Part shown: in pieces, positions 1 to 64,000 of the stretch
Position numbering within the stretch: the stretch's first letter is position 1
Layout of the letters: every line of letters starts with the position of its first letter
Assembly: GCA_020523885.1 (NCBI GenBank)
Contig: JAJAPY010000019.1
Location: 586-64,585 of the forward strand
Reading direction: 5' to 3'
DNA from: Candidatus Liberimonas magnetica
GTDB taxonomy: Bacteria > Elusimicrobiota > Endomicrobiia > Endomicrobiales > JAFGIL01
DNA: 64,000 nucleotides
Notes under the pieces: generated by a model
Seen by the model: the letters and a program-made list of their open reading frames with translations, nothing else
The model's database searches: none
What the model was told of the DNA's origin: nothing
Translations under genes and position numbers: made by a program

Positions 1-710
1 AAAAAGATCTGAATAAAGCCTATGAAAAGGCTGTATCGGCAAAACTTCAGTGTTTTGGGGTTGTAACGAGCGGGCATGGGCTTTCAAGCCCGGAAATAGA
101 CCGGGTATGTTCGTTTTTGTCAAAGAACAAAAGAAAGAATTTAAAGCTGAGCACCTCTCTTGGGATAATTGAAAAAAAAGACCTTAAAAAATTAAAACAA
201 AACGGGGCTTCGCGCTTTCATCATAATTTAGAGACCTCAGAAAGTTTTTTTCCAAAAATATGCACTACGCATGAATACAGCCAAAGGGTAAATACGGTTA
301 AAAACGCCAGGGAAGCCGGACTTGAGGTTTGTTCAGGAGGCATATTCGGCCTTGGAGAAGGGTTTAATGAAAGGCTGGAACTCGCTTTCACATTACGAGG
401 CCTTGACGTAGATTCTGTGCCGCTAAATTTTCTAAACCCTATCAAGGGGACGCCGCTTGAAACACGGCCGAGGCTGAAAGCCCTTGATGCCTTAAGGATA
501 ATCTCTATATACCGCTTTATCCTGCCGGATAAAGATATAAGCGTATGCGGAGGAAGGGAAATAACATTAGGAGACCTCCAGTCCTTTATTTTTTATGCGG
601 GAGCAAACGCAATGATGGTAGGCGACTATCTCACTACGCAGGGAAGGCCCCTTAAAAAAGACCTCAAGATGATACATGACCTGGGGCTTAAAATATACTT
701 TAATGAATAA
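1..710 (+). CDS. bioB: biotin synthase, C-terminal part (5' end outside window)
   Basis: Frame is open from base 3 with no start codon. CFGVVTSGHG, CSGGIFGLGE and NFLNPIKGTPL are typical of radical-SAM BioB. Lies in a cluster with bioF/bioD/bioA. Confidence 0.85.
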   Translation, partial: KDLNKAYEKAVSAKLQCFGVVTSGHGLSSPEIDRVCSFLSKNKRKNLKLSTSLGIIEKKDLKKLKQNGASRFHHNLETSESFFPKICTTHEYSQRVNTVKNAREAGLEVCSGGIFGLGEGFNERLELAFTLRGLDVDSVPLNFLNPIKGTPLETRPRLKALDALRIISIYRFILPDKDISVCGGREITLGDLQSFIFYAGANAMMVGDYLTTQGRPLKKDLKMIHDLGLKIYFNE

Positions 711-1431
711 AGAAATTGTATTGATTACAGGAGCGTCACGCGGGATAGGTGCAAGGCTGGCTCTTGAGTTTGCGTCTTCCGGATACTTTGTTATAATAAA
801 CTTCTTAAAAGAGGATGAAAAAGCTTCTGAAGTATTAAAAAAAATTAAGGCTCAAGGTGCAGAGGCCCAAACCGTAAAAGCCGATATTTCCGATCCGGTA
901 CAAGTTAGGAATATGGTAAGAGATATCGTCAAAAGCCGCGGCAGGATAGATGTCCTGGTAAATAATGCAGGGATCACAAAGAACAGGACGATCGCAAAAA
1001 TGTCAGAAACAGAGTGGGATGACGTAATAAGGACGGACTTAAGCGCTGTTTTTTACCTTACAAGAGAATGCTCTAAGATAATGATAAAGAACAAAAGCGG
1101 TTCTATCATAAACATCTCGTCTATTATCGGTTTAAGAGGCCAATTCGGGACAGGGAACTATTCAAGCGCAAAAGCAGGTGTGATAAGCCTTACAAAATCA
1201 TCCGCAAAAGAACTGGGAAGGTTTAAAGTAAGGGTAAATGCGGTCCTGCCGGGTTATCATTTGACAGATATGGGGCAAAACTCGACAAAAGATTATTTGG
1301 ATAAAGTAAAACAGGAAAGCGTACTTTCCGAAACGACCGACATTGACGAGCTTTCCAGGTTCATAGTTTTTCTTTCAAAAATCAAAACTGTTTCCGGCCA
1401 GGTATTTAACTGGGATTCAAGAGTAATTTAA
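703..1431 (+). CDS. short-chain dehydrogenase, 3-oxoacyl-ACP reductase (FabG)-like
   Basis: TGASRGIG cofactor motif, NNAG, and YSSAK (YxxxK) catalytic motif. ATG at 703 overlaps the bioB stop (ATGAATAA). The ORF track also allows a start at 676. Confidence 0.75.
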   Translation: MNKEIVLITGASRGIGARLALEFASSGYFVIINFLKEDEKASEVLKKIKAQGAEAQTVKADISDPVQVRNMVRDIVKSRGRIDVLVNNAGITKNRTIAKMSETEWDDVIRTDLSAVFYLTRECSKIMIKNKSGSIINISSIIGLRGQFGTGNYSSAKAGVISLTKSSAKELGRFKVRVNAVLPGYHLTDMGQNSTKDYLDKVKQESVLSETTDIDELSRFIVFLSKIKTVSGQVFNWDSRVI

Positions 1432-1518
1432 TAGCGTACAGCGGATAGCGTTTAGCGTATAGAATTTCAAAGTCTCTAAGGTGTTAGATTTTACTATACG
1501 CTATACGCTCCACGCTAC
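1432..1518. repeat. long imperfect hairpin built from AGCGTA-type words (family copy 1)
   Basis: Left arm tagcgtacagcggatagcgtttagcgtatag, right arm ctatacgctatacgctccacgctac, about 31-nt loop. Lies between two co-oriented genes. Confidence 0.6.
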
Positions 1519-1532
1519 AATAAAAGGACATT

Positions 1533-2651
1533 ATGAACAAAGTCGTGGTTACAGGTATAGGCCTTGTTACGCCGCTTGGTTTTGGGTTGGAAAACAGTTG
1601 GAAAAACCTGCTTGAAAGCCGGAGTGCGGTAAAGCCTGACAAAGAGTACCACGGGATCCTTTCTGCAAGGATAAATAACCTTACGGTGCCGGATGAAGTC
1701 CGGCTTGTGTCGCTCGCTTTTTTAGCAGCAAGCGAAGCAATGAAAGAAAGTGACCCTGAAACTTATGAGAAATTCGGCTGTACCGTAAGCATAAGCAAAC
1801 CCAACCTTGCTACATCAAAGTCAAACGAGCTGCGGTTTTCAGACATATTCCTTCAATCAACGGTCAATGAACAGTTATGCAGGATTTTTAAATTGCAGGG
1901 GCCGACCAGGAACATAGTAGCCGCGTGTGCCACAGGAACTGACTCGGTTATTCTGGGTGCTGAATGGATAAAACACGGCATTTGCGATATGGTGCTTGCC
2001 GGTTCGTGCGAATCGTCTTTTCATCCGCTGTACATCGCGGGTTTTAAGCAGATGGGTGTCCTTGCAAAAAATAAAGTCTGCCCTTTTGACAAAGAAAGGG
2101 AAGGTTTTGCAGTAGGCGAAGGCGCAGGGATATTGGTCCTTGAAAGAAAAGACAGGGCTCTCCTTCGCGGAGCGAGAATTTACGGAGAAATACTCGGGTA
2201 TTCAATGTCGAACGGTGCTGTTAATCCCGTAAGTTTTGACCCGGCGGGGAATGTTATCTCCCAAAGTATCCGGCAGGCCCTTGAAAAAGCTAATTTTGTA
2301 AATCTCGATTATATAAATGCACACGGCACGGCTACAAAACTAAATGACCTCATAGAAACAAGGGCAATAAAAAATGTTTTTAAAGACAGCGCAAAAAATA
2401 TATCCGTTTCATCCACAAAAGCTGCTACAGGCCATCTCCTTGGCGCTTCAGGCGCGATAGAGCTTGTCTTTTGCTTCTTAGCGATAAGAGATAAAATGAT
2501 ACCGCCGACATTGAATTTAGACACCCCGGACCCAGAATGTGACCTTGATTATACCCCAAACAAAGCAAGAAATAAGCTGATACGAACAGCGATGTCTCTA
2601 TCCTTTGGTTTTGGCGGGCAAATTGGGGTTATAATAGTAGGGAATAATTAA
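1533..2651 (+). CDS. beta-ketoacyl-ACP synthase II (FabF/FabB)-like condensing enzyme
   Basis: Cys-His-His triad motifs are present: AACATGTDS, NAHGTAT, GHLLGASG. At 372 aa it is shorter than typical FabF. Confidence 0.8.
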   Translation: MNKVVVTGIGLVTPLGFGLENSWKNLLESRSAVKPDKEYHGILSARINNLTVPDEVRLVSLAFLAASEAMKESDPETYEKFGCTVSISKPNLATSKSNELRFSDIFLQSTVNEQLCRIFKLQGPTRNIVAACATGTDSVILGAEWIKHGICDMVLAGSCESSFHPLYIAGFKQMGVLAKNKVCPFDKEREGFAVGEGAGILVLERKDRALLRGARIYGEILGYSMSNGAVNPVSFDPAGNVISQSIRQALEKANFVNLDYINAHGTATKLNDLIETRAIKNVFKDSAKNISVSSTKAATGHLLGASGAIELVFCFLAIRDKMIPPTLNLDTPDPECDLDYTPNKARNKLIRTAMSLSFGFGGQIGVIIVGNN

Positions 2652-2683
2652 AAGAACCAGCTGTTACCGATGCGGGATCGGTA

Positions 2684-4390
2684 ATGGCTGTTAAGGAGTG
2701 GTTACAGTTGAAAAATCGTATATTTTGGATTATTGTTTTATTGGCAATTATTATAAGGCTGCTTTACTTTTTCCAGATAAAAGACCACTTTTTGTTTAAA
2801 CAGCCTATACTTGATGCGAAATATTATCATACCTGGGCTCTTGAAATAGCAGGCGGCGACTGGCTTGGCAAGTCCCGGGGAGTTTTCATGATGAGCCCGG
2901 GCTATTCGTATTTTCTCGGGGCAATTTACAGGGTTTTCGGGCCGAATATCCCTTTTGTAGTCCTATTCCAGTTCTTATTAAGTGTCTTGACCGGGTTGAT
3001 TATTTTTAAAATAGGGGAAAAGCTTTTTTCAAGGACAGCCGGGGTTTTAGGCATGTCCTTCTATCTTTTTTATTCTATTTCGATATTTTACGAAAGCACG
3101 CTTTTAAAAACAACCCTTATAAATTTTGTAAATATGCTCGGCATTTATCTTATTATCGCAGGAGGCCTTGTAAACTGCCTCGTGTCCGGTATCCTGCTGG
3201 GTTTTTCCGTTCATCTCCGGCCGAATATCCTGATCTTCCTGCCGTTTGCTGGCCTATATATCCTTAAGGATAAGAAATTTAAACCGTCTCTTGTTTTTAT
3301 ATTAGGGGTGTTATTAATTCTTTTTCCTGTAGCATGGCGGAACCTGAAAGTAGGCGGGGAATTTGTTTTTTCCACGGCGCACGGAGGGATGAACTTTTAT
3401 ACAGGAAATTCCTCGTTTTGTAAAGGGCCCTATACGCCGCTTCCTTTTGCAAGAACTGATCCTGAAGTTGAGCAGTCTGATTTTATGCAGGAAGCTAACA
3501 GGCGTTCAGGGCTTAATTTAACCCCTGCGCAGTCTTCTTCTTTCTGGTACAAAGAGTCTTTTAAGTACATAGAAAACCATTTCTCCGAGTGGTTTAACCT
3601 CGTAGCAAAGAAGACGCTTATTTTTATTAATTCGTATGAACCGCCGATAAATCTTGACTACTACTTTTTCAAAAATGAATATAAATCCATACTTTCCGTC
3701 CCAATGTTAGGTTTCGGTATAGTATTGCCGCTTGCGGTAATAGGGCTTATTTTCAGCCCTTACAACTTTCTTCTTTTAGCATATCTATTGGTTTACTTTG
3801 CTTCCAGCGTGATATTCTTTGTAGTTTCCGAATACAGGTTCCCAATAGTTCCTGTCCTTTGTGTCTATGCGGGTTTTGGTATAGGGTATCTCATTAATTT
3901 ATACAGAAAAGGGTCACCTTTAAAACTATATTTAACGTTTTTTATGCTGATATTTCTTTTTTGGCTTGTAAATAAAGATATATATTCAGATGTTTTTGGT
4001 TTCCCGAAATATAAACGGGCAAACCTGGCAAATTCATATTTCGGCTTAGGTGTAACCTATGAAGACCAGGGATTGGTCAAGGAAGCGGTCGAAACTTATA
4101 AAAAAGCCATTGATATAATGCCTCAATCCGGGCCTATGGTCAATCTGGCAAATATATATGAAAAACAGGGCGACCTGGACGGTGCCCAGAAAATATATGA
4201 AGCGGCTATAAGAAATAACCCAAATTCCAGCGAAGCCTTTAACAACCTTGGAAGCGTACTGTTTAAAAAAGGAAAATATGAAGACTCTATAAAGTGTTTT
4301 AAACAAGCCCTGATGTTAAACCCTTATTTTGAACAGGCAGGAAAAAATTTAGCTATACTAGAAGATGTTATAAAGAAGAAATCAAAATGA
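2684..4390 (+). CDS. polytopic membrane protein, GT39/ArnT-like glycosyltransferase fold with C-terminal TPR repeats
   Basis: Many hydrophobic segments over roughly the first 430 aa, an early loop LDAKYYHTWA, and at least three C-terminal TPR units (e.g. NLANIYEKQGDLDGAQKIYEAAIRNNPN). The family assignment is from memory of the architecture. Confidence 0.55.
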   Translation: MAVKEWLQLKNRIFWIIVLLAIIIRLLYFFQIKDHFLFKQPILDAKYYHTWALEIAGGDWLGKSRGVFMMSPGYSYFLGAIYRVFGPNIPFVVLFQFLLSVLTGLIIFKIGEKLFSRTAGVLGMSFYLFYSISIFYESTLLKTTLINFVNMLGIYLIIAGGLVNCLVSGILLGFSVHLRPNILIFLPFAGLYILKDKKFKPSLVFILGVLLILFPVAWRNLKVGGEFVFSTAHGGMNFYTGNSSFCKGPYTPLPFARTDPEVEQSDFMQEANRRSGLNLTPAQSSSFWYKESFKYIENHFSEWFNLVAKKTLIFINSYEPPINLDYYFFKNEYKSILSVPMLGFGIVLPLAVIGLIFSPYNFLLLAYLLVYFASSVIFFVVSEYRFPIVPVLCVYAGFGIGYLINLYRKGSPLKLYLTFFMLIFLFWLVNKDIYSDVFGFPKYKRANLANSYFGLGVTYEDQGLVKEAVETYKKAIDIMPQSGPMVNLANIYEKQGDLDGAQKIYEAAIRNNPNSSEAFNNLGSVLFKKGKYEDSIKCFKQALMLNPYFEQAGKNLAILEDVIKKKSK

Positions 4391-4413
4391 ATACTTATTG
4401 ACATGACTCATCT

Positions 4414-4490
4414 GTCATTGTGAGGGAGCATGGCGACCAAAGCAATCTATCGAATTTACACCGAGATTGCTTCGCTTCGCTCGCAATGAC
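4414..4490. repeat. GTCAT-type imperfect inverted repeat
   Basis: gtcattgtgag...aagcaatc (4414-4447) against gattgcttcgcttcgctcgcaatgac (4465-4490). Lies just after the stop of the upstream gene. Confidence 0.6.
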
Positions 4491-4544
4491 GGCTTTATAA
4501 TGTTCTCAAGTCGAACTATGTAAATAGGCAACTAAAATAATAAC

Positions 4545-5708
4545 ATGAAAAAAGAATTGACAAACGAACTTGAGGTCTTAAAAGAAAAAGGGCTTTACAG
4601 AAGCCTAAAGATCATATCTTCATATTCCGAAAAAGAGATTGTAATAGACGGGATAAAATATATGAATTTCTCATCTAACAACTATCTCGGGATGTCCCTG
4701 CGTCCTGAAGTAAAAAAGGCAGCTATAGATGCTATAAACAAGTACGGCTGCGGCGGCACCTCATCGCGGCTTATCTGCGGGACATTAGACGTTCATAAAG
4801 AGCTGGAAGAAAAGCTCGCCAGGCTAAAGTCCAAAGAAGCATCCCTTGTTTTTCCGAGCGGTTTTTCAACTAATCAGGGGATAATAAGCACTCTATTTTC
4901 AAGCGGCGACGCAATAATAATGGACAAACTTAACCATGCTTCCCTGTGGGACGGGGCAAGTTTGAGCAAGGCAAGGATATTCATTTACGAGCACAAAGAT
5001 ATGGAGTCTTTGGAGAAAATTTTAAAACGCGCGCAAAGCTATAAAAAGCGTTTGATAGTTACAGATACTGTTTTTTCTATGGACGGCGACCTTGCACCTC
5101 TTAAAGAAATAGCTTATCTTGCAAAAAAATATAGTGCCGTAACAATGATCGATGAAGCTCATGCCACGGGTGTGTTCGGGGAAAAAGGAAGCGGGCTTGC
5201 AGAAGAATTAGGAGTTGAAAAAGAAATAGATATCGTAATGGGCACGCTTTCAAAAGCCATAGGTTCTTCCGGCGGGTTTGTCTGCGCGGATAAAGAGACA
5301 ATAGAATATCTGATAAATAAAAGCCGCGCATTCATTTATACGACATCGCTTGCGCCTGCAAGCGTTTGCTCTGCTATAAAGGCCCTTGAGATAATAGAAA
5401 GAGAACCGGAAAAAAGAAAGAAACTGCTTGAAAATGCAAAGTATTTAAAAAATAATCTTAATGCCCTGGGTTTTGATACTTTAGAATCAGAAAGCCAGAT
5501 AATACCTCTTTTTACAGGCGAAGTAAGTAAAACCCTGGAGATTTCGTCAAAGCTTATGGATGCCGGGATATATGTCCCTGCCATAAGGCCGCCTACCGTA
5601 GCCGAAGGTAGATGCAGGCTGAGGTTTTCCCTGACAAGCCAGCATAGTAAAGAGGATATAGATAAATTGATTGAAACAATAAAGACAGAGTTAAAATTAA
5701 GAAAATAA
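4545..5708 (+). CDS. bioF: 8-amino-7-oxononanoate synthase
   Basis: PLP-dependent acyltransferase motifs DEAHATGVFG and GTLSKAIGSSGG (Lys), about 387 aa, in biotin-cluster context. Confidence 0.85.
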   Translation: MKKELTNELEVLKEKGLYRSLKIISSYSEKEIVIDGIKYMNFSSNNYLGMSLRPEVKKAAIDAINKYGCGGTSSRLICGTLDVHKELEEKLARLKSKEASLVFPSGFSTNQGIISTLFSSGDAIIMDKLNHASLWDGASLSKARIFIYEHKDMESLEKILKRAQSYKKRLIVTDTVFSMDGDLAPLKEIAYLAKKYSAVTMIDEAHATGVFGEKGSGLAEELGVEKEIDIVMGTLSKAIGSSGGFVCADKETIEYLINKSRAFIYTTSLAPASVCSAIKALEIIEREPEKRKKLLENAKYLKNNLNALGFDTLESESQIIPLFTGEVSKTLEISSKLMDAGIYVPAIRPPTVAEGRCRLRFSLTSQHSKEDIDKLIETIKTELKLRK

Positions 5709-5728
5709 GATATGATGTAAAAAAGGGT

Positions 5729-5757
5729 GTCATTCCCGAAATTAGTAATCGGGAATC
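5729..5757. repeat. GTCAT-type hairpin
   Basis: gtcATTCCCGAaattagtaaTCGGGAATc: 8-bp stem, 9-nt loop, 21 nt after the bioF stop. Confidence 0.6.
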
Positions 5758-5761
5758 TAAA

Positions 5762-5790
5762 AATAAGTAAAGCAAGTAAAGCCAGGCACG
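5762..5790 (+). repeat. shared module M3 (aataagtaaagcaagtaaagcc...)
   Basis: The first 22 nt are identical, and about 27 of 29 overall, to the reverse complement of 32625-32654. A degenerate third copy sits near 31202-31224. Confidence 0.6.
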
Positions 5791-5925
5791 TAAATCCGTA
5801 AATAGAGTTAGTGTAGTTAGAGAAGCCTGACGTGGAAATCAAGCAATGTTTATAAAAATTATTATTATCCTAGCAGTAAACCTATTTTCTATATTTATAC
5901 CTTCAAATAAAAAACTAAATCACTT

Positions 5926-5970
5926 AATTCGAGGGACACAATACATAATTCTGAATAATATTCCAGCAAG
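5926..5970 (+). repeat. 45-bp direct repeat, copy 1 (left flank of Fic cassette)
   Basis: aattcgagggacaCaatacataattctGaataaTattccagcaag matches 7125-7169 at 42 of 45 positions. Confidence 0.85.
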
Positions 5971-6049
5971 TAGAAGGGGAGTTAGGTAATAAGGTATTTG
6001 GAAAAAATGGGAAATGTTTTCAATGGTTACGAAATCGTAAGGAGGTAAA

Positions 6050-7084
6050 ATGAATTCCTTAAAGAACGATAAAATTAAGTTGCCTCTGGGGTCTGTGTGG
6101 CTGATGAATTCCGTTGCCGAGTACAAGGGTAAGCAGGAGCTGTATGATAAACAATCACCGCAGGTTTTGAAATCATTGCTGGAAATGGCACTTATTCAAA
6201 GTGCGGAATCGTCCAACCGTATTGAAGGAATAACTGTTGAAAAGAACCGCCTGAAATCTTTGGTTCTTGGCCACAGCAAGCCTCGGGACCGCTCGGAAAC
6301 AGAGGTTGCCGGGTACAGGAATGCTCTTAACTTGATTCACAAAAAGCATGATAGCCTGCGAATAACACCTGAAACGATACAGGAATTGCACCGGCTCAGC
6401 CATGCCAATGCATAGGATGCAGGGAAATGGAAAGAAAGAGATAATGATATTATTCGCAAACATTCAGACGGCAGAATGGAAGTCATTTTTAAGCCGGTGA
6501 GCGCCGCAAAAACTCCGGAAATGATGGAGCAATTATGCCGTGCGTATGAAAATAGCATAGACCAACTTCGCTATCCCGATATGTATGCCATAGCCTGCCT
6601 GGTTCTTGATTTTTTAAGTATTCATCCGTTTCGGGACGGCAACGGCAGAGTATCACGGCTTTTGACATTGCTTGTGTTGTATCAGCATGGGTATAAAGTC
6701 GGAAAATATATAAGCATTGAACGGATAATAGAACAATCCAAAGAAACATATTATGAAGCTCTTAATAAGAGTTCTAAAAACTGGCATGAGGCAAAACACG
6801 ATATATTCCCCTGGTTTAATTATTTTCTGGGAACTATATTGTCCGCGTATAAGGAATTTGAAGAGCGTGCCGGCAAAATAAAAGCCGCTAAAGGGGCGAA
6901 AACAGGTATTATTGTTAAGGCTGTTGAAAGCCAGCATGGAGAATTTTCTATATCCGACATCGAGAGCGAAAGCCCGGGCGTCAGCCGGATCATGATAAAG
7001 AAAGTCCTGCATCAGTTAAGCAAAGAAAAGAAAATTAAATCCCTTGGAAAGGGACAAGCAGCCAAATGGAAGAGAATGGTATAA
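6050..7084 (+). pseudogene. Fic/DOC-family AMP transferase interrupted by one in-frame TAG
   Basis: ORFs 6050-6415 and 6476-7084 are in the same frame, separated only by TAG at 6413-6415. HPFRDGNGRVSR Fic motif lies downstream, SNRIEG inhibitory-helix motif upstream. Coding sense continues across the stop (DAGKWKERDNDII). Confidence 0.75.
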
Positions 7085-7124
7085 CAGTAGTGTCATTGGT
7101 ATAATGAATGGTATATTATAAGTG

Positions 7125-7169
7125 AATTCGAGGGACAGAATACATAATTCTAAATAAAATTCCAGCAAG
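7125..7169 (+). repeat. 45-bp direct repeat, copy 2 (right flank of Fic cassette)
   Basis: aattcgagggacaGaatacataattctAaataaAattccagcaag, 42 of 45 identical to 5926-5970. Confidence 0.85.
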
Positions 7170-7200
7170 AAAACACGCCTTGTTAAATGAACTAAAAATT

Positions 7201-7566
7201 ATGAATGAATATCCAAAAAAATCAGGATAAAATTGAAAGAACTTGCAGGGTTATCTTAGTCAAAGAGAACTTGATGCAGGGTTGAAATTGTTACATGAAA
7301 AATTTAATGATTGGGAGAAGGGAAAAATTGATTGTTTTGAATTAAATGAATATATACATAAATTCCATAATAGTGTATCACGTGAAATCTGGAAAAAGTA
7401 TAACCAGCCTAAAACTGGTAATTGGGGACATACAACGTTGTTTGATAATACGATATTCAAAAGTATTATATGCCATATTCAATATTGTATTTGGAAAATG
7501 GAACGGGGGGGGAAGACAGTTAAAAAGAAGAAGCAGCCTCTGCGTATACAAATAAGAAGGGTTTAA
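7201..7566 (+). pseudogene. decayed XRE-family HTH gene fused in frame to repeat-derived sequence
   Basis: Frame A gives GYLSQRELDAGLKLLHEKFNDWEKGK, with XRE HTH spacing (LSQxEL-13 aa-WExGK). Helix 1 (IRIKLKELAG) is in another frame after an A7 tract, and ATG 7201 is followed by two in-frame stops. The 3' half overlaps repeat module M2. Confidence 0.4.
7435..7469 (+). repeat. shared module M2, copy 1
   Basis: acgttgtttgataatacgatattCaaaagTattat is identical to 31155-31189 at 33 of 35 positions. Confidence 0.75.
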
Positions 7567-7571
7567 AAGAA

Positions 7572-8210
7572 ATGAATAAAGGAATATTTATCACGGCAAC
7601 CGATACTGAGGTGGGGAAGACTTACATTTCCTGCCTGCTTGCACAGGAGCTTGTAAAAGGGAAATGTAAAGTCGTAGGAATGAAACCTGTTTCTGCGGGG
7701 TCAAGAGATGACGCAAAAAAGCTTATTAAGGCTTCCGGTGTTAAAGAAAAGATAGAAACAGTAAATCCGCTGTTTTTTAAGTACCCGCTTGCCCCGTATG
7801 CCTCGGCGCTTATTGAGAATAGGAAAATAGACCTGTCTTTGGTCTGGAAAAACTATAAAGAACTTTCAACAAAATATGAGTTTATGATAGTTGAAGGTAT
7901 TGGCGGTTTAATGGTGCCGGTCAAAAAGGATTATTATGTGCTTGATCTGATAAAGGGTTTTAAGCTTCCGGTACTTATAGTTGCAAGGCCGGGCCTTGGG
8001 ACTATCAATCATGTTCTTCTGACCCTAGAGGCACTAAAGAAAGCAGGTGTTAAGGTTTTAGGTATAGTAATTAATGACAAAAAAAGACACAGTCTTTCTG
8101 AAAAAACAAATCCAAAAACATTAAAATCTTTGACCGGGCTTCCTGTCCTTGAAGTCCCGCATAATAAAAAAATAGATTTAAAAAGGAACAAATGGCTGAC
8201 AGGGCAATAA
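7572..8210 (+). CDS. bioD: dethiobiotin synthetase
   Basis: N-terminal TDTEVGKT P-loop, VEGIGGLMVP, about 212 aa; overlaps the bioA start. Confidence 0.85.
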   Translation: MNKGIFITATDTEVGKTYISCLLAQELVKGKCKVVGMKPVSAGSRDDAKKLIKASGVKEKIETVNPLFFKYPLAPYASALIENRKIDLSLVWKNYKELSTKYEFMIVEGIGGLMVPVKKDYYVLDLIKGFKLPVLIVARPGLGTINHVLLTLEALKKAGVKVLGIVINDKKRHSLSEKTNPKTLKSLTGLPVLEVPHNKKIDLKRNKWLTGQ

Positions 8211-9643
8211 ACACGCAAAAACTGATAAACGATGACAAAAGGTATATCTGGCACCCGTTTACCCAGATGGCAGACTGGGCCAAAGATGACCCATCTAAAG
8301 CTCTTGTTATAGAACGGGGCAAAGGGAATTATCTTTACGATACTTCCGGCAGAAAATATATAGATGGTGTCTCAAGCCTCTGGGTCACTGTTCACGGGCA
8401 CAATAATACAAATATAAATAATGCTATAAAGGCCCAGTTGTCAAAGATAGCTCATTCCACTTTTCTCGGCCTTACTCATGAACCTGCGATAAAGCTTGGA
8501 AAAGAACTTGTAAAGATCGTTCCTGACGGTTTAACAAGAGTGTTTTATTCAGATAACGGGTCAACGTCAGTTGAGATAGCACTTAAGATGGCATACCAAT
8601 ACTGGAAACACAAAGGAGACAAAAACCGGAATAGTTTTTTATCGCTAAAAAATGCCTATCACGGGGACACTATCGGCTCGGTCTCGGTAGGCGGTACAGA
8701 CCTTTTCCATAAGGCATTTAAAAACCTGCTTTTTAAAACATACTTTGCGCCTTCGCCGTACTGCTTTAGATGCGAACACCGAGTTCAGAGTTCAGAGTTC
8801 GGAGTTCGGAGTAAAAACCTTAAACATCATTGTAAATTAATGGGTTGTAGCGGGCAATGCATAGCGGGCGTTGAAAGCATACTGAAAAAACACGGCAAGG
8901 AAATTGCAGGGGGTATTGTTGAGCCGATGATACAGGGGGCTTCGGGCATGCTTACTATGCCGCCGGGGTATATGAAAGAATTTGAAAAAATTATCAAAAA
9001 ATATGGGATACTTCTTATCTGTGATGAGGTAGCTACTGGTTTTGGAAGGACAGGCAGGATGTTTGCCTGCGAGCATGAAAATATCAAGCCTGACCTCATG
9101 TGCGTGGCTAAAGGCATAACCGGAGGGTATTTGCCGCTTGCAGCGACATTTGCCACGGAAAAAATATATAAAGCTTTTCTTGGCAGGTATGAAGAATTTA
9201 AAACGTTTTTTCACGGCCATACTTATACGGCAAACCCTCTGGGCTGCGCCGCAGCTCTTGCGAACTTGGAGATATTTAAGGATGATAAGGTCCTAAACAA
9301 AATACAGGATAAGATAAAGTGTTTAGAAAAAGAACTGCAGAATTTAAAATATCTGGAATTTGTAGGTGATATAAGGCATATCGGCCTCATGGCAGGGATC
9401 GAGCTTATAAAAAGTATAGATATAGGTAAAGGTAGAAATAAAGGGAAAAATAGAATAGAGGATTTTGAAGCTAGAGATAAAATAGGCGCAAAAGTATGCG
9501 CCCAATGCAGGAATTATGGGGTATTGCTAAGGCCTTTAGGGAATGTTATCGTGCTTATGCCGCCTTTAAGCATAACAAATAACGAAATAAAAAAGATTGT
9601 CGAAAGTATAAAAAACTCTGTATTGAAAATATGCAAAAAATAG
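8192..9643 (+). CDS. bioA: adenosylmethionine-8-amino-7-oxononanoate aminotransferase
   Basis: WHPFTQM, DEVATGFGRTG and KGITGGYLP (PLP Lys) are class-III aminotransferase motifs of the BioA type. Confidence 0.9.
   Translation: MADRAINTQKLINDDKRYIWHPFTQMADWAKDDPSKALVIERGKGNYLYDTSGRKYIDGVSSLWVTVHGHNNTNINNAIKAQLSKIAHSTFLGLTHEPAIKLGKELVKIVPDGLTRVFYSDNGSTSVEIALKMAYQYWKHKGDKNRNSFLSLKNAYHGDTIGSVSVGGTDLFHKAFKNLLFKTYFAPSPYCFRCEHRVQSSEFGVRSKNLKHHCKLMGCSGQCIAGVESILKKHGKEIAGGIVEPMIQGASGMLTMPPGYMKEFEKIIKKYGILLICDEVATGFGRTGRMFACEHENIKPDLMCVAKGITGGYLPLAATFATEKIYKAFLGRYEEFKTFFHGHTYTANPLGCAAALANLEIFKDDKVLNKIQDKIKCLEKELQNLKYLEFVGDIRHIGLMAGIELIKSIDIGKGRNKGKNRIEDFEARDKIGAKVCAQCRNYGVLLRPLGNVIVLMPPLSITNNEIKKIVESIKNSVLKICKK
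8781..8812 (+). repeat. heptamer tandem repeat (GAGTTCR x 4.5) inside bioA
   Basis: gagttca gagttca gagttcg gagttcg gagt, encoding RVQSSEFGVRS between the CFRC and CKLMGCSGQC cysteine segments. Confidence 0.8.
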
Positions 9644-9685
9644 TGTAGAATGAATACGTAATATTAATATTTTAAGGAGTGAGAA

Positions 9686-11074
9686 ATGGAAACAAGGGTA
9701 AGGATAGATTTCACGAATTGTTTGAAAGAATCAGTCGGAGAACCGGGGTTGTCGTTAGAAGAGATTAAAGTTATGCAGCCAAAAATTACCAGCGCTTTTA
9801 CTGCTATAAATGAAATGAAAAGTCAGGGAAAACTCGGGTTTATGGAACTTCCCTATAAAGAGGGTGAAGCAAAAACCATAAAAGCCCTGGCTAAGAAGCT
9901 TTCTCCTAAATTTGAGAACTTTGTAGTTATAGGCATAGGGGGCTCGGCGCTCGGCAATATCGCCGTCCAACAGGCGCTCCGGCACCCTCAGTGGAACCTG
10001 CTCGGTAAAAAAGAGAGGAAAGGTTTCCTGAAGCTTTTTGTTACAGATAATGTGGACCCTGATTTTATCGGCGGGATAATAGATGTAATTGATTTTAAAA
10101 AGACATTGTTCAATATAATCTCCAAATCAGGAAGTACAGCGGAATGCCTCGCAAATTATTTCATATTAAAAAAGATATTGCAGAAAAAAGCAGGCAAAAA
10201 ATATAACGAGCATATAATCGTTACGACAGACGAGAAAAAAGGGTATTTGAGGGAAACCGTTGAAAAAGAAAAGCTTTTAAGTTTTGTTGTCCCTTCGAAC
10301 GTCGGAGGAAGGTTCTCGGTATTGTCTGCCGTGGGTCTTTTATCAGCGGCCTTTACCGGGATAGATATAGAGAAACTGCTCAGCGGTGCAAAAGAAATGG
10401 ATGCTGTATGTTCAAGCGGCAATATATTTGAGAACCCGGCGGCTATGTATGCGACTATCCAGTATCTTTTCTATTGGGCTAAAAGGCCGATGTCGGTCAT
10501 GATGCCGTATTCAAATGCTATGTACGGTTTTGCGGACTGGTACAGGCAGCTTTGGGCGGAAAGCCTCGGGAAAAAACTTGACAAGCGCGGCGATGTTGTA
10601 AATGTCGGGCCAACGCCTATCAAAGCCCTCGGTGCCACGGATCAACATTCACAGGCCCAGCTTTATATGGAAGGTCCTGCTGATAAGATAATAAATTTTG
10701 TTTCTGTAGAAAACTTCAACAAAACTTTAAAGATACCGCCTTATGATAACCATTATCTGGCGGGCCGCACTTTAAACGAGCTGTTAAAATCGGAAGAAGA
10801 AGCGACGAGGCTTGCGTTAACAAAGATGGGAAGGCCTAACCTCACGATCAACCTGCCGAAAGTCGTCCCTGAAACGGTCGGTCAGTACCTTTATATGCTG
10901 GAACTTGCAACTGCATACACAGGAGAGCTTTTTAATATAAATGCGTTTGACCAGCCCGGAGTGGAACTGGGGAAACAATTGACTTATGCGTTGATGGGCA
11001 GGGCCGGTTATGAAGATAAGATGAAGGATATCCAGGAACAAAGAGATAAAATAACACAAAAATACATAATATAA
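9686..11074 (+). CDS. pgi: glucose-6-phosphate isomerase (short bacterial/archaeal type)
   Basis: IGIGGSALG, ISKSGSTAE, VGGRFSVLSAVGL and DQHSQAQL motifs; 462 aa. Confidence 0.85.
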   Translation: METRVRIDFTNCLKESVGEPGLSLEEIKVMQPKITSAFTAINEMKSQGKLGFMELPYKEGEAKTIKALAKKLSPKFENFVVIGIGGSALGNIAVQQALRHPQWNLLGKKERKGFLKLFVTDNVDPDFIGGIIDVIDFKKTLFNIISKSGSTAECLANYFILKKILQKKAGKKYNEHIIVTTDEKKGYLRETVEKEKLLSFVVPSNVGGRFSVLSAVGLLSAAFTGIDIEKLLSGAKEMDAVCSSGNIFENPAAMYATIQYLFYWAKRPMSVMMPYSNAMYGFADWYRQLWAESLGKKLDKRGDVVNVGPTPIKALGATDQHSQAQLYMEGPADKIINFVSVENFNKTLKIPPYDNHYLAGRTLNELLKSEEEATRLALTKMGRPNLTINLPKVVPETVGQYLYMLELATAYTGELFNINAFDQPGVELGKQLTYALMGRAGYEDKMKDIQEQRDKITQKYII

Positions 11075-11152
11075 CAATACAATGACTAAAGCCCAATGAA
11101 AATATATTTTATGATTTAGGATTTATTCTGTTAGTCATTATGAGGTTAAGTA

Positions 11153-12238
11153 ATGCGGATAGTAATTAAAATAGGCACAAATTTATTGACAACCCAAGAT
11201 TCCTGCCTGGACAATAAGAGGATAAAAAGTATTGCGCAAGACGTGGCAGCCTTGAAAAAGGACGGGCACCAGATAGTTATTGTTACGTCCGGCGCTATTT
11301 GTGCCGGCATGGGTAAATTGAAGCTAAACGTAAAACCCGCAGACTTAAAAGAAAAGCAGGCGCTGGCAGCTATAGGCCAGCCGATCCTTATGGATACCTA
11401 CAAAGAATATTTTGATGATGCCGGCATTGTCATAGCCCAGTTGCTTCTGACTAGGAGCGATTTTGACCAGAGGCAGAATTATTTGAATGCCCGCAGTACT
11501 CTTTTTAAGCTGCTGGATATGGGGGCTGTACCCATAATTAATGAGAACGATACGGTGGCTGTAGAAGAGATCAATTTCGGAGAGAACGATACCCTTGCGG
11601 CTTTAGTGGCTGCAAAGATTTCTGCCCAGTGTTTGATACTTTTAACCGATGTGGATGGTTTATACAAAGGAGCTGTGGGCAAAAGCGAGATAATAGCTAA
11701 GGTTGACAAGATAACCGATGATATAGAGAAATATGCAACCGTTGTTTCATCAAGCGGCAAAGGAAGCGGCGGTATGCTCAGCAAAATAAATGCCGCGAAA
11801 ATAGCGGCTGCAAACGGCGTAAAAACCTTTATAGTAAACGGATTAAAAGAAAACGCTATAATCAAGGCAGCAAGCGGCCAGGAGATAGGGACGGTTTTTA
11901 TGCCGAGGCAGGCTCTTGAGCCTAGAAAATGCTGGATAGCTTTTGGAGCAAAATGCCGGGGCAAGATCATCATAGATGACGGCGCCGTAACCGCTATAAG
12001 AGAAAGGAAAAAAAGCCTGCTTCCCTCGGGCATTGTCGCAGTCGATGGAAAATTTGAAATAGGAGACACAATAAGCATATCCGACAGGTCCGGAAAAGAG
12101 GTAGCGCGCGGCCTTACATATTATTCCAGCGAAGTGCTTGATAAGATCAAAAAAAAGAAATCATCCGAAATAAAAAAAATCTTGCCTAATGTAGATTACG
12201 AAGAAGCAGTCCACCGCGACAACTTAGTCATTTTATAA
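11153..12238 (+). CDS. proB: glutamate 5-kinase with C-terminal PUA domain
   Basis: IVIKIGTN, VTSGAI, NENDTV and a C-terminal PUA-like region (GIVAVDGKFEIGD...ARGLTYYSS). Confidence 0.9.
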   Translation: MRIVIKIGTNLLTTQDSCLDNKRIKSIAQDVAALKKDGHQIVIVTSGAICAGMGKLKLNVKPADLKEKQALAAIGQPILMDTYKEYFDDAGIVIAQLLLTRSDFDQRQNYLNARSTLFKLLDMGAVPIINENDTVAVEEINFGENDTLAALVAAKISAQCLILLTDVDGLYKGAVGKSEIIAKVDKITDDIEKYATVVSSSGKGSGGMLSKINAAKIAAANGVKTFIVNGLKENAIIKAASGQEIGTVFMPRQALEPRKCWIAFGAKCRGKIIIDDGAVTAIRERKKSLLPSGIVAVDGKFEIGDTISISDRSGKEVARGLTYYSSEVLDKIKKKKSSEIKKILPNVDYEEAVHRDNLVIL

Positions 12239-12365
12239 ATATTGAGCCCCACGGGCAGGCCCGTGGTACCAAAATCCCTACCACCTACGGTGGGGCGAAA
12301 TCCCGCTTGATTTACGGATAAACCTGTAGTTTTTAAGCGGCGGGATAAATAAATTTACAATTAAA

Positions 12366-12399
12366 AATAGGCTTTTGTATATAACTAAGCCTATTTTTT
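12366..12399 (+). terminator. rho-independent terminator after proB
   Basis: 9-bp stem aataggctt/aagcctatt, 12-nt loop, followed by a T6 run. Confidence 0.65.
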
Positions 12400-12421
12400 G
12401 ATATATAAGGATATAAGATAA

Positions 12422-13969
12422 ATGAAAAAAAGATTGCTGCTAGTCTTTTTTGGATTATTCTTTAGTTTGATATTGCTTGAAGCAGGCCTGCGCCTGGGCG
12501 GTTTTATATATAATTCCAGGCAGGAGATAAGGAACAGAGAAGAGCTGAAGAAGAAGAAACAGGTTTACAGAATATTGTGTTTAGGTGAATCAACAACGCA
12601 GGGAGAATATCCGAAATATCTTGAAGAAGTATTAAATAACAGGGATATAGGGATAAGGTTCAGTGTGATAGACAAGGGCAGGCAAGCGACTACAACGACG
12701 TTTATATTAGCAAAGCTTGAAGAAGATCTTGATAAATATAAACCGGATATGGTCATAACCATGATTGGAGTAAATGATGACCGGACAGATATGGTATACG
12801 AATATGAAAATGGTGGAATAAAAAGCCTTATTAAATCAATTAAAATATATAAACTAGCAAGGTTGCTAGAACAGCATATAAAGAGAAGGATAGAAGAATT
12901 AAGTACGATTAAAGGAAACATAAAGCAGAATAGAGTAGAAGAAATCAATGAATTAAGCAGTAAGAAACTATTAGAAGCAAAAGGAAAAGAAAGTGGAAAC
13001 AAGATAGTCGGAACCCATGCGGATAATGAAGTAAAGTATGCGCAAGAATGGAGTTTTTGCAGTGAAAAAGAAGAGCCGATACTTAAGAAAACAATAGAAA
13101 GTGATCCCAATAACAAAAATAAATATATAGAATTAGTTAAATTTTATATAGAATCAGGAAAGTATGGAAAAGCTATGAGTGTATCTAAAAAGCTGATAGC
13201 TTTAAATCCAATAGATAAATTGGGGTATTTTTATTTAATGAGAATAAAACAATATGTAAAAGAAGAATCAAAGTATAGAAAAGCAATACAGATAAACCCA
13301 AAAGATCAAGAAGCGAATTTAAAGTTGGGTCATTTTTATGAAAGAATAGGTAGTTCTAATGAGGCAGAGAAAATTTATGAAAAAGCAATAAAATCAGGTG
13401 TAAATAACGAATCAATATATTCTCGTTTAGCTAATTGTTATAGGCGTGAAAATAAGTATGAAGAAGCAATGGCTATGTATAAGAAAGCAATAGAGCTAAA
13501 TCCTGAAAAAATAATGTTATTTTATCTGCTTGAAGAGATTTACAGGAAGCAAGGAAAAGGAAAAGAAGCAGAAGAAATCATGAACAAAATAGTTGATAAA
13601 GGGAAAGGGCCATTAAGAATAAAGTATTTGAGGCCTAATGAGGGGTATGAATCAGAATATTTTGGAAGGCCTGTAATATATAACTACAAAAAGTTAAGTG
13701 GAGTATTAAAAAAGAGGGGAATAAGATATATATGCATGCAATACCCTCTAAGGAAGATAGGAATATTGAGAAATATATTTTATAAAGATAAAGATATAGT
13801 ATTCGTTGACAATGAGAAGATATTCACGGATGTCGTTCAGAAAGAAGGGTATGATGAATATTTTAGAGATATATTTGCAGGAGATTTCGGCCATTGTACG
13901 ATAAAGGGCAATAAACTTTTAGCCAAGAACATAGCAGATACGATAATAAAAGAAGTATTTCATAAATAA
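12422..13969 (+). CDS. membrane-anchored SGNH/GDSL-like hydrolase split by an internal TPR array (paralog 1 of 4)
   Basis: N-terminal TM helix, CLGESTTQ (block I Ser), MIGVNDD (block III), about 5 degenerate TPRs, then C-terminal YICMQYP...VFVDNE...GDFGHCTIKGNKLLA (block V His). Confidence 0.65.
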   Translation: MKKRLLLVFFGLFFSLILLEAGLRLGGFIYNSRQEIRNREELKKKKQVYRILCLGESTTQGEYPKYLEEVLNNRDIGIRFSVIDKGRQATTTTFILAKLEEDLDKYKPDMVITMIGVNDDRTDMVYEYENGGIKSLIKSIKIYKLARLLEQHIKRRIEELSTIKGNIKQNRVEEINELSSKKLLEAKGKESGNKIVGTHADNEVKYAQEWSFCSEKEEPILKKTIESDPNNKNKYIELVKFYIESGKYGKAMSVSKKLIALNPIDKLGYFYLMRIKQYVKEESKYRKAIQINPKDQEANLKLGHFYERIGSSNEAEKIYEKAIKSGVNNESIYSRLANCYRRENKYEEAMAMYKKAIELNPEKIMLFYLLEEIYRKQGKGKEAEEIMNKIVDKGKGPLRIKYLRPNEGYESEYFGRPVIYNYKKLSGVLKKRGIRYICMQYPLRKIGILRNIFYKDKDIVFVDNEKIFTDVVQKEGYDEYFRDIFAGDFGHCTIKGNKLLAKNIADTIIKEVFHK

Positions 13970-13972
13970 GCC

Positions 13973-15499
13973 ATGAAAAAAAAGGTTGTATTAATATTTT
14001 TAGGAGTAATATTTAGCTTGGTATTGATTGAAGCAGGCCTGCGCCTGGGCGGTTTTATATATAATTCCAGGCAGGAAATAAGAAACAGGGAAGAGCTGAA
14101 GAAGAAACAGGTTTGCAGAATATTGTGTTTAGGTGAATCAACAACGCAAAAGCAGTATCCGAAATATCTTGAAGAAGAATTAAATAACAGGGATATAGGG
14201 ATTAAGTTCAGCGTGATAGATAAAGGAAGGGCAGGCACTAATACGAACTTTATAGCAGCTAAGCTTGAAGAAGACCTGGATCGGTATAAACCGGATATGA
14301 TAATAACGATGATGGGTATAAATGATGGCAGGGATGATATAGTATTTGAATATGAAAATGGCGGAAGAAAAAGCCTTATAAGATCAATTAAAATATATAA
14401 GCTGGCAAGGTTATTAAAGCTGCATATAAACAGCAAGCTGGCAGAGGTAAATAAAATTAACGATAGCATAGAAAAAACAGATTACAATAATGAAATAATG
14501 TGTGTAAAGAAAGGGCATTATTACATGGACAGGGGAGAATATGAGAAGGCAGAAGAGATGTTTAGAAGAGCACTGGAGTTAAATCCAAAGTCAGTATGGA
14601 ATTATACAATATTAGGAAGCTTGTACAGGGATTTAAATAGAAATGAAGAAGCAGAAAAGATGTACCAAGGAGCGATAAATATAAACCCAAAATATGATCA
14701 GGGGTATTTAGGGTTAGGGGATTGTTTTTTTAAAAAAGGAAAGTATAAAGACGCAGAAGCTATGTATAAGGAAGCACTGGAGTTAAATCCAAAGTCAGTA
14801 TGGAATTACAAAGCCTTAGGAGACTTTTACGAGGATTTAAATAGAAATGAAGAAGCAGAAAAGATATATCAAAGGGCGATACAGATAAACCCTGATAGTG
14901 ATAGGGTATATTTCTGGTTAGGAGATTATTTTTTAGAAAGAGGAAGGTACGAAGAAGCAGAAAAAATGTATAAAAAGTCGATACAAATAAATCCAAAAAA
15001 TGAAATAACATATAAAAAGTTAAGTGACTCTTATAGGAAGCAAAAGAAATATTCAGAATCAATGAAAATATTTGATCAAGGCGTAAAAGTTGAAAAAGTT
15101 ATTCAAGGCAGAGATGATGTTGTAGATGATGAAAAAAAGTTAGTATTAAAAAAACTAGGCAAAGAAAAACCATTCAAATCAAAATATTTCGGGGCGGCTG
15201 CGATATATAACTATAAAAAGTTAAGAAAGATCGTGAAAAAAAGAGGGATAAAGTATGTTTGTGTTCAATACCCAACGCGTAAGTTGGATGATTTAAAATC
15301 AATATTTAAGGAAGATGAAGATATAGTATTTGTGGATAATGAAAAGACATTTAAGGAAGCAGTTAAAGAAGAAGGGTATAATGAATATTTCATAGATAGA
15401 ATGGCTGAAAATTTCGGCCATTGCACGTTAAAAGGCAATAAGCTCTTAGCCAGGAATATAGCTGATGCGATAATAAAGGAGGTTTTTAACAGGCAATAA
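13973..15499 (+). CDS. SGNH-like/TPR paralog 2 of 4
   Basis: Same N- and C-terminal modules as paralog 1 (CLGESTTQ, MMGINDG, ENFGHCTLKGNKLLA) with about 5 TPR units between. Starts 3 nt after paralog 1 ends. Confidence 0.65.
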   Translation: MKKKVVLIFLGVIFSLVLIEAGLRLGGFIYNSRQEIRNREELKKKQVCRILCLGESTTQKQYPKYLEEELNNRDIGIKFSVIDKGRAGTNTNFIAAKLEEDLDRYKPDMIITMMGINDGRDDIVFEYENGGRKSLIRSIKIYKLARLLKLHINSKLAEVNKINDSIEKTDYNNEIMCVKKGHYYMDRGEYEKAEEMFRRALELNPKSVWNYTILGSLYRDLNRNEEAEKMYQGAININPKYDQGYLGLGDCFFKKGKYKDAEAMYKEALELNPKSVWNYKALGDFYEDLNRNEEAEKIYQRAIQINPDSDRVYFWLGDYFLERGRYEEAEKMYKKSIQINPKNEITYKKLSDSYRKQKKYSESMKIFDQGVKVEKVIQGRDDVVDDEKKLVLKKLGKEKPFKSKYFGAAAIYNYKKLRKIVKKRGIKYVCVQYPTRKLDDLKSIFKEDEDIVFVDNEKTFKEAVKEEGYNEYFIDRMAENFGHCTLKGNKLLARNIADAIIKEVFNRQ

Positions 15500-15503
15500 G
15501 AAA

Positions 15504-17543
15504 ATGAGATTAAAAAAGACAGGATTAATATTATTAGGGGTATTGGCAAGTTTGGTATTGCTTGAAACGGGCTTGCGCATAAGCGGGTTTATATACACTT
15601 CAAAACAGGAGCTAAGGAACAAGGAAGAGCTGAATAAGAAAGGGGTATACAGGATACTATGTTTAGGGGAATCGATGACACGAGAGCAGTATCCGAAATA
15701 TCTGGAGGATGAGCTAAATAGCAGAGGTATAGGAATAAAGTTCAGCGTGATAGATAAAGGCAAAGGCGGGGTATTTACAAATTTCATATTAGCAAGTTTA
15801 GAAAACAATTTAGATAAATACAGGCCTGATATGGTAGTAACAATGATGGGGGCAATGGATGGCAGCAGCGATGTGGTATATGAATATGATAAGTCAGGAA
15901 GTTATTATAGGAAGCTGAAGGTATATAAACTGTTTAAGTTAATAAAACTGCACATGAAAAGTAAGCTTGGAGAGATGGAAAAAGCTATAGGAAGGGTGAC
16001 AAAGAAATCCGGTGAAGGTATAAAAGAGTTGAGCTGGGGTAAGTTGTTAAAATGGAAAATTACCGGAAGAGGCGATAATTATAAAGAAACTGATGGCGAA
16101 GCAAAAAAGCCTTCAGAAGTTAGTGTAAGTTATGTGATAAAAGGGCACTTTTACAGGGATAGAAAAGAATATAAAGAAGCAGAAGAGATGTATAAGAAGG
16201 CAATAGAAGCAAGCCCGGATTATGACCAGGGGTATTTGGGGTTAGGGGATTGTTATAGGAACACGGGCAGATATGAAGAAGCAGAACAGGTATATAAGAA
16301 AGCGCTGAAGATAAATCCAAAGTCAGAATGGAATTATGCAGTATTAGGAGATTTATTCAGGGGTTTAAAAAGGCATGAAGAAGCAGAACAGATGTATAAG
16401 AAGTCAGTAGAAGTAAACCCTAATTATGATCATGGATATTTAGGGCTGGGAGATAATTATAGGGATGAGCTAAAATATGAAGAAGCCGGGGAGATGTACA
16501 ATAAAGCTATAGGACTAAATCCGAAAAATGACCAGGGCTATATGGGGTTAGGGGATTGTTATAGGAATGAGCGAAAGTATAAAGAAGCCGAGGAAATGTA
16601 TAGCAAAGCGATGGAGCTGAATCCGAAGAACGAGAGCACATATATAAATTTAGGCAGTTGTTACAGCCGGGAAGGAAAGTATAAGGAAGCTGAGAAGGTT
16701 TTTAAAAAAGCGATGAAACTGAACCCGAAAAATGCTGATACGTATATTAGCCTAGGAGATAGCTATAGAGATGGGCAGAAATATAAAAAAGCAGATGAGA
16801 TGTACAGGAAAGCGGTTGAGCTAGATCCAAAGAACGAAAGCGCATATGGGAGTATCGGGGATCGTTATATGGATGAGCGAAAGTATAAGGAAGCTGAAGA
16901 AGTTTTTAAAAAGATTTTAGAAATAGTTCCTAAAAGCGAATGGGCCTACAGCAATTTAGCCACTATTTACTGGAATCAACGTAAGTTTAAAGAAACCGAA
17001 GAAGTATATAAAAAAATGTTAGAAATAAACCCGGCACAGAGGGATGCTTTCTACGGCCTTTCTGTCCTTTATGAAGCACAAAATAAATATAAACAGGCAG
17101 AGAAGATGTTAAAAGAAGGTGCGAAACCGGAAGAAGATGATAAAAGATCAGATGAAAACATAAATGTGACAATTGATGACGATATGGGGATGAAGCATCA
17201 GGTAATAAAAGAAAAAAGCAGGTCGTTATATTTTGGTTCAGGAACAGTATATAATTATAAAGCGCTGAGGATGATATTAAAGAAAAGAGGGGTAACGTAT
17301 GTATGCGTTCAATACCCTAGGCGGAAAGTGGAAGATATGAAAGATATATTTAATTATGACAAAGATATGATATATGTAGACAATGAAAAGACATTTAAGG
17401 AAGCAATGAAGAAAGAGGGGTATGATAAATATTTCAAGGACAGGACTTGTGGCGAATTTGGCCATTGCACGGTAAAAGGCAATAAGCTCCTGGCCAAGAA
17501 CATAGCCGATGCGATAATGAAGGAAGTATTTAAGAGGCAATAA
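15504..17543 (+). CDS. SGNH-like/TPR paralog 3 of 4 (longest, most diverged flanks)
   Basis: CLGESMTRE, MMGAMDG, about 11 TPR units with consensus YKEAEEMYKKAxELNPKN, C-terminal GEFGHCTVKGNKLLA. Confidence 0.65.
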   Translation: MRLKKTGLILLGVLASLVLLETGLRISGFIYTSKQELRNKEELNKKGVYRILCLGESMTREQYPKYLEDELNSRGIGIKFSVIDKGKGGVFTNFILASLENNLDKYRPDMVVTMMGAMDGSSDVVYEYDKSGSYYRKLKVYKLFKLIKLHMKSKLGEMEKAIGRVTKKSGEGIKELSWGKLLKWKITGRGDNYKETDGEAKKPSEVSVSYVIKGHFYRDRKEYKEAEEMYKKAIEASPDYDQGYLGLGDCYRNTGRYEEAEQVYKKALKINPKSEWNYAVLGDLFRGLKRHEEAEQMYKKSVEVNPNYDHGYLGLGDNYRDELKYEEAGEMYNKAIGLNPKNDQGYMGLGDCYRNERKYKEAEEMYSKAMELNPKNESTYINLGSCYSREGKYKEAEKVFKKAMKLNPKNADTYISLGDSYRDGQKYKKADEMYRKAVELDPKNESAYGSIGDRYMDERKYKEAEEVFKKILEIVPKSEWAYSNLATIYWNQRKFKETEEVYKKMLEINPAQRDAFYGLSVLYEAQNKYKQAEKMLKEGAKPEEDDKRSDENINVTIDDDMGMKHQVIKEKSRSLYFGSGTVYNYKALRMILKKRGVTYVCVQYPRRKVEDMKDIFNYDKDMIYVDNEKTFKEAMKKEGYDKYFKDRTCGEFGHCTVKGNKLLAKNIADAIMKEVFKRQ

Positions 17544-17548
17544 AAGAC

Positions 17549-19486
17549 TTGAGATTAAAAAAAGCAGGTTTAATATTACTCGGAATATTGGCAAGCATGA
17601 TATTGCTTGAAATAGGAATGCGCCTGGGCGGTTTTATATATAATTCCAGGCAGGAGATAAGGAACAGAGAGGAACTGAAGAAGAAACAGGTTTACAGAAT
17701 ATTGTGTTTAGGTGAATCAACAACGCAAGAGCAGTATCCGAAATATCTTGAAGAAGTATTAAATAACAGGGATATAGGGATAAAATTCAGCGTGATAGAT
17801 AAAGGAAGATTCGGCACTAATACGAACTTTATAGCAGCTAAGCTTGAAGAAGACTTGGATAAATATAGACCCGATATGGTAATAACGATGATGGGTGTAA
17901 ACGATGCCAGGGACGATATAATATTTGAATATGCAGATGACGGAAGAAGGAGCCTTATTAAATCAATTAAAATATATAAACTGGCAAGGTTGTTAAGGCT
18001 GCATATAAAGAGTAAGATAGAAGAATTAAAAATGGGAAAAGGAAGGATAAAGCAGAATATAATAGAAATAGTAAAAGAATTAAATAGTAAAAAGCGAATA
18101 GAAAGAGCAGGAAAGGAAGGACGAAATAATATAACAAAGACATCTTCGGATAATGGAGTAATATATGCTGAGAAAGGCGATGATTACAGAAATAAGCAAG
18201 AATATGAGAAAGCAGAAGAGATGTACAAAAGAGCGATAGAGCTAAACCCCGATTACGATCAAGAGTATTTTGGATTAGGGCATTGTTACGAGGTTGCAGG
18301 AAGGTATGAAGAAGCTGAAGAGATGTATGAGAAAGCACTAAAACTAAACCCAAAATCACTCTGGAATAATAAAGACCTGGGATTTTTTTATTTAAATTTA
18401 AAGAGGTTTGAAGAAGCAGAAGAAATGTTTAAAAAGGCGATAGAGATATATCCTAAGAATGCTCAAGTATATTCTGATTTAGGGAATTGCTATAAAGTGG
18501 AAGGAAAATATGAAGAGGCGGAGAAAGAATATAAAAAAGCGGAAACAATGTTTCAGAAAGTTCTATTAGCAAATCCTAAAGAAGAAGAGGCATGTTTTGG
18601 ATTAGGGGATTGTTACATGGACACAGCTAGGTACAAAGAAGCAGAAGAGATATATAAAAGAGCGATACAGCTGAACCTTAATTTTTATAAGGGGTATGCA
18701 AGGCTGGGGGAATGTTACTATCACATGCGCAAATACAAAAAATCAGAAGAGATGTATAAAAGAGCGATAGTTTTGAACCCTGATTATTATAAGTCGTATT
18801 TAGGGCTGGGGGAATGTTTCGATACCACGCAGAAATGCAAAGAAGCAGAAAAGATATATAAAAGAGCAATAGAAGTTGACTCTAAAAAATATCAGGGGTA
18901 TTTCTACCTGGGAAATTGTTATAAGGATCAAGGAAGATATGAAGAAGCAAAGGAAGAATTAAAAAAATCCATAGAAATAAACCCAAATAATAAAATGACA
19001 CATGTAAGGCTATACGAAACTTATAAGGCACAAAAGAAGTATAAGGAATCAATGGAAATACTTAATCGAATCATGGCGCTTGAAAAAAATAGCCAAGGCA
19101 GATATAAAGTTACAGATGATAAGATAAATATAGTTATAAAAAAACTGAACAATGAAGGGCAGATCAATTCACAGTATTTCGGAGTAGCTACTATATACAA
19201 CTATAAAAGGTTAAGGAAGATTTTAAAGAAAAGAGGGGTAAAATACGTTTGTGTTCAATATCCTATGCGGGAAGTGGATGATTTAAAATTAATATTTAAG
19301 GAAGAAAAAGACATAATATTTGTTGACAATAAAAGAGTATTTAAAGAAGCAATTAACAAACAAGGGTATAATGAATATTTCAGGGATAGAATTGATGAAA
19401 AATTCGGCCATTGCACGATAAAAGGCAATAAGCTCTTAGCCGAAAACATAGCTGATACAATAATTAGGGAAGTGCTTAATAAGTAA
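17549..19486 (+). CDS. SGNH-like/TPR paralog 4 of 4 (TTG start)
   Basis: Its 5' module is nearly identical at nucleotide level to paralog 1. CLGESTTQE, MMGVNDA, about 9-10 TPR units, C-terminal EKFGHCTIKGNKLLA. Confidence 0.65.
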   Translation: MRLKKAGLILLGILASMILLEIGMRLGGFIYNSRQEIRNREELKKKQVYRILCLGESTTQEQYPKYLEEVLNNRDIGIKFSVIDKGRFGTNTNFIAAKLEEDLDKYRPDMVITMMGVNDARDDIIFEYADDGRRSLIKSIKIYKLARLLRLHIKSKIEELKMGKGRIKQNIIEIVKELNSKKRIERAGKEGRNNITKTSSDNGVIYAEKGDDYRNKQEYEKAEEMYKRAIELNPDYDQEYFGLGHCYEVAGRYEEAEEMYEKALKLNPKSLWNNKDLGFFYLNLKRFEEAEEMFKKAIEIYPKNAQVYSDLGNCYKVEGKYEEAEKEYKKAETMFQKVLLANPKEEEACFGLGDCYMDTARYKEAEEIYKRAIQLNLNFYKGYARLGECYYHMRKYKKSEEMYKRAIVLNPDYYKSYLGLGECFDTTQKCKEAEKIYKRAIEVDSKKYQGYFYLGNCYKDQGRYEEAKEELKKSIEINPNNKMTHVRLYETYKAQKKYKESMEILNRIMALEKNSQGRYKVTDDKINIVIKKLNNEGQINSQYFGVATIYNYKRLRKILKKRGVKYVCVQYPMREVDDLKLIFKEEKDIIFVDNKRVFKEAINKQGYNEYFRDRIDEKFGHCTIKGNKLLAENIADTIIREVLNK

Positions 19487-19518
19487 TAAGAAGATAATTT
19501 TTAAGAAGATAAATTATA

Positions 19519-19547
19519 TTGACATAGTCATATTTTTTTGCTATGAT
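19519..19547 (+). promoter_or_regulatory. sigma70-like promoter upstream of rplU
   Basis: TTGACA (19519-19524), 17-bp spacer, TATGAT (19542-19547); 48 nt before the rplU ATG. Confidence 0.5.
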
Positions 19548-19594
19548 ACACAGACCATAATAAATAAATTAATATATTTACAGGAGAAAATTCG

Positions 19595-19906
19595 ATGTAT
19601 GCGGTAGTCCAAACTGGCGGAAAACAATATAAAGTTGAAGAAGGGAATACCCTTTTAATTGAAAAGTTACCTTTAAAAGAAGGCGAAGAAGTGGTGCTGG
19701 ATCAGGTGCTTTTGATAGGTGACGGCGAAAAAGTATCTGTCGGCAGGCCTCATATAAAAGGAGCTAAGGTGTTGGCTGAAGTCCTCAGGCAGACCAGAGG
19801 CCCTAAAATAATTATTTTTAAGAAACGATCAAAAAAGAGTTATAAGAAAACTTTAGGCCACAGGCAGGACCTGACCGAGATCAAAGTAAAAAAGATTGAA
19901 AATTAA
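19595..19906 (+). CDS. rplU: 50S ribosomal protein L21
   Basis: MYAVVQTGGKQYKV N-terminus, 103 aa, followed by rpmA and obg. Confidence 0.95.
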   Translation: MYAVVQTGGKQYKVEEGNTLLIEKLPLKEGEEVVLDQVLLIGDGEKVSVGRPHIKGAKVLAEVLRQTRGPKIIIFKKRSKKSYKKTLGHRQDLTEIKVKKIEN

Positions 19907-19987
19907 ATAAGAAAAGGATTTGCTCGCCTCTCCGGCGGGCCCGTCAGTTTACCCACCGATGAGGAGGGATAAGGCGGGGAGGGTTTT

Positions 19988-20254
19988 ATGGCTCATACGA
20001 AATCACAAGGTTCAAGTACAAACGGCCGCGATTCTGCAGGCCAACGGTTAGGTGTTAAGGTATACGGCAGCCAGAAGATTAATGCAGGCGGCATCATAAT
20101 CAGGCAATGCGGAACTAAATTCCATCCCGGCAACAACGTGGGGATGGGCTCAGATAATACGATCTATGCGAAAGTTGACGGTATTGTAAAGTTTGAATGG
20201 AAAGCCGGAAACAGGCGTTATGTAAGTGTTTACCCCGCCCAGGCAAAGGCATGA
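19988..20254 (+). CDS. rpmA: 50S ribosomal protein L27
   Basis: [16 protein letters not shown]...RLGVK...[14 protein letters not shown]. No N-terminal propeptide is present. Confidence 0.95.
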
Positions 20255-20326
20255 CCAGAGAGGTTATAGGGTAGAGGACGTGATCTTTGGGTTTTTCATA
20301 CCCTGATCACTGAACCCTGCTGTTAT

Positions 20327-21574
20327 ATGTTCGTAGATAAGGTTAGTATTTTTGTTACAGCCGGACGCGGTGGCGACGGCTGTATTTCTTTTCGTAGGGA
20401 AAAATATATCCCCCTGGGCGGGCCTGACGGCGGGAACGGCGGCAAAGGCGGAGATGTATTCCTCGAAGTAAACCCTCATCTTTCCACACTCCTTGATTTT
20501 ACGTACAAACCGCATTTTAAAGCTAAAGACGGCAATGCCGGCCAGGGAAGCAATAAATACGGAAGGGGTGGGGAGGAACTGGTAATTAAAGTACCTCCGG
20601 GCACAGTAGTTTTTAATAATAACAAGATCATTGCAGACCTAAAAGAAAACGCTCAAAAAATACTTATTGCAAAAGGCGGAAGAGGAGGAAGAGGCAACGC
20701 ATCGTTCAAGACAAGCAGGAACACAGCGCCGAGAATCTCGGAAAAAGGCGAGCCCGGCCAGAAGGTAACGCTTAAGCTTGAATTAAGGCTTATAGCCGAT
20801 GTCGGCCTCGTAGGTTTCCCCAATGCAGGCAAGTCAACTTTCCTAAAAAGAATCACCTCAGCAAACCCGAAGATAGCAGATTACCCTTTCACTACGCTTT
20901 CCCCTAACCTGGGAGTCTCAAATCACAAAGGCAGGAGTTTCGTAATAGCCGATATACCCGGGCTGATCGAAGGCGCACACCGCGGGAAAGGGCTTGGAGA
21001 CGAATTCTTAAGGCATGTAAAGCGCACGCGTGTTTTAATCCATATAATAGATGTTTTCGGGTATGAAAATAAGCCTGCCTACAAAAATTACCGTACGATA
21101 AACAAAGAACTTCTTGATTATTCAAAACACCTGGCAGAAAAACCCATGGTCATAGCTGCAAATAAAATGGATCTGACCGGATCGGATAAAAAATTAGAAC
21201 AATTAAAAAAACACTTAAAAGGCAATAAAATATTTCCAGTATCCTCTGCAACCGGTGCTGGGATAAAAGACCTGTTAAATGAAGTTATAAGACAATTAAG
21301 CAAAGCTTTTGTCGAAGAAGAAATGCAGCAGGATTTCAAGGAATATGTTTATGAACCGGAGTTTAAGATCGAAAAAACCGGAGGCATATTCGTGCTTACA
21401 GGCCCGAAGATCGAAAGGCTGGGGTTTATGACTAATTTTACCCAGGAAGAATCCCTTTTAAGGTTCCAGAAGATACTTGAAAAAATGGGCGTGGATAAAC
21501 AGATGGAAAAGATGGGTGCAGTTGAAGGCGATGTTGTTAGGATCGGCGAACAAGAATTTACCTACGAGAAATGA
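20327..21574 (+). CDS. obg: GTPase Obg/CgtA
   Basis: Gly-rich Obg fold (GGDGCISFRREK, GGNGGKGGDV), G1 GFPNAGKST, G3 DIPGLIEGA, G4 NKMD, and a C-terminal OCT-like domain. Confidence 0.95.
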   Translation: MFVDKVSIFVTAGRGGDGCISFRREKYIPLGGPDGGNGGKGGDVFLEVNPHLSTLLDFTYKPHFKAKDGNAGQGSNKYGRGGEELVIKVPPGTVVFNNNKIIADLKENAQKILIAKGGRGGRGNASFKTSRNTAPRISEKGEPGQKVTLKLELRLIADVGLVGFPNAGKSTFLKRITSANPKIADYPFTTLSPNLGVSNHKGRSFVIADIPGLIEGAHRGKGLGDEFLRHVKRTRVLIHIIDVFGYENKPAYKNYRTINKELLDYSKHLAEKPMVIAANKMDLTGSDKKLEQLKKHLKGNKIFPVSSATGAGIKDLLNEVIRQLSKAFVEEEMQQDFKEYVYEPEFKIEKTGGIFVLTGPKIERLGFMTNFTQEESLLRFQKILEKMGVDKQMEKMGAVEGDVVRIGEQEFTYEK

Positions 21575-21697
21575 CGTTCCTTTAGAGGCTTCTTTTATAA
21601 TGCGGCATCCAGCCACCATTAACATCTACGCCCAAGGCGGATCTGCCTCGGACATGGTACCCACCAGTGGCGGGGCTTTCATTGCGGCGGGATAGAT

Positions 21698-22360
21698 ATG
21701 CCTGTATATCGAATAGATCTTCATGTACACTCACCAAGCTCGAACTGTTTTTTTGGAACTAGTGATAGTAATTCCAGGATAGTTTACCAGGCACTCAACA
21801 GCAACCTAAATATTATCGCAATTACCGACCATCACTCAATCAAAGGCGTAAAAAATATGCAGGCTTTGGCAAAGAACAAGAGCCTTGAAGTCTTGCCTGG
21901 AGTTGAGTTAAGCTGCCGGGTCGGTGATGTTGATGAAGTTTTTATTCTGGCTGTTTTTGATAATGTTTTCCCTTTAAAGAAGATAGAAGAGTTTCTCTTA
22001 TCCTGCGATATCCCTGAAGATGCCTTTGGTTCGGGTTCTTTTGTCATAAAGACGCCTATAGAAAAAATAATAAACGGCCTGCACTTGAACAATGCTATGG
22101 TAATTTCATCCAGGTCAGATAAAACGCCGTACAGGCAAAAAGCCATCCCTGAACTCCTTCGTTTGGGTATAAATATATTTGACCTGGTTTACAAAGAGTC
22201 TGTCCGTACGGTTTTTGAAAAATATAAGGATATAACGAAAAAAACACTCCATTTTTTTACTTTTTCCGATGCACATTCCTCTGATGCCGTAGGATCTCGT
22301 TTCTCGGAACTCGAACTTGAATCGCCAAGTTTTAAATCCTTAATTGAAAAACTTGGTTGA
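21698..22360 (+). CDS. PHP (polymerase/histidinol-phosphatase) domain protein
   Basis: IDLHVHSPSS and AITDHHS metal-binding motifs; 220 aa. Confidence 0.6.
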   Translation: MPVYRIDLHVHSPSSNCFFGTSDSNSRIVYQALNSNLNIIAITDHHSIKGVKNMQALAKNKSLEVLPGVELSCRVGDVDEVFILAVFDNVFPLKKIEEFLLSCDIPEDAFGSGSFVIKTPIEKIINGLHLNNAMVISSRSDKTPYRQKAIPELLRLGINIFDLVYKESVRTVFEKYKDITKKTLHFFTFSDAHSSDAVGSRFSELELESPSFKSLIEKLG

Positions 22361-22466
22361 ATAAGTTAAAATAATAAAAGTTTAGAAATTAGAGTTTATT
22401 GCTTAGAGATTTATACTATTCTGAAGCCTCAAGTCTGTAGCATTAGGTCTGATTTAGGAGGCAATT

Positions 22467-22676
22467 ATGCCGCGCACTTGTAACCAGGAAGGAAATAAAA
22501 AGCAGTGCAACTGCACTTATGAGCCCTGCTCAAGGAAAGGTATTTGCTGTGAATGTATAGATTACCACTGGGTATCGTCAAAGGAACTGCCTGCATGCTT
22601 TTTTACAAAAGAAGCCGAGCGCACCTATGACAGGTCTTTAGGCCATTTTATAAAGATTTGGAGCAAAAAAATATGA
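22467..22676 (+). CDS. small cysteine-rich protein, function unknown
   Basis: 69 aa with 8 Cys ([21 protein letters not shown]...PAC). GGAGG lies 6 nt before the ATG, and the stop overlaps the next gene's ATG. Confidence 0.5.
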
Positions 22677-23062
22677 CGAAAACCCTAAAAAAGCTTTATT
22701 TTTGGCCTCCCGTTATTCTTTGGTGTGGGCTCATATTTTATCTTTCAAGTATCCCGAATCTAAAGACCGAGTTTGGTTTTGCAGACCTGATCTTGCGAAA
22801 AATGGCCCATATAACGGAATACGGAGTTCTTTTTTTGCTGACTTTAAGGGCACTTAAGAACAGCGAGCTGAGCTGGCAGGAAAAGTCGATGTATTTAAGC
22901 GCGGTCATATTTTCTGTGCTTTATGCGGCTTCGGATGAATATCACCAGTCGTTCGTCCCTACCAGGGGCCCTTCGGCTATAGACGTAGGCATTGACAGTA
23001 TAGGGGTATTTGCAGGTTATCTTGTTGCTAAACACATTCCTAAAAAGGGGAAAATAATATAA
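22658..23062 (+). CDS. VanZ-like membrane protein
   Basis: [29 protein letters not shown] is the VanZ family signature; 4 hydrophobic segments. An alternative start at 22673 overlaps the upstream stop. Confidence 0.7.
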
Positions 23063-23139
23063 ATTACAATAACCAATTTCCAAATCCCAAAAAATATCAA
23101 ATAACCAATAATCAAATATCGGGCAAGCCTTTTTGTTTA

Positions 23140-23967
23140 TTGTTTCTTGGTTATTGCATATTTTTTTTGGTTGGCTGCGGCCCGAAATACGATTTTTGGT
23201 GGGCAAAAAACCTTGAAAAAAAAGGTTACTATGTTGAATCAAGCCTGAAATATGAACAAATCGTAGACCAATACCGCGATAATATCCTTGCGCCCGAAGC
23301 GCTTTACAGGGCCGGGCGTATATACCAGAAGAAGTTAAAACTATATTCCAAAGCCAGGCTTTTTTACTCTGCGCTTATAGAACAATTCCCTAAGTCAAGT
23401 CCGTGGAAGGATATGGCGCAAGAAGAGCTTTTTAACTGCCCTGATTATTTCCCTTTAAATGACAACAATTTCTGGATGGAAGGCGATTCAAAGACTGGCG
23501 GCAGAAATATGAGGGCTGAATGGTCATGCAAAAAAGTTTCAAGCGATACTTTCTGCATTACCAGGCAGATGTTTGCAGGAAAGACTTTCGTAGTAAAAGT
23601 TGAGAGGTATTATAAGAAACAACAAATGAAGCTTTGTGAATATAAGAATCTTAAAGATGATAAGTATACGAGCATCCTGAAATATCCGTTCATTGTAGGT
23701 AATCACTGGCAGGGATTAAAAGACGGGAAAACCGTATATTACGAGATCGTTTCATGCGATGTGCCCTTAGAGGTAATGGCAGGAAAATTTGAACAATGCC
23801 TCAAAGTAAGCGAAAAGTACGAAAACCTTCCGAATTCCATAAAGTGTAATTATTATGCACCTGACGTCGGATGGGTGTTGACCACAACTTCCCTGATCGG
23901 CGGGCAGGAATTCAGGAACAGCGAATTGATGGCATATAAAATAAAACGCGAAAAAGAGGCCAAATGA
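23140..23967 (+). CDS. putative lipoprotein with N-terminal TPR-like (YbgF/BamD-type) helices
   Basis: TTG start, lipobox FLVGC, and LAPEALYRAGRIYQKKLKLYSKARLFYSALIEQFPKS. The C-terminal half is unassigned. Confidence 0.4.
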   Translation: MFLGYCIFFLVGCGPKYDFWWAKNLEKKGYYVESSLKYEQIVDQYRDNILAPEALYRAGRIYQKKLKLYSKARLFYSALIEQFPKSSPWKDMAQEELFNCPDYFPLNDNNFWMEGDSKTGGRNMRAEWSCKKVSSDTFCITRQMFAGKTFVVKVERYYKKQQMKLCEYKNLKDDKYTSILKYPFIVGNHWQGLKDGKTVYYEIVSCDVPLEVMAGKFEQCLKVSEKYENLPNSIKCNYYAPDVGWVLTTTSLIGGQEFRNSELMAYKIKREKEAK

Positions 23968-24509
23968 CGAGTTTAAATGAACTTATAAATTCGCGCCGGA
24001 GCGTGCGGAAATATTTAGACAAAGAAGTGGAACAGGAAAAGATGATGCAGCTGATAGAAGCGGCTTCTGTTGCACCGTCAGCGTGCAACGCCCAGCCGTG
24101 GCGGTTCGTGTTTGTCACTCAAAAAGCCCTTAAAGATGAACTAAACAGAGTTGGGCTTGGCGGAGCTGTGCCGAATTCATGGGCAAAAACAGCGCCTGTA
24201 ATGATAGTTGCCTGCAGCGAGCTAAGCCTATTCACGCATAAGCTCGGCGAATCCGTCCAGGGCGTGAACTTTCATCTTATTGACTTAGGTATCGCGATGG
24301 AGCATCTTGTGTTAAAAGCTACGGAACTGGGGCTCGGCACCTGCTACATAGGCTGGTTCAACGAAAAACCTATCAAGAAGCTGCTTAATCTACCTGCATC
24401 CTGGAAAGTTGACTGCCTAATAACTCTCGGGTACCCGGAAAGCATCCCTGATGCAACAGCAAGAAAACCTATAGAAGAGATCTCTTTTTTCAATAAAATA
24501 AAATCATAG
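23964..24509 (+). CDS. nitroreductase-family flavoprotein
   Basis: RRSVRKY and PSACNAQPWRFV motifs; 181 aa. Confidence 0.8.
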   Translation: MTSLNELINSRRSVRKYLDKEVEQEKMMQLIEAASVAPSACNAQPWRFVFVTQKALKDELNRVGLGGAVPNSWAKTAPVMIVACSELSLFTHKLGESVQGVNFHLIDLGIAMEHLVLKATELGLGTCYIGWFNEKPIKKLLNLPASWKVDCLITLGYPESIPDATARKPIEEISFFNKIKS

Positions 24510-24524
24510 TTATCCAAATTAGGT

Positions 24525-24551
24525 GTCATACCCGCGGAAGCGGGTATCCAG
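24525..24551. repeat. GTCAT-type hairpin
   Basis: gtcATACCCGCggaaGCGGGTATccag: 8-bp stem, 4-nt loop, 16 nt after the stop of the upstream gene. Confidence 0.6.
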
Positions 24552-24583
24552 AAATTAAAGCTTTCGTCAAACTGGGTTCTTGA

Positions 24584-27529
24584 ATGGTTAAAAAAACAAT
24601 AGAAAAAGATAATATAAAAGAGATAGTTGAAGGCTTAAACAACGCACAAAAAGAAGCTGTGGAGCATTCTCAAGGGCCACTTCTTATAATCGCAGGCGCA
24701 GGTACCGGAAAAACCCGGGTCATAACAAGGAAAATAGCATATTTAATATCTACTAAAAAGGCAAAACCCTCCGAGATACTTGCCTTAACTTTTACGGACA
24801 AAGCAGCGACCGAGATGGAAGAACGGGTTGACCTCTTAGTGCCTTACGGGTTCAATGACGTATGGATATCCACGTTCCACGCGTTCGGGGACAGGGTCTT
24901 AAGAGAAAATGCCATAGAAATAGGCCTTTCACCGGATTTTACCATATTAAACCAGCAGGAAGCAGCGGTATTTTTCAAAGACAACCTGTTTTCTTTTGAG
25001 ATGAATTATTTCAGGCCTCTTGGAAATCCGAGCCAATATATAAATGCGCTCTTAACCGCGTTCAGTCGAGCAAAAGATGAAAATATCGGCCCAAAAGAAT
25101 ACCTGTCTTATGCAAAGAACAAAATAGCAGGCGCCAATAGCCCGGAAGAAAAAGAAGAAGCCCAGAAAAACATGGAAGTTGCCCTGGCTTATGAAAAGTA
25201 TGAAGAGTTAAAAAAGAAAAATAATTATCTTGATTTTGGCGACCAGGTGATTTTAGCGTTTAACCTTCTTAAAGAGCACCCGTCCTTGTTAAAGAAATAC
25301 CAGAATAAGTTCAAATATATCCTTGTGGACGAGTTCCAGGACACGAACTATACCCAGTTTGAGCTTGTAAAGCTTCTTGCCAAAGAACATAGAAATATAA
25401 CCGTAGTAGGAGACGACGACCAGTCTATTTATAAATTCCGCGGCGCCTGCCTTTCAAATATCCTGGGATTTAATAAAGCCTACAAAGATGCTAAACAAGT
25501 GGTTTTACGCCAGAATTACCGCTCAACTCAAGGGATATTGAACTCAGCATACAAACTTATCACCCAGAACAACCCCGAACGGCTTGAGGTAAAAAATAAG
25601 ATAAATAAAGAGCTTGTTTCAACCCGGCTTGAAGGCCCGGCTGTCGAGCATCTATATTTTGACACTCTTTCCACGGAAGCTGATGAAACGGCAAAAAGGA
25701 TAAAGGAAAAAGTTGAAAGCGGGAAATTTTCCTGGAAGGACTTTGCTATCCTTGTCCGGTCTAACGCTTCTGCAGAACCTTTTTTAAAATCTTTGAACTA
25801 TTTAAATATCCCGTGGAAATTTTCCGGCCAGGCAGGTTTATATAAACGCGAAGAGATAAGGCTTCTTCTTTCTTTTTTACGGGTAATGGCAAACCCGAAC
25901 GACTCTTTGAGCCTGCACTATTTTTCTTCAAGCGATCTCTATGATTTTGACCCTATCGATATCTCTACAGTTAACCACACGGCTTCGTATTACGGCCGCT
26001 CTATGATGGACGTGCTTAGGAATTTAGGACAGTACAAAGAGTTGTCGAGCCTAGCGGATAAAACAAAAAGCGGGATAAGTAAACTGTTGAATGACCTGGA
26101 AGAATATTACAAGATAGCTCAAAGTTCAAGAACAGGCGAGCTGTTATACAAGTTCCTTAAAAGAACTAAGATCCTTGAGCGGTTGTACAACTCAACATCT
26201 TATCTTGAAGTCGAGCAGGCGCAGAACATCGCAAAATTCTTTAAGATAATCGAGCGTTTTGGCAACATTGTATCCTATGACAGGGTCAATGCTTTTGTCG
26301 ACTATATAGATTCACTTTTATTCGTGGGCGACGACCCTACGGTAGATGAGCCGGACTTTGACCTTGATGCTGTAAACGTGCTTACCATTCATAAGGCAAA
26401 GGGCTTAGAATTTTCCGTGGTATTTATGGTGTCTCTTGTAGAAGACAGGTTCCCCTCAAGGAATAAAAGAGATTTGATAGAGCTTCCGGATGAGCTGATA
26501 AAGGATATCCTGCCGCAGGGAGATTTTCATCTCCAGGAAGAAAGGCGGCTTTTTTATGTAGGGATGACGCGCTCAAAAGACGAGCTCTACCTGACAAGCG
26601 CCCGGGATTACGGCGGAAAGCGCGCAAAAAAGGTTTCCCGTTTTGTCCTGGAAGCACTTGATAAGCCGAAAGCTGATGAAGAGGTTTTTAAATCAAGCAT
26701 CAAAGAACAGCTGGAACGGTTTGCTCCGGTAGAGCGAAAAATAGATTTTTCAAGCATTTTACCAAAAGACCAGGGGACACTGAAACTTTCCCCCTATGCC
26801 ATAGATGATTATCTTACCTGTCCGTTAAAATATAAGTATGTCCATGTCCTGCGGGTGCCTATTTTAAGGCACCATTTGCTTATTTACGGCGAAGTTATCC
26901 ATAAGGTTTTAAAGGAGTATTACAAGCAAAGAAAAGAAAACAAAAAATTCACTAAAGACGACCTCGTAGAGCTTTACAAAAAGTTCTGGTCGTCAGCCGG
27001 GTTTTTGTCCAGGGAACACGAAGAAGAACGTTTCAGGAGCGGGCAAGAAATGCTTGTAAATTATTTTAACGAGGAACAAAAAAGGGACTTCGTCCCTTTA
27101 TCCGTAGAGGAAGACTTTAAATTCATGCTTGATGATTCCGTTAAGGTTCTCGGCCGTTGGGACAGGCTTGATGAAAGGCTTGAGGAAGGAAATAAAATAA
27201 GGGTCATTGTAGATTTTAAGACAACCGCCAGGATAAAAGACCAGAAATCAGCAGATAAAGAGATAAAACAGAGCGGCCAGCTCTTAATCTACGCGCTGGG
27301 CCATAAAATGAAGTACGGAAAACTCCCTGATTATGTCGAACTCCATTTCTTAGAGCCAAACATTATTTCAAAACTAAAACCAGAAGATAAGGATATCGAT
27401 GAATTGAAAGAAAAGATAAAAACCGTAGCCTGCGGTATAAAAGCCCAGAACTTTACAGCCGAACCATCCTATATGGCATGCCAGTACTGCGCCTATTCCA
27501 ATATTTGCCCAAAACAGGAAAATAATTAA
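24584..27529 (+). CDS. UvrD/PcrA-type SF1 helicase fused to a C-terminal RecB/Cas4-like PD-(D/E)XK nuclease with Fe-S cysteines
   Basis: AGAGTGKT, VDEFQDTN, QNYRST and YVGMTRSK are helicase motifs. The C-terminus has GRWDRLD, VIVDFKT and QLLIYALG, plus Cys in YLTCPLKY and CQYCAYSNIC (C...Cx2Cx5C). Confidence 0.8.
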   Translation: MVKKTIEKDNIKEIVEGLNNAQKEAVEHSQGPLLIIAGAGTGKTRVITRKIAYLISTKKAKPSEILALTFTDKAATEMEERVDLLVPYGFNDVWISTFHAFGDRVLRENAIEIGLSPDFTILNQQEAAVFFKDNLFSFEMNYFRPLGNPSQYINALLTAFSRAKDENIGPKEYLSYAKNKIAGANSPEEKEEAQKNMEVALAYEKYEELKKKNNYLDFGDQVILAFNLLKEHPSLLKKYQNKFKYILVDEFQDTNYTQFELVKLLAKEHRNITVVGDDDQSIYKFRGACLSNILGFNKAYKDAKQVVLRQNYRSTQGILNSAYKLITQNNPERLEVKNKINKELVSTRLEGPAVEHLYFDTLSTEADETAKRIKEKVESGKFSWKDFAILVRSNASAEPFLKSLNYLNIPWKFSGQAGLYKREEIRLLLSFLRVMANPNDSLSLHYFSSSDLYDFDPIDISTVNHTASYYGRSMMDVLRNLGQYKELSSLADKTKSGISKLLNDLEEYYKIAQSSRTGELLYKFLKRTKILERLYNSTSYLEVEQAQNIAKFFKIIERFGNIVSYDRVNAFVDYIDSLLFVGDDPTVDEPDFDLDAVNVLTIHKAKGLEFSVVFMVSLVEDRFPSRNKRDLIELPDELIKDILPQGDFHLQEERRLFYVGMTRSKDELYLTSARDYGGKRAKKVSRFVLEALDKPKADEEVFKSSIKEQLERFAPVERKIDFSSILPKDQGTLKLSPYAIDDYLTCPLKYKYVHVLRVPILRHHLLIYGEVIHKVLKEYYKQRKENKKFTKDDLVELYKKFWSSAGFLSREHEEERFRSGQEMLVNYFNEEQKRDFVPLSVEEDFKFMLDDSVKVLGRWDRLDERLEEGNKIRVIVDFKTTARIKDQKSADKEIKQSGQLLIYALGHKMKYGKLPDYVELHFLEPNIISKLKPEDKDIDELKEKIKTVACGIKAQNFTAEPSYMACQYCAYSNICPKQENN

Positions 27530-27538
27530 TTCAGGTCA

Positions 27539-27575
27539 CATTGAAAATTCGGTGGCAAAGACCGAATTTTCAATG
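27539..27575 (+). terminator. terminator-like hairpin after the helicase gene (no T run)
   Basis: Perfect 15-bp stem cattgaaaattcggt/accgaattttcaatg with a 7-nt loop. A second 8-bp hairpin (atcgttca/tgaacgat) follows. Confidence 0.45.
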
Positions 27576-27683
27576 TAAAACTGTTCATTGTAATGTTCTT
27601 ATCGTTCATTATATTGAACGATGGGATTTTGAAGATTCTCCACTTTATTATTGCTTTTTTTTGCACAACAATTTAGGCAACGC

Positions 27684-27712
27684 TTGACAATCCAATTTCA
27701 AAGAATTACAAT
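27684..27712 (+). promoter_or_regulatory. sigma70-like promoter
   Basis: TTGACA (27684-27689), 17-bp spacer, TACAAT (27707-27712); 58 nt upstream of the ATG at 27770. Confidence 0.55.
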
Positions 27713-27769
27713 CTAACCATACTTGCCAAATATACTCCACACTGACTTTATTCAGCCAATTATTGAATA

Positions 27770-28267
27770 ATGAATGACAAACAAAAGTTAAAACTTATTC
27801 TCATAACAGGTCTTGTTTGCACCGCTCTTGGCGGATGGCTCCTGCATTTACGAATTCACACCATTCAAAGCAATCCATCAAACTATCTTCCATTTTTATC
27901 GGGCATATTCAGCATAATAATTCTGCCGTTAATGTTCTATTTCAGGCCAACAGTTACCTATGCCTATATCCTAAACGGAATGACCGTAATAATAGGCACT
28001 ATAACAATGGCGCATTTTTCGATAGCCAACCTGCCGCCGGAAATAACCTTAGGTACTATTATTTTAAGAACAACATTCGCAGACATAATGCTTCTTTTTA
28101 CAAAACTTTTTATAGGAAAAGCCATATTCGACCTCAACACTTATAACCCCGAAGGAAGTTCCACCATAAAAGGCAGGTTTTTCAGGTATCCGAATATGGG
28201 TTTCTGGTGGGTGCATTTGTTTGCCATGTCCGTCGTTTACACTCTCGGACATGTTTTGTGGAGGTAA
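27770..28267 (+). CDS. polytopic membrane protein, unknown function
   Basis: 165 aa with about 5 hydrophobic helices. The C-terminal helix is FFRYPNMGFWWVHLFAMSVVYTLGHVLWR. Confidence 0.55.
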   Translation: MNDKQKLKLILITGLVCTALGGWLLHLRIHTIQSNPSNYLPFLSGIFSIIILPLMFYFRPTVTYAYILNGMTVIIGTITMAHFSIANLPPEITLGTIILRTTFADIMLLFTKLFIGKAIFDLNTYNPEGSSTIKGRFFRYPNMGFWWVHLFAMSVVYTLGHVLWR

Positions 28268-28270
28268 TAA

Positions 28271-28366
28271 ATGTTCAGGTTCATGCTTTTTAAACCCGGC
28301 TGGTGGATACTGCATATACTTATGATAATTTTCATGTTCTGGCTCGGGCATGTAATAAGGTTTTAA
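28271..28366 (+). CDS. 31-aa single-helix membrane peptide (not in the ORF track)
   Basis: MFRFMLFKPGWWILHILMIIFMFWLGHVIRF starts 1 nt after the TAATAA of the upstream gene. It repeats that gene's last helix (FRx..GWW.H...LGHV). Confidence 0.5.
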   Translation: MFRFMLFKPGWWILHILMIIFMFWLGHVIRF

Positions 28367-28443
28367 CATATAAGTAAGGTACTTGCTTCCGAGATTACTA
28401 AGGAAAGATAGTATACTTAGTGAAGCTTGATGATATGGCTGAC

Positions 28444-28459
28444 ACCATATGGTATAAAT
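28444..28459. promoter_or_regulatory. palindrome ACCATATGGT fused to TATAAAT upstream of the STAND gene
   Basis: accatatggtataaat equals the right arm of the MNT operator (accataaacatggtataaat) minus 4 nt. TGGTATAAA resembles an extended -10 element. It ends 24 nt before the STAND ATG at 28483. Confidence 0.45.
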
Positions 28460-28482
28460 TATTTGTTTGAAAGTGAGGGAAA

Positions 28483-31140
28483 ATGAAGATAATTGAACTA
28501 ATGAAACAAAGAATTCAAGATGAAGGTAATGATTCAGATTTTACAAGATTCTATAATAATATGTTATATGGTGAAATGGTAATAAAATGGATTGTTTGTG
28601 GTATTGCGGCAGGAATTGAAGATGATGTAGATAGAAATCAATATCAGATTTACTACAATCTAATACGCTCAAATGCAATCGGTGACTGGGTAACTAATCT
28701 AGAGAAGATATTGCAACAGCTGCCTTCTCAATATCTAATTGAAGAGGTAAAAATAAAAGAAAGGAAGGAATTAACAGAAAAAGTTGGAAGTGGAAAATGG
28801 CAGTATGAAATGGCTTTGTCTATATTTCAGTGTTTGAATTCCTTAGATGAAAGCACGGACAATTTGCCAACTAAAGTAGATGCATTAGAGTGGTTTAGAA
28901 GATTTGTAACATTAAGAAATAAATTTAGGGGTCATGGGGCACAGAGAGGGGCTAAATGTGCTGAGTTGTGTGAAATGTTAGAAAACTCTATTGATATTCT
29001 AGTAAACAACTTCATATTGTTTAAACGACCATGCGTATTTTTATACAGAAATCTATCAAAAAAATATAGGGTGTCTCAAATTTCAGAAAGTAATGATTAC
29101 TTTGAGAGCTTAAAAACTGAAGAAGGAAAAAAATGTAATTATGAAGATGGTATTTTTATAGCTTTTGGTACAGATATAAATATTATCAAATTAGTAGAAT
29201 CCGATGCTGATCTAAGTGATTTCTATTTTTCAAATGGGCAATATAATGACAAAAATTGTGATTATGAGATGCTTTCTTATATAACAGGAAATAAAATAAG
29301 AAATATCGATAATTTTTATACTGTACCTATTGAAACGCTCCCAAAAAGTGAAACATCAAGTATGGGTGAGTTAGATGTATTTCATAATAATGTGTTTTCA
29401 AATATTCCAACACAAAGACCTGGCTATATCAAGCGTTTAGAGTTGGAAAATCAACTAAAAGAGCAATTATTATTAACAGAAAGACATCCAATAATAACGT
29501 TACAAGGTAAGGGAGGGATTGGAAAGACAACTCTTGCATTACAAGTGCTACACGAGATTGCGCAAAGCCCTTATATACCTTACAAGATGATAATATGGCT
29601 GAGTGCAAGAGATATTGATTTGACTTCAGAAGGACCAAAAGCTGTTAAGCCTGATGTGATTTCAAAAAAGCAATTTTCAAAAGAATATGCACTTTTAGTT
29701 TTGGGAAAGAATAAAGCTAAAGGGATGAATTATGAGGAATATTTTTCTTCACAATTAAGCAAGGGGGCATTGGGCCCAACTCTTTTTATATTTGACAATT
29801 TTGAAACAGTAGAAAATCCATTTGATGTGTTTAAATATCTTGATTCTTTTATTAGACTACCTAATAAAATATTGATTACTACTAGAATAAGAGATTTTAA
29901 AGCAGATTATCCTTTAATAGTGTCAGGAATGACAAAGAATGAAAGCTTCCAGTTAATTGAAAATATAAGTAATGAAATTGGATTAAGTCAATTATTGCAC
30001 GAAGAATATAAGCTTGAGTTATATAAAGAATCAGGGGGACATCCATATATTATAAAAATACTTTTAGGGGAATGTGCTAAGAAAAAACAATTAGTTAAAC
30101 CAGATATAGTATTACAAGATTTAGACAAGCTATTAGATGCTCTGTTTGAAAGAAGTTATATAAATCTATCAAAAGCTGCCCAAAGAATATTTTTACTTCT
30201 TTGTTCTTGGAAGTCCGCAATACCTGAAATCGCACTGGAGTTAGCGATGTTGTCTGCTAGAGAGAAAATAGATGTTTCAGAAACTCTTAATGAGCTTGTT
30301 AATAGTTCTTTTATTGAAGAAGAAGTTTCAGAAAATGACAATTTTTATTATGCTCCTTTAGCAGCATTAACTTTTGGTAAAAGAAAATTGAAGGTAAGCT
30401 CTTTGAAGGCAATTGTTGAAGTAGATTCAATCTTTCTTCAGAAATTTGGAGTAACGAAGAGCGCTGAAATTAAAAAAGGGATTCTTCCTAAAATCAATAG
30501 ATTTGTTAGAAAAGTGGCTGAAGAAATAAGTAGTGGGACAACTAGTCTGGCTGCGCATAAAAATAATTTTGACTATATTGCTTCAAAAGTGCCCCAAGCT
30601 TGGCTAAGCATCGCAAAATTATATAAAGAACAAGATAATTTAGATAATGCAATTGAAACTACTAGGAAATATCTAGAAAGAGAAGATGGAGAAGAAGGTA
30701 AGCTAAAGGCATGGGAAGAATTAACTAAATTATATGAATTAAAGAAAGATTACAAAAATGAATTGCTAACACTTGTCGAAATATCGCAAAACAGAAAGTT
30801 GCAATTGTATGATTTGTCCAATATTGTAAATAGAATAATTATTTTATGCAAAACGCTAAAGGATTTAGACCGAACCTCAGCTTTTGAGGTAGAGGAAAAG
30901 AAGTTGATGTTAAAAAAAGTTATAACTGTAATAGAGTTAAGAGATGATGAGCTTGATCCTACAGACTGTTCGCGAGTAGCATGGTTATTCTTAAATATTG
31001 GCGATACTAAAAAAGCATTAGATTATGCAAAAAAAGGCTTAGACATCGATAAGGCAAATTATTATTGTAGAAGTCTTATTGAGCGTATTGATAAAGAATA
31101 TAGGGGGCGAACGAGAAAAGGTGACAAAGTTGTAGAGTAG
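28483..31140 (+). CDS. STAND NTPase of NB-ARC/AP-ATPase type with unassigned N-terminal domain and C-terminal helical repeats
   Basis: P-loop GKGGIGKTTLA, Walker B LFIFDNFE, ILITTR, and GGHPYII (GLPL-like). The first 330 aa or so are unassigned. Much more AT-rich than its neighbours (15/60 G+C at 28483-28542 against 27/60 at 26401-26460, hand counts). Confidence 0.8.
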   Translation: MKIIELMKQRIQDEGNDSDFTRFYNNMLYGEMVIKWIVCGIAAGIEDDVDRNQYQIYYNLIRSNAIGDWVTNLEKILQQLPSQYLIEEVKIKERKELTEKVGSGKWQYEMALSIFQCLNSLDESTDNLPTKVDALEWFRRFVTLRNKFRGHGAQRGAKCAELCEMLENSIDILVNNFILFKRPCVFLYRNLSKKYRVSQISESNDYFESLKTEEGKKCNYEDGIFIAFGTDINIIKLVESDADLSDFYFSNGQYNDKNCDYEMLSYITGNKIRNIDNFYTVPIETLPKSETSSMGELDVFHNNVFSNIPTQRPGYIKRLELENQLKEQLLLTERHPIITLQGKGGIGKTTLALQVLHEIAQSPYIPYKMIIWLSARDIDLTSEGPKAVKPDVISKKQFSKEYALLVLGKNKAKGMNYEEYFSSQLSKGALGPTLFIFDNFETVENPFDVFKYLDSFIRLPNKILITTRIRDFKADYPLIVSGMTKNESFQLIENISNEIGLSQLLHEEYKLELYKESGGHPYIIKILLGECAKKKQLVKPDIVLQDLDKLLDALFERSYINLSKAAQRIFLLLCSWKSAIPEIALELAMLSAREKIDVSETLNELVNSSFIEEEVSENDNFYYAPLAALTFGKRKLKVSSLKAIVEVDSIFLQKFGVTKSAEIKKGILPKINRFVRKVAEEISSGTTSLAAHKNNFDYIASKVPQAWLSIAKLYKEQDNLDNAIETTRKYLEREDGEEGKLKAWEELTKLYELKKDYKNELLTLVEISQNRKLQLYDLSNIVNRIIILCKTLKDLDRTSAFEVEEKKLMLKKVITVIELRDDELDPTDCSRVAWLFLNIGDTKKALDYAKKGLDIDKANYYCRSLIERIDKEYRGRTRKGDKVVE

Positions 31141-31154
31141 GGGAACGGAGAGGG

Positions 31155-31189
31155 ACGTTGTTTGATAATACGATATTGAAAAGGATTAT
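31155..31189 (+). repeat. shared module M2, copy 2
   Basis: acgttgtttgataatacgatattGaaaagGattat, 33 of 35 identical to 7435-7469; starts 15 nt after the STAND stop. Confidence 0.75.
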
Positions 31190-31258
31190 GCGTTAAAATC
31201 CAAATAAGTAATGGTGCCAGGCATGACTTATGTGACTTATTGGATGTTCGGTGTCAGG

Positions 31259-31307
31259 CCCTCCTTCGCTAAAGCTACGGAAGGACACAGCTTGCCTAAT
31301 AACTCTT
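31259..31307 (+). repeat. shared module M4 (hairpin followed by GGACACAGCTT..TAATAAYT), copy 1
   Basis: tccttc-gctaaagctacg-gaagga-cacagcttgcctaataactc. Related copies lie at 32957-33000 and 35286-35332. Confidence 0.6.
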
Positions 31308-31352
31308 ACACGGATTCAGTTGATGCTCCACACCCTTTCAGCAATGTGTGAC

Positions 31353-31378
31353 GCCAACATCCACTTCCGCAATGGATG
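31353..31378 (+). repeat. shared module M5 (gccaacatcca..aatggatg hairpin), copy 1
   Basis: gccaacatccaCtTccgCaatggatg, 23 of 26 identical to 33415-33440. Stem is catcca/tggatg. Confidence 0.65.
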
Positions 31379-31578
31379 CCGGCCATCCGACTGTTTGAAT
31401 GCCTGTGCCTGGCTTGACTAAATGAACCAATGAATTACTAGAGATTGCGGCCGTGTCTATAAAAGTCACGATAGTTAGTGCAATTGAAAAAGTAATTTGG
31501 ATTTATTAAAAGGCCTTATCTATCACGACGCGATTTTTATCTGATTGTTAAATTAAGTATCAAGTATTAAAAATATTA

Positions 31579-31607
31579 TTGACATCTTACCATGTTTATG
31601 GTATATT
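31579..31607 (+). promoter_or_regulatory. sigma70-like promoter of the MNT-HEPN operon
   Basis: TTGACA (31579-31584), exact 17-bp spacer, TATATT (31602-31607). Confidence 0.6.
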
Positions 31608-31625
31608 TATACCATAAACATGGTA
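31588..31625. promoter_or_regulatory. perfect 18+2+18 bp palindrome (candidate operator) across the -10 element
   Basis: taccatgtttatggtata tt tataccataaacatggta. Each arm itself contains ACCAT-N4-ATGGT. Confidence 0.65.
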
Positions 31626-31644
31626 TAAATAGGATGTAGGGAAA

Positions 31645-32193
31645 ATGATATTTAATCTTCGTTCTAAAATCACCAGGAAAATACTTAATTTTTTCTTTCT
31701 AAACGATAAATCCAGGGTTTACGTTAATGAAATAGCCCGCCAGATCGAAGAAGAACCAAAGAATGTGTATAGGATATTAATCCGCCTTGAGGACTCAGGA
31801 ATACTAACCAGTGAGTTTTCGGGGCGTGAAAGGTATTTTACGGCAAACTTAAAAAGCAGCCTCTTAAAAGAATATAAAACCATTTTCATGAAAACTTCGG
31901 GTATTGAATCAATGCTAAAAAAAGCAGTAACGAAAAGACCTGAAATAAAAGAAGCTTTTATTTATGGGTCCTATGCAAGCGGGAAATATAAGCCGGGAAG
32001 CGATATTGACCTCTTGCTGGTAGGCAATCACAAAAGCATGGATGCTCAAAAAATGATTTTTGACCTGCAAAAAACGTCAGGCAGTGAGATAAATGTCATT
32101 AATATTACCCCTGAAAACTTTAATAATAAAAAAACGGAAAAGGACCAGTTGATATCTTCTATTTTTTCCGGGAAAGTAATAAAACTATTATGA
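31645..32193 (+). CDS. winged-HTH fused to a minimal nucleotidyltransferase (MNT-type antitoxin-like)
   Basis: N-terminal wHTH-like segment VYVNEIARQIEEEPKNVYRILIRLEDSGIL, then NTase signature GSYASGKYKPGSDIDLLLVG. The stop overlaps the next ATG (ATGA). Confidence 0.7.
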   Translation: MIFNLRSKITRKILNFFFLNDKSRVYVNEIARQIEEEPKNVYRILIRLEDSGILTSEFSGRERYFTANLKSSLLKEYKTIFMKTSGIESMLKKAVTKRPEIKEAFIYGSYASGKYKPGSDIDLLLVGNHKSMDAQKMIFDLQKTSGSEINVINITPENFNNKKTEKDQLISSIFSGKVIKLL

Positions 32194-32576
32194 AATTTGA
32201 CAAAAATCATTTTATTGAGCAGAAATTTACACCTAATGAGCTTGAAAAGATACGGAAATCTGCCAAACGAAACATGGAGTTAGCAGGCTCAAGCAGTGCC
32301 CCTGAAATAATTTTTCATTTCTCATACATGGCTCTTATAAAAATTGGTATTTACTGTATAGCCAAAGAAGGATACAGGGTTAAAAGTCGGCCTGGCCACC
32401 ATGTAAAAATAATTGAAGCTCTTAGCCAAATCTTGGGATCAAAAGATATTTTGATTGCCGGAGATAAAATGCGCAAAGACAGGAATATCGATCTTTATAG
32501 CGGGGATGCCGTAATTGACGTGAAAGAAGCCGAAGAGTATTATGAAATAGTTAAGCAGTTTGTTAATACAATCTAA
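32190..32576 (+). CDS. HEPN-domain protein (toxin-like partner of MNT)
   Basis: 128 aa, predicted helical, MRKDRNIDLYSGD matches my recollection of the HEPN R-N-x-x-x-Y/H region. 4-nt overlap with the NTase gene. Confidence 0.55.
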   Translation: MKFDKNHFIEQKFTPNELEKIRKSAKRNMELAGSSSAPEIIFHFSYMALIKIGIYCIAKEGYRVKSRPGHHVKIIEALSQILGSKDILIAGDKMRKDRNIDLYSGDAVIDVKEAEEYYEIVKQFVNTI

Positions 32577-32624
32577 AGTTGTCGTTACCCGTCTAAAATC
32601 AGTGCGGAAATAGCGGCCTAATTG

Positions 32625-32654
32625 CGTGTCAGGCTTTACTTGCTTTACTTATTC
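32625..32654 (-). repeat. shared module M3, inverted copy
   Basis: The reverse complement gaataagtaaagcaagtaaagcctgacacg matches 5762-5790. Confidence 0.6.
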
Positions 32655-32674
32655 AGGGCTCGAATAGGGAAATT

Positions 32675-32923
32675 ATGACTAAACTTGAAATAAAATATCC
32701 TTGCGAATGGAGTTACACCGTTATCGGTGCGGATGAGGGCTTACTGCGGGGTGCGATAGCCGAAGTCTTTTGCGGCAAGGAACATAGTATGGAGTTTTCA
32801 AAAAAGAGTAAGGCTGGAAAATACATTTCACTCATCACCAAAACAAAAGTAACCGATGAAGATGAGCGGGTTAAGCTATGCAATTTGTTGAGCAAGCATC
32901 CGGCAATAAAAATGGTTTTGTAA
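32675..32923 (+). CDS. DUF493/YbeD-like small protein
   Basis: 82 aa: YPCEWSYTVIG...SKAGKYISLITKTKV...IKMVL fits the YbeD family pattern. Confidence 0.65.
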   Translation: MTKLEIKYPCEWSYTVIGADEGLLRGAIAEVFCGKEHSMEFSKKSKAGKYISLITKTKVTDEDERVKLCNLLSKHPAIKMVL

Positions 32924-32956
32924 ACAAAATATTAAAAGGAATTCGGGGGACACACA

Positions 32957-33000
32957 CCCCTTCTACGCTGAAGCTACGAAGGGCACAGCTTAATAATTTT
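32957..33000 (+). repeat. shared module M4, copy 2
   Basis: cccttc-tacgctgaagctac-gaaggg-cacagcttaataatttt. The stem base pair differs from copy 1 in a compensatory way (t-a becomes c-g). Confidence 0.6.
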
Positions 33001-33035
33001 GAAAACAAGCATTTTAATTCAGGAAAAATAAGGTT

Positions 33036-33413
33036 ATGATAAAAAAGAAAAAATCACCATTGATTGCGGCTTTGCTGTCGGCTTTTGCGTTTCCTGGACT
33101 CGGGCAGGTGTATGCGAAGTGCTATGCCAAAGGCTTGATATTCATCGTTATAACTATGATACTCTTCATTTCCATCGCCGTGCCTCTAATTACAATTGCC
33201 TCATCGTATGCTTCTGAAATGGCAAACTTAGAATCCATGAGCCCATCTAAATTCACCATGCCAAATGATGGCAGGATAAAATGGTTTTCCATTCTTCTGA
33301 CCGTTGCATGGATTATTTCCATAGTTGACGCCTGGTCCTGCGCAAAAAGATTGAACAAGCAAATAAGTATATCAGCTTCAGTTGATGTCCCTCCCCCTCC
33401 CGGCAAGGCATGA
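33036..33413 (+). CDS. small membrane protein, unknown function
   Basis: 125 aa with FPGLGQVY motif, 3 hydrophobic segments and a Pro-rich tail. Confidence 0.5.
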   Translation: MIKKKKSPLIAALLSAFAFPGLGQVYAKCYAKGLIFIVITMILFISIAVPLITIASSYASEMANLESMSPSKFTMPNDGRIKWFSILLTVAWIISIVDAWSCAKRLNKQISISASVDVPPPPGKA

Positions 33414-33414
33414 T

Positions 33415-33440
33415 GCCAACATCCATTCCCGTAATGGATG
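33415..33440 (+). repeat. shared module M5, copy 2
   Basis: gccaacatccaTtCccgTaatggatg starts 2 nt after the TGA of the upstream gene. Confidence 0.65.
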
Positions 33441-33614
33441 TCTTCCCTACATACTACCTACTGATGCGCCTATTTGACTTTTAGAGGGGCAATTGATAAA
33501 ATTACTTTACATATCTTGATCCGCTATTTATTGTCGCGACAAATAGATATTTACAATTTAAAGAACCCTGAAGCGTAGGACCGTCGGGGCAACAATTTAC
33601 TAAGGAGTTATAAA

Positions 33615-34394
33615 ATGGATTTAGCTACCATTGCAGGTGTTCTGGTCGGAGTGGCACTGGTATTAGCCTCTATTTTGTTAACAGAAGGAGTGAAGGGATT
33701 TATCCCGTTCTTAAATTACGAAGCATTCATGGTAGTTATGGGCGGAACGTTCTGCGCCCTTCTTGTTAACTATCCTATACAACAGGTTTTAAGGATGTTT
33801 AAGGTGACAAGGGTCGTCATGACATCGACCGGCGAAGACACTACCAAGATAGTAACGACTTTTGTAACCCTGGCAAAAAAATCTAAGCAAGGCGGGTTCC
33901 TTTCGCTGGAAGGCGATATAAAGAACCTTGATAACGATTTTTTAAAACGAGGCGTCCAAATGGTAGTTGACGGTTTGGAAAAAGAGTTTATAGCTAACAT
34001 GTTGGAGACCGAACTGGGGTTTATCAAGGAAAGGCATAAAGTAGGGATAGAAATGTTCAATGCTCTTGGCACTTATGCACCGGCATTCGGCATCATAGGG
34101 ACGGTACTTGGAATGATACTTATGTTGAACTCAATAACAAACGTTGAAGAAGTACCAAGAAGAATGGCTTTTGCTCTTGCAGCAGCATTTTTCGGTCTTG
34201 GCTCCGGATACTTGTTATTTCTTCCCATGGCAGGAAAACTCAGACGGCGTTCTGACGAAGAACTTTTGATAAAGGAAATCATTATACGCGGGGTCCTTCT
34301 TCTTCAGGCAGGTACGACACCCAGCATACTTGAAGAGAACTTGAAAGCTTATCTGGAACCTTCTCAAAGAGCTTTGATCAATGCGGCAAGATAA
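33615..34394 (+). CDS. motA: flagellar-type stator protein MotA (MotA/TolQ/ExbB family)
   Basis: 259 aa, 4 TM helices, YAPAFGIIGTVLGMI and FLPMAGKL regions; followed by motB and flbD. Confidence 0.8.
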   Translation: MDLATIAGVLVGVALVLASILLTEGVKGFIPFLNYEAFMVVMGGTFCALLVNYPIQQVLRMFKVTRVVMTSTGEDTTKIVTTFVTLAKKSKQGGFLSLEGDIKNLDNDFLKRGVQMVVDGLEKEFIANMLETELGFIKERHKVGIEMFNALGTYAPAFGIIGTVLGMILMLNSITNVEEVPRRMAFALAAAFFGLGSGYLLFLPMAGKLRRRSDEELLIKEIIIRGVLLLQAGTTPSILEENLKAYLEPSQRALINAAR

Positions 34395-34555
34395 CATATA
34401 AATAAATTTCGAAACTACAATTTCTAATTTCGAAAAAATATTTAATATCAAAACGGCAAAAAAGCAGGGTTTAATCAAGTTTTTCTATTTGAAGTTCCCT
34501 GTTTGTAATTTATTTCGGATTTTGTGCTTCGAATTTTGGGAATTAAGGAAACGAT

Positions 34556-35161
34556 ATGGCATTACGATCCAGGAATATGATAGATGAAGATGATCCCCGG
34601 GTATCTAAGATCGGGCATCCTGCCCCGCCCTGGCTTATAAACTATGCGGATTTGATGACCGAACTGGTTTGCTTCTTTATAATACTTTATGCCTTAAGCG
34701 CGGCACTTTCCAAAAACGTAGCGAACGCAAAAGAACAGCTTGAAGAAATGATGAAAAAGGAAGAGATCAAGGCTGAGATGACCGTGAGCAAGGAAGGCCT
34801 TACCGTTAACCTTGAAGAAAAAGAGGATAAAGCGTTTTTTGAAAGCGGTAGAGCCGAAATTACCGAAAACGGCAAGCAGGCTCTTGACAGGATTGTCCCT
34901 GTTATTGCAAGTATTTCTAGTGATGTTGTAATTGAAGGGCATACGGATGATACTCCGATACATACATCTCAATTTGATTCAAACTGGGAACTTTCGACAG
35001 CACGCTCAACTAATGTGGTAAAATACCTGGTAAAAGAAAAAGGGCTTCCTCCGCAAAGGCTTTCTGCGATCGGTTACGGCGAATATAGGCCCCTTGTACC
35101 CAACACTACACCCGAGAACCGGACCAAAAATAGAAGGGTTGTAATATTTATAAAAAAGTAA
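34556..35161 (+). CDS. motB: stator protein MotB with OmpA-like peptidoglycan-binding domain
   Basis: PPWLINYADLMTELVCFF (conserved Asp before the TM helix); C-terminal NWELSTARSTNVVKYL...NRRVVIFI. Confidence 0.8.
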   Translation: MALRSRNMIDEDDPRVSKIGHPAPPWLINYADLMTELVCFFIILYALSAALSKNVANAKEQLEEMMKKEEIKAEMTVSKEGLTVNLEEKEDKAFFESGRAEITENGKQALDRIVPVIASISSDVVIEGHTDDTPIHTSQFDSNWELSTARSTNVVKYLVKEKGLPPQRLSAIGYGEYRPLVPNTTPENRTKNRRVVIFIKK

Positions 35162-35163
35162 TA

Positions 35164-35344
35164 GCGGGGCTATACCTGCCCCGCGCCCCAGGTGTCCATT
35201 TTCTTTGGGCGCACAAAGAAAATGGACGAAAAGAAATGCGCCCCCTGAGCCATTCGCTCATATTTTTACGGATTCTGCGGAACTCGTCCGTCGGCTTCGC
35301 CAGGACGGACTCAGACAGTCCTCGAATAATTCCCGTAAAAATAT
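35164..35344. repeat. densely structured spacer with four strong hairpins, including an M4-like element
   Basis: Stems: gcggggc/gccccgc (35164-35184); perfect 14 bp gtccattttctttg/caaagaaaatggac (35194-35227); 12-bp outer stem atatttttacgg/ccgtaaaaatat (35260-35271 with 35333-35344) enclosing gtccgtc/gacggac. Confidence 0.7.
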
Positions 35345-35400
35345 TCTCTCATAACCGGCTCAATGGGGATTAACTACTATAAAGACAATTTCTAAATAAT

Positions 35401-35676
35401 ATGGAAAATAAATTTGGAGATAATGTTCAAGTGATTAAACTGCACAGGCTGAATGGTAAAGAGATCACGGTTAATGCTGAATTGATAGAGTCTATCGAAT
35501 CAGCTCCTGATACTATAATTACGCTTACGAGCGATAACAGGTTCATAGTAAAAGAAACTATAGAGGAAGTCAAAAGTTTAATAATAGAATACAGAAGACT
35601 AGTATCTTTGCCTCCTCTGGATGTGACTCAGGAAGGCCCTGCCTTTAGGAAACAAAAAAACAGTGATAAGGTGTAA
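35401..35676 (+). CDS. flbD: flagellar protein FlbD
   Basis: IKLHRLNGKEITVNAELIESIESAPDTIITLTSDNRFIVKETIEEV matches the FlbD family. Confidence 0.8.
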   Translation: MENKFGDNVQVIKLHRLNGKEITVNAELIESIESAPDTIITLTSDNRFIVKETIEEVKSLIIEYRRLVSLPPLDVTQEGPAFRKQKNSDKV

Positions 35677-35744
35677 GGGATAAGGGGTAAGTAAAAGCCA
35701 GATACTTGGCATTAACTTATACCTTAAACCTTAATCCTTACCTC
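35665..35744. repeat. long imperfect hairpin built from GGTAAG-type words
   Basis: Left arm gataaggtgtaagggataaggggtaagta overlaps the flbD stop. Right arm is acttataccttaaaccttaatccttacctc. Confidence 0.55.
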
Positions 35745-35765
35745 TAAAATTTAGGAGAATAAATT

Positions 35766-36053
35766 ATGGCAACGTTCATTATGTTCGGGAAGTACTCGTC
35801 AGAAGCTTTAAATGGGATATCTGAAGACCGTACGAAACAGGCAAAGAAACTAATAGAAAGGTTTAAGGGTAAATTAAACGCCATCTACGTTATGCTGGGC
35901 GAACATGACCTGATGATCGTTACGGAGTTTCCGGGAATAGAAGAAGCTATGATGGCATCGATTATGTTAAATAAACTGAGCGGCATATCTTTTTCAACAG
36001 CGCCGGCGCTATCAGTTGAAAAGTTCGATAAAATAGCAACTGAAATAGATTAA
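35766..36053 (+). CDS. GYD-domain protein
   Basis: 95 aa: FIMFGKYS...AIYVMLGEHDLMIVTEFPG fits the GYD family pattern. Confidence 0.65.
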   Translation: MATFIMFGKYSSEALNGISEDRTKQAKKLIERFKGKLNAIYVMLGEHDLMIVTEFPGIEEAMMASIMLNKLSGISFSTAPALSVEKFDKIATEID

Positions 36054-36150
36054 TTTATAACGTTTAAAACTTATAAAACGACATATACCTTTGTTTTCTA
36101 TCTGCTGAACGCTAAACACCCGACACCCCTCTTCTACTGCTATCCACGTC

Positions 36151-36172
36151 GGGGAGCAAGCATTTGCTCCCC
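36151..36172 (+). terminator. GC-rich hairpin between the GYD gene and the ppdK promoter
   Basis: ggggagcaa gcat ttgctcccc: 9-bp stem. No clear T run follows. Confidence 0.4.
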
Positions 36173-36179
36173 TCTATGC

Positions 36180-36208
36180 TTGACTTTATACCTGCTAAAT
36201 AGTAAAAT
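36180..36208 (+). promoter_or_regulatory. sigma70-like promoter of ppdK
   Basis: TTGACT, 17-bp spacer, TAAAAT. The -35 context ctctatgcttgactttatacc recurs at 56159-56180. Confidence 0.5.
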
Positions 36209-36267
36209 AACCCGCATTCCTGTATATACCCAATATATATAATTCATATCAAAGGAGAGATAGTAAA

Positions 36268-39054
36268 ATGGCTAAAAAGTATGTGTATTCTTTTGGGAAC
36301 GGAAAAGCTGACGGAAACGAAAGTATGAAGAACCTGCTTGGCGGCAAAGGCGCCAACCTGGCAGAGATGGCCGGACATAAAGACCTGAGACTCCCTGTAC
36401 CGCCGGGGTTTACCATAACGACCGAAGTCTGTACCGTTTATTATAAGAACAAGAAAAAATTTCCCGGGGAGCTTAAAAGCCAGGTAAACGCAGCCCTTAA
36501 AAAAATTGAAGCTATAATGGGAAAAAGATTCGGAGACGCTCAAGACCCGCTTCTTGTTTCCGTACGTTCCGGCGCAAGAAAGTCTATGCCGGGAATGATG
36601 GATACCGTATTAAATGTCGGCCTTAACGATATAACGGTCCAGGGCCTTATTAAGATGACGAACAACCCGCGTTTTGCTTATGACGCATACCGCAGGCTTG
36701 TAATGATGTACGCAGATGTGGTCATGGAAAAAGCCGAAGGCCGCGAACCTGCCAGAGGAAAGGGCATACGCAAATTAATGGATGAGAAGCTTGAAGAAGT
36801 TAAGCACTCAAAAGGATATAAGATAGACACTCAGCTTACCACTGAAGATTTAAAATCGCTCGTAGCCCTTTTTAAGGATATGATAAAAGCAGAACTTGGC
36901 CAGCCGTTTCCGGAAAAACCCGAGGACCAGTTATGGGGCGGGATAGGCGCTGTATTTATGTCCTGGAACGGAAAACGCGCTATTGAATACCGCCGGATCG
37001 AACACATTCCAGATGAATGGGGAACAGCTGTGAACGTCCAGACAATGGTGTTCGGCAATATGGGAGATGACTCAGCTACGGGTGTTGCTTTCACAAGGAA
37101 CCCGGGTAACGGCGAAGCTTATTTTTACGGCGAATACCTTGTAAATGCACAAGGTGAGGACGTAGTTGCAGGTATACGCACCCCTGCGCCGATAAATGAA
37201 TTATCAAAAAATGACCAGAGCAGGAACTTGCCGTCGTTAGAAAAAATAATGCCGAATATCTATACCGAACTTTTTGATATACAGAAACGCCTTGAAAAGC
37301 ACTACCAGGACATGCAGGATATAGAGTTTACCATAGAAAAAGGCAAGCTCTTCATGCTTCAGTGCCGCATAGGAAAAAGAAACGGCGCTGCTGCTGTACG
37401 CATGGCCGTAGATATGTATAAAGAAAAAGCGATCGATGCATCAACTGCTGTAATGAGAGTTCCTGCATCGCAGTTGGTAGAGCTGCTTCTGCCCATGATA
37501 GACCCGAAAGTGGAGGCAGGTACCAAGATTATAGCAAAAGGGCTTCCTGCCGGCCCGGGCGGCGCTATAGGCCGCGTGGTGTTCAGTTCACATGATGCAG
37601 TAGCCTGGGCAGCGAAGGGAGAAAAAGTAATTTTAGTCCGCGAAGAAACATCTCCTGAAGATGTAGACGGTATGCATAAAGCGCAGGCAATCCTTACTTT
37701 GAAAGGCGGTATGACATCGCATGCGGCGCTTGTTGCAAGAGGTTGGGGTAAATGCTGCGTAGTAGGCTGCAGCGACCTTTCGATTGCAGACGATCAAAAA
37801 TCGTTTACTACAAAAAGCGGTACAACGGTCAAAGAAGGCGACTGGATATCTCTTAACGGTACGAAAGGAACGGTTTATGCCGTAAAGCTTCCTCTTGTTG
37901 ACCCTGACCTTGAGCACAATACGGCTTATAAAGAGCTTATGAAACTTGTTGATAAGGCTCGTACTATGAAGATACGTACTAATGCTGACACTCCGAAAGA
38001 TGCAAAGAAAGCCATAGAGTTTGGAGCCGAAGGCATAGGGCTTTTCAGGACAGAGCATATGTTTTACGGCGAAGGAAGCGATAAACCGTTGTTTTTGCTC
38101 CGCAAAATGATAATGTCTAAAACCCTTGAAGAACGAAAAGCCGCTTTAAAGGAGCTTTCCGTGTTCGTGAAAGGAGATATTAAAGCTACCATGGAAGTAC
38201 TTAACGGTTTTCCTGTCACTGTAAGACTCCTTGACCCGCCGCTGCATGAGTTTGTACCGCACAGCGAAGACAAGATAGCGGATATGGCAAAGGAACTAGG
38301 TATAACTGTAGAAGAAGCAAAAAAGCGCGGAGACGGTTTAAAAGAATCTAACCCGATGCTGGGCCACAGAGGAGTAAGACTTGGAATAACTTACCCCGAA
38401 GTAACAGAAATGCAGGTAAGAGCGATACTTGAAGCAGCAGGCGAGCTTATCAAAGCAGGAAAAAAAGCTGTTCCGGAAATAATGATACCGGTAACCTGCA
38501 CTGTAAATGAATTAAACGATCAAAAAGTCATAGTCGAAAAAGTCCACCAGGAAGTAGAGAAAGCGCTCAGAGTTAAAATACCTTATATGTACGGTACAAT
38601 GATAGAGATACCAAGAGCAGCTCTTCTTGCAAACAAGATGGCTGAAACAGCCGAGTTTTTCTCATTCGGGACAAATGACCTTACACAGATGACCTTTGGT
38701 TTTTCAAGGGACGATATAGGTTCATTTTTACCAGATTATCTTACATCCAAGATACTCCCGGTAGACCCGTTCCAGACCATAGACAAAGAAGGCGTCGGAG
38801 AACTTATGGATATGGGGATCCAGCGCGGGCGCTCGGTAAAAAAGAACCTTAAAGTCGGTATTTGCGGAGAACACGGCGGTGACGCTGATTCAGTCAAGTT
38901 TTGCCACCGTATAGGCATGGACTATGTTTCCTGTTCGCCGTTCCGTGTGCCGATCGCAAGGCTTGCCGCAGCTCAAGCAGCTATCGAAAGCAGTGTTTCA
39001 AAAAAACAAAAATCCAAGAGTTCAAAAAAGCTTACTGCAGCCGGCAAAAGATAA
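36268..39054 (+). CDS. ppdK: pyruvate, phosphate dikinase
   Basis: 928 aa with GGKGANLAEM, phospho-His motif GGMTSHAALVARG, and C-terminal GICGEHGGD. Confidence 0.95.
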   Translation: MAKKYVYSFGNGKADGNESMKNLLGGKGANLAEMAGHKDLRLPVPPGFTITTEVCTVYYKNKKKFPGELKSQVNAALKKIEAIMGKRFGDAQDPLLVSVRSGARKSMPGMMDTVLNVGLNDITVQGLIKMTNNPRFAYDAYRRLVMMYADVVMEKAEGREPARGKGIRKLMDEKLEEVKHSKGYKIDTQLTTEDLKSLVALFKDMIKAELGQPFPEKPEDQLWGGIGAVFMSWNGKRAIEYRRIEHIPDEWGTAVNVQTMVFGNMGDDSATGVAFTRNPGNGEAYFYGEYLVNAQGEDVVAGIRTPAPINELSKNDQSRNLPSLEKIMPNIYTELFDIQKRLEKHYQDMQDIEFTIEKGKLFMLQCRIGKRNGAAAVRMAVDMYKEKAIDASTAVMRVPASQLVELLLPMIDPKVEAGTKIIAKGLPAGPGGAIGRVVFSSHDAVAWAAKGEKVILVREETSPEDVDGMHKAQAILTLKGGMTSHAALVARGWGKCCVVGCSDLSIADDQKSFTTKSGTTVKEGDWISLNGTKGTVYAVKLPLVDPDLEHNTAYKELMKLVDKARTMKIRTNADTPKDAKKAIEFGAEGIGLFRTEHMFYGEGSDKPLFLLRKMIMSKTLEERKAALKELSVFVKGDIKATMEVLNGFPVTVRLLDPPLHEFVPHSEDKIADMAKELGITVEEAKKRGDGLKESNPMLGHRGVRLGITYPEVTEMQVRAILEAAGELIKAGKKAVPEIMIPVTCTVNELNDQKVIVEKVHQEVEKALRVKIPYMYGTMIEIPRAALLANKMAETAEFFSFGTNDLTQMTFGFSRDDIGSFLPDYLTSKILPVDPFQTIDKEGVGELMDMGIQRGRSVKKNLKVGICGEHGGDADSVKFCHRIGMDYVSCSPFRVPIARLAAAQAAIESSVSKKQKSKSSKKLTAAGKR

Positions 39055-39350
39055 AATATTGTTCCGGCAATAGAAAATCAAAAATGGAAGGTTTTCTAAA
39101 GCCGGAAAACAAATATAAAAGGCTTAGTTAAAGAGGGGGGCAATTAGGTATTGGAGCTTCTTCTTTAATTTATGGTATCAAACAACATTTCCTTTCATAT
39201 ATGGATTATTTTATCTTGCCATCAGGCTTATCCGACGAGCATTGATTTTAATAAATCTTAGTAATATTTTTATTAAATTCGGTTTTTAAAAAATATCACA
39301 ACTTTTTCAAATCTTTTGCACAATTTTGCAGTAAAAATAATAATTAATTC

Positions 39351-39387
39351 GAAGTCGGCCTTCCCCCCAAGGCCGGCTTCTTTTTTT
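39351..39387 (+). terminator. strong rho-independent terminator about 300 nt after the ppdK stop
   Basis: gaagtcggcctt cccccc aaggccggcttc: 12-bp stem with 1 mismatch, followed by T7. Confidence 0.7.
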
Positions 39388-39485
39388 CTACAAGCCCGAT
39401 GCAAATCTATTTTATTGTCGTTTTATTTGCCGTATCTTATGTTTTTGACAACCACTAATTTAAAATATAAGATATAGTCAAATTT

Positions 39486-40637
39486 ATGAAACAAAAACAA
39501 TTAAAAGATGACCTTAAGTTTAAACATAAGATATCACTGTCGTTGTTTTTGATCTTAACACTTACCATCCCTTTTTATTTGATGGGGTGGCCTACTAAAA
39601 TGGGCCCTTATAAACCGGACTGGGGTTACTTTTTAGGGCTTGTTTGTTTAAGTGCGTTATTGTTATATCTATTATACAGACTTAACGCGGAGATCCCGGA
39701 TTATTTTAAGAAAATAGTATTTTTGAACATATTTTTATTATATTTTGGGATAGTTTTTTCTCTTTTGGCAGGTGAAGCGTATATAAGAGCCTTAAAGATA
39801 GCTGAATGCAGAGGAGGACAGGGCCCCTTACAGCCTGATTTCGGCCTGTCAAAATACAAGCTTAACTCCCTTGGTTTCCGCGGGCCGGAACATAATATAG
39901 CAAAAGAAAAAGGAAAATTAAGGGTCATCGCGCTTGGAGACTCGCAGGTGTTCGGGCAGGGAGTCGAATGGCAGGACACGTTTCTGGAACAGCTTAAGAC
40001 CATATTAGATATAAATACCGGACAAACGTTTGAAACTATAAATTTCGGAAAATGCGGCTGGAACACGATAAATGAACAGGTATTTTTCATAAAACAGGGT
40101 GCATATTATAAACCCGACATTTTAATACTCCTATACACATTGAACGACCCTGAATTTGACGGATATTCCTACAAACCCTTTTTTAATAGCAGTTTTGAAG
40201 TTAAATATCTCTGGAGGTCGCACCTCTATTTCTTTCTTATAAAACTTTATAACCAGCTCAAATTCCCTTACGAGGATTATATAATAAACCTTTTTAAGGA
40301 CGGATCCGAGACCGCCCAATACTGCGGACTTGCTTTAAAAAACATAGCTAGCACATGCAGGAATAACAACATTAGGCCGCTGCTTGTCATAACACCGCTT
40401 TTTAAGGATTTGAAAAACTATCCGTTTGTAGAAATCCATTCAAAAGTAAGAAAGTGGGGCGAAAACTGCGGTTTTTATGTGATAGACCTGCTGCCTGAGT
40501 TTGCCTCGCGTTCAAAAACAGGAAAAGAGTTCAGGGTAAGCCGCGAAGACTGGCATCCGAACAAGGAAGGCCACAGCATTATAGCAAAAGCAGTCGGAAA
40601 TAAAATATTAGAAGATAGATTGTATTCAAAGCCCTGA
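39486..40637 (+). CDS. membrane-anchored SGNH/GDSL hydrolase
   Basis: 3 N-terminal hydrophobic helices, then VIALGDSQVFGQG (block I), FGKCGWNT (II), LLYTLNDP (III) and EDWHPNKEGH (V). Confidence 0.7.
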   Translation: MKQKQLKDDLKFKHKISLSLFLILTLTIPFYLMGWPTKMGPYKPDWGYFLGLVCLSALLLYLLYRLNAEIPDYFKKIVFLNIFLLYFGIVFSLLAGEAYIRALKIAECRGGQGPLQPDFGLSKYKLNSLGFRGPEHNIAKEKGKLRVIALGDSQVFGQGVEWQDTFLEQLKTILDINTGQTFETINFGKCGWNTINEQVFFIKQGAYYKPDILILLYTLNDPEFDGYSYKPFFNSSFEVKYLWRSHLYFFLIKLYNQLKFPYEDYIINLFKDGSETAQYCGLALKNIASTCRNNNIRPLLVITPLFKDLKNYPFVEIHSKVRKWGENCGFYVIDLLPEFASRSKTGKEFRVSREDWHPNKEGHSIIAKAVGNKILEDRLYSKP

Positions 40638-40743
40638 TTACAGTGATACTTCGACTGCATTAATCACTGCAATCAGTAGTTAATCTCCGTAATCAAGAAG
40701 AAGGGGGCAATGAGCTTTTCAGTGCCCCCTAAATGATAAAATC

Positions 40744-41766
40744 ATGGTTTTTCACGCCAAAGAAATAATACTATCTCCTACATCCCAGTGCAACCTAAAT
40801 TGCGCCCATTGTACGGTCAAACGCTACAAAAGCCCGTTAAACGTAAAAAAAACAATAACTTTTTTAAAATCGTGCGCAAATTATAGGATTAAAAAACTCA
40901 CCTTTAGCGGAGGGGAACCTTTTTTAAAACCGCGATTTTTATTTATCGCTGTTAAAGAGGCTGTAAAAAACGGGATGCTTCCGGTGCGGATCATGACGAA
41001 CGGCGTCTGGTTCAATGATGCAAAAGAGTTGAAAGGGGTTTTAAAAAAACTCTTTGCTGTCGGTTTTAGCGGCGAATTCTGTATTAGTGTTGACGCATTC
41101 CATCTTCAAGACCTGGAAAAATTAAAGTCGTTCATAAAAACAGCTTTAAAAATATTCAAAAGAGATGACATAGTTTCGATCGCCTATGTGTCAGGCTCAA
41201 GAGATGAAAAAACCAGACAAAAGCTTTTAGGGTTGGCAAGAATGCTGGGTGCGCGGCTCTATAATTTTTCAAAAGGGAATGCCTACATGAAAGGGAAGTC
41301 TTTATTTGTAAAACTTATCAAGATCGCCCTGTCAGTTGTTCCAGGGGCCAAACCTTTAAAAAACCCCTGGGACGGGAAGTGGTTTAAGGAAGATTATTGT
41401 AAAGGCCCGGGAAACGTTCTGTTCGTACATGCAAACGGAGATGTTGCCCCCTGCTGCGGCTATGCGAATGAAGAAAGACTATTAAAGATCGGAAATATCT
41501 ATAAAAATTCATTAAAAGATGTCTTGAAACAGGCAAAAAACAATGCGTTTGTAAGCACTGTCTTTAGTAAAGGTTTAACGACTATCAGAAAAAAACTGAT
41601 AAAAACAGGGTTTAAATTACCTGGCAAAACATCCGATCAATGTTATTTCTGCCGGTACCTGCAGAACAAACTACCGAAAGAAACTCTTGTCAAAGCTGAT
41701 GTAAACGGCATAAAAACTACTAAAAAAAGCCGAATTTGCCTATTAAATGCAATATCCTCTGGCTGA
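40744..41766 (+). CDS. radical SAM enzyme with Cys-rich SPASM/twitch-like C-terminus
   Basis: CNLNCAHC (Cx3Cx2C), GGEPFL, and C-terminal NGDVAPCCGY and CYFC. Confidence 0.7.
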   Translation: MVFHAKEIILSPTSQCNLNCAHCTVKRYKSPLNVKKTITFLKSCANYRIKKLTFSGGEPFLKPRFLFIAVKEAVKNGMLPVRIMTNGVWFNDAKELKGVLKKLFAVGFSGEFCISVDAFHLQDLEKLKSFIKTALKIFKRDDIVSIAYVSGSRDEKTRQKLLGLARMLGARLYNFSKGNAYMKGKSLFVKLIKIALSVVPGAKPLKNPWDGKWFKEDYCKGPGNVLFVHANGDVAPCCGYANEERLLKIGNIYKNSLKDVLKQAKNNAFVSTVFSKGLTTIRKKLIKTGFKLPGKTSDQCYFCRYLQNKLPKETLVKADVNGIKTTKKSRICLLNAISSG

Positions 41767-41799
41767 GAATCACTGAATTCCAGCTAATTTTCTGATCAC

Positions 41800-41828
41800 T
41801 TGACAAATTTATTGTAAAGATGTAATAT
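41800..41828 (+). promoter_or_regulatory. sigma70-like promoter
   Basis: TTGACA, 17-bp spacer ending in TG, then TAATAT. Confidence 0.5.
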
Positions 41829-41931
41829 ACTATCTCAATTCTTTAAATAGATCAATTAATTAGGAAATTGAAAATACCACATATTTTCTAAACTAATGAA
41901 AGATTAAAATTATAAAAGGGAGGTGAACGAT

Positions 41932-42108
41932 ATGCAGAAACTAGTATTAGCGGCATTATTCTTAATTGGAATTTGCGCAGTAGGATGCAAGAAAGAAGAA
42001 GCTCCTATGGCTCCTACACAGATGGAACAAGCAGTACCAGCACCGGAAGCACCGGCAGCAACGGGTACTTCGGGCGCAACTGATGCAGCAGCACCAGAGA
42101 CAAAATAA
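41932..42108 (+). CDS. small secreted lipoprotein, Ala/Pro-rich
   Basis: GGGAGG lies 9 nt before ATG 41932. Signal peptide with lipobox AVGC, low-complexity mature part, and a terminator directly downstream. Confidence 0.55.
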   Translation: MQKLVLAALFLIGICAVGCKKEEAPMAPTQMEQAVPAPEAPAATGTSGATDAAAPETK

Positions 42109-42136
42109 GATGACATATTAATAAGGATTAATATAT

Positions 42137-42171
42137 CGGCCAGGGTAATTAGGTTACTCTGGCCGTTTTTT
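42137..42171 (+). terminator. rho-independent terminator
   Basis: cggccagggtaa ttagg ttactctggccg followed by T6. Confidence 0.7.
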
Positions 42172-42269
42172 ATTTTGCTATAATATATGTTGGAATCTAT
42201 ATACAGAATTATATTTCATTTAAGCAACTTTTTAAGGCTTGAATTTGTCTAACTTTGTGAAAGGGCAAA

Positions 42270-42833
42270 ATGGAAATTCATGAAATTTCAAAAGACCTCT
42301 TGATAAAGGCATCAAAAGGGGATTTAGATGCTTTTGAAGAACTATATAAAGCTGCATCGGCCCTTGTATATAATGTTGCACTGAAGGTTACGGCAAATAT
42401 AGAAGATGCACAGGAGGTTACCCAGGAAGTATTCTTAAAGTTGTTTAAAAACCTTAAAAGCTTTAAATTCCAGTCTTCATTTAAAACATGGGTTTATAGG
42501 ATAACGGTCAATACGGCGTTGAATTATAAAATAAAGGCATCTAAACAAACAAGCCGGCATGTCCAATTAGAAGAAAATATGGACAATCAGGCAATATATG
42601 AAAATCAAGTAGAAAAAGGTATGGACCATAAAAGCAACGAAGAAACAGTAAATAACCTGTTGAACAGCCTTGGTCCGGAATACCGGGTCTGTATTGTTCT
42701 TCGTGAAATGCAGGGTTTAAGCTACCGGGAGATCGCCGAAACTCTTGACATTAATGTAAATACACTGCGCTCAAGGCTCAAAAGGGCAAGAGAGGCTTTA
42801 CTAAAGAGAGGTATGGAAAATGCAGTGCGATAA
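42270..42833 (+). CDS. ECF-type sigma-70 family factor
   Basis: Region 2 FKTWVYRITVNTALN; region 4 LSYREIAETLDINVNTLRSRLKRAR. Confidence 0.85.
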   Translation: MEIHEISKDLLIKASKGDLDAFEELYKAASALVYNVALKVTANIEDAQEVTQEVFLKLFKNLKSFKFQSSFKTWVYRITVNTALNYKIKASKQTSRHVQLEENMDNQAIYENQVEKGMDHKSNEETVNNLLNSLGPEYRVCIVLREMQGLSYREIAETLDINVNTLRSRLKRAREALLKRGMENAVR

Positions 42834-43302
42834 AGTCAGAGATATCCTTATTACCGATTATATTGATTATGAGCTTGACCAGGATTCAAGAAAGGAGATA
42901 GAAGGCCATTTGATCCAGTGCCCTGAGTGCCTAGCGTTTAAGGACGAGCTGATCAATAACGTTAAAATGCCTTTTAAAGGTAAACTGGAGGCTGCCCCGC
43001 CTGGTTTTATTTGGGATAAGATCAGGACTGCAATAGAAAAAGACGGGTTAAATGCGGGAATTGTTAACATCGGGGAAATGCTGTCATTTTTCCGACCTCA
43101 ATGGATTAATGTATCCGTGATCAGTTTAATGGTCTGCCTTACATTATTAGTCGGGAATTACTTTGCCCGGGATATCTGGAGCTCTGCCCAGCAAAAACGC
43201 TCACAGGCAAGCATAGAAGTTTCAGATAACCTTGGATTAGGGATATTTGGCGATATACCCGGAGAAGAAACAGAAAATGCCAGTAATATTATCGGAGGCT
43301 GA
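42820..43302 (+). CDS. anti-sigma factor (zf-HC2) with one TM helix
   Basis: H-x3-C-x2-C motif GHLIQCPEC; overlaps the sigma gene stop by 14 nt; central TM helix. Confidence 0.7.
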   Translation: MQCDKVRDILITDYIDYELDQDSRKEIEGHLIQCPECLAFKDELINNVKMPFKGKLEAAPPGFIWDKIRTAIEKDGLNAGIVNIGEMLSFFRPQWINVSVISLMVCLTLLVGNYFARDIWSSAQQKRSQASIEVSDNLGLGIFGDIPGEETENASNIIGG

Positions 43303-43306
43303 TAGG

Positions 43307-43807
43307 ATGAAAATAAAACTTTTAATGGTCTTATTGCTGCTTTCGCTTGGGTTTAATCTCGGGGTTTTCGTGACTTTCGGGCACCACTGCCTGCTAAAAA
43401 AATATTTTGAAAAAGGGCCCAAAGAAAGCTCCTGGCATAAGAATAAAATCAAGAAGATGCTTAATTTAAGCGAAGAACAAGCCTTGTACATGGAAAAAGA
43501 CCGCAAAGCATTGCAGGACACGATAAACCCTCTAAAAGATGAGCTTAAAGCCAAAAGAGCGGAACTTTTTGCAATGCTTGATTCCGACAGCATCGATAAT
43601 TCGAAAGTAGACAAGCTGATCGGGGAAATCTCGGTATTACAGATGAAGATAGAAAAAAATGTAGTAGACCATTCCTTAAATATCAGGAAACAACTCACTC
43701 CCGAACAGCAGAAAAAGTTCAAAGAATTTCTAAAAAAAGGTTTTGAAAAGATGTCTCGCGGCCCGGGATTCATGCACGAAGACAAGAAAGAACATCATGA
43801 AAATTAA
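43307..43807 (+). CDS. periplasmic LTxxQ (CpxP/Spy-like, heavy-metal-sensor family) protein
   Basis: Signal peptide from ATG 43307 (preferred to the 43247 start in the ORF track); LSEEQ and LTPEQQKKF motifs. Confidence 0.65.
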   Translation: MKIKLLMVLLLLSLGFNLGVFVTFGHHCLLKKYFEKGPKESSWHKNKIKKMLNLSEEQALYMEKDRKALQDTINPLKDELKAKRAELFAMLDSDSIDNSKVDKLIGEISVLQMKIEKNVVDHSLNIRKQLTPEQQKKFKEFLKKGFEKMSRGPGFMHEDKKEHHEN

Positions 43808-45077
43808 AACGGCCTATAAAACTATTGCTGTTGTTATTTTTACGATACCACAGCTTTTTGCTCAATCTCCAGATGCCGGCTCTATTTTAAGCTGGCCGGA
43901 CTGCGTCTCTTTAGCCTTGCGGAACAATCCGTTTTTGGCTTCCTCCAGGCATTCCCTTGAGGCAAGTAAATCCTCTTATTATGGAAGTTATAACAGCCTC
44001 ATGCCCCAGGTGTCTTTGTCTCACAGCTATAGCGACTCAAGCTCAAGTCTGCCGGGCTCTGCTAACTGGCAGACCGCTGGTTCGGCCAGACTCAATATTT
44101 TCAATAAATCGCAAATTACAAGCATCAAGACTTCTCAGGCTTTTTTTTCTCAGTCAGAGATAAGCCTGCGGCAAGCCTCTTCTACATTGCGTCTTAATTT
44201 GCGCAGGGCGTTTTATCAACTGCTTTTTGCCCAGAAGAAAATAGAGGTATCGCAAATCATTATGAAGATGAGGCAGGATGAAGGCCAGCTGGTTTCTTTA
44301 AGATATGACTCCGGAACTGAATACAAAGGAAATATGCAAAGAGCCGAGGCGCAGCTCCTGCAGGCAAAAGCTGACCTTGCACAAGCTCTCAGGGATCTGC
44401 GGATAGCTCAAAGAGCCATTAACCAGCAATTAGGGTTGGATGATTTTACTGTCATAAAAGTAACAAGTACTTTAAATATACAAGAACCCGGCGACCTGCC
44501 TAAAGATGAGGTGTCCTTGCTTCGCAACCGGCCTGATATAGGCTTGCAGGGAATCGTTGTAAGGATCGCTGAACTTAACCTTAAACAGGCAAAGAGTTCC
44601 ACATGGCCAAACCTTTCAGCCAGCTATTCTCTTTCAAGCCAGGGACAGGACGAATTTTCTACGGGTTTGGCTGGATCTGAATCGGCGTGGGGAGTTTCTT
44701 TAAGTTATCCTTTATTTGGTTCAGGCCCCACTGCAACCTATTATGCTATCGAAACAGCTAAGAATAATTTGAAAAAGGCAAAGCAGGACTTAAGAACTGC
44801 CGTGCAAGAAGCTATTTCGGATATAGAAACAACCTGGTCTGATTTTGCCGGAGCCGTTGACCAGGCAAAAGTGCAGGCGGCTCTCTTAGAAGCTGCAAGA
44901 ACGAGAAATGATGAAGCAAATATAAGATATGACTCGGGCCTTATGACGTACGATAACTGGGAAATCATAACATCAGACCGCATAAATCAGGAACGCCAGG
45001 TGATCCAGGCACAATTGAACGCGTTGGTGGCCCAGGCAGCATGGGAAAATGCTTTGGGAAAACAATTAGAAGAATAA
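43797..45077 (+). CDS. TolC-family outer-membrane efflux protein
   Basis: Signal peptide from ATG 43797 (overlaps the upstream stop). Two-repeat coiled-coil/beta pattern typical of OEP family proteins. Confidence 0.75.
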   Translation: MKIKTAYKTIAVVIFTIPQLFAQSPDAGSILSWPDCVSLALRNNPFLASSRHSLEASKSSYYGSYNSLMPQVSLSHSYSDSSSSLPGSANWQTAGSARLNIFNKSQITSIKTSQAFFSQSEISLRQASSTLRLNLRRAFYQLLFAQKKIEVSQIIMKMRQDEGQLVSLRYDSGTEYKGNMQRAEAQLLQAKADLAQALRDLRIAQRAINQQLGLDDFTVIKVTSTLNIQEPGDLPKDEVSLLRNRPDIGLQGIVVRIAELNLKQAKSSTWPNLSASYSLSSQGQDEFSTGLAGSESAWGVSLSYPLFGSGPTATYYAIETAKNNLKKAKQDLRTAVQEAISDIETTWSDFAGAVDQAKVQAALLEAARTRNDEANIRYDSGLMTYDNWEIITSDRINQERQVIQAQLNALVAQAAWENALGKQLEE

Positions 45078-45086
45078 GATAAATAT

Positions 45087-45159
45087 TAGCGTACAGCGTA
45101 TAGCGTATAGGAAAGTCAAAATCTTTTACTATCCGCTAAACGCTGAACGCTATACGCTA
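45087..45159. repeat. long imperfect hairpin built from AGCGTA-type words (family copy 2)
   Basis: tagcgtacagcgtatagcgtatag ... ctatccgctaaacgctgaacgctatacgcta; same word set as 1432-1518. Confidence 0.6.
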
Positions 45160-45175
45160 ATAATAGGAGTTATGG

Positions 45176-46156
45176 ATGAAAAAATTAACAATTTTAATTA
45201 TTATTTTGGCACTTGTGACAGGAAGCGGATGGTTTTTGTTCGGAAAGACGAAAAAGCATAAATCTTTCGGGTCACAGAGTGTAATAGTCACGGAGGGAAC
45301 TATCAGCCAGACCGTAGAAGCTACGGGTTTCGTATCCCCGTTAAACAGGGTTGAAATAAGGCCTCCGATGTCCGGGCGTATCGAGAAACTTCTGGTCAAC
45401 GAAGGCGACCGGGTTGTTGACGGGCAGATCCTTGCCTGGATGAGTTCAAGCGACCGGGCGGCTATCCTTGATGCGGCAAGGTCAAGAGGCCTTGAGGAGC
45501 TCAAACGCTGGGAAGACGACTATAAACCGACGCCGATAGTGGCTCCGCTTTCAGGTGTTATAATATTAAAAAATGTTGTAGTGGGACAAACCGTTGACCC
45601 TTCGGCTGTAGTCTATGCCATGTCGGATTTTTTGATAGTCCTTGCCCAGGTTGACGAGTCAGATATAGGCAACGTCTTTAAAGAAATGACCGCACGTATC
45701 ACACTCGACGCTTATCCTAACCAGAGCATTGAAGGCAAGGTTTTTGATTTGCTCTATGAGGGCAAAAACGTTTCCAATGTCATTACCTATGGAGTTAAGG
45801 TAAAGATGAAGAAAGTTCCTTCTTTTTTCCGTTCTCAGATGACGGCAAATATCAGCTTTATCATTAAAAGCAAAGATAAAGCAGTCCTGGTTCCTGTGAG
45901 CGTTGTTAAAGATATGCCTAACGGGACAAAACAGGTAACTGTGCCGGGCCCCAACGGCAAACCCGTCGCCAAAGAAGTAACGACCGGTATAGAAAGCAAC
46001 GACAAAATCGAGATCACGTCAGGGCTTGAACCCGGCGACAAAGTCCTTATCACAAGAGCACGGTATACGCCTCAGCAGGGAGTGCAATCCAGCCCGCTGG
46101 CTATAGGCGGCTCCAGGCCGGCAGGGTCAGGCGGACAGGGCCAAAGGTCAAGATAA
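45176..46156 (+). CDS. macA: periplasmic adaptor (HlyD/MacA-type membrane fusion protein)
   Basis: N-terminal anchor, lipoyl/barrel-sandwich pattern (GTISQTVEATG...VNEGDRVVDGQILA), upstream of the MacB-type pump. Confidence 0.7.
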   Translation: MKKLTILIIILALVTGSGWFLFGKTKKHKSFGSQSVIVTEGTISQTVEATGFVSPLNRVEIRPPMSGRIEKLLVNEGDRVVDGQILAWMSSSDRAAILDAARSRGLEELKRWEDDYKPTPIVAPLSGVIILKNVVVGQTVDPSAVVYAMSDFLIVLAQVDESDIGNVFKEMTARITLDAYPNQSIEGKVFDLLYEGKNVSNVITYGVKVKMKKVPSFFRSQMTANISFIIKSKDKAVLVPVSVVKDMPNGTKQVTVPGPNGKPVAKEVTTGIESNDKIEITSGLEPGDKVLITRARYTPQQGVQSSPLAIGGSRPAGSGGQGQRSR

Positions 46157-46183
46157 AATTACCCAATTTCGAAAAGGCAAGTA

Positions 46184-46301
46184 CGAAATCCGAAAAAAAC
46201 TGCAAAAAGAAAATACTTAAATATTCAAAATTTAACTTAATTAAAGAAATAGATGTTTTTATTTTGCTGTTTTTGAGTATTTGATATTTTTTCGGATTTC
46301 G
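46184..46301. repeat. long-range hairpin built from CGAAAT-type words
   Basis: cgaaatccgaaaaaa (46184-46198) is perfectly complementary to ttttttcggatttcg (46287-46301). It is flanked by tttcgaaa palindromes. Confidence 0.6.
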
Positions 46302-46331
46302 AAATTCGGATTTGAGGTTTGAATTAAATTT

Positions 46332-48323
46332 ATGGCAATTATTGAACTTAAAAATATCACGAAGTCCTACTGGATAGATAACGAAGAACTAAAGATCCTA
46401 AAAGGTATCAGCTTAGAGGTCAAAGAGGGTGAATTTGTAGCTATAATGGGCCCTTCGGGTTCCGGCAAATCCACGCTGATGCAGATAATGGGGCTGTTGG
46501 ACCGGCCGACTTCAGGGACTTTTCATTTGCTTGGTTTAAACGTATCCGAACTTTCTGATGATGAAGGAGCGGCTATCCGTTCAAAGACGATAGGGTTTAT
46601 CTTCCAGATGTTTAACCTCCTCAGCCGTACTTCAGCTATTGATAATGTGATGCTTCCGATGATATATTCGGGCGCACATGACCGCCAAAGCCGGAGCCGT
46701 GAACTGCTAAATATGGTCGGGCTCTCGGACAGGATAGACCATAAACCTAACGAACTTTCAGGCGGCCAGCAGCAGAGGGTCGCGATAGCCCGCGCTCTTG
46801 TAAATAAACCGCGCATCATATTTGCCGATGAACCTACCGGGAACCTCGCCTCTGACCAGTCCGAAGAAATACTTCAAAAACTCAAAGACCTCAACAACAG
46901 CGGGATCACGATAATTATGGTGACGCATGAACCGGATATAGCGGCACATGCAAAAAGGATATTCCATCTAAAAGACGGGATCATAGTATCGGACGAACTC
47001 ACCGCTAACGCTGGTAAATCCGGAAAGGATAATATAAAGGCCTCTTTAGAAAAGTCAAGTTTTGCCAGGCCTTCGGAAAAACCTTCTGAAACAAGCCTTG
47101 GCGTGAAACTTGCCCAATTTAAAGAGTACGGCGCCTCGGCTTTGCGCGCCATGGCTTCCAATAAGGTCAGGAGCGCCCTGTCGATGCTGGGTATACTCAT
47201 CGGCGTAGCGGCTGTTATAGCGATGTTAGCTGTAGGCAAAGGCGCGCAAAAAGCTATAGAGGCAAGGCTAGCAAGCCTCGGGTCAAATCTCTTAATGATG
47301 CGGCCAGCGCACGGCCATTTCGGCGGGGTTGGAGCCGGCGGAGGGAGCGTGAGCCGGTTAAGGCTTGAAGACGTCAAGGCTATATCCGGCATACCCCATG
47401 TAAAACATGTTGAAGGCAATGTCCAAGGCAATGCACAGGTAGTTTACGGAGACAAAAATACAAATACGCGGGTGCTCGGTGCGCCGGCTGTGTATGAAAA
47501 AATGCATAACGCTGCTCCGTATTACGGGCGTTTTTTTACCGATGAGGAAAACCTGGAACTTACACGCGTTGCCTTGCTGGGACAAACGGTAGTTACCAAC
47601 CTTTTTGGCAGGGAAAACCCTGTGGATGCAACTATAAAGGTAAACCATATCAATTTCAAGGTTATCGGGATTTTGCCTATGAAAGGTTCTACGGGTTTTA
47701 ATGACCAGGACGACATGATCTTGATCCCGCTCAACACAGCTATGAAAAGAGTGCTCGGGATGGTTTATCTGCAAAGTATAAACACTGAATGCGACGGCCC
47801 GGACAGTATCCAGCAGGTCATGACGGATATGACGGCTCTCATGCGCAGGCGCCACCACCTGCCGGATTATAAAGATGATGATTTTGATATAAGGAACATG
47901 GCAGATATTCAGGCGGCTCTTTCGGGTACAACCCAGACGTTCACGCTTCTTTTGGGCATTGTTGCGGCTATATCGCTTCTTGTCGGAGGCATAGGGATAA
48001 TGAACATCATGCTCGTATCAGTCAGCGAACGGACAAGGGAGATAGGACTCCGGAAAGCCGTCGGTGCGCCGCGGCGCGCCATATTGATACAATTTTTAAT
48101 AGAATCAGCGGTCCTTTCCACCCTCGGCGGTATTATCGGCATTATTCTTGGGACATCGGTTTCTTTAATATTGTCAAAATTTGCCGGCTGGGCAGCTATT
48201 GTCACGCCTCAGGCGGTTATTCTGGCATTTACTTTTTCAGCGACAGTGGGTATTATATTCGGTTTCTGGCCTGCACGTAAAGCCTCTCTTTTGTCACCTA
48301 TCGAAGCGCTCAGGTATGAATAA
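46332..48323 (+). CDS. macB: MacB-type ABC exporter (fused ATPase plus FtsX permease)
   Basis: [36 protein letters not shown], then 4 TM helices with a large periplasmic loop. Confidence 0.85.
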
Positions 48324-48349
48324 ATAAACAATAATTTGCTATAATAAAG

Positions 48350-48443
48350 CAGACGACAGGCCACAGACTGCAGACAACAGACAAAAGACAATTTATAGTT
48401 TTTTTCTGTAGTCTGTGGTCTGTAGTCTCAAGTCGGTAGTCTG
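48350..48443. repeat. long imperfect hairpin built from CAGAC-type words
   Basis: cagacgacaggccacagactgcagacaacagac ... ctgtagtctgtggtctgtagtctcaagtcggtagtctg; lies after the macB stop. Confidence 0.55.
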
Positions 48444-48447
48444 ATCC

Positions 48448-51400
48448 ATGTGCCTTTTTATTAAAAATATGCTTACAATTAAAAAATTGACAGTTATAAG
48501 TTTTTTTATATGCATGGCTTTGGTTAGCTCTGTTTACGGCGGTTATACCATTACGACTATAGCGGGGAATATATGGGGTTATTCGGGTTATTCAGGAGAC
48601 GGGGGCAACGCGGCTTTGGCTCAACTCAATGCCCCCTGGGGTATCGGGGTCGATGCTTCAGGGAATGTTTACATAGCCGACACCTATAATAACCGGATAA
48701 GAAAAGTAACCCCTTCGGGCAAAATAACAACTATAGCTGGTACTGGGACAACCGGGTATTCGGGAGACGGAGGAAGTGCTCTTGATGCTCAGCTTAATGC
48801 TCCCTGGGGCATAGGGGTTGATGCTTCGGGAAATGTTTTTTTCGCATCTTTTTTTTATGACAGGATTAGAAAAATAACTGTTTCAGGCATAATATCGTCT
48901 TTTGCCGGTACCGGGACAGCAGGTTATGCCGGGGACGGGGCCGGAGCAGCTTCGGCACAGCTTAATGTTCCCTGCGGGGTAGCAGTTGACGTTTCAGGCA
49001 ATGTCTATATCGCTGACAGCGGCAATCAGCGGATAAGAAAAATAGATACTTCAGGCATAATAACAACTATAGCCGGTACCGGGAGCGCAGGTTATTCTGG
49101 AGACGGGGGCAGCGCGACTTCAGCCCAGCTCAACGGCCCCCGCGGGGTAGCAGTTGACGTTTCAGGGAATGTCTACTTCACGGACTATGCCAATCAGCGA
49201 GTTAGAAAAATTAACACTTTCGGTATAATAACAACTATAGCCGGTACCGGGAGCGCAGGTTACTCAGGAGACGGAGGCAGGGCCGTTTTGGCCCAGCTTA
49301 ATGCTCCTGAAGGAATAGGGGTTGACGCTTCAGCGAATGTCTATATAGCCGACTATGGCAACCACAGGATAAGGAAGGTGACCGCCGGAGGCATAATAAT
49401 GACTATAGCCGGCACCGGGACTGCAGGTTATTCAGGAGACGGAGGCAACGCCGCTTTGGCCCAGCTTAACAGTCCCCGAGGGGTAGCGGTCGACGCCTCC
49501 GGCAACGTCTACGTGGCTGACAACGGCAATCACCGGATAAGAAAAGTTTTTATTAAGCAGACCGGGTTTGTTTCTGGTAAAGTGACCAAGCAAGACGGAG
49601 TAACTGCGGTTTCAGGAGCGCTTATAGAAGCTGTGAGATCCGGGGTTGTTAAATCAAGCGCAACAAGCAATGCGAGCGGTAACTACTCAATAAAAGTAGA
49701 AACCGGGACTTGCGATGTAAGGGCTTCATTATCAGTATTTCAGACGCAGACAAAAGATGGATACACTGTTGCCAACGGTTCGACAATAACAGTGAATTTT
49801 TCTCTTGTTCAGAAAGGGATTGTTTCCGGCAGGGTAACAAAGTCTGGCGGCGGGGCAGCGATCTCTGGGGCGCTTATAGAGCTCATACAGTCCAAGGCAA
49901 CAAAGTCAACTTTTCTTACTGATAGAAGCGGCAATTATCTGATAAGAGTAGGAACAGGTACTTATGACATAAAAGCTTCTTTGATAGGTTATAAACCTCA
50001 GACGAAAACTGCTTATTATGTAAAGAATGGTTCAACAGTTACTATCAATCTATCCTTAACCGAAATCGCCTCGGCTCAAGCAGGGATGTTTTCCTACACC
50101 ATTACAACCATAGCAGGGACCGGGGCAGCAGGTTATGCCGGGGACGGAGGCAGCGCCGTTTTTGCCCAGCTCAATGTTCCCTGCGGGATAGCGGTTGACG
50201 GTTTAGGAAATCTCTATATAGCTGATTACGGCAATCATCGAATAAGGAAAGTGAACGCTTTAGGCATAATAACGACCATAGCCGGGAATGGGACCGCAGG
50301 TTTTTCAGGTGACGGAGGCAGCGCGCTCCTGGCTCAACTTAACAGCCCCCGCGGAGTGGCGGTTGACGATTCAGGCAATGTCTATATAGCTGACTATGAT
50401 AATCAGCGAATAAGGAAAGTAACCGTTTCAGGCATAATATCAACTATAGCCGGGAACGGGACAGCGGGTTTTTCAGGAGACGGAGAAAGCGCCATTTTAG
50501 CTAAATTTAACGGCCCCCGCGGAGTCGCGGTTGATGTTTCAGGCAATGTTTATGTAGCTGATTACGGAAATAACCGGATAAGGAAGATAAACAGTTCAGG
50601 CATAATAACAACAATAACAGGAATCGGGACTACGGGCTATGCAGGCGACGGAGGCAGCGCCGCTTCAGCCCAGCTAAACGGCCCCCGCGGGGTAGCGGTT
50701 GATGCTGCAGGTAATGTCTATATTGCTGACAACGATAATCACGGGATAAGGAAAGTAAGCATCCTGGGCATAATAACAACTATAGCTGGGACAGGAGTTT
50801 CAGGTTATGCAGGAGACGGAGAAAGTGCCAATTTAGCCCAGATCGATTCTCCTTACGGAGTAGCGGTCGATGTTTTAGGCAATGTCTATATCGCTGACCT
50901 AATCAATAATGTAATAAGGAAAGTAAGCACTTTAGGCATAATAACGACTATAGCAGGGACCGGGACCTGGGGTTATTCGGGAGACGGTGGCCCTGCCACC
51001 GCGGCCCAGCTTGATTCCCCTTTTGGGGTAGCTGTTGATGCTTCAGGCAATATTTATATCGCTGACAACGGCAATCATCGAATAAGGAAAGTGAACGCTT
51101 CAGGCATAATAACAACTATATCCGGAACCGGGACCGCGGGTTTTTCAGGAGACGGGGGCAGTGCCACCTCAGCTCAACTTGCAAGCCCCCGTGGTGTGGC
51201 GGTTGATATTTCAGGCAATGTCTATATAGCTGACTCAGGTAATCAGCGAATAAGGAAAATAAATGCTTCAGGCATAATAACAACTATAGCCGGGACCGGG
51301 ACCGCAGATTATTCAAGGGACGGAGTAATCGCTATTTTGGCCCAGCTTAATAGCCCTAGCGGAGCAGCGGTTGATGCTTCAGGTAATGTCTATATAGCTG

Positions 51401-51951
51401 ACTACGGCAATCATAGAATAAGGAAAGTAAATACTTCAGGCATAATATCAACTATAGCCGGGACCGGGACCGCAGGTTATGCTGGAGACGGAGGCAGCGC
51501 AGTTTTCGCTAAACTTAACGGCCCTAGCGGAGTGACGGTTGATTCTTCAGGGAATCTTTATATCGCTGACAACGGTAACCATAGAATAAGGAAAGTAAAC
51601 ACTTCAGGCATAATATCAACTATAGCCGGGACCGGGGCCGCAGGATATTCAGGAGACGGAGGCAGTGCGGTTTTGGCTCGGCTTAGAAACCCTTGCGGGA
51701 TAGCGGTTGATATTTCAGGAAATGTTTATATCTCTGACGACCTGAGCTGCCGAATAAGGAAAATAACCGCTTCAGGCATAATATTAACTATAGCCGGCAC
51801 CGGGGCCGCGGGTTATGCTGGAGACGGAGGCAGCGCCGCTTTAGCCCGATTCGGTGCTCCTTTTGGGATAGCGGTCGATGCTTCAGGCAATGTCTATATC
51901 GCCGACTATGATAATCATCGAATAAGGAAAGCCTCTTTACGCAAACAGTAG
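48448..51951 (+). CDS. secreted NHL-repeat protein with two central carboxypeptidase-regulatory-like domains
   Basis: By my count 6 + 11 units of about 57 aa (ITTIAGTG.AGYSGDGG.A..AQLN.P.GVAVD.SGNVYIAD..N.RIRKV), separated by two GxVSGxVT...SGNY... beta-sandwich segments. A likely start at the second ATG gives a signal peptide. Confidence 0.8.
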   Translation: MCLFIKNMLTIKKLTVISFFICMALVSSVYGGYTITTIAGNIWGYSGYSGDGGNAALAQLNAPWGIGVDASGNVYIADTYNNRIRKVTPSGKITTIAGTGTTGYSGDGGSALDAQLNAPWGIGVDASGNVFFASFFYDRIRKITVSGIISSFAGTGTAGYAGDGAGAASAQLNVPCGVAVDVSGNVYIADSGNQRIRKIDTSGIITTIAGTGSAGYSGDGGSATSAQLNGPRGVAVDVSGNVYFTDYANQRVRKINTFGIITTIAGTGSAGYSGDGGRAVLAQLNAPEGIGVDASANVYIADYGNHRIRKVTAGGIIMTIAGTGTAGYSGDGGNAALAQLNSPRGVAVDASGNVYVADNGNHRIRKVFIKQTGFVSGKVTKQDGVTAVSGALIEAVRSGVVKSSATSNASGNYSIKVETGTCDVRASLSVFQTQTKDGYTVANGSTITVNFSLVQKGIVSGRVTKSGGGAAISGALIELIQSKATKSTFLTDRSGNYLIRVGTGTYDIKASLIGYKPQTKTAYYVKNGSTVTINLSLTEIASAQAGMFSYTITTIAGTGAAGYAGDGGSAVFAQLNVPCGIAVDGLGNLYIADYGNHRIRKVNALGIITTIAGNGTAGFSGDGGSALLAQLNSPRGVAVDDSGNVYIADYDNQRIRKVTVSGIISTIAGNGTAGFSGDGESAILAKFNGPRGVAVDVSGNVYVADYGNNRIRKINSSGIITTITGIGTTGYAGDGGSAASAQLNGPRGVAVDAAGNVYIADNDNHGIRKVSILGIITTIAGTGVSGYAGDGESANLAQIDSPYGVAVDVLGNVYIADLINNVIRKVSTLGIITTIAGTGTWGYSGDGGPATAAQLDSPFGVAVDASGNIYIADNGNHRIRKVNASGIITTISGTGTAGFSGDGGSATSAQLASPRGVAVDISGNVYIADSGNQRIRKINASGIITTIAGTGTADYSRDGVIAILAQLNSPSGAAVDASGNVYIADYGNHRIRKVNTSGIISTIAGTGTAGYAGDGGSAVFAKLNGPSGVTVDSSGNLYIADNGNHRIRKVNTSGIISTIAGTGAAGYSGDGGSAVLARLRNPCGIAVDISGNVYISDDLSCRIRKITASGIILTIAGTGAAGYAGDGGSAALARFGAPFGIAVDASGNVYIADYDNHRIRKASLRKQ

Positions 51952-52053
51952 CTCTTTTCCGGTAAAGTGAAACCTATCGCCGGGCATGTTTTCCGCTAAA
52001 AAACATTAAGATATTATATTGTTAGATCACTATCAGCAAATGATCCATGAGGG

Positions 52054-52713
52054 ATGATCAACGTGTCCGTGACGAGGCCAAGTTGTGGTAAACCTATGAA
52101 AGAAAAATACCGGGTAATACCGTTAGTATATATTATTATTTTATTGTTTGTCCTATCGGCATTTTATCTGGCCTATCTTTGGTATAATAATACGCAAAAT
52201 GTATGGAAAAAGATAGGATTAGAAATAGCCGGACAGAATAATGTACGGGTAATCGAAATATCCGAGAGAAAGCTTAAAGATTTTGGAGTGCTCGATTTTT
52301 TCGGGAGTTTTGACGGCAGGTATATAAAGATCTCCCAACGTCAAAATATGAACAAAGCAGAAAGCGGGAATTATATTGTTGACGAGGGCATTAGGATCAG
52401 ATCATTGTTCCTAAAAAAAGTATTGCCTTATCCCGGCTCGATCTCGTTCTCTACGGAATCAGATGCCAGGCTTCTTCCTGTTGAGGGCATTTTTGCGGTG
52501 GAGAATAAGCCTGTTAAATATTATTTGCTCTATGCAGAAGAAGGGTTCAGGCCTTGCGTCTATGATGTTAATAAAATAAAATACAGGCTGCTGAGCTTCT
52601 TCCTTAATAACGAAAAAAAAAGGTGTGTTTATAAGATCGAGTATTATTTCCCGAACAGCGGTGATAAAATTGACGATGAGATATCTATCTTAAGTAAAAT
52701 AAGATACAAATAA
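52054..52713 (+). CDS. hypothetical membrane-anchored protein
   Basis: One TM helix (VIPLVYIIILLFVLSAFYLAYLW) and no recognisable motif. The start is uncertain; the internal Met at 52096 is plausible. Confidence 0.35.
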   Translation: MINVSVTRPSCGKPMKEKYRVIPLVYIIILLFVLSAFYLAYLWYNNTQNVWKKIGLEIAGQNNVRVIEISERKLKDFGVLDFFGSFDGRYIKISQRQNMNKAESGNYIVDEGIRIRSLFLKKVLPYPGSISFSTESDARLLPVEGIFAVENKPVKYYLLYAEEGFRPCVYDVNKIKYRLLSFFLNNEKKRCVYKIEYYFPNSGDKIDDEISILSKIRYK

Positions 52714-52715
52714 AA

Positions 52716-54668
52716 ATGAAAAAAAATATCCTGTATTTGCTCTTTTTGGCCGTTGCCGTAACTTCATTGAGCGTGTTTTTATCCCGGGAACATAAACGGA
52801 CCCCTTCCTTGCTATGGTTTATCCCTGACGGTATAAGAGGAGACTGGCTGTTTGAACTGGCACGGGAAGGGTACCTCCCTAATATCAAAAAAATGATGGA
52901 TAACGGCACCTCGGCGTACTCTATCCCGGCTTTCCCTTCACACACACCTACGAATTATGCTACTCTGCGGACCGGATGTTATCCCGAAGTCCACGGAGTA
53001 TCGGATGGGGCTATCAGGCCGGCGGGCGCTTACTTAACAAAACCGGTACCCGGGTTTTCGTCCTTAGCATCCCGTACCCCTGCCCTGTGGGATATTCTTG
53101 AAAAGAACAACAAGCATGTGATAGTTTTTTCTATACCAGGGTCCACTCCGCCGGAATTAAAAAATGGAATTACGATCAGGGGCAGGTGGTCAGGCTGGGG
53201 TGTTGAGACTCCTCCGGTATTATTTACAACGGACAAGGTTAATTTGAACGTTATATCTATCGCCGGTTTCAATTTAACCAAGGATATAGAATTTACTAAA
53301 CCGGCAGGCTGGGAGAAAGTGCCTCAAAATTATGATACGGCCCCGAAGGAAATAAAGCTGTCCGCTCACGGCGCAGATCTTTACGGGTATATTTATGACA
53401 GCATAGATGATAAATCGGCAAAATATGACAGCATTGTTTTTGCTGTAGATAAAAAAACGCCGCTGGTAGTTCTTAGGCCGGGGCAATGGAGCCAATGGCT
53501 GCCTCTAGAATTAAAACAGGAAAAAGCAGATATAAAAACTTTTGTAAAGATAAAAATAATCAGGTTGTCAGGCGACGGGAAAGACCTGAGGATACGTTTC
53601 TATTTCAATTCTTTAAACAGGCTGCTGGTGGAACCGCAATACGTCTACGATGAGCTTATGTCCAGCACCGCCGGCCCGGCGGTAGATTTTGTGGACGATT
53701 GGCCCCACCAGCTGACTGAAGACGGAGACTATGAAACGTTTAAAGAAGAATCGAACATGTCTTTGGACTGGCATAAAAAAGCTGTCTCGTTCTTATTCAA
53801 AAAATATAAGGGTTATTGCATGATCCACTGTATTTATACTCCGAACCAATTCATGGAAGCCCCGTTTTGGATGGGGCATGTAGACCCTACGAACAAACGT
53901 GTTTTTGACCCCCGGGATAAAGAAAAATATTGGAATGATATCATTAACTTATACCAACAAATGGATGCAATAGTCGGGGAATATCTAAAGAACGCAGGGC
54001 AGGACACGATAATTGCCTTCAGTTCCGATCACGGCATCGCACCTCTGCACAGAATGGTGAGATTAAACGGTCTTTTTGCAAAAAAAGGATGGCTGCACTG
54101 TACCCGGGACAATAAAACGGGAAAGACCGTAATAGATTGGGAAAGATCGAAAGTAATATATTTAAAAATGGCTTATATTTATATTAATCCTGAAGGTTTT
54201 GGTAAAAACGGGTTTTGGAAAAGATCACACGGGGATAAATACGAGGCATTAAGGGATGAAGTCATAAAATCTCTTTATTCGCTCCAGGACACCGATGGCG
54301 GTAAACCTCTTAATTTTGCCAAAAAATGGGAAGAAGCGGATTTTCTGAAGCTTCCGAAAGACAGGATAGGAGATATCATCATTTCAGCGCGGCCGCCCTA
54401 TGCGTGGACAGAAGATATCGGAGAGGATCAAAATATTTTTGTTGATTCGAAAGACACCGGGTATAAACAAACGGTTGACCCTCAGGATAAAAACATTGTC
54501 ACCCCGTTCATTATTGCAGGGCCGGGCATTAGAAAGGGTTTTAAAATGGACCAGATACACCATGTTGACCAGGTGCCGACCTTTCTTCGTCTTATGGGAA
54601 TAAAAATACCGGAATACATACAGGGCAGGGTGCTGTCGGAGATGATCGTTAATGAGCCAAAAAAATAG
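52716..54668 (+). CDS. alkaline-phosphatase-superfamily enzyme, nucleotide pyrophosphatase/phosphodiesterase-like
   Basis: Signal peptide, FIPDGIRGD, PSHTPTNYATLRTGCYPEVHGV (Thr nucleophile context) and FSSDHG. Confidence 0.65.
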   Translation: MKKNILYLLFLAVAVTSLSVFLSREHKRTPSLLWFIPDGIRGDWLFELAREGYLPNIKKMMDNGTSAYSIPAFPSHTPTNYATLRTGCYPEVHGVSDGAIRPAGAYLTKPVPGFSSLASRTPALWDILEKNNKHVIVFSIPGSTPPELKNGITIRGRWSGWGVETPPVLFTTDKVNLNVISIAGFNLTKDIEFTKPAGWEKVPQNYDTAPKEIKLSAHGADLYGYIYDSIDDKSAKYDSIVFAVDKKTPLVVLRPGQWSQWLPLELKQEKADIKTFVKIKIIRLSGDGKDLRIRFYFNSLNRLLVEPQYVYDELMSSTAGPAVDFVDDWPHQLTEDGDYETFKEESNMSLDWHKKAVSFLFKKYKGYCMIHCIYTPNQFMEAPFWMGHVDPTNKRVFDPRDKEKYWNDIINLYQQMDAIVGEYLKNAGQDTIIAFSSDHGIAPLHRMVRLNGLFAKKGWLHCTRDNKTGKTVIDWERSKVIYLKMAYIYINPEGFGKNGFWKRSHGDKYEALRDEVIKSLYSLQDTDGGKPLNFAKKWEEADFLKLPKDRIGDIIISARPPYAWTEDIGEDQNIFVDSKDTGYKQTVDPQDKNIVTPFIIAGPGIRKGFKMDQIHHVDQVPTFLRLMGIKIPEYIQGRVLSEMIVNEPKK

Positions 54669-54739
54669 CCCGGGTATCAGGCCGGCTAAAGCTAAGGCTT
54701 CCGGCAAGTTTTGTTACCGGTTGCTAAAAAGAACCGTAA

Positions 54740-56101
54740 TTACTGCTGCTCAACATTCTGCACCGGCAGGTTTTTTGACAAGTTATCACAGGCATCCATC
54801 CACGTGAACAGCTTTTTTATCAGTTCACGCGCGACATCGTAATGCTCAGCTGTGATATCGGTAGTTTCTAAAGGGTCTTTGGCCATATCGAATAGTTTCA
54901 GCTTAAGTGTTTTTGTATCATAAATAAGTTTGTATTGTTTTGTTCTTACTGCAAATATGTTATTTCCTAAGTGCTGTTTCAAATACACTTCGTCTTTAAA
55001 TTGATCCCTGCCTTTAATAAGAGGCATTAAACTTTTGCCTTGCAGGTTTTGAGGGATGTCTAATCCGCAGCAGCCCAAAACAGTCGGCATGATATCAATA
55101 ATCTCTACCAGAGCATCACGCTTTGTTCCGGCAAACTTATTTTTCGGGAATTTTATCAATAACGGGATCCGTGAACATTCGTCGTATACTTGATTGTGTA
55201 TGAACTCGCCGTGCTCCCCGAACTCCTCGCCATGATCAGAAACCAACACTATTAATGAATTATCGTACAGGTTATGTTCCTTGAGCAAAGAAAATAACTC
55301 GCCGATATAATGATCGGTACAGGCGATCCCTGAATCATAGAGGTCGATCAAATACTCTATCTCTTCTTTAGGAGGTTTACTTTTCGCTTCGTATGAGTAA
55401 TACAAAAGATAGTCTGTCGCCGGTTTATCTTTGTATAACCCGGAATATTTTTCTCTCAAGTCTTTAGGCACAAAGGTATTCATGTATTCAAACGGCGAAT
55501 AATAGGGCAATATGTTCCCGTCATAGGTATAATCCGAATGGATGTCATAATAATGAAAGAACAAAAAAAGGTTCTGTTCTGGATTATCTAATATTTTCAA
55601 CAGCTGTGATGCGTCGCTGTTGACCTTATCTGCATACACCAGGTTATTTTCCTTAATTCTTTTAAAAAAATCAAATCCGGCAGAAAAGCCAAACTCGCTG
55701 TCCAGGTGCCAGCAGGAAATTACCGCGGCTGTGTAATACCCTTTGCTTTTTAATTCATTCGTAATGTGAAGGGGGGCCTTGCGGGCCTTCAGGTCAAAAT
55801 CCTTGTCATCTTCATAGCCGTGAGTCCTGGTGTAGAGCGAAGTAAAAAGAGACTTATGGCTGCTCAAGGTGTTCGGCGAAGGTGCAAAAGCATTTTTGAA
55901 CATAACTGCATCACGGGCAAATTTGTCGATATTTGGCGTTATATTTTTCTTATACCCAAAGCAACCTACATGATCCATCCGCAGCGTATCTAGTGATATA
56001 ATTATTACATCAGGAGGGTTTTTACCGGATTTTGCAAGAAGAAAAAGAGGATTTGCGAAAAATAAAACAATAAACAATATAAATATATTAAATATATCCA
56101 T
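54740..56101 (-). CDS. sulfatase-like hydrolase/transferase (alkaline phosphatase superfamily)
   Basis: IIISLDTLRMDH and VSDHGEEFGEHG motifs. The position of the canonical C/S-x-P-x-R formylglycine motif reads SPNTL. Confidence 0.65.
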   Translation of the reverse strand: MDIFNIFILFIVLFFANPLFLLAKSGKNPPDVIIISLDTLRMDHVGCFGYKKNITPNIDKFARDAVMFKNAFAPSPNTLSSHKSLFTSLYTRTHGYEDDKDFDLKARKAPLHITNELKSKGYYTAAVISCWHLDSEFGFSAGFDFFKRIKENNLVYADKVNSDASQLLKILDNPEQNLFLFFHYYDIHSDYTYDGNILPYYSPFEYMNTFVPKDLREKYSGLYKDKPATDYLLYYSYEAKSKPPKEEIEYLIDLYDSGIACTDHYIGELFSLLKEHNLYDNSLIVLVSDHGEEFGEHGEFIHNQVYDECSRIPLLIKFPKNKFAGTKRDALVEIIDIMPTVLGCCGLDIPQNLQGKSLMPLIKGRDQFKDEVYLKQHLGNNIFAVRTKQYKLIYDTKTLKLKLFDMAKDPLETTDITAEHYDVARELIKKLFTWMDACDNLSKNLPVQNVEQQ

Positions 56102-56168
56102 TATATTTATGATTATAATATATTATATATCTTAAATCAATGAAAGCTCCGAGGCACACTCTATATGC

Positions 56169-56197
56169 TTGACTTATACCACACAGGTTGATACAAT
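56169..56197 (+). promoter_or_regulatory. sigma70-like promoter of the OMP/ABC operon
   Basis: TTGACT, 17-bp spacer, TACAAT. The -35 context ctctatatgcttgacttatacc resembles the ppdK promoter. Confidence 0.5.
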
Positions 56198-56279
56198 AAT
56201 AATCGATGGCTAAACTTCAAATCTTAGAGATAAGTTCAGATATGAAAAATCCAGTAAAATTTATTTAAAGGAGCAAGGA

Positions 56280-56951
56280 ATGAAATTCATTAAGTTTCCT
56301 AAAAAATTGATTTTAACATCATTTTTTGCTGGATTATTCTATTGTTTTTTAACTGCTAATGCATACTGCAGCGACTGGCAGTACTGGCAGGGAGAAACGG
56401 TCAATAAAAAAATAAATGATACGCTCAACCTTGGTATTTCTTATGAGAGCAGGTACCAGAACAGCGGCAAAGAATATTTCACGGAACTTATTACGATAAA
56501 TCCTATGTTTAAGCTTTCCAAGAACTTCAGCACCGGGCCTATCTATTATTACATCCCTACAAAACAGAAGGATGGAAGTTTTAAAGATGAAAACCGGAGC
56601 GGCCTGTTGACCAGTTATAAATGGGCGGTAGGAAATCTCAAGTTAGAATACAGGTTGCTATACGAATACCGGGACCTGCCTCAAGGCTCGGAAAACAGGG
56701 TAAGGCACAGATTTCAGGTTATTCCAGATATCAACTTATCAAAAAACTTTGTTTCTCCATACTTTTCATATGAAATGTTTTACTCCTTTACATCGAATGA
56801 TTTTATGCAGACCAGAGCCTGCCTGGGAGATACCGTCACGGTCTACCAAGATCTTAAGCTCAGTATACAATATTTAGTAAGGCAGGATAAAGTAAAAAAC
56901 AACTGGTGCGACATCAATACTTTTGGGACCTATCTTAAATATTCTTTCTAA
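56280..56951 (+). CDS. putative outer-membrane beta-barrel protein (possibly DUF2490-like)
   Basis: Signal peptide, alternating-polarity strands, C-terminal ...YLKYSF. Confidence 0.45.
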   Translation: MKFIKFPKKLILTSFFAGLFYCFLTANAYCSDWQYWQGETVNKKINDTLNLGISYESRYQNSGKEYFTELITINPMFKLSKNFSTGPIYYYIPTKQKDGSFKDENRSGLLTSYKWAVGNLKLEYRLLYEYRDLPQGSENRVRHRFQVIPDINLSKNFVSPYFSYEMFYSFTSNDFMQTRACLGDTVTVYQDLKLSIQYLVRQDKVKNNWCDINTFGTYLKYSF

Positions 56952-56957
56952 AGACCC

Positions 56958-57704
56958 ATGAAGATTAACCTGAAAGGAACAATTCTAATTCTCGTTCTTT
57001 TGCTGTTATGGCAAGCCGGCGTCCAATCCGGCTTGTTGAATCATTTTATAATTGCCTCCCCGGTTGAAGTCCTCAGGTCTATTTACCGGATGCTTGAAAC
57101 CGGAGCACTTATTCAGGATATCTGTGCCAGTCTAAAAAGAGTCTTCGTTGGGTTTATTATCTCCATAATAATCGGTGTGCCTCTGGGCCTGTTTTTGGGA
57201 AGAAGCAGGGAACTTAAACCTTATTTCCTCCCGGTCCTTGAGGTCTTAAGGCCTATCCCTCCTATCGCCTGGATCCCTCTTGCTATACTCTGGTTCGGCC
57301 TGAGAGATACTTCAAGTTACTTTATTACTATGATAGCTTCGTTTTTCCCGATATTTTTAAACTCCTTTGCAGGGGCGGAGAACGTAGAACCGGTACATAT
57401 AAACGCCGCTCTGAGCCTGGGAGCGAATAAACAAGGTATCTTAAAAAAGATATTGCTCCCGTCCGCTCTTCCATTTATATTCACCGGCATCAGGGTCGGG
57501 CTTGGAGTAGCCTGGATGAGCGTGATCGCTGCAGAAATGATCGCGGCCCGCTCAGGCCTAGGGTATATGATCCAGCTCAACAGAATGATGCTTGAAACCC
57601 AAAATGTTATCGCAGGAATGATATTCATCGGCCTTTTGGGTTTTTTGATGAATTACCTGCTTTTAAAATTCCAAAAAAAACTAATTCCCTGGAAACAATT
57701 ATAA
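56958..57704 (+). CDS. ABC transporter permease, NitT/TauT (SsuC/TauC-like) family
   Basis: 6 TM helices; EAA-type loop AALSLGANKQGILKKILLPSALP. Confidence 0.8.
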   Translation: MKINLKGTILILVLLLLWQAGVQSGLLNHFIIASPVEVLRSIYRMLETGALIQDICASLKRVFVGFIISIIIGVPLGLFLGRSRELKPYFLPVLEVLRPIPPIAWIPLAILWFGLRDTSSYFITMIASFFPIFLNSFAGAENVEPVHINAALSLGANKQGILKKILLPSALPFIFTGIRVGLGVAWMSVIAAEMIAARSGLGYMIQLNRMMLETQNVIAGMIFIGLLGFLMNYLLLKFQKKLIPWKQL

Positions 57705-57705
57705 A

Positions 57706-58551
57706 ATGGACAAACTTCCTGCGATATTAAGTGTTGATAGTGTCTCTAAGACCTTTGAATTTAAAAGAGAAAACCTGTCCATGGAAGTATTAAGGGGGGT
57801 ATCATTCTCTTTAGACAAAGGAGAATTCCTAAGCATCATAGGCCCGAACGGATGCGGTAAAACAACACTTTTATATATAATCGCAGGGTTCCTGTTGCCG
57901 GATAAAGGCCGGATAATTTGCTCGGGGGAAACAGTTACAGCGCCAAGTATAAACCGTACTGTTGTTTTCCAGGAGTACGGGCTTTTCCCGTGGTTTACTG
58001 TTGAAGGCAACATTAAGTTCGGCTTAAGGTCAAAAAAACTACCCGAAAAAATCTGTAATGAAATAGCAGGGCATTATATAGAACTCCTTCACCTTAGAGG
58101 TTTTGAAAAGAAATACCCCCATCAACTTTCCGGCGGTATGAAGCAGAGGGTCAGCTTTGCCCGGGCTCTGGCCCCTGACCCTGATATTGTTCTCATGGAT
58201 GAACCTTTTGCTGCCTTAGACAGCCTGACCAGGGAAACTCTTCAGGAAGAAGTCCTGGATATACGCAGAAAGACGGATAAGACCTTCATTCTTATTACAC
58301 ACGATATAGATGAGGCGATCTGCCTGGGAGATAATGTCCTTGTAATGACTTCAAGGCCCGGAAAAGTCAAAGAGGTGGTGCAAGTAAAAATACCCGGAGC
58401 GACGGTATCAGAAGCAAAAAAAAGCAGGGAATTCCTGGAAATAAAATACTGCATTTCATCCTCGGTAAGGGAAGAGATAAAAAAGACAATAGCTTTTCAG
58501 GGAAAAAGATTAAGCAAAGTGATGGGGAATATAAACCTGGAAAAGGATTAA
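57706..58551 (+). CDS. ABC transporter ATP-binding protein, NitT/TauT family
   Basis: GPNGCGKTTLL, LSGGMKQRVSFARAL, LMDEPFAALD. Confidence 0.85.
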   Translation: MDKLPAILSVDSVSKTFEFKRENLSMEVLRGVSFSLDKGEFLSIIGPNGCGKTTLLYIIAGFLLPDKGRIICSGETVTAPSINRTVVFQEYGLFPWFTVEGNIKFGLRSKKLPEKICNEIAGHYIELLHLRGFEKKYPHQLSGGMKQRVSFARALAPDPDIVLMDEPFAALDSLTRETLQEEVLDIRRKTDKTFILITHDIDEAICLGDNVLVMTSRPGKVKEVVQVKIPGATVSEAKKSREFLEIKYCISSSVREEIKKTIAFQGKRLSKVMGNINLEKD

Positions 58552-58558
58552 TAAAGGT

Positions 58559-58714
58559 ATGGGAAATCTGCTCAAGAACAAAAATAAAACGTCAAATTTA
58601 CCCATCAGTTTTATCGTCCCTCCTTCAGTCCAGGTGACTACACCCGGCAGAGAAACCCTTTTAAAAAGCCCGTTTGAAGGGATTACTTCCGGAAAAAGAC
58701 AAAGACAAAATTAA
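58559..58714 (+). pseudogene. 51-codon remnant resembling the N-terminus of a B12-binding radical SAM protein
   Basis: PISFIVPPSVQVTTPGRETLLKSPFEGITS parallels SIGIVVPPSPFIVPQGWQFYLRQPFEGVSY at the start of the gene at 59771. Confidence 0.45.
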
Positions 58715-58723
58715 GGGGAACAA

Positions 58724-59764
58724 ATGAAAAAGAATTTATTTTTAATTACCGCTTCGGTTTTCTTGCTGACAGCTTCTTATGCAGGGCAGAAAACTACGAT
58801 CAGGATCGGTTATCCTTCTGTCGGCACTTTGATAAACGGCCAGGTTGGGTTAGTCTTAGAAAAAACCGATATTTTAGATAATAACGGTTTAAACGGTGAA
58901 GTCACAGCTTTCCAGTACGGCCCTCAGCTGCAGGAAGCCCTGCTTTCCGGCAAGGTGGATGTTATTTTCACAAGTGAAACAAACGTTGTTAAGGTCCTGG
59001 CTAAAGGGTACCCCGGTGCCTGTATAGCTTCTCTTGGCAGCGGCGGCAGGCTCGGGCTTCTGGTTTCATCAGCGTCTAAAGCCGGTTCTATTCTAGACCT
59101 TAGAGGTAAAACCGCAACAACGGTGTTCGGTTCTTCGGTCCATACCCCCATAATCCGCTGGGCAAAAGAAGCGGGCCTGTCTCCGGGCAGGGATATAAAT
59201 ATCATAAACATGGACGGAGGGGAATCAAGGCTGGCATTAATGAGAGGCGATATCGATGCACTTATGACCTGGGACCCGTACATCGAAGACATGCTCCGCA
59301 AAGGCCAGGCAAAATTATTAAAACAAGCGCCCATGTATTTAGCGGTAGTTATTTCAAAAGAATTCATGAAAAAAAATCCTGAAGCAGTAATAGATTTTTT
59401 AGTCAGTATCAAAGAAGCGGCGTACTATATGATCTTGAATAAAAAGGAAGTGAACAAGTGGTACGGGGATTTATGCCGGATAGACCCAGGCTTGATAGAT
59501 GAGGCATCAAAGACCAATAAAATATACGGGGATGCTAAAACTTTTAAAGATATTGATATATCCGTTAGTAACGAACTGGCTCAAGTTATGTCTCAAACAA
59601 GTGCTTTTCTTTTCGAAGAAAAGTTGATAAGTGCGAAACTTGACAGCTCATCTATTGTTGATACAGAAATCGTAAAAAAAGCAGATAAAAAAACTCTAAA
59701 ACAAAAATATGACCCTAAAGAAGTAAAAGTAAAAGATTCAAAAAATAAACCTTTTTCAAAATAA
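58724..59764 (+). CDS. periplasmic substrate-binding protein, NMT1/SsuA-like
   Basis: Signal peptide, two-lobe binding-protein pattern, adjacent to the NitT/TauT permease and ATPase. Confidence 0.65.
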   Translation: MKKNLFLITASVFLLTASYAGQKTTIRIGYPSVGTLINGQVGLVLEKTDILDNNGLNGEVTAFQYGPQLQEALLSGKVDVIFTSETNVVKVLAKGYPGACIASLGSGGRLGLLVSSASKAGSILDLRGKTATTVFGSSVHTPIIRWAKEAGLSPGRDINIINMDGGESRLALMRGDIDALMTWDPYIEDMLRKGQAKLLKQAPMYLAVVISKEFMKKNPEAVIDFLVSIKEAAYYMILNKKEVNKWYGDLCRIDPGLIDEASKTNKIYGDAKTFKDIDISVSNELAQVMSQTSAFLFEEKLISAKLDSSSIVDTEIVKKADKKTLKQKYDPKEVKVKDSKNKPFSK

Positions 59765-59770
59765 AATAAA

Positions 59771-61150
59771 ATGGATAGATACGAAGAATTAATGGCAGAG
59801 CAGTCGATACGTCCTTTGCACGCTAAACCAGGACTTCCTTCAATAGGAATAGTTGTCCCGCCAAGCCCTTTTATAGTGCCTCAAGGCTGGCAGTTTTACT
59901 TAAGGCAGCCGTTTGAAGGAGTTTCTTATATCGCCACCGTATTAAAGAATGCGGGTTACAGGGTAAGGATAATTGACGTGCGGCAGTCAAAAAACAGTTT
60001 AGATGAAGCTATGCTGCAATCAAAAGGCCTGGACATATTGGGTATATCGACCTTTGAAGATAGTTTCCCTTTTATACAAGACCTATGTAAAAAAGTAAAA
60101 GAAAGAGCCCCGAAAACATATATCGTGCTCGGCGGGTCTCTGGTAACTTCTGTCCCGGAGGTCGTGATGGCAAATACAGAAGCTGATATCGCTGTAATAG
60201 GAGAAGGTGAATTAACTATCCTTGAACTCCTTGAAAAATATTCTTCCGGCAAGCTGGATAGTTTATCTGAAATAAACGGGACCGCATATAAGGACAGCTT
60301 TAAGAAAACCGTCATAAATGCTTCAAGAAAACAGATAGAGGATCTGGACCATCTGCCTTTAATAGATTTCTTCCTGTGGCCGCAAACCCGGAAAGACGCA
60401 CACCTAAAGGAAGTCCTTATTTCTCACAGCCGCGGTTGTTCCAATAATTGCGCTTTCTGCTACAGGCCCATCCCGCATTTACGCGAGAAATCCGTTGAGA
60501 AATTCAGCAGAGAAGTAAAAGAATTAAAACTTAGGCATAATTTTAATTTCATTTATTTTGTGGATTTGACCTTTGCTGTTAAAAAAGAAAGGAACCTTGA
60601 GATCTGCGAAGTTCTGAAGGCTAATAACGTTAAATGGTCGTGCATGACAAGGGTTCAGAACCTCGATCCTGAAACATTAAGAGCAATGAAAACTGCCGGA
60701 TGCGAGATAATACTCTATGGGTTTGAATCCATAGACCAACTGATACTTGACAGTATTCACAAGAAGATCACGGTCGCAGAAATTCGTGATGCAATAAAAA
60801 TGACGAATGATGCAGGGATCGAGATCGGCGGGCTGTTTATCATAGGTTTCCCAGGAGAAACAACGGAGTCGCTTGATAAAACAGTAGATTTTTTGAAAGA
60901 AACAGGTTCAGTCGCCAGGGTAAAATATTTGTCTGCGATACCCGGCACGGAGATATACAGGACCGCTGTACAGAAAGGCCTGATAAAAGATGAGCTCGCA
61001 CACCTTTACTGGCTGAGCAGGGAACGGGGCCATGAGGATGACGAGTTCATAAATTTTACCGAGATGCCCGATAACATGCTAAGAGAGGCTTATAAAAAGA
61101 TCAAAAATATGTACATCAAAGGCCTGGCAAAATATGAGGACACTTATTAA
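59771..61150 (+). CDS. B12-binding-domain radical SAM enzyme
   Basis: N-terminal Rossmann-like B12 domain (RIIDVRQS...DILGISTFEDSF) and CSNNCAFC (Cx3Cx2C). Confidence 0.75.
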   Translation: MDRYEELMAEQSIRPLHAKPGLPSIGIVVPPSPFIVPQGWQFYLRQPFEGVSYIATVLKNAGYRVRIIDVRQSKNSLDEAMLQSKGLDILGISTFEDSFPFIQDLCKKVKERAPKTYIVLGGSLVTSVPEVVMANTEADIAVIGEGELTILELLEKYSSGKLDSLSEINGTAYKDSFKKTVINASRKQIEDLDHLPLIDFFLWPQTRKDAHLKEVLISHSRGCSNNCAFCYRPIPHLREKSVEKFSREVKELKLRHNFNFIYFVDLTFAVKKERNLEICEVLKANNVKWSCMTRVQNLDPETLRAMKTAGCEIILYGFESIDQLILDSIHKKITVAEIRDAIKMTNDAGIEIGGLFIIGFPGETTESLDKTVDFLKETGSVARVKYLSAIPGTEIYRTAVQKGLIKDELAHLYWLSRERGHEDDEFINFTEMPDNMLREAYKKIKNMYIKGLAKYEDTY

Positions 61151-61904
61151 AAACAACAAAATAGCCGTCAAGGTAAAAAAACAATTTTATGCCAGGGCTT
61201 TGAAATTTGAAGATTCCGCCAGGTGGGTCAAAGACAAGAAGCTGCTGAACCTGCACAAAGAGCTCATACCCTTTAATTCATCATCAAGGGTCCTGGACTT
61301 GTGCTGCGGCACCGGCCTTGTCGGAAAAGAATTTGCAGGAAAAGCTTTTGCTGTTACCGGGATTGATATAAGCGGCAAAATGCTGGAAAAAGCTTCAAAA
61401 AGGCTTGATGTATGCGTAAACGCCAATGCCGAAGCTATTCCGTTTAGTGATAATTATTTTAATTTTATCGTATGCAGACAGGCGTTGCATTTTTTAAACC
61501 TGAAAAAAGCCTTTAAAGAAATGTACAGGACATGTAAAGACGGCGGCAAAATCCTGGTCAGCCAGATAGTCCCGTACGGGAGGCATGACAAAGCCTGGCT
61601 GTTTAAAATCCACAAGTTAAAACAGCCTTTATTAAAAAATTATTTGGATGAAGAAGATATTAAGCGGCATCTTAGGTCTGCAGGTTTTACTAAACTTGAA
61701 AAACACTATTATTATCTTGAAGAAAACATTGATGACTGGCTAAGATATGAGCCCGAACTTTCAAAACAAAAAATATCTAAAATAAAAAACTTATTTCGTT
61801 TTGCTCCGAAAACTTATAAAATCATTCATGGAACCAAATTATCGAATAACAGCATTGTTGATAAAATGAAATGGGTTATAATAACTGGAAAGAAACCTTG
61901 CTAA
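61134..61904 (+). CDS. class I SAM-dependent methyltransferase
   Basis: Motif I VLDLCCGTG; Methyltransf_11-like layout; 17-nt overlap with the rSAM gene. Confidence 0.75.
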   Translation: MRTLIKNNKIAVKVKKQFYARALKFEDSARWVKDKKLLNLHKELIPFNSSSRVLDLCCGTGLVGKEFAGKAFAVTGIDISGKMLEKASKRLDVCVNANAEAIPFSDNYFNFIVCRQALHFLNLKKAFKEMYRTCKDGGKILVSQIVPYGRHDKAWLFKIHKLKQPLLKNYLDEEDIKRHLRSAGFTKLEKHYYYLEENIDDWLRYEPELSKQKISKIKNLFRFAPKTYKIIHGTKLSNNSIVDKMKWVIITGKKPC

Positions 61905-62028
61905 ATTTGATGAAAAGATTTTAGCTTCTAAAGTCAGAGTGGTTTCTAATCTGCTCAACTTTATCAGATTTTGCATAGTCATAAAGACAATATAACCATA
62001 TTGATAAAGTTTAGCATTAGAGAGTGTT

Positions 62029-63411
62029 ATGAAAAAACATCTGTTATCAGCTTTATTTTTTTGTCATTACTTGACATTTTTAAGTTCCGGACTTGTCTTT
62101 TCAGAACCGGTGGATGGTAATGCAGTAAAAGTAAATCCTGAAACAGAATATATCAAAAAAGGTAATGCTTTACATGGTCAGTACAGGTTTAATGAAGCCG
62201 AACAGATGTACAAAAAGGCATTGGAAATAAACCCTAAAAATGATGGGGTATATGTTAGATTAGGCAGAGTTTACCAGGGTATAGGTCAAGATAAAAAGAT
62301 GTATGAAAAAGCTAAAGAGATGCATAAAAAGGCATTGGAAATAAACCCTGATAATGATGGAGCATACAGAAGCTTAGCTGATATTTATCAACATCTGGGC
62401 AAGGCAAAAGAAGCCGAAGAGATGTACAAAAAGGCGTTAGAGATAAACCCGAAGAATAGTGATGCCTATACAGGTTTAGGCTGCTTTAACCTGGATCTTG
62501 GCAGGATAAAAGAAGCTGAAGAGATGTGCAAGAAAGCCTTGGAGATAAACCCAAATAATGCACGTGCATATATGAGTTTGGGCAATGTTTACTGGGAGCT
62601 TGGCAATACGAAAGAAGCCGAAGTGATGTATAAAAAGATGTTGGAGACAAACCCGAACAGTGAATGGTCATACAATACCTTAGGAAAGATTTATAACTCT
62701 CAGGGTAAGATGAAAGAAGCCGAAGAGATGTGCAAGAAAGCCTTGGAGATAAATCCGAAGAGTGAAAACATATGCAAAACTTTAATCAATATTTACTGGT
62801 CTCAGGGCAAAGCGAAAGAAGCCGAAGAGATGTGCAAAAAGGCATTGGAAATAAATCCTAAGAATGATGAGGTATATGTTAGATTAGGCAGAGTTTACCA
62901 GGGTATAGGTCAAGATAAAAAGATGTATGAAAAAGCTAAAGAGATGCATAAAAAGGCATTGGAAATAAACCCTAACAATGAAAGTGCATATAAAAATCTG
63001 GGTAATATTTACCGCTCTCAAGGCAAGGCAAAAGAAGCCGAAGAGATGTACAAGAAGGCATTGAAGATAGATCCTAAGAATGAAGATGCCTGCGTTGGTT
63101 TAAGCAATATTTACCGCTGTCAGGGTAAGATGAAAGAAGCCGAAGAGATGTGCAAGAAAGCCTTGGAGATAAACCCGGACAGTGAATGGTCATACAATAC
63201 TTTAGGAAATATTTATCACTCTCAGAGTAAGATGAAAGAAGCCGAAGAGATGCACAAAAAGGTCTTGGAGATAAACCCTGAGAATGAAAGCGCATACAGG
63301 GATTTAGGCGATGTTTACCAGGCGTTGGGCAAGGCAAAAGAAGCCGAAGAGATGTACAAGAAAGCTGATTATTATGGTTCGAGCAGGAATAGCAAAAAGA
63401 GGATAAAATGA
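62029..63411 (+). CDS. secreted TPR-repeat protein
   Basis: Signal peptide, then about 12 TPR units with consensus KEAEEMYKKALEINPKN. Confidence 0.8.
   Translation: MKKHLLSALFFCHYLTFLSSGLVFSEPVDGNAVKVNPETEYIKKGNALHGQYRFNEAEQMYKKALEINPKNDGVYVRLGRVYQGIGQDKKMYEKAKEMHKKALEINPDNDGAYRSLADIYQHLGKAKEAEEMYKKALEINPKNSDAYTGLGCFNLDLGRIKEAEEMCKKALEINPNNARAYMSLGNVYWELGNTKEAEVMYKKMLETNPNSEWSYNTLGKIYNSQGKMKEAEEMCKKALEINPKSENICKTLINIYWSQGKAKEAEEMCKKALEINPKNDEVYVRLGRVYQGIGQDKKMYEKAKEMHKKALEINPNNESAYKNLGNIYRSQGKAKEAEEMYKKALKIDPKNEDACVGLSNIYRCQGKMKEAEEMCKKALEINPDSEWSYNTLGNIYHSQSKMKEAEEMHKKVLEINPENESAYRDLGDVYQALGKAKEAEEMYKKADYYGSSRNSKKRIK
62247..62349 (+). repeat. 103-bp perfect internal duplication, copy 1
   Basis: Identical base for base to 62871-62973 (compared by hand). 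Confidence 0.85.
62871..62973 (+). repeat. 103-bp perfect internal duplication, copy 2
   Basis: Identical to 62247-62349, offset 624 bp, in frame. Confidence 0.85.
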
Positions 63412-63542
63412 TATAAAAAAGATGTGCATTGCATGACACAAGTATATAACGTTAAGGAAAAATAAAATACACAACTTTTATTTATAGATAAAGATTAACC
63501 AACCACATTAATTTAATACGGCTTTTGTTTTTAGAGACTATA

Positions 63543-64000
63543 ATGAAAAGATATCTACTGCCAACCCTATTTTCTTGTTTTTGTATGATATTTTTATATT
63601 CCGGACTAGTCTTTTGTGAACTAACAGTCGAAGTCGACGGAAAAGCAGATGTTGAAATGGAGTATATCCAAAAAGGCAATGATCTATACCTTCAGGGCAA
63701 ATATAAAGAAGCTGAAGAAATGTATAAGAGAGCATTGGAAATAAACCCTAAAAATGACAAGACATTCGTTAACTTAGGCCATGTTTACCAGGAGTTAGGC
63801 CAGGACAAAAAGATGTATAGAAAAGCTGAAGAGATGCAAAATGAAGCATTAGAGATTAATCCGAAGAATGATGATGCATACAGTACCTTAGGTAGTATTT
63901 ACCAGGCGTTGGGCAAGGCAAAAGAAGCCGATGAGATGTGCAGAAAAGCATTAGAAATAAACCCGAAGAATACAAGGGCATTATATATTTTAGGTAATGC
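63543..64000 (+). CDS. second secreted TPR-repeat protein (3' end outside window)
   Basis: ATG 63543 gives MKRYLLPTLFSCFCMIFLYSGLVFC signal, then the same TPR consensus. The frame stays open to the window end, so it is absent from the ORF track. Confidence 0.7.
   Translation, partial: MKRYLLPTLFSCFCMIFLYSGLVFCELTVEVDGKADVEMEYIQKGNDLYLQGKYKEAEEMYKRALEINPKNDKTFVNLGHVYQELGQDKKMYRKAEEMQNEALEINPKNDDAYSTLGSIYQALGKAKEADEMCRKALEINPKNTRALYILGN

Follow-up and report, generated by a model that had tools for sequence, protein, structure and literature searches.

The AT-rich island at positions 28367–32576 of the window (the whole 64-kb stretch of DNA that was analysed) probably comprises two independent, separately acquired conflict modules, a STAND NTPase gene and a pair of genes for a wHTH-nucleotidyltransferase (MNT) and a HEPN-superfamily partner, which would be neighbours by chance of insertion. 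The modules are read as independent because they show no mutual linkage, the STAND gene has no conserved neighbour, their GC3 values differ, and a 420-bp host-like spacer lies between them. The STAND protein is of the Apaf-1/CED-4-type NB-ARC+TPR kind and comes from a widespread, horizontally scattered family, and the MNT/HEPN pair is a two-gene phage-defence candidate already catalogued by PADLOC, PDC-M05, rather than a new combination.

As the preliminary description stated, the island holds three co-oriented genes, the last two sharing an ATGA overlap at 32190–32193 (Table 1). The G+C content of the STAND gene is 0.312 (GC3 0.226), the minimum among all 2.66-kb windows of the 64 kb, compared with 0.346 for MNT, 0.359 for HEPN, 0.39–0.43 for the flanking genes and 0.402 for the entire window. 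The low G+C indicated by earlier hand counts is therefore real, but the size of the contrast had been exaggerated. The GC3 values of MNT (0.366) and HEPN (0.341; about 0.35 for the pair) are well above that of STAND. The spacer between the modules is pieced together, mosaic-like, from segments that recur in other parts of the window (31155–31189 is similar to 7435–7469, 31259–31293 to 32958–32991, and 31315–31378 to 33377–33440) and are copies of intergenic DNA of the host; searches of the spacer for Rfam families and tRNAs found none. From composition and spacer together we infer both the order of insertion and the independence of the two modules.

Table 1. Features of the island, with positions in the window.
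Feature	Position	Strand	Remarks
STAND 5' region	28367–28482	+	Left edge is the end (28366) of a conserved small ORF
ACCAT/ATGGTATAAAT, 10-bp palindrome	28444–28459	+	Half-sites cACCAT and ATGGTA with no spacer (N0), running into the -10; squeezed, non-canonical form of the MNT operator
STAND gene	28483–31140	+	885 aa
STAND N-terminal domain	28483–29418	+	aa 1–312 (about 310 residues), presumed effector
NB-ARC (AP-ATPase type) NTPase module	29449–30096	+	aa 323–538; Walker A GKGGIGKT, Walker B LFIFDNFE, ILITTR, GGHPY
Winged-helix/helical linker and C-terminal TPR-like all-helical repeats	30097–31140	+	aa 539–885, presumed sensor
Spacer between modules	31141–31560		420 bp, host-like, G+C 0.419
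MNT/HEPN promoter	31579–31607	+	TTGACA, 17 nt, TATATT; TG before the -10
Operator array	31588–31625	+	Two TACCAT-N4-ATGGTA palindromes, 31588–31603 and 31610–31625
wHTH-nucleotidyltransferase, PDC-M05A	31645–32193	+	182 aa; wHTH aa 1–80, then minimal nucleotidyltransferase
HEPN-superfamily partner (PF05168/UPF0332 type), PDC-M05B	32190–32576	+	128 aa; PADLOC 2.9e-17

Pfam, PADLOC and profile matches agree with the earlier assignment of the second and third genes. The MNT protein matches NTP_transf_2 (5e-13), weak HTH families and the PADLOC model PDC-M05A (6.6e-38); it carries the recognition-helix motif PKNVYRIL and an invariant nucleotidyltransferase centre (G108-S109 ... D120-x-D122, E148). 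The invariant residues of the HEPN partner are Y46, R98 and Y103, and its R98-N-x3-Y103 motif (nt 32481–32498) has a Tyr where an Rx4-6H motif normally has His. PF05168 is matched by 13 of 42 relatives of this protein, and the profile of its family matches PDB entries 9xbd, 9xbc and 2hsb. The partner adjoins MNT in 70 of the 73 MNT loci with room downstream, and close MNT homologues are flanked by unrelated housekeeping genes.

The MNT/HEPN promoter (11/12 matches) is the best promoter-like site in 28–33 kb, and its layout recurs in homologous loci. The two palindromes of the array, found in ACCATGTTTATGGTATAT (31589–31606) and ACCATAAACATGGTATAAAT (31611–31630) upstream of the MNT start, together form a perfect 18+18 nt inverted repeat (31588–31605/31608–31625) that had not been spelled out earlier. 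In every close MNT homologue TACCAT-N4-ATGGTA overlaps the promoter. Within 200 nt of MNT starts there are 45 ACCAT-N4-ATGGT sites, the sole other spacer being one N8, and only 5 background ACCAT..ATGGT sites occur elsewhere in the 562 kb of MNT loci. Furthermore, the recognition helix co-varies with the half-site: 27 loci combine the helix motif xKN with TACCA, 10 combine KRN with TACAC, and 21 combine x[G/A/S]N with TACAA. Conservation of the operator and its covariation with the recognition helix, seen over about 80 loci, make it very probable that the MNT wHTH binds ACCAT..ATGGT, and the palindrome is best read as the autoregulatory operator of the cassette, to which the protein is predicted to bind.

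A related motif lies upstream of the STAND gene. The predicted promoter there is extended -10-like, with TG at 28450–28451, TATAAA at 28453–28458 and a weak -35, ATGATA, at 28430–28435; it was called from the TGnTATAAA pattern and is absent from the list of a simple -35/-10 scan. An SD-like GAGGG precedes the ATG. The palindrome, within ACCATATGGTATAAAT (28444–28459), is 24 nt upstream of the start, and consists of one perfect half-site joined to the -10 and a second, imperfect half-site at N0. The motif ACCAT(N0/N4)ATGGTATAAAT previously noted before both transcription units is therefore present, and it is non-random: ACCAT-N0-4-ATGGT occurs three times in the window, always in this island, against a shuffle mean of 0.29 (0/100 shuffles reach 3). 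The exact 11-mer ATGGTATAAAT, covering the -10, is found in the window only in the STAND and MNT upstream regions. The initiation regions GTGAGGGAAAATG and GTAGGGAAAATG are also alike, as had been claimed, and two of the three copies of GGGAAAATG in the window are at the STAND and MNT starts.

These similarities could be a coincidence, if both genes simply had an AT-rich extended -10 (TGnTATAAT) and ribosome-binding sites rich in purines, with the additional ACCAT arising by chance. TGgTATAAA is indeed near the extended -10 consensus, hexamers of one half-site are frequent (the window has 29), and the local alignment score of the two 100-nt upstream regions (27) is tied by 1 of 44 other upstream regions in the window aligned to that of MNT. 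However, no more than 10 shuffles in 2000 attain that score, chance less easily yields a pair of collinear blocks in common (operator/-10 and start region), the palindrome is absent from the rest of the window, and N0 sites were found neither in the 562 kb of MNT loci nor in 1.4 Mb of STAND loci. The overall likeness of the upstream regions is suggestive, and it is the palindrome itself that is the specific signal. Chance combined with shared -10 constraints is an unlikely origin; for a 10-bp palindrome built from the neighbour's half-sites and fused to an identical 11-mer that includes the -10, the probability of arising by pure chance is estimated at about 1e-3 to 1e-4, so that a local connection, whether historical or functional, is likely. 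The STAND-promoter motif is peculiar to this one locus, and its most likely origin is a short piece of an MNT-type promoter/operator, captured or decayed by small deletions.

A functional link was proposed in the preliminary description, in which the island possibly forms one regulated module with both transcription units under control of the MNT wHTH. On this model the wHTH would repress both promoters through ACCAT..ATGGT, so that STAND sensor expression would follow the state of MNT/HEPN. The confinement of the motif to the two promoters, the identical 11-mer, the similar start regions and the very probable recognition of TACCAT half-sites by the wHTH all favour this reading, as does the position of the palindrome over the spacer and -10 of the STAND promoter, where binding would repress. 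The gene neighbourhoods argue against it. Full-length STAND homologues (35–44% identity, many phyla) were surveyed at 80 genome and 9 viral loci, where tblastn and profile searches found the MNT/HEPN pair in 0/80 and 0/9, respectively; HEPN was found in none of the 89, and the nucleotidyltransferase matches were two, both marginal and generic. Conversely, STAND is present in 0 of 87 MNT-homologue loci, 39 of which have at least 3 kb upstream, giving zero co-occurrence in 176 related loci. The two sites also differ, in that the family operator is N4 (45/45) and the STAND site N0, with the imperfect cACCAT half-site. Since its half-site centres are about 6 bp apart rather than 10, on different helix faces, an MNT dimer presumably could not bind it as it binds N4. 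Other MNT cassettes have no secondary operator sites nearby, and lone half-sites are frequent. A single module is improbable, and real, non-canonical cross-repression local to this one genome is a rather unlikely origin of the motif.

The first gene was correctly recognized as a STAND NTPase. The protein matches Pfam NB-ARC (PF00931, 43.7 bits versus a cut-off of 23.5, E 2.6e-11), its fold resembles those of Apaf-1, CED-4 and plant NLRs (Foldseek matches to 6MFV, Apaf-1, CED-4, RPP1 and ZAR1; E 1e-10 to 1e-5), and the peptides quoted earlier (GKGGIGKTTLA, LFIFDNFE, ILITTR, GGHPYII) are all present. The NB-ARC motif residues are invariant in an alignment of 30 homologues. Residues 539–885 are all-helical in the full-length structure model, for which the STAND-TPR protein 6MFV is the top fold match; TPR_8, TPR_1 and TPR_2 matches at aa 704–737 and 829–859 each fall below the gathering score. 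The N-terminal domain, which is modelled confidently by AlphaFold (pLDDT 90, pTM 0.87), is made up of a helical sub-domain (aa 1–181) and a beta-rich sub-domain (aa 184–280). It has no Pfam match across 23 members, no PDB sequence match and no PDB structure match (best E 0.36). Its invariant R145-N146-x4-H151 (nt 28915–28935) could be a HEPN-like RNase centre, and is the one feature that suggests HEPN. Tests of HEPN superfamily membership did not support it further: the domain matches no Pfam HEPN family, has no profile-profile match to the neighbouring HEPN family, and HEPN structures are absent among its Foldseek matches.

The STAND family occupies 279 stretches among 185,579 species genomes, in a star-like, patchy spread that covers over 15 phyla with identity uniformly at 35–44%, and nine copies are on IMG/VR viral contigs. 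No gene cluster recurs next to STAND (best 6 of the 80 genome loci). The 142 immediate neighbours include N6_Mtase/Eco57I (4), type I S subunits (2), GmrSD (2), ArdC (2) and about seven integrases or transposases; most are ordinary metabolic genes. A housekeeping or regulatory role (a MalT/AfsR-like signalling ATPase, of low G+C merely from recent transfer) would fit these metabolic neighbours, the lack of a match to the PADLOC Avs1-5 and bNACHT models, the N-terminal domain without a recognised toxic fold and the interspersion of defence with non-defence STAND clades (PMC13581612), but is hardly probable given that searches of the protein detected neither a DNA-binding domain nor another output domain of the kind usual in regulatory STANDs, that the family is scattered and has viral copies, that its neighbourhoods are enriched in restriction-modification, GmrSD, ArdC, integrase and transposase genes, and that the gene sits in an AT-rich island beside a defence candidate.

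With two independent modules as the preferred reading, presumed biochemical activities and an anti-phage role can be proposed for the proteins. The STAND protein would act as a single-gene, Avs-like NLR. Once its TPR-type C-terminal repeats had bound the trigger, which is probably a phage protein, oligomerisation of the Apaf-1-type NB-ARC NTPase would activate the N-terminal 310-residue domain, and the infected cell would stop growing or die. Separately, the wHTH-nucleotidyltransferase would repress its own promoter via the TACCAT-N4-ATGGTA array and, by analogy with type VII HepT/MntA, probably also neutralises its HEPN partner, in which the invariant Tyr of R-N-x3-Y is the likely nucleotidylylation site.

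Among known systems, the STAND protein shares its tripartite layout (N-terminal domain, STAND NTPase, C-terminal helical repeats) with Avs and other bacterial NLR-like proteins, which are likewise single genes with no conserved partner, horizontally scattered and with some viral-contig copies; a survey of STANDs counts 589 clades (PMC13581612). It differs from Avs in matching none of the PADLOC Avs1-5 and bNACHT models, in the Apaf-1/CED-4/plant-NLR (NB-ARC) type of its NTPase, in the short repeat region after it (about 340 aa) and in an N-terminal domain without a known effector fold. In structure, the full-length model best matches 6MFV (Pyrococcus horikoshii STAND-TPR), Apaf-1 and CED-4 (E 2.8e-10 to 1e-8), with which it shares the order NBD, helical domain, winged helix and repeats. 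Sequence identity is just 13–17%, and a different arrangement of the domains keeps the global TM-scores low (about 0.2); the N-terminal domains of these proteins (CARD in Apaf-1 and CED-4) are unrelated to the one here. HEPN-STAND-TPR proteins such as Npun_F6454 combine a Swt1/Abi2-type HEPN with a STAND ATPase and TPR (Anantharaman et al. 2013; PMC3710099), and would have the same domain order if R-N-x4-H were a HEPN centre, but the N-terminal domain here has no HEPN match by Pfam, profile-profile comparison or Foldseek.

The MNT/HEPN pair resembles type VII HepT/MntA, in which MNT AMPylates a tyrosine beside the RNase motif (PMC7641770, PMC11586414), in combining a minimal nucleotidyltransferase with intact GS...DxD and a small HEPN-superfamily protein. 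In contrast to that system, the HEPN protein is of the PF05168/UPF0332 branch rather than DUF86 HepT and has an invariant Tyr instead of the catalytic His of Rx4-6H, and the MNT has a wHTH at its N-terminus; against the NCBIfam MntA model it scores 32, where the cut-off is 60. The pair's closest counterpart is PDC-M05, described as NTase+HEPN (PMC12988326), one cassette of which is reported to protect E. coli B from at least one phage (bioRxiv 10.1101/2024.09.26.614923). The operator architecture, with TACCAT-N4-ATGGTA arrays and helix/half-site covariation, was not found in the PDC-M05 literature examined. Both proteins match the M05A/M05B models, the genes are adjacent and overlapping, and the architecture (ArsR-like HTH and KNTase-like NTase, then HEPN protein) is the same. 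With no essential difference between them, the present pair belongs to the PDC-M05 family, reported to be archaea-enriched, and represents it in a bacterium (Elusimicrobia).

The preliminary description had suggested that three co-oriented genes in an AT-rich island might form one regulated module. The ORF coordinates confirm the arrangement, the last two genes (MNT and HEPN) having 4 bp in common (ATGA), and the low G+C content noted for the first gene (STAND) is borne out, as this gene is the lowest-G+C 2.66-kb stretch in the window. The island has a well-defined left edge: the gene for a 165-aa membrane protein is followed, 3 nt past its stop, by an unannotated 31-codon ORF with a GGAGG Shine-Dalgarno sequence, the product of which is MFRFMLFKPGWWILHILMIIFMFWLGHVIRF. 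This ORF is kept at the equivalent place in a distant Elusimicrobia relative (locus L169, 8560–8655) as MFRFMLFKPLWWVLHIAAVVFMFWLGHIVRF, with conservative and synonymous changes. Judging from this comparison, the ORF probably encodes a real small membrane protein and, consequently, the antisense 101-aa ORF called at this place in a Logan contig is probably spurious. Scanning for Rfam families (E ≤ 1) and tRNAs returned no match in either the island or the window, including no integration-site tRNA, and the Rfam scan (E ≤ 1) of the 500-bp gap between STAND and MNT found no RNA of a known family. A second sharp dip in G+C (0.30) lies at 39000–39750 of the window, in a gap of about 430 bp between an ORF ending at 39054 and one starting at 39486.

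Coordinates and composition of the island and of sequences related to it
Feature	Position	Strand	Size	G+C	GC3	Matching or contained sequence
Antisense ORF, probably spurious	28064–28369		101 aa			
Probable small membrane protein ORF	28271–28366	+	31 codons			
Motif copy before STAND	28444					ACCAT-N0-ATGGT
STAND	28483–31140	+	885 aa	0.312	0.226	
Spacer	31141–31560		420 bp	0.419		
Spacer piece	31155–31189					7435–7469 (33/35)
Spacer piece	31259–31293					hairpin at 32958–32991
Spacer piece	31315–31378					33377–33440 (3′ end and downstream flank of 125-aa gene 33036–33413)
Sigma-70-like promoter before MNT	31579–31607					TTGACA, 17 nt, TATATT
Motif copies before MNT	31589 and 31611					
MNT	31645–32193	+	182 aa	0.346	0.366	
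HEPN	32190–32576	+	128 aa	0.359	0.341	
Genes flanking island				0.39–0.43	0.42–0.45	

The proposal that the second and third genes encode a wHTH-nucleotidyltransferase/HEPN pair is supported by PADLOC, in which these adjacent, co-oriented genes match PDLC04368 (M05A; 6.6e-38) and PDLC04379 (M05B; 2.9e-17); the pair is already catalogued, as the candidate PDC-M05. This candidate has been described as a toxin-antitoxin-like pair of nucleotidyltransferase and HEPN that is enriched in archaea (PMC12988326). M05A has been annotated as an ArsR-like HTH with a KNTase-like nucleotidyltransferase, and one PDC-M05 cassette reportedly made E. coli B resistant to one phage or more (bioRxiv 10.1101/2024.09.26.614923). 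In the MNT protein, a wHTH is fused to a minimal nucleotidyltransferase, whose G108-S109...D120-x-D122 centre is intact. Across 44 MNT homologues, G108, S109, D120, I121, D122, and E148 vary little or not at all. Look-ups of four close homologues (58–72% identical) and a metagenome scan provided 7 and 80 MNT loci, respectively (n = 87). A HEPN partner adjoins MNT in 70 of the 73 homologous loci with room downstream, the close homologues are flanked by unrelated housekeeping genes, and no member of the MNT family was found on IMG/VR viral contigs. One MNT/HEPN cassette has a DUF4062 and HATPase_c_4 gene (L083/L084, 1–675) about 7 kb upstream; DUF4062 has reportedly been renamed in a 2026 preprint as an immune NADase domain.

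The HEPN protein itself has no Pfam match, and its superfamily membership is drawn solely from PF05168 and UPF0332 relatives: 13 of 42 relatives match PF05168 HEPN, and the family profile matches the UPF0332/HEPN structures 9xbd, 9xbc, and 2hsb. Y103 is invariant in 42 sequences, as are Y46 and R98, and R95, N99, G69, and H71 are nearly invariant. The resulting motif, R-N-x3-Y, places a Tyr where HEPN RNases have His, and this invariant replacement bears on how this HEPN branch is neutralized. The PDB entries 9xbd and 9xbc ("HEPN domain-containing protein") differ by Tyr to Phe at the position aligned with Y103 (RNRSDY vs RNRSDF); this Tyr has evidently been probed. PDC-M05B-type HEPN domains also occur at either end of larger proteins, namely P0178 (764 aa), P0197 (410 aa), P0204 (605 aa), P0213 (360 aa), and P0256 (988 aa, match 783–899), and these fusions might reveal working partners of the domain.

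The motif reported before both transcription units is present and non-random, as ACCAT-N0-4-ATGGT has three copies in 64 kb against 0.29 expected and 0 of 100 shuffles reach three. The two palindromes before MNT form a perfect 18+18 nt inverted repeat, and the elements of the region's best sigma-70-like promoter are interleaved with it. The sole identical contig, a 4.8-kb Logan contig (L081, SRR16235686) from a separate assembly of the same strain, corresponds to window 26812–31620 and ends exactly within this palindrome, a break typical of assembly at an inverted repeat. All MNT homologues of the PKN type possess TTGACA, about 17 nt, a half-site fused to the -10 element (ATGGTAtAAT), and then TACCAT-N4-ATGGTA, often trailed by further half-sites. 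Within 200 nt of MNT starts, ACCAT-N4-ATGGT accounts for 45 sites, an N8 spacer for one, and any other spacer for none, while the rest of the 562 kb of MNT loci holds five sites only, with spacers of 1 or 7. Furthermore, the half-site follows the recognition helix: the helix motif xKN goes with TACCA (27 loci), x[G/A/S]N with TACAA (21 loci), and KRN with TACAC (10 loci). Together these patterns constitute strong comparative evidence that the MNT wHTH would bind TACCAT-N4-ATGGTA sites, and that the operator would belong to the PDC-M05 cassette as an autoregulatory element. The outcome is a testable operator model for PDC-M05, consisting of promoter-overlapping arrays of TACNNT-N4-ANNGTA, and a code in which the half-site has CC, AA, or AC where the recognition helix of the wHTH has Lys, Gly/Ala, or Arg, respectively. 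Upstream of one MNT homologue (66% identical), the whole promoter/operator unit is present in tandem duplicate (L087 5187–5363 and 5228–5321; L088 116–209), and a 58-aa ORF has been called across the second copy.

The first gene had been recognized as a STAND NTPase, and the NB-ARC profile, motif residues, and fold all agree with this assignment. Residues 323–538 match Pfam PF00931 NB-ARC with 43.7 bits (cut-off 23.5). The motifs scored were Walker A (GxxxxGK[ST]), Walker B (hhhhD), the sensor-1 Arg (TTR), and GxP (GGHPY), and G342, G344, G345, G347, K348, T349, D438, T466, R468, G519, H520, and P521 do not vary among 30 homologues. A Foldseek search of the PDB with the full-length AlphaFold model (pLDDT 85.7) returned 6MFV (2.8e-10), Apaf-1 (7e-10), CED-4 (1e-8), and RPP1 (2e-7), with further matches to Dark and plant NLRs (E 1e-10 to 1e-5 for the whole set). 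The region C-terminal to the NTPase is all-helical and TPR-like, and the profile of the whole family found generic TPR and P-loop matches only among PDB sequences.

The NTPase is preceded by a 310-residue domain that is helical at residues 1–181 and beta-rich at residues 184–280. This domain is conserved to the same degree as the NTPase, contains invariant R145-N146-x4-H151, W106, and W137, and is modelled with confidence (pLDDT 90, pTM 0.87). No Pfam family was found in any of 23 members, the domain profile identified no relative among PDB sequences, and Foldseek against the PDB gave no match (best E 0.36). The R-N-x4-H motif fits the HEPN pattern Rx4-6H, and HEPN-STAND-TPR fusions are on record (PMC3710099). 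An assignment as HEPN found no support in the Pfam (23 members), PDB profile, and Foldseek searches or in hhalign against the HEPN family of the neighbouring pair. With all membership tests negative, the HEPN reading, drawn from R-N-x4-H alone, is a lead only. The confident model combined with the lack of a Pfam or PDB match makes the domain a candidate new effector for those who catalogue Avs families.

More than 760 full-length relatives of STAND were scored from many phyla. Apart from one copy with 100% identity, the best 120 share 38–44% identity over 93–99% of their length. This widespread family (about 870 aa, NB-ARC and TPR) spans more than 15 phyla, with 279 confirmed stretches in GTDB species genomes. 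Nine of its genes, full-length or partial, are on IMG/VR contigs classed as viral (L171–L179), with MNT/HEPN near none of these nine. Clustering of all ORFs around STAND revealed no recurrent partner, and the best cluster covered 6 of 80 loci. Most of the 142 immediate neighbours are ordinary genes; also among them are N6-methylases/Eco57I (4), type I S subunits (2), GmrSD (2), ArdC (2), and about seven integrases or transposases.

The comparison of 80 STAND loci from species-representative genomes (out of the 279 stretches) and the nine viral contigs with the MNT loci does not support the three genes as one system. By tblastn and HMM profiles, none of the 89 STAND loci and none of the 87 MNT loci combines STAND with MNT/HEPN; 39 of the MNT loci have at least 3 kb upstream. 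A HEPN partner is likewise present in 0 of 89 STAND loci (tblastn and family HMM), where two marginal generic nucleotidyltransferase matches, both kilobases away, are the only related signal. In the loci compared, STAND homologues thus never adjoin MNT/HEPN, the outcome that the preliminary description had itself named as refuting the joint system. The spacer between STAND and MNT has a host-like G+C content and is a mosaic of sequences repeated in the window, two pieces of which (31259–31293 and 31315–31378) are collinear with the downstream region without the gene body, like a decayed duplicate. On sequence grounds, this mosaic and the GC3 difference speak for separate acquisition of the two modules, or for a rearrangement, and against one mobile unit. 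Duplicated intergenic DNA is also present at 32577–32674, within which 32622–32653 resembles the reverse complement of 5762–5793 (29/32); such pieces may represent repeats dispersed through the host genome or remnants of rearrangement. Direct repeats bounding MNT/HEPN (31251–31266 and 32626–32641, GTGTCAGGC) were rejected as too weak at 13 of 16 matches, and better support exists for the wider pattern of duplicated intergenic DNA from the host. No empty site was found via the flanking 165-aa membrane protein, as the closest homologue of this protein has 60% identity and lacks synteny. The "one regulated module" is at best a local curiosity, and as a system the island is ordinary: a small defence island made up of a known candidate cassette and an uncharacterized NLR-like gene.

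The site at the STAND promoter is not the same operator, since the family spacer is N4 in 45 of 45 sites compared with cACCAT-N0-ATGGTA at STAND. One of its half-sites is perfect and the other matches at 5/6 positions, and the absence of the 4-bp spacer puts the half-site centres about 6 bp apart versus about 10 bp in the family operator; N0 sites are absent from the 562 kb of MNT loci and the 1.4 Mb of STAND loci. The STAND palindrome runs into TATAAAT, and the promoter may be of the extended -10 type (TGgTATAAA), absent from a simple -35/-10 scan. Aligned with the MNT promoter, it reads TGACA[-5]ACCAT[-4]ATGGTATAwwT and has the appearance of a compressed copy, and an 11-mer, ATGGTATAAAT, has exact matches confined to the STAND and MNT upstream regions. 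The site is probably a captured or decayed short piece of MNT-type promoter DNA. The likeness of the start regions before STAND and MNT (GTGAGGGAAAATG and GTAGGGAAAATG) noted in the preliminary description is confirmed, whereas overall upstream similarity is not unique: the local alignment score of 27 for the 100-nt upstream regions is reached by 10 of 2000 shuffles and tied by 1 of 44 other upstream regions in the window, which leaves the palindrome as the strong part. Genuine but non-canonical cross-repression by the MNT protein would give the palindrome a function at a spacing seen at none of the family operators, and is unlikely. Chance together with shared -10 constraints would accommodate the tied control and the 29 copies of single half-site hexamers in the window, set against three paired copies where 0.29 are expected, and is likewise unlikely. 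Improbable, finally, is the fuller reading that, in this Elusimicrobia lineage, the PDC-M05 wHTH-nucleotidyltransferase was co-opted as a STAND repressor through an N0 operator and that, separately, the N-terminal domain is a new effector fold. If it were true, a toxin-antitoxin-type module would serve as transcriptional gatekeeper of an Avs-like gene, and loss or titration of MNT during infection would de-repress a second, independent immune sensor.

Each module suggests a mechanism of its own. On the model of Avs, Apaf-1, and NLR proteins, STAND may bind a trigger through its C-terminal repeats, upon which the NB-ARC module would swap nucleotide and oligomerize. The clustered N-terminal domains would then turn active on a cellular target, possibly RNA if R-N-x4-H is catalytic, and the infection would be aborted. 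In PDC-M05, the nucleotidyltransferase may hold HEPN inactive, by analogy with HepT/MntA (PMC7641770, PMC11586414), with invariant Y103 in the active-site-equivalent motif as the obvious candidate for modification. The wHTH would keep the operon off by occupying the operator array, which covers the transcription start and the spacer between the -35 and -10 elements; were the MNT protein lost, HEPN would be released and the operon de-repressed.

Compared with type VII HepT/MntA, the MNT protein contains the catalytic motif hG[GS]x9-13Dx[DE] but scores 32.2 bits with the NCBIfam MntA_antitoxin equivalog, under its cut-off of 60, and HEPN has R98-N99-x3-Y103 in place of the Rx4-6H RNase motif. 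The STAND protein, as modelled, shares the NBD-HD-WHD fold of Apaf-1, CED-4, and plant NLRs, and its full-length model matches 6MFV, a Pyrococcus STAND-TPR protein. It matched none of the Avs1-5 or bNACHT models in PADLOC-DB 2.0 (a spurious TRIP13 P-loop match at E 0.009 only) and had no relevant match in NCBIfam. Similar to Avs, STAND is a single gene without a constant neighbour, in a variable context with defence and mobile genes. STAND is a new, uncharacterized member of the Avs-like, AP-ATPase kind that lies outside the PADLOC Avs/bNACHT models.

Follow-up and report, generated by a model that had tools for sequence, protein, structure and literature searches.

A candidate HEPN-like effector domain at the N-terminus of an Avs-like NB-ARC STAND protein from Candidatus Liberimonas magnetica

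The question raised by this locus of Candidatus Liberimonas magnetica is which function is carried by the N-terminal third of a large STAND protein, the region that precedes its P-loop. The gene lies on the forward strand of the window, i.e. the whole 64,000-nucleotide stretch of contig JAJAPY010000019.1 that was analyzed. A sequence-only reading had noticed an R-N-x4-H-G motif in this region, had likened it to HEPN RNases of the Abi_C type and had suggested that the domain may be the effector of a defence protein; the motif, the P-loop and the residue coordinates that it gave are all exact on the ORF translation. The features of the gene are the following.

28483..31140, + strand: whole gene, single-chain STAND protein of 885 aa (ORF list; 763 full-length homologues)
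28483..29031, + strand: helical domain, aa 1-183, proposed divergent HEPN RNase (AF2 DSSP, DCA)
28573..28587, + strand: E31-x3-K35 motif in core helix 2 (conservation, DSSP, HEPN definition in PMC3710099)
28609..28884, + strand: helical insert of about 90 aa, aa 43-134, between core helices 2 and 3 (DSSP)
28915..28938, + strand: R145-N146-K-F-R-G-H151-G152 (R-N-x4-H-G), proposed catalytic site (conservation, DSSP)
29032..29307, + strand: beta-rich domain, aa 184-275, no family match (DSSP strands, DCA)
29308..29436, + strand: linker, aa 276-318 (alignments, conservation table)
29437..30402, + strand: NB-ARC / AP-ATPase STAND NTPase module, aa 319 to about 640 (Pfam, Foldseek)
29506-29529, + strand: Walker A GKGGIGKT, aa 342-349 (P-loop)
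29794-29805, + strand: Walker-B region, D438-N-F-E441
aa 466-468, within the NB-ARC module: TTR motif
30460..31122, + strand: C-terminal all-alpha TPR-like repeats, aa about 660-880, presumed ligand sensor (TPR matches, AF2)

The modules follow each other on the chain in the order HEPN-like helical domain, beta domain, linker, NB-ARC NTPase and TPR-like sensor. The full-length homologues share about 40% identity with the query; the AF2 models reach a pLDDT of 88.8 for the full-length protein and 93.8 for the N-terminal region, with lower values (73-82) in the linker of the latter model. This linker contains an L-P-x-S-E-T motif (aa 286-291), in which S289 and T291 are 98% conserved.

The identity of the central module as a NB-ARC NTPase is genuine. 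Pfam NB-ARC (PF00931) matches aa 323-538 with an E value of 2.6e-11 and 43.7 bits, above the 23.5-bit cut-off, and GKGGIGKT, FDNFET and ITTR show little or no variation in the family alignments, giving the combination of HMM score, Walker A, Walker B and TTR that characterizes STAND NB-ARC proteins. Foldseek likewise places the NTPase, winged-helix and helical domains beside those of solved STAND proteins, namely 6MFV (1.4e-10), which shares the TPR sensor as well, Apaf-1 (7e-9), CED-4 (1e-8) and plant NLR resistosomes (5e-8 to 1e-6). This likeness is limited to aa ~320-885; the helical and beta module found here has no relation to the N-termini of these proteins (CARD, CC, TIR or none). At the C-terminus, helical repeats are present in the full-length AF2 model, two TPR matches below threshold were found with Pfam (aa 705-733 and 829-859), and W707, W744 and W834 are invariant in a 45-sequence alignment.

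In the N-terminal domain the motif is contained in TLRNKFRGHGAQRG (aa 143-156), with codons at 28915-28917 for R145, 28918-28920 for N146, 28933-28935 for H151 and 28936-28938 for G152; R145-H151 is the only R-x4-6-H match of the entire 885-aa protein. The family alignment comprises 326 homologues, 35-44% identical, from more than 20 phyla. R145 is kept in 326/326 of them, N146 and H151 in 325/326 each and G152 in 317/326; conservation of R, N and H among homologues had been named beforehand as a test, and the three residues turned out to be essentially invariant. Since this holds at an overall identity of only ~35-44%, the R-N-x4-H motif is judged to be more than a chance occurrence. E31 is kept in 319/319 and K35 in 320/322 sequences, and E31, K35, R145, N146 and H151 are the only polar or charged residues of the helical domain with at least 99% conservation.

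These five residues can be compared with the published definition of HEPN domains, which are characterized by a Rx4-6H signature, with mostly N, D or H right after the R, and by a helix-2 acidic residue whose usual context is Ex3[KR] (PMC3710099). In the present protein, R145-x5-H151 has a spacing of 5, within the range of 4-6, N146 provides the polar residue after R, and E31/K35 are located in the second helix (aa 19-42); as far as primary structure goes, E-x3-K and R-N-x4-H are both of the published signatures. In the HEPN fold the motif spans the junction between the end of core helix 3 and the loop that leads to helix 4 (PMC3710099), and the two AF2 models reproduce this position too: R145 and N146 end the helix 135-150 (135-149 in the full-length model), H151 is the first loop residue, and the loop 151-155 is followed by the helix 156-176.

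DSSP analysis of the AF2 model assigns four core helices (aa 2-15, 19-42, 135-150 and 156-176; H1, H2, H8 and H9) and five insert helices (52-61, 66-78, 80-84, 87-98 and 106-121). Mean-field DCA on the 326 sequences (Meff 281) gave top couplings for a hairpin H1-H2 (15-22, 14-25, 11-29, 7-32) and a hairpin H8-H9 (137-169, 138-173, 141-166), for antiparallel packing of H1 on H9 (8-171, 8-174, 15-167) and of H2 on H8 (30-141, rank 9 of 41,328, and 34-138/141), and for a parallel arrangement of H2 and H9; zero top-ranked couplings were found between H1 and H8. Coevolution and DSSP thus support an up-down bundle of the four core helices, with juxtaposed termini and the insert between helices 2 and 3, i.e. 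the two alpha-hairpins with an insertion after helix 2 that are described for HEPN domains. E31/K35 may also lie close in space to R145/H151, judging solely from couplings of neighbouring residues.

Sequence and structure searches did not link the domain to any recognized family. That residues 1-341 contain no known domain, as already proposed, is confirmed by zero matches in Pfam, NCBIfam and PADLOC (E<=1) and by noise only in PHROGs and PDB sequences. Queries with the family consensus, with sub-fragments and with 40 cores from which the 90-aa insert was deleted retrieved no HEPN family, nor any other consistent one, from Pfam, NCBIfam, PADLOC and PHROGs at E<=10; searches of PDB sequences by single sequence, by whole-family profile and by core-only profile left the N-terminus without a genuine match, a core-profile match at E 4.1 being a zinc-finger artefact. 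Foldseek with the pLDDT-94 N-terminal model against PDB and BFVD yielded a best E value of 0.46 and TM <=0.18, so that profile and Foldseek searches do not place the domain confidently in a non-HEPN family either. In hhalign, the core aligned with the annotated HEPN nuclease pEK499_p136 (single sequence and 28-sequence metagenome alignment) at a probability of 0.14-0.16%, but the reference profile had little depth (75-100% identity) and represents a remote HEPN family, so that the low value does not weigh against HEPN membership; the same 0.14-0.16% was obtained with the MNT-adjacent ORF of the window. The motif is similar, we presume, to the R-N...H-G style motif of Abi_C / AbiJ HEPN domains (PF14355); the Abi_C type proposed for it does not stand, with no match of the PF14355 HMM to the native sequence (E<=1), to the family consensus or to the 40 insert-deleted cores (E<=10).

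Thus, the HEPN resemblance noticed in the sequence is borne out by the invariant R, N and H, by E31-x3-K35, by the helix-end position, by the coevolved bundle and by the precedent in PMC3710099, and finds no counterpart at the level of profiles or folds. The two signature motifs together with the HEPN helix layout indicate that the N-terminal third is probably the cell-killing effector of a widespread anti-phage system made of one gene, and the reading we favour, with moderate confidence, is that of a stand-alone antiviral STAND protein of Avs-like type, in which aa 1-183 form a highly divergent HEPN-superfamily RNase acting as effector. Against it stand the absence of a statistical link to any HEPN family by profiles or Foldseek, the R-to-H spacing of 5, where 4 is typical and some families have 6, and the length of the insert, 90 aa; inserts between HEPN helices 2 and 3 are typical but have been described up to 60 aa (PMC3710099). 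In addition, a short motif pair could converge in an unrelated helical fold.

The same observations bear on another explanation, in which the helical and beta module would be an effector enzyme of a new, non-HEPN fold, with E31/K35/R145/N146/H151, perhaps together with N251 and S265, serving another nuclease chemistry or nucleotide/NAD+ hydrolysis. A very confident model with no structural neighbour in PDB or BFVD, zero profile matches to the many HEPN families of Pfam and PADLOC and the atypical Rx5H spacing would all fit such a fold, as would the beta domain. This domain, whose consensus has zero Pfam matches, contains the invariant residues G223 and N251-G252 and is tightly coupled to the motif loop by coevolution (DCA 154-269, 147-269, 150-245, 147-253); its coupling and invariant residues suggest a composite two-domain active site, which is absent from simple HEPN domains. 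However, the five invariant residues make up the two HEPN signatures, lie in the helices expected for them and occupy the expected helix-loop position, and the helices that carry them show the HEPN up-down topology. Moreover, HEPN families are known to be undetectable to one another by sequence, and Foldseek is weak for helical bundles that are small and interrupted by a 90-aa insert, so that a non-HEPN fold appears unlikely. Slightly broader, and still doubtful, is the possibility that the N-terminal module either adopts a new effector fold or derives from HEPN but has been remodelled into a new family, with an active site composite with the beta domain or gated by it; the gene would then represent a new phylum-spanning NB-ARC Avs family, in which the short, unusually conserved TPR sensor would recognize one trigger, itself highly conserved, and either the target RNA or the chemistry would be unlike those of known HEPN nucleases.

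Whether the N-terminal domain is an effector at all can be approached from its distribution. The gene was found in 324 of 185,579 species genomes (0.17%), sparsely spread over more than 20 phyla and with a flat identity of 35-43%; in the plasmid collection the domain occurs in Ralstonia solanacearum megaplasmids only, where the stretch is unannotated, and it is absent from the phage collection. With the N-terminus alone, exhaustive phmmer retrieved 511 relatives and a word-index search 0, which is a sensitivity artefact; among the 150 listed of the 511 matches no other architecture is present, longer or odd matches considered as new architectures (P0257, P0148, P0203 and others) being all members of the same NB-ARC family or chimeric calls. 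Over 67 loci there is no conserved neighbour gene, and no family recurs apart from R-M subunits. With no partner gene and a domain found in one architecture, the effector must therefore be in cis; from the architecture and the missing partner we infer the effector role that had been assigned to the N-terminal domain. These data weigh against a non-catalytic N-terminal domain, since the protein has no other candidate effector. Such a domain would be regulatory, ligand- or nucleic acid-binding or oligomerizing, for instance an inactive HEPN-like binder whose conserved residues bind a nucleotide or RNA signal or stabilize the resting state, and the output could be of another kind, for example to sequester the trigger or to signal to unlinked genes. 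Certain HEPN domains are indeed non-catalytic binders (PMC3710099), RNase activity is here a prediction, and conservation of the beta domain and of the LPxSET linker equals that of the motif, as would suit a part in autoinhibition or docking; overall, we regard a non-catalytic domain as improbable.

The gene is often located in R-M or defence islands. An R-M methylase or HsdS lies immediately upstream in 8/67 genome loci; at one locus (L152) the gene is part of a type I R-M operon, HsdM-HsdS-[gene]-HsdR, at others it adjoins R-M together with Kiwa (KwaA/KwaB) and an AbiJ_NTD3 ATPase (L153), R-M (L002), or Schlafen and SNIPE (L001), while toxin-antitoxin genes and transposases flank it at L154 and a transposase lies upstream at L151. 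In the window, the gene is within a low-GC stretch (0.33 vs 0.40-0.45) and adjoins a MNT-type toxin-antitoxin pair. This setting makes it very unlikely that the protein serves housekeeping or regulation in the manner of the MalT, AfsR or SARP STANDs, with an N-terminal output such as DNA binding. The NTPase region does have weak NCBIfam similarity to AfsR and FxSxx-TPR, and the neighbours at L004 and L155 are ordinary metabolic genes, but Pfam finds no HTH or BTAD domain in the N-terminus, and the patchy spread, the defence, toxin-antitoxin and transposase surroundings and the low-GC island all speak against it. It is hardly conceivable, finally, that the helical domain serves as an effector-associated or Death-like adaptor, bringing in, through homotypic interaction, an effector encoded by another gene: bacterial STAND conflict systems commonly have all-alpha adaptors at the N-terminus (PMC8195603), but the present domain has a single architecture among the listed matches and no recurrent neighbour beyond R-M subunits. 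The adaptor idea was rejected because no partner gene was found. Adaptor domains require a partner with the same domain, and an invariant E/K/R/N/H set is not usual for them.

[quoted passage not shown] Compared by description only, they share with the present protein the order of the modules, R-x4-6-H with a polar residue after R, and a predicted suicidal RNase role; however, the present family has the Rx5H spacing, the 90-aa insert and an extra beta domain, lacks S1/CSP, and is matched by no Pfam family, including Swt1-like HEPN, at E<=10.

A second comparison is with the Avs families (Avs1-5, Avs7-21), which have a tripartite effector-NTPase-sensor layout (Gao lab; PMC13581612). As in Avs, one polypeptide combines a putative N-terminal effector, a central STAND NTPase and a C-terminal TPR-like sensor, with no obligatory partner on the evidence of the domain map and the 67 loci; defence-island context and horizontal spread are also shared, and activation would be expected upon trigger-induced oligomerization. 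The association with known defence systems is drawn from individual loci (L152, L153, L002, L001 and the 8/67 upstream cases). Differently from Avs, the NTPase is NB-ARC / AP-ATPase-like and no Avs structure appears among the 50 Foldseek matches listed; none of the existing Avs models in PADLOC v2 match, and the whole protein retrieves TRIP13 only, at the P-loop level (E 0.009). Moreover, the helical-repeat sensor is ~220 aa long, below the 400-aa cut-off of the survey (PMC13581612), and the family is unusually uniform in both length and sequence.

Other defence proteins resemble parts of the present one. Abi_C / AbiJ proteins share the association with abortive infection and R-M loci, but AbiJ HEPN domains are C-terminal to AbiJ-NTD (PMC3710099), whereas here the domain is N-terminal to the STAND NTPase. 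DARNA/PD-T7-3, which cleaves tRNA by an N-terminal HEPN and forms HEPN dimers within higher oligomers (bioRxiv 10.64898/2026.02.22.705581), and the HEPN-DUF499 ATPases of BREX-related/Hma systems (PMC12839542) resemble the layout predicted for the present protein in joining an N-terminal HEPN RNase to a sensing or NTPase module and in their abortive-infection logic; in both, HEPN dimerization creates a bipartite catalytic centre (bioRxiv 10.64898/2026.02.22.705581; PMC12839542). Their motif, however, is the canonical Rx4H instead of Rx5H, their C-terminal modules are different (a ssDNA/SSB-sensing domain in DARNA/PD-T7-3; in the other group a DUF499 AAA+ ATPase, partnered by a methyltransferase and a helicase), and PADLOC detected no sequence similarity to either.

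On the reading of aa 1-183 as a divergent HEPN RNase, the protein would be monomeric at rest and its HEPN domain inactive, because a HEPN active site is made of two R-x4-6-H motifs that face each other in a dimer; the beta domain, whose residues coevolve with those of the putative catalytic loop, may also hold the HEPN domain in check. The TPR-like sensor would bind the trigger, most likely a conserved phage protein, upon which NB-ARC would take up ATP and oligomerize. Oligomerization would then pair the N-terminal domains and assemble the E31/K35/R145/N146/H151 site, leading to metal-free cleavage of cellular and/or viral RNA with 2',3'-cyclic phosphate ends; translation would halt and the infection would be aborted.

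If this reading is correct, the gain would be incremental and not conceptual, because HEPN fused to STAND-TPR was already predicted in 2013. Nevertheless, the gene would add one more single-gene immune receptor family, present in ~324 species genomes and more than 20 phyla, to the NLR-like repertoire of bacteria, joining a NB-ARC switch of the Apaf-1/plant-NLR type to a RNase effector that is missed by PADLOC, Pfam and NCBIfam. It would also offer a clean system for studying how STAND oligomerization builds a HEPN active site, and its uniform, conserved sensor suggests a single conserved trigger. As for annotation, an HMM of aa 1-300 would allow such genes to be labelled.

The STAND gene encodes a bona fide NB-ARC/AP-ATPase STAND protein with a tripartite effector-NTPase-sensor layout, since structural matches, invariant NTPase motifs and TPR-like repeats are all found; the same layout characterizes antiviral STANDs (PMC13581612). 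Its features are the following.

28483..31140, + strand: STAND ORF, 885 aa
28915-28917, + strand: R145
28918-28920, + strand: N146
28933-28935, + strand: H151
28936-28938, + strand: G152
29032-29307, + strand: beta-rich domain, aa 184-275, with invariant G223, N251-G252 and S265-Y266
29338-29355: linker motif L-P-x-S-E-T, aa 286-291, S289 and T291 about 98% conserved
29506-29529, + strand: Walker A loop GKGGIGKT, aa 342-349
29794-29805, + strand: Walker-B region F-D-N-F-E-T, aa 438-441, invariant in the family

Pfam NB-ARC is matched at aa 323-538 (E 2.6e-11, above cut-off), and weak TPR matches are found at aa 705-860. For the full-length AlphaFold2 model (pLDDT 88.8), Foldseek matches to solved STAND proteins are confined to aa ~320-885 and include the STAND-TPR protein 6MFV (E 1.4e-10), Apaf-1 (7e-9), CED-4 (1e-8) and plant NLR resistosomes (5e-8 to 1e-6). 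Within the family, Walker A, the FDNFET region and an ITTR motif show little or no variation, and TPR-like helical repeats containing invariant tryptophans make up the C-terminal 220 aa. The Walker-B region carries an asparagine at a position that in NB-ARC proteins is usually a second acidic residue; ATP hydrolysis may be slow or absent with this asparagine, and E441, two residues past it, might substitute.

In the N-terminal part, a sequence-only reading had pointed out an R-N-x4-H-G motif and suggested an HEPN RNase of the Abi_C type. Its coordinates are all exact on ORF 28483..31140, and aa 1-341 are indeed unassigned, with 0 matches at E<=1 in Pfam, NCBIfam and PADLOC and nothing above noise in PHROGs or among PDB sequences. 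The motif, TLRNKFRGHGAQRG, starts at aa 143, and R145-x5-H151 is the sole R-x4-6-H anywhere in the 885-aa protein.

The family is sparsely distributed and horizontally spread. Full-length homologues number 763 at E<=1e-3, the best 120 being 38-44% identical over 93-99% of length and nearly all 830-930 aa long; exhaustive phmmer with aa 1-321 gave 511 cluster representatives, and each of the 150 listed shares the STAND protein architecture or is a fragment thereof. When one genome per species was scanned, relatives were present in 324/185,579 species, with identity to the query of 35-43% throughout, in Acidobacteriota, Bacteroidota, Chloroflexota, Myxococcota, Planctomycetota, Patescibacteria, Pseudomonadota, Actinomycetota, Verrucomicrobiota, WOR-3, Cloacimonadota and others. 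The N-terminal domain was not found in the phage collection, and in the plasmid collection it occurs solely on Ralstonia megaplasmids.

Across 326 members in an HMM-guided alignment, R145 is kept in 326/326, N146 and H151 in 325/326 each, E31 in 319/319 and K35 in 320/322; no other polar or charged residue within aa 1-183 reaches 99% conservation, and the consensus across the motif is F-A-x-L-R-N-K-T-R-G-H-G-A. R145, N146 and H151, whose conservation had been proposed as a check, are thus essentially invariant, which shows that the R-N-x4-H motif is functional rather than due to chance.

AlphaFold2 modelling of aa 1-321 on an alignment of 120 sequences (mean pLDDT 93.8, pTM 0.87) gave a helical domain (aa 1-181), the beta-rich domain (aa 184-275) and then a linker at lower confidence. 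Helices span aa 2-15, 19-42, 52-61, 66-78, 80-84, 87-98, 106-121, 135-150, 156-176 and 178-181; helix 135-150 bears R145 and N146 at its C-terminal end, H151 opens the loop to helix 156-176, and the second helix carries E31 and K35. Mean-field DCA on 326 sequences (Meff 281) supplied an independent set of contacts, whose beta-strand pairings 188-222, 186-240, 246-265 and 263-274 match the DSSP strands and therefore give some confidence in the method. Antiparallel hairpins are formed by H1 (aa 2-15) and H2 (aa 19-42), with top couplings 15-22, 14-25, 11-29 and 7-32, and by H8 (aa 135-150) and H9 (aa 156-176), with 137-169, 138-173, 134-173 and 141-166. H1 packs antiparallel to H9 (8-171, 8-174, 15-167) and H2 to H8 (30-141, rank 9/41,328 pairs; 34-138, 34-141), H2-H9 contacts are parallel, and H1-H8 coupling is absent (best rank 1007). 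From these couplings, the core is an up-down-up-down four-helix bundle made of two alpha-hairpins with juxtaposed termini, in which a helical insert of 90 aa (aa 43-134) separates core helices 2 and 3; couplings 30-141 and 34-138/141 place E31 and K35 beside the helix-3 turn bearing R145. The beta-rich domain, which has no Pfam match, is linked to the catalytic loop by coevolution (pairs 154-269, 147-269, 150-245, 147-253) and may gate the site, help bind RNA or autoinhibit. The L-P-x-S-E-T motif, located before the NTPase in the lower-confidence region, may dock as a strand onto the NB-ARC module or serve as a site of modification.

The HEPN fold is defined as a four-helix up-down bundle of two alpha-hairpins with juxtaposed termini, often with an insertion separating helix 2 from helix 3; the R of its conserved Rx4-6H motif is directly followed by a polar residue, N, D or H, and a further conserved acidic position, typically within Ex3[KR], lies in helix 2 proximal to that motif; domains retaining the full motif were argued to be active metal-independent RNases (Anantharaman et al., 2013, PMC3710099). 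The N-terminal domain has this bundle topology and insert position, E31-x3-K35 in helix 2 and an R145-N146-x4-H151 motif running from the end of a helix into the first residue of the loop. The native sequence, family consensus and sub-fragments have no Pfam match at E<=10, and searches of Pfam, PADLOC and PHROGs with 40 chimeric core-only sequences, with the insert deleted, found no HEPN family, nor did these sequences match anything among PDB sequences; the suggested Abi_C (PF14355) membership was thus not borne out. Profile searches with native and core-only sequences did not connect the domain statistically with any known HEPN family, and Foldseek found no structural neighbour in PDB/BFVD. 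These negatives are weak evidence against HEPN rather than a refutation, because HEPN families are very divergent from one another and Foldseek copes poorly with small bundles interrupted by an insert of 90 aa. The 2013 study itself relied on HHpred at 75-98% probability and motif inspection (PMC3710099). HEPN superfamily membership is supported, as judged from sequence and model, by every motif and topology criterion and by no alignment statistic, and with moderate confidence we predict that the domain is an HEPN-type RNase effector.

Proteins of this kind are already known, since fusions of N-terminal HEPN, STAND-ATPase and TPR were listed in 2013 (Npun_F6454, MED222_16016, Desac_1927 and B. 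cereus gi 229028907; PMC3710099) and HEPN is a recognised effector class of bacterial NACHT/STAND proteins. The family, which combines Rx5H spacing, the 90-aa insert and an accessory beta domain, is outside all current profile libraries, has no structural neighbour, and may coincide with the examples of 2013 or with a clade in the Avs survey of 2026 (PMC13581612). The catalytic centre of HEPN RNases, e.g. DARNA, is generally bipartite and assembled across a dimer (bioRxiv 10.64898/2026.02.22.705581), so the site would be incomplete in a resting monomer; binding of a trigger by the TPR sensor and ATP-dependent oligomerisation of the NB-ARC module would then pair the N-terminal domains, switching on RNA cleavage and leading to abortive infection.

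In the window, GC is 0.325-0.343 across 28001-32000, a stretch spanning the STAND gene and intergenic region, versus 0.40-0.45 either side, suggesting a horizontally acquired islet; at 32001-34000, with a probable toxin-antitoxin pair, it is 0.396, still under the flanks. Two features belong to this pair.

31579-31623: its promoter/operator, strong, sigma-70-like TTGACA-17-TATATT with TG
31645-32576, + strand: MNT nucleotidyltransferase (NTP_transf_2, E 5e-13) and 128-aa ORF

The MNT protein has an HTH-like region at its N-terminus, and its gene overlaps by 4 bp the 128-aa ORF, which has no Pfam match and reads 'RKDRNIDLY' at the place of a HEPN Rx4H; together, just downstream of the STAND gene, they probably form a toxin-antitoxin pair of the MNT/HEPN type. 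The -10 box is overlapped by a perfect inverted repeat of 16 bp (CCATGTTTATGGTATA, 31590-31605; TATACCATAAACATGG, 31608-31623), likely an autoregulatory operator. The gap 31141-31644, separating the STAND and MNT genes, is 500 bp of non-coding DNA, with GC partly above its surroundings, no listed ORF of at least 60 aa and no Rfam match at gathering threshold; the whole 64-kb window has no tRNA genes or Rfam matches. Upstream, a 981-aa UvrD-family helicase with a C-terminal PD-(D/E)XK nuclease (AddA/Cas4-like; 24584-27529, +) ends ~1 kb before the STAND gene, with a 165-aa membrane ORF lacking Pfam matches (27770-28267) in between. Four tandem paralogues of 515, 508, 679 and 645 aa, each with a GDSL/SGNH-lipase-like N-terminal region and many TPRs, occupy 12422-19486 (+; GC 0.33-0.37, very strong GC skew 0.29-0.41, AT skew ~0.26), and a TPR-only gene is at 62029-63411; 36/37 genes of at least 200 aa are on the + strand.

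Comparison of 67 genome loci of homologues showed no conserved family of neighbouring genes. Type I R-M methylase and specificity genes recur most often, placed immediately upstream in the same orientation (5 + 3 loci); Vsr, integrase and resolvase occur in 2-3 loci each. In the listed examples, labelled by Pfam, a metagenomic homologue (L152; 8001-10589) lies inside a type I R-M operon, HsdM-HsdS-[STAND gene]-HsdR, with gaps of 56 and 23 bp to hsdS and hsdR, resembling the R-M operon insertion reported for stand-alone HEPN genes. In L153 the order is R-M, KwaA/KwaB (Kiwa), the STAND gene (8001-10598) and an AbiJ_NTD3 ABC ATPase, in L002 R-M is immediately upstream, and in L001 (Jeotgalibacillus) Schlafen/AlbA_2 and SNIPE/T5orf172 adjoin it; transposases accompany toxin-antitoxin genes in L154, L151 has one transposase upstream, and L004 and L155 have ordinary housekeeping neighbours. 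Taken together, the neighbours, the low GC, the absence from the phage collection and the occurrence on Ralstonia megaplasmids fit a mobile single-gene defence system, whose effector is necessarily in cis.
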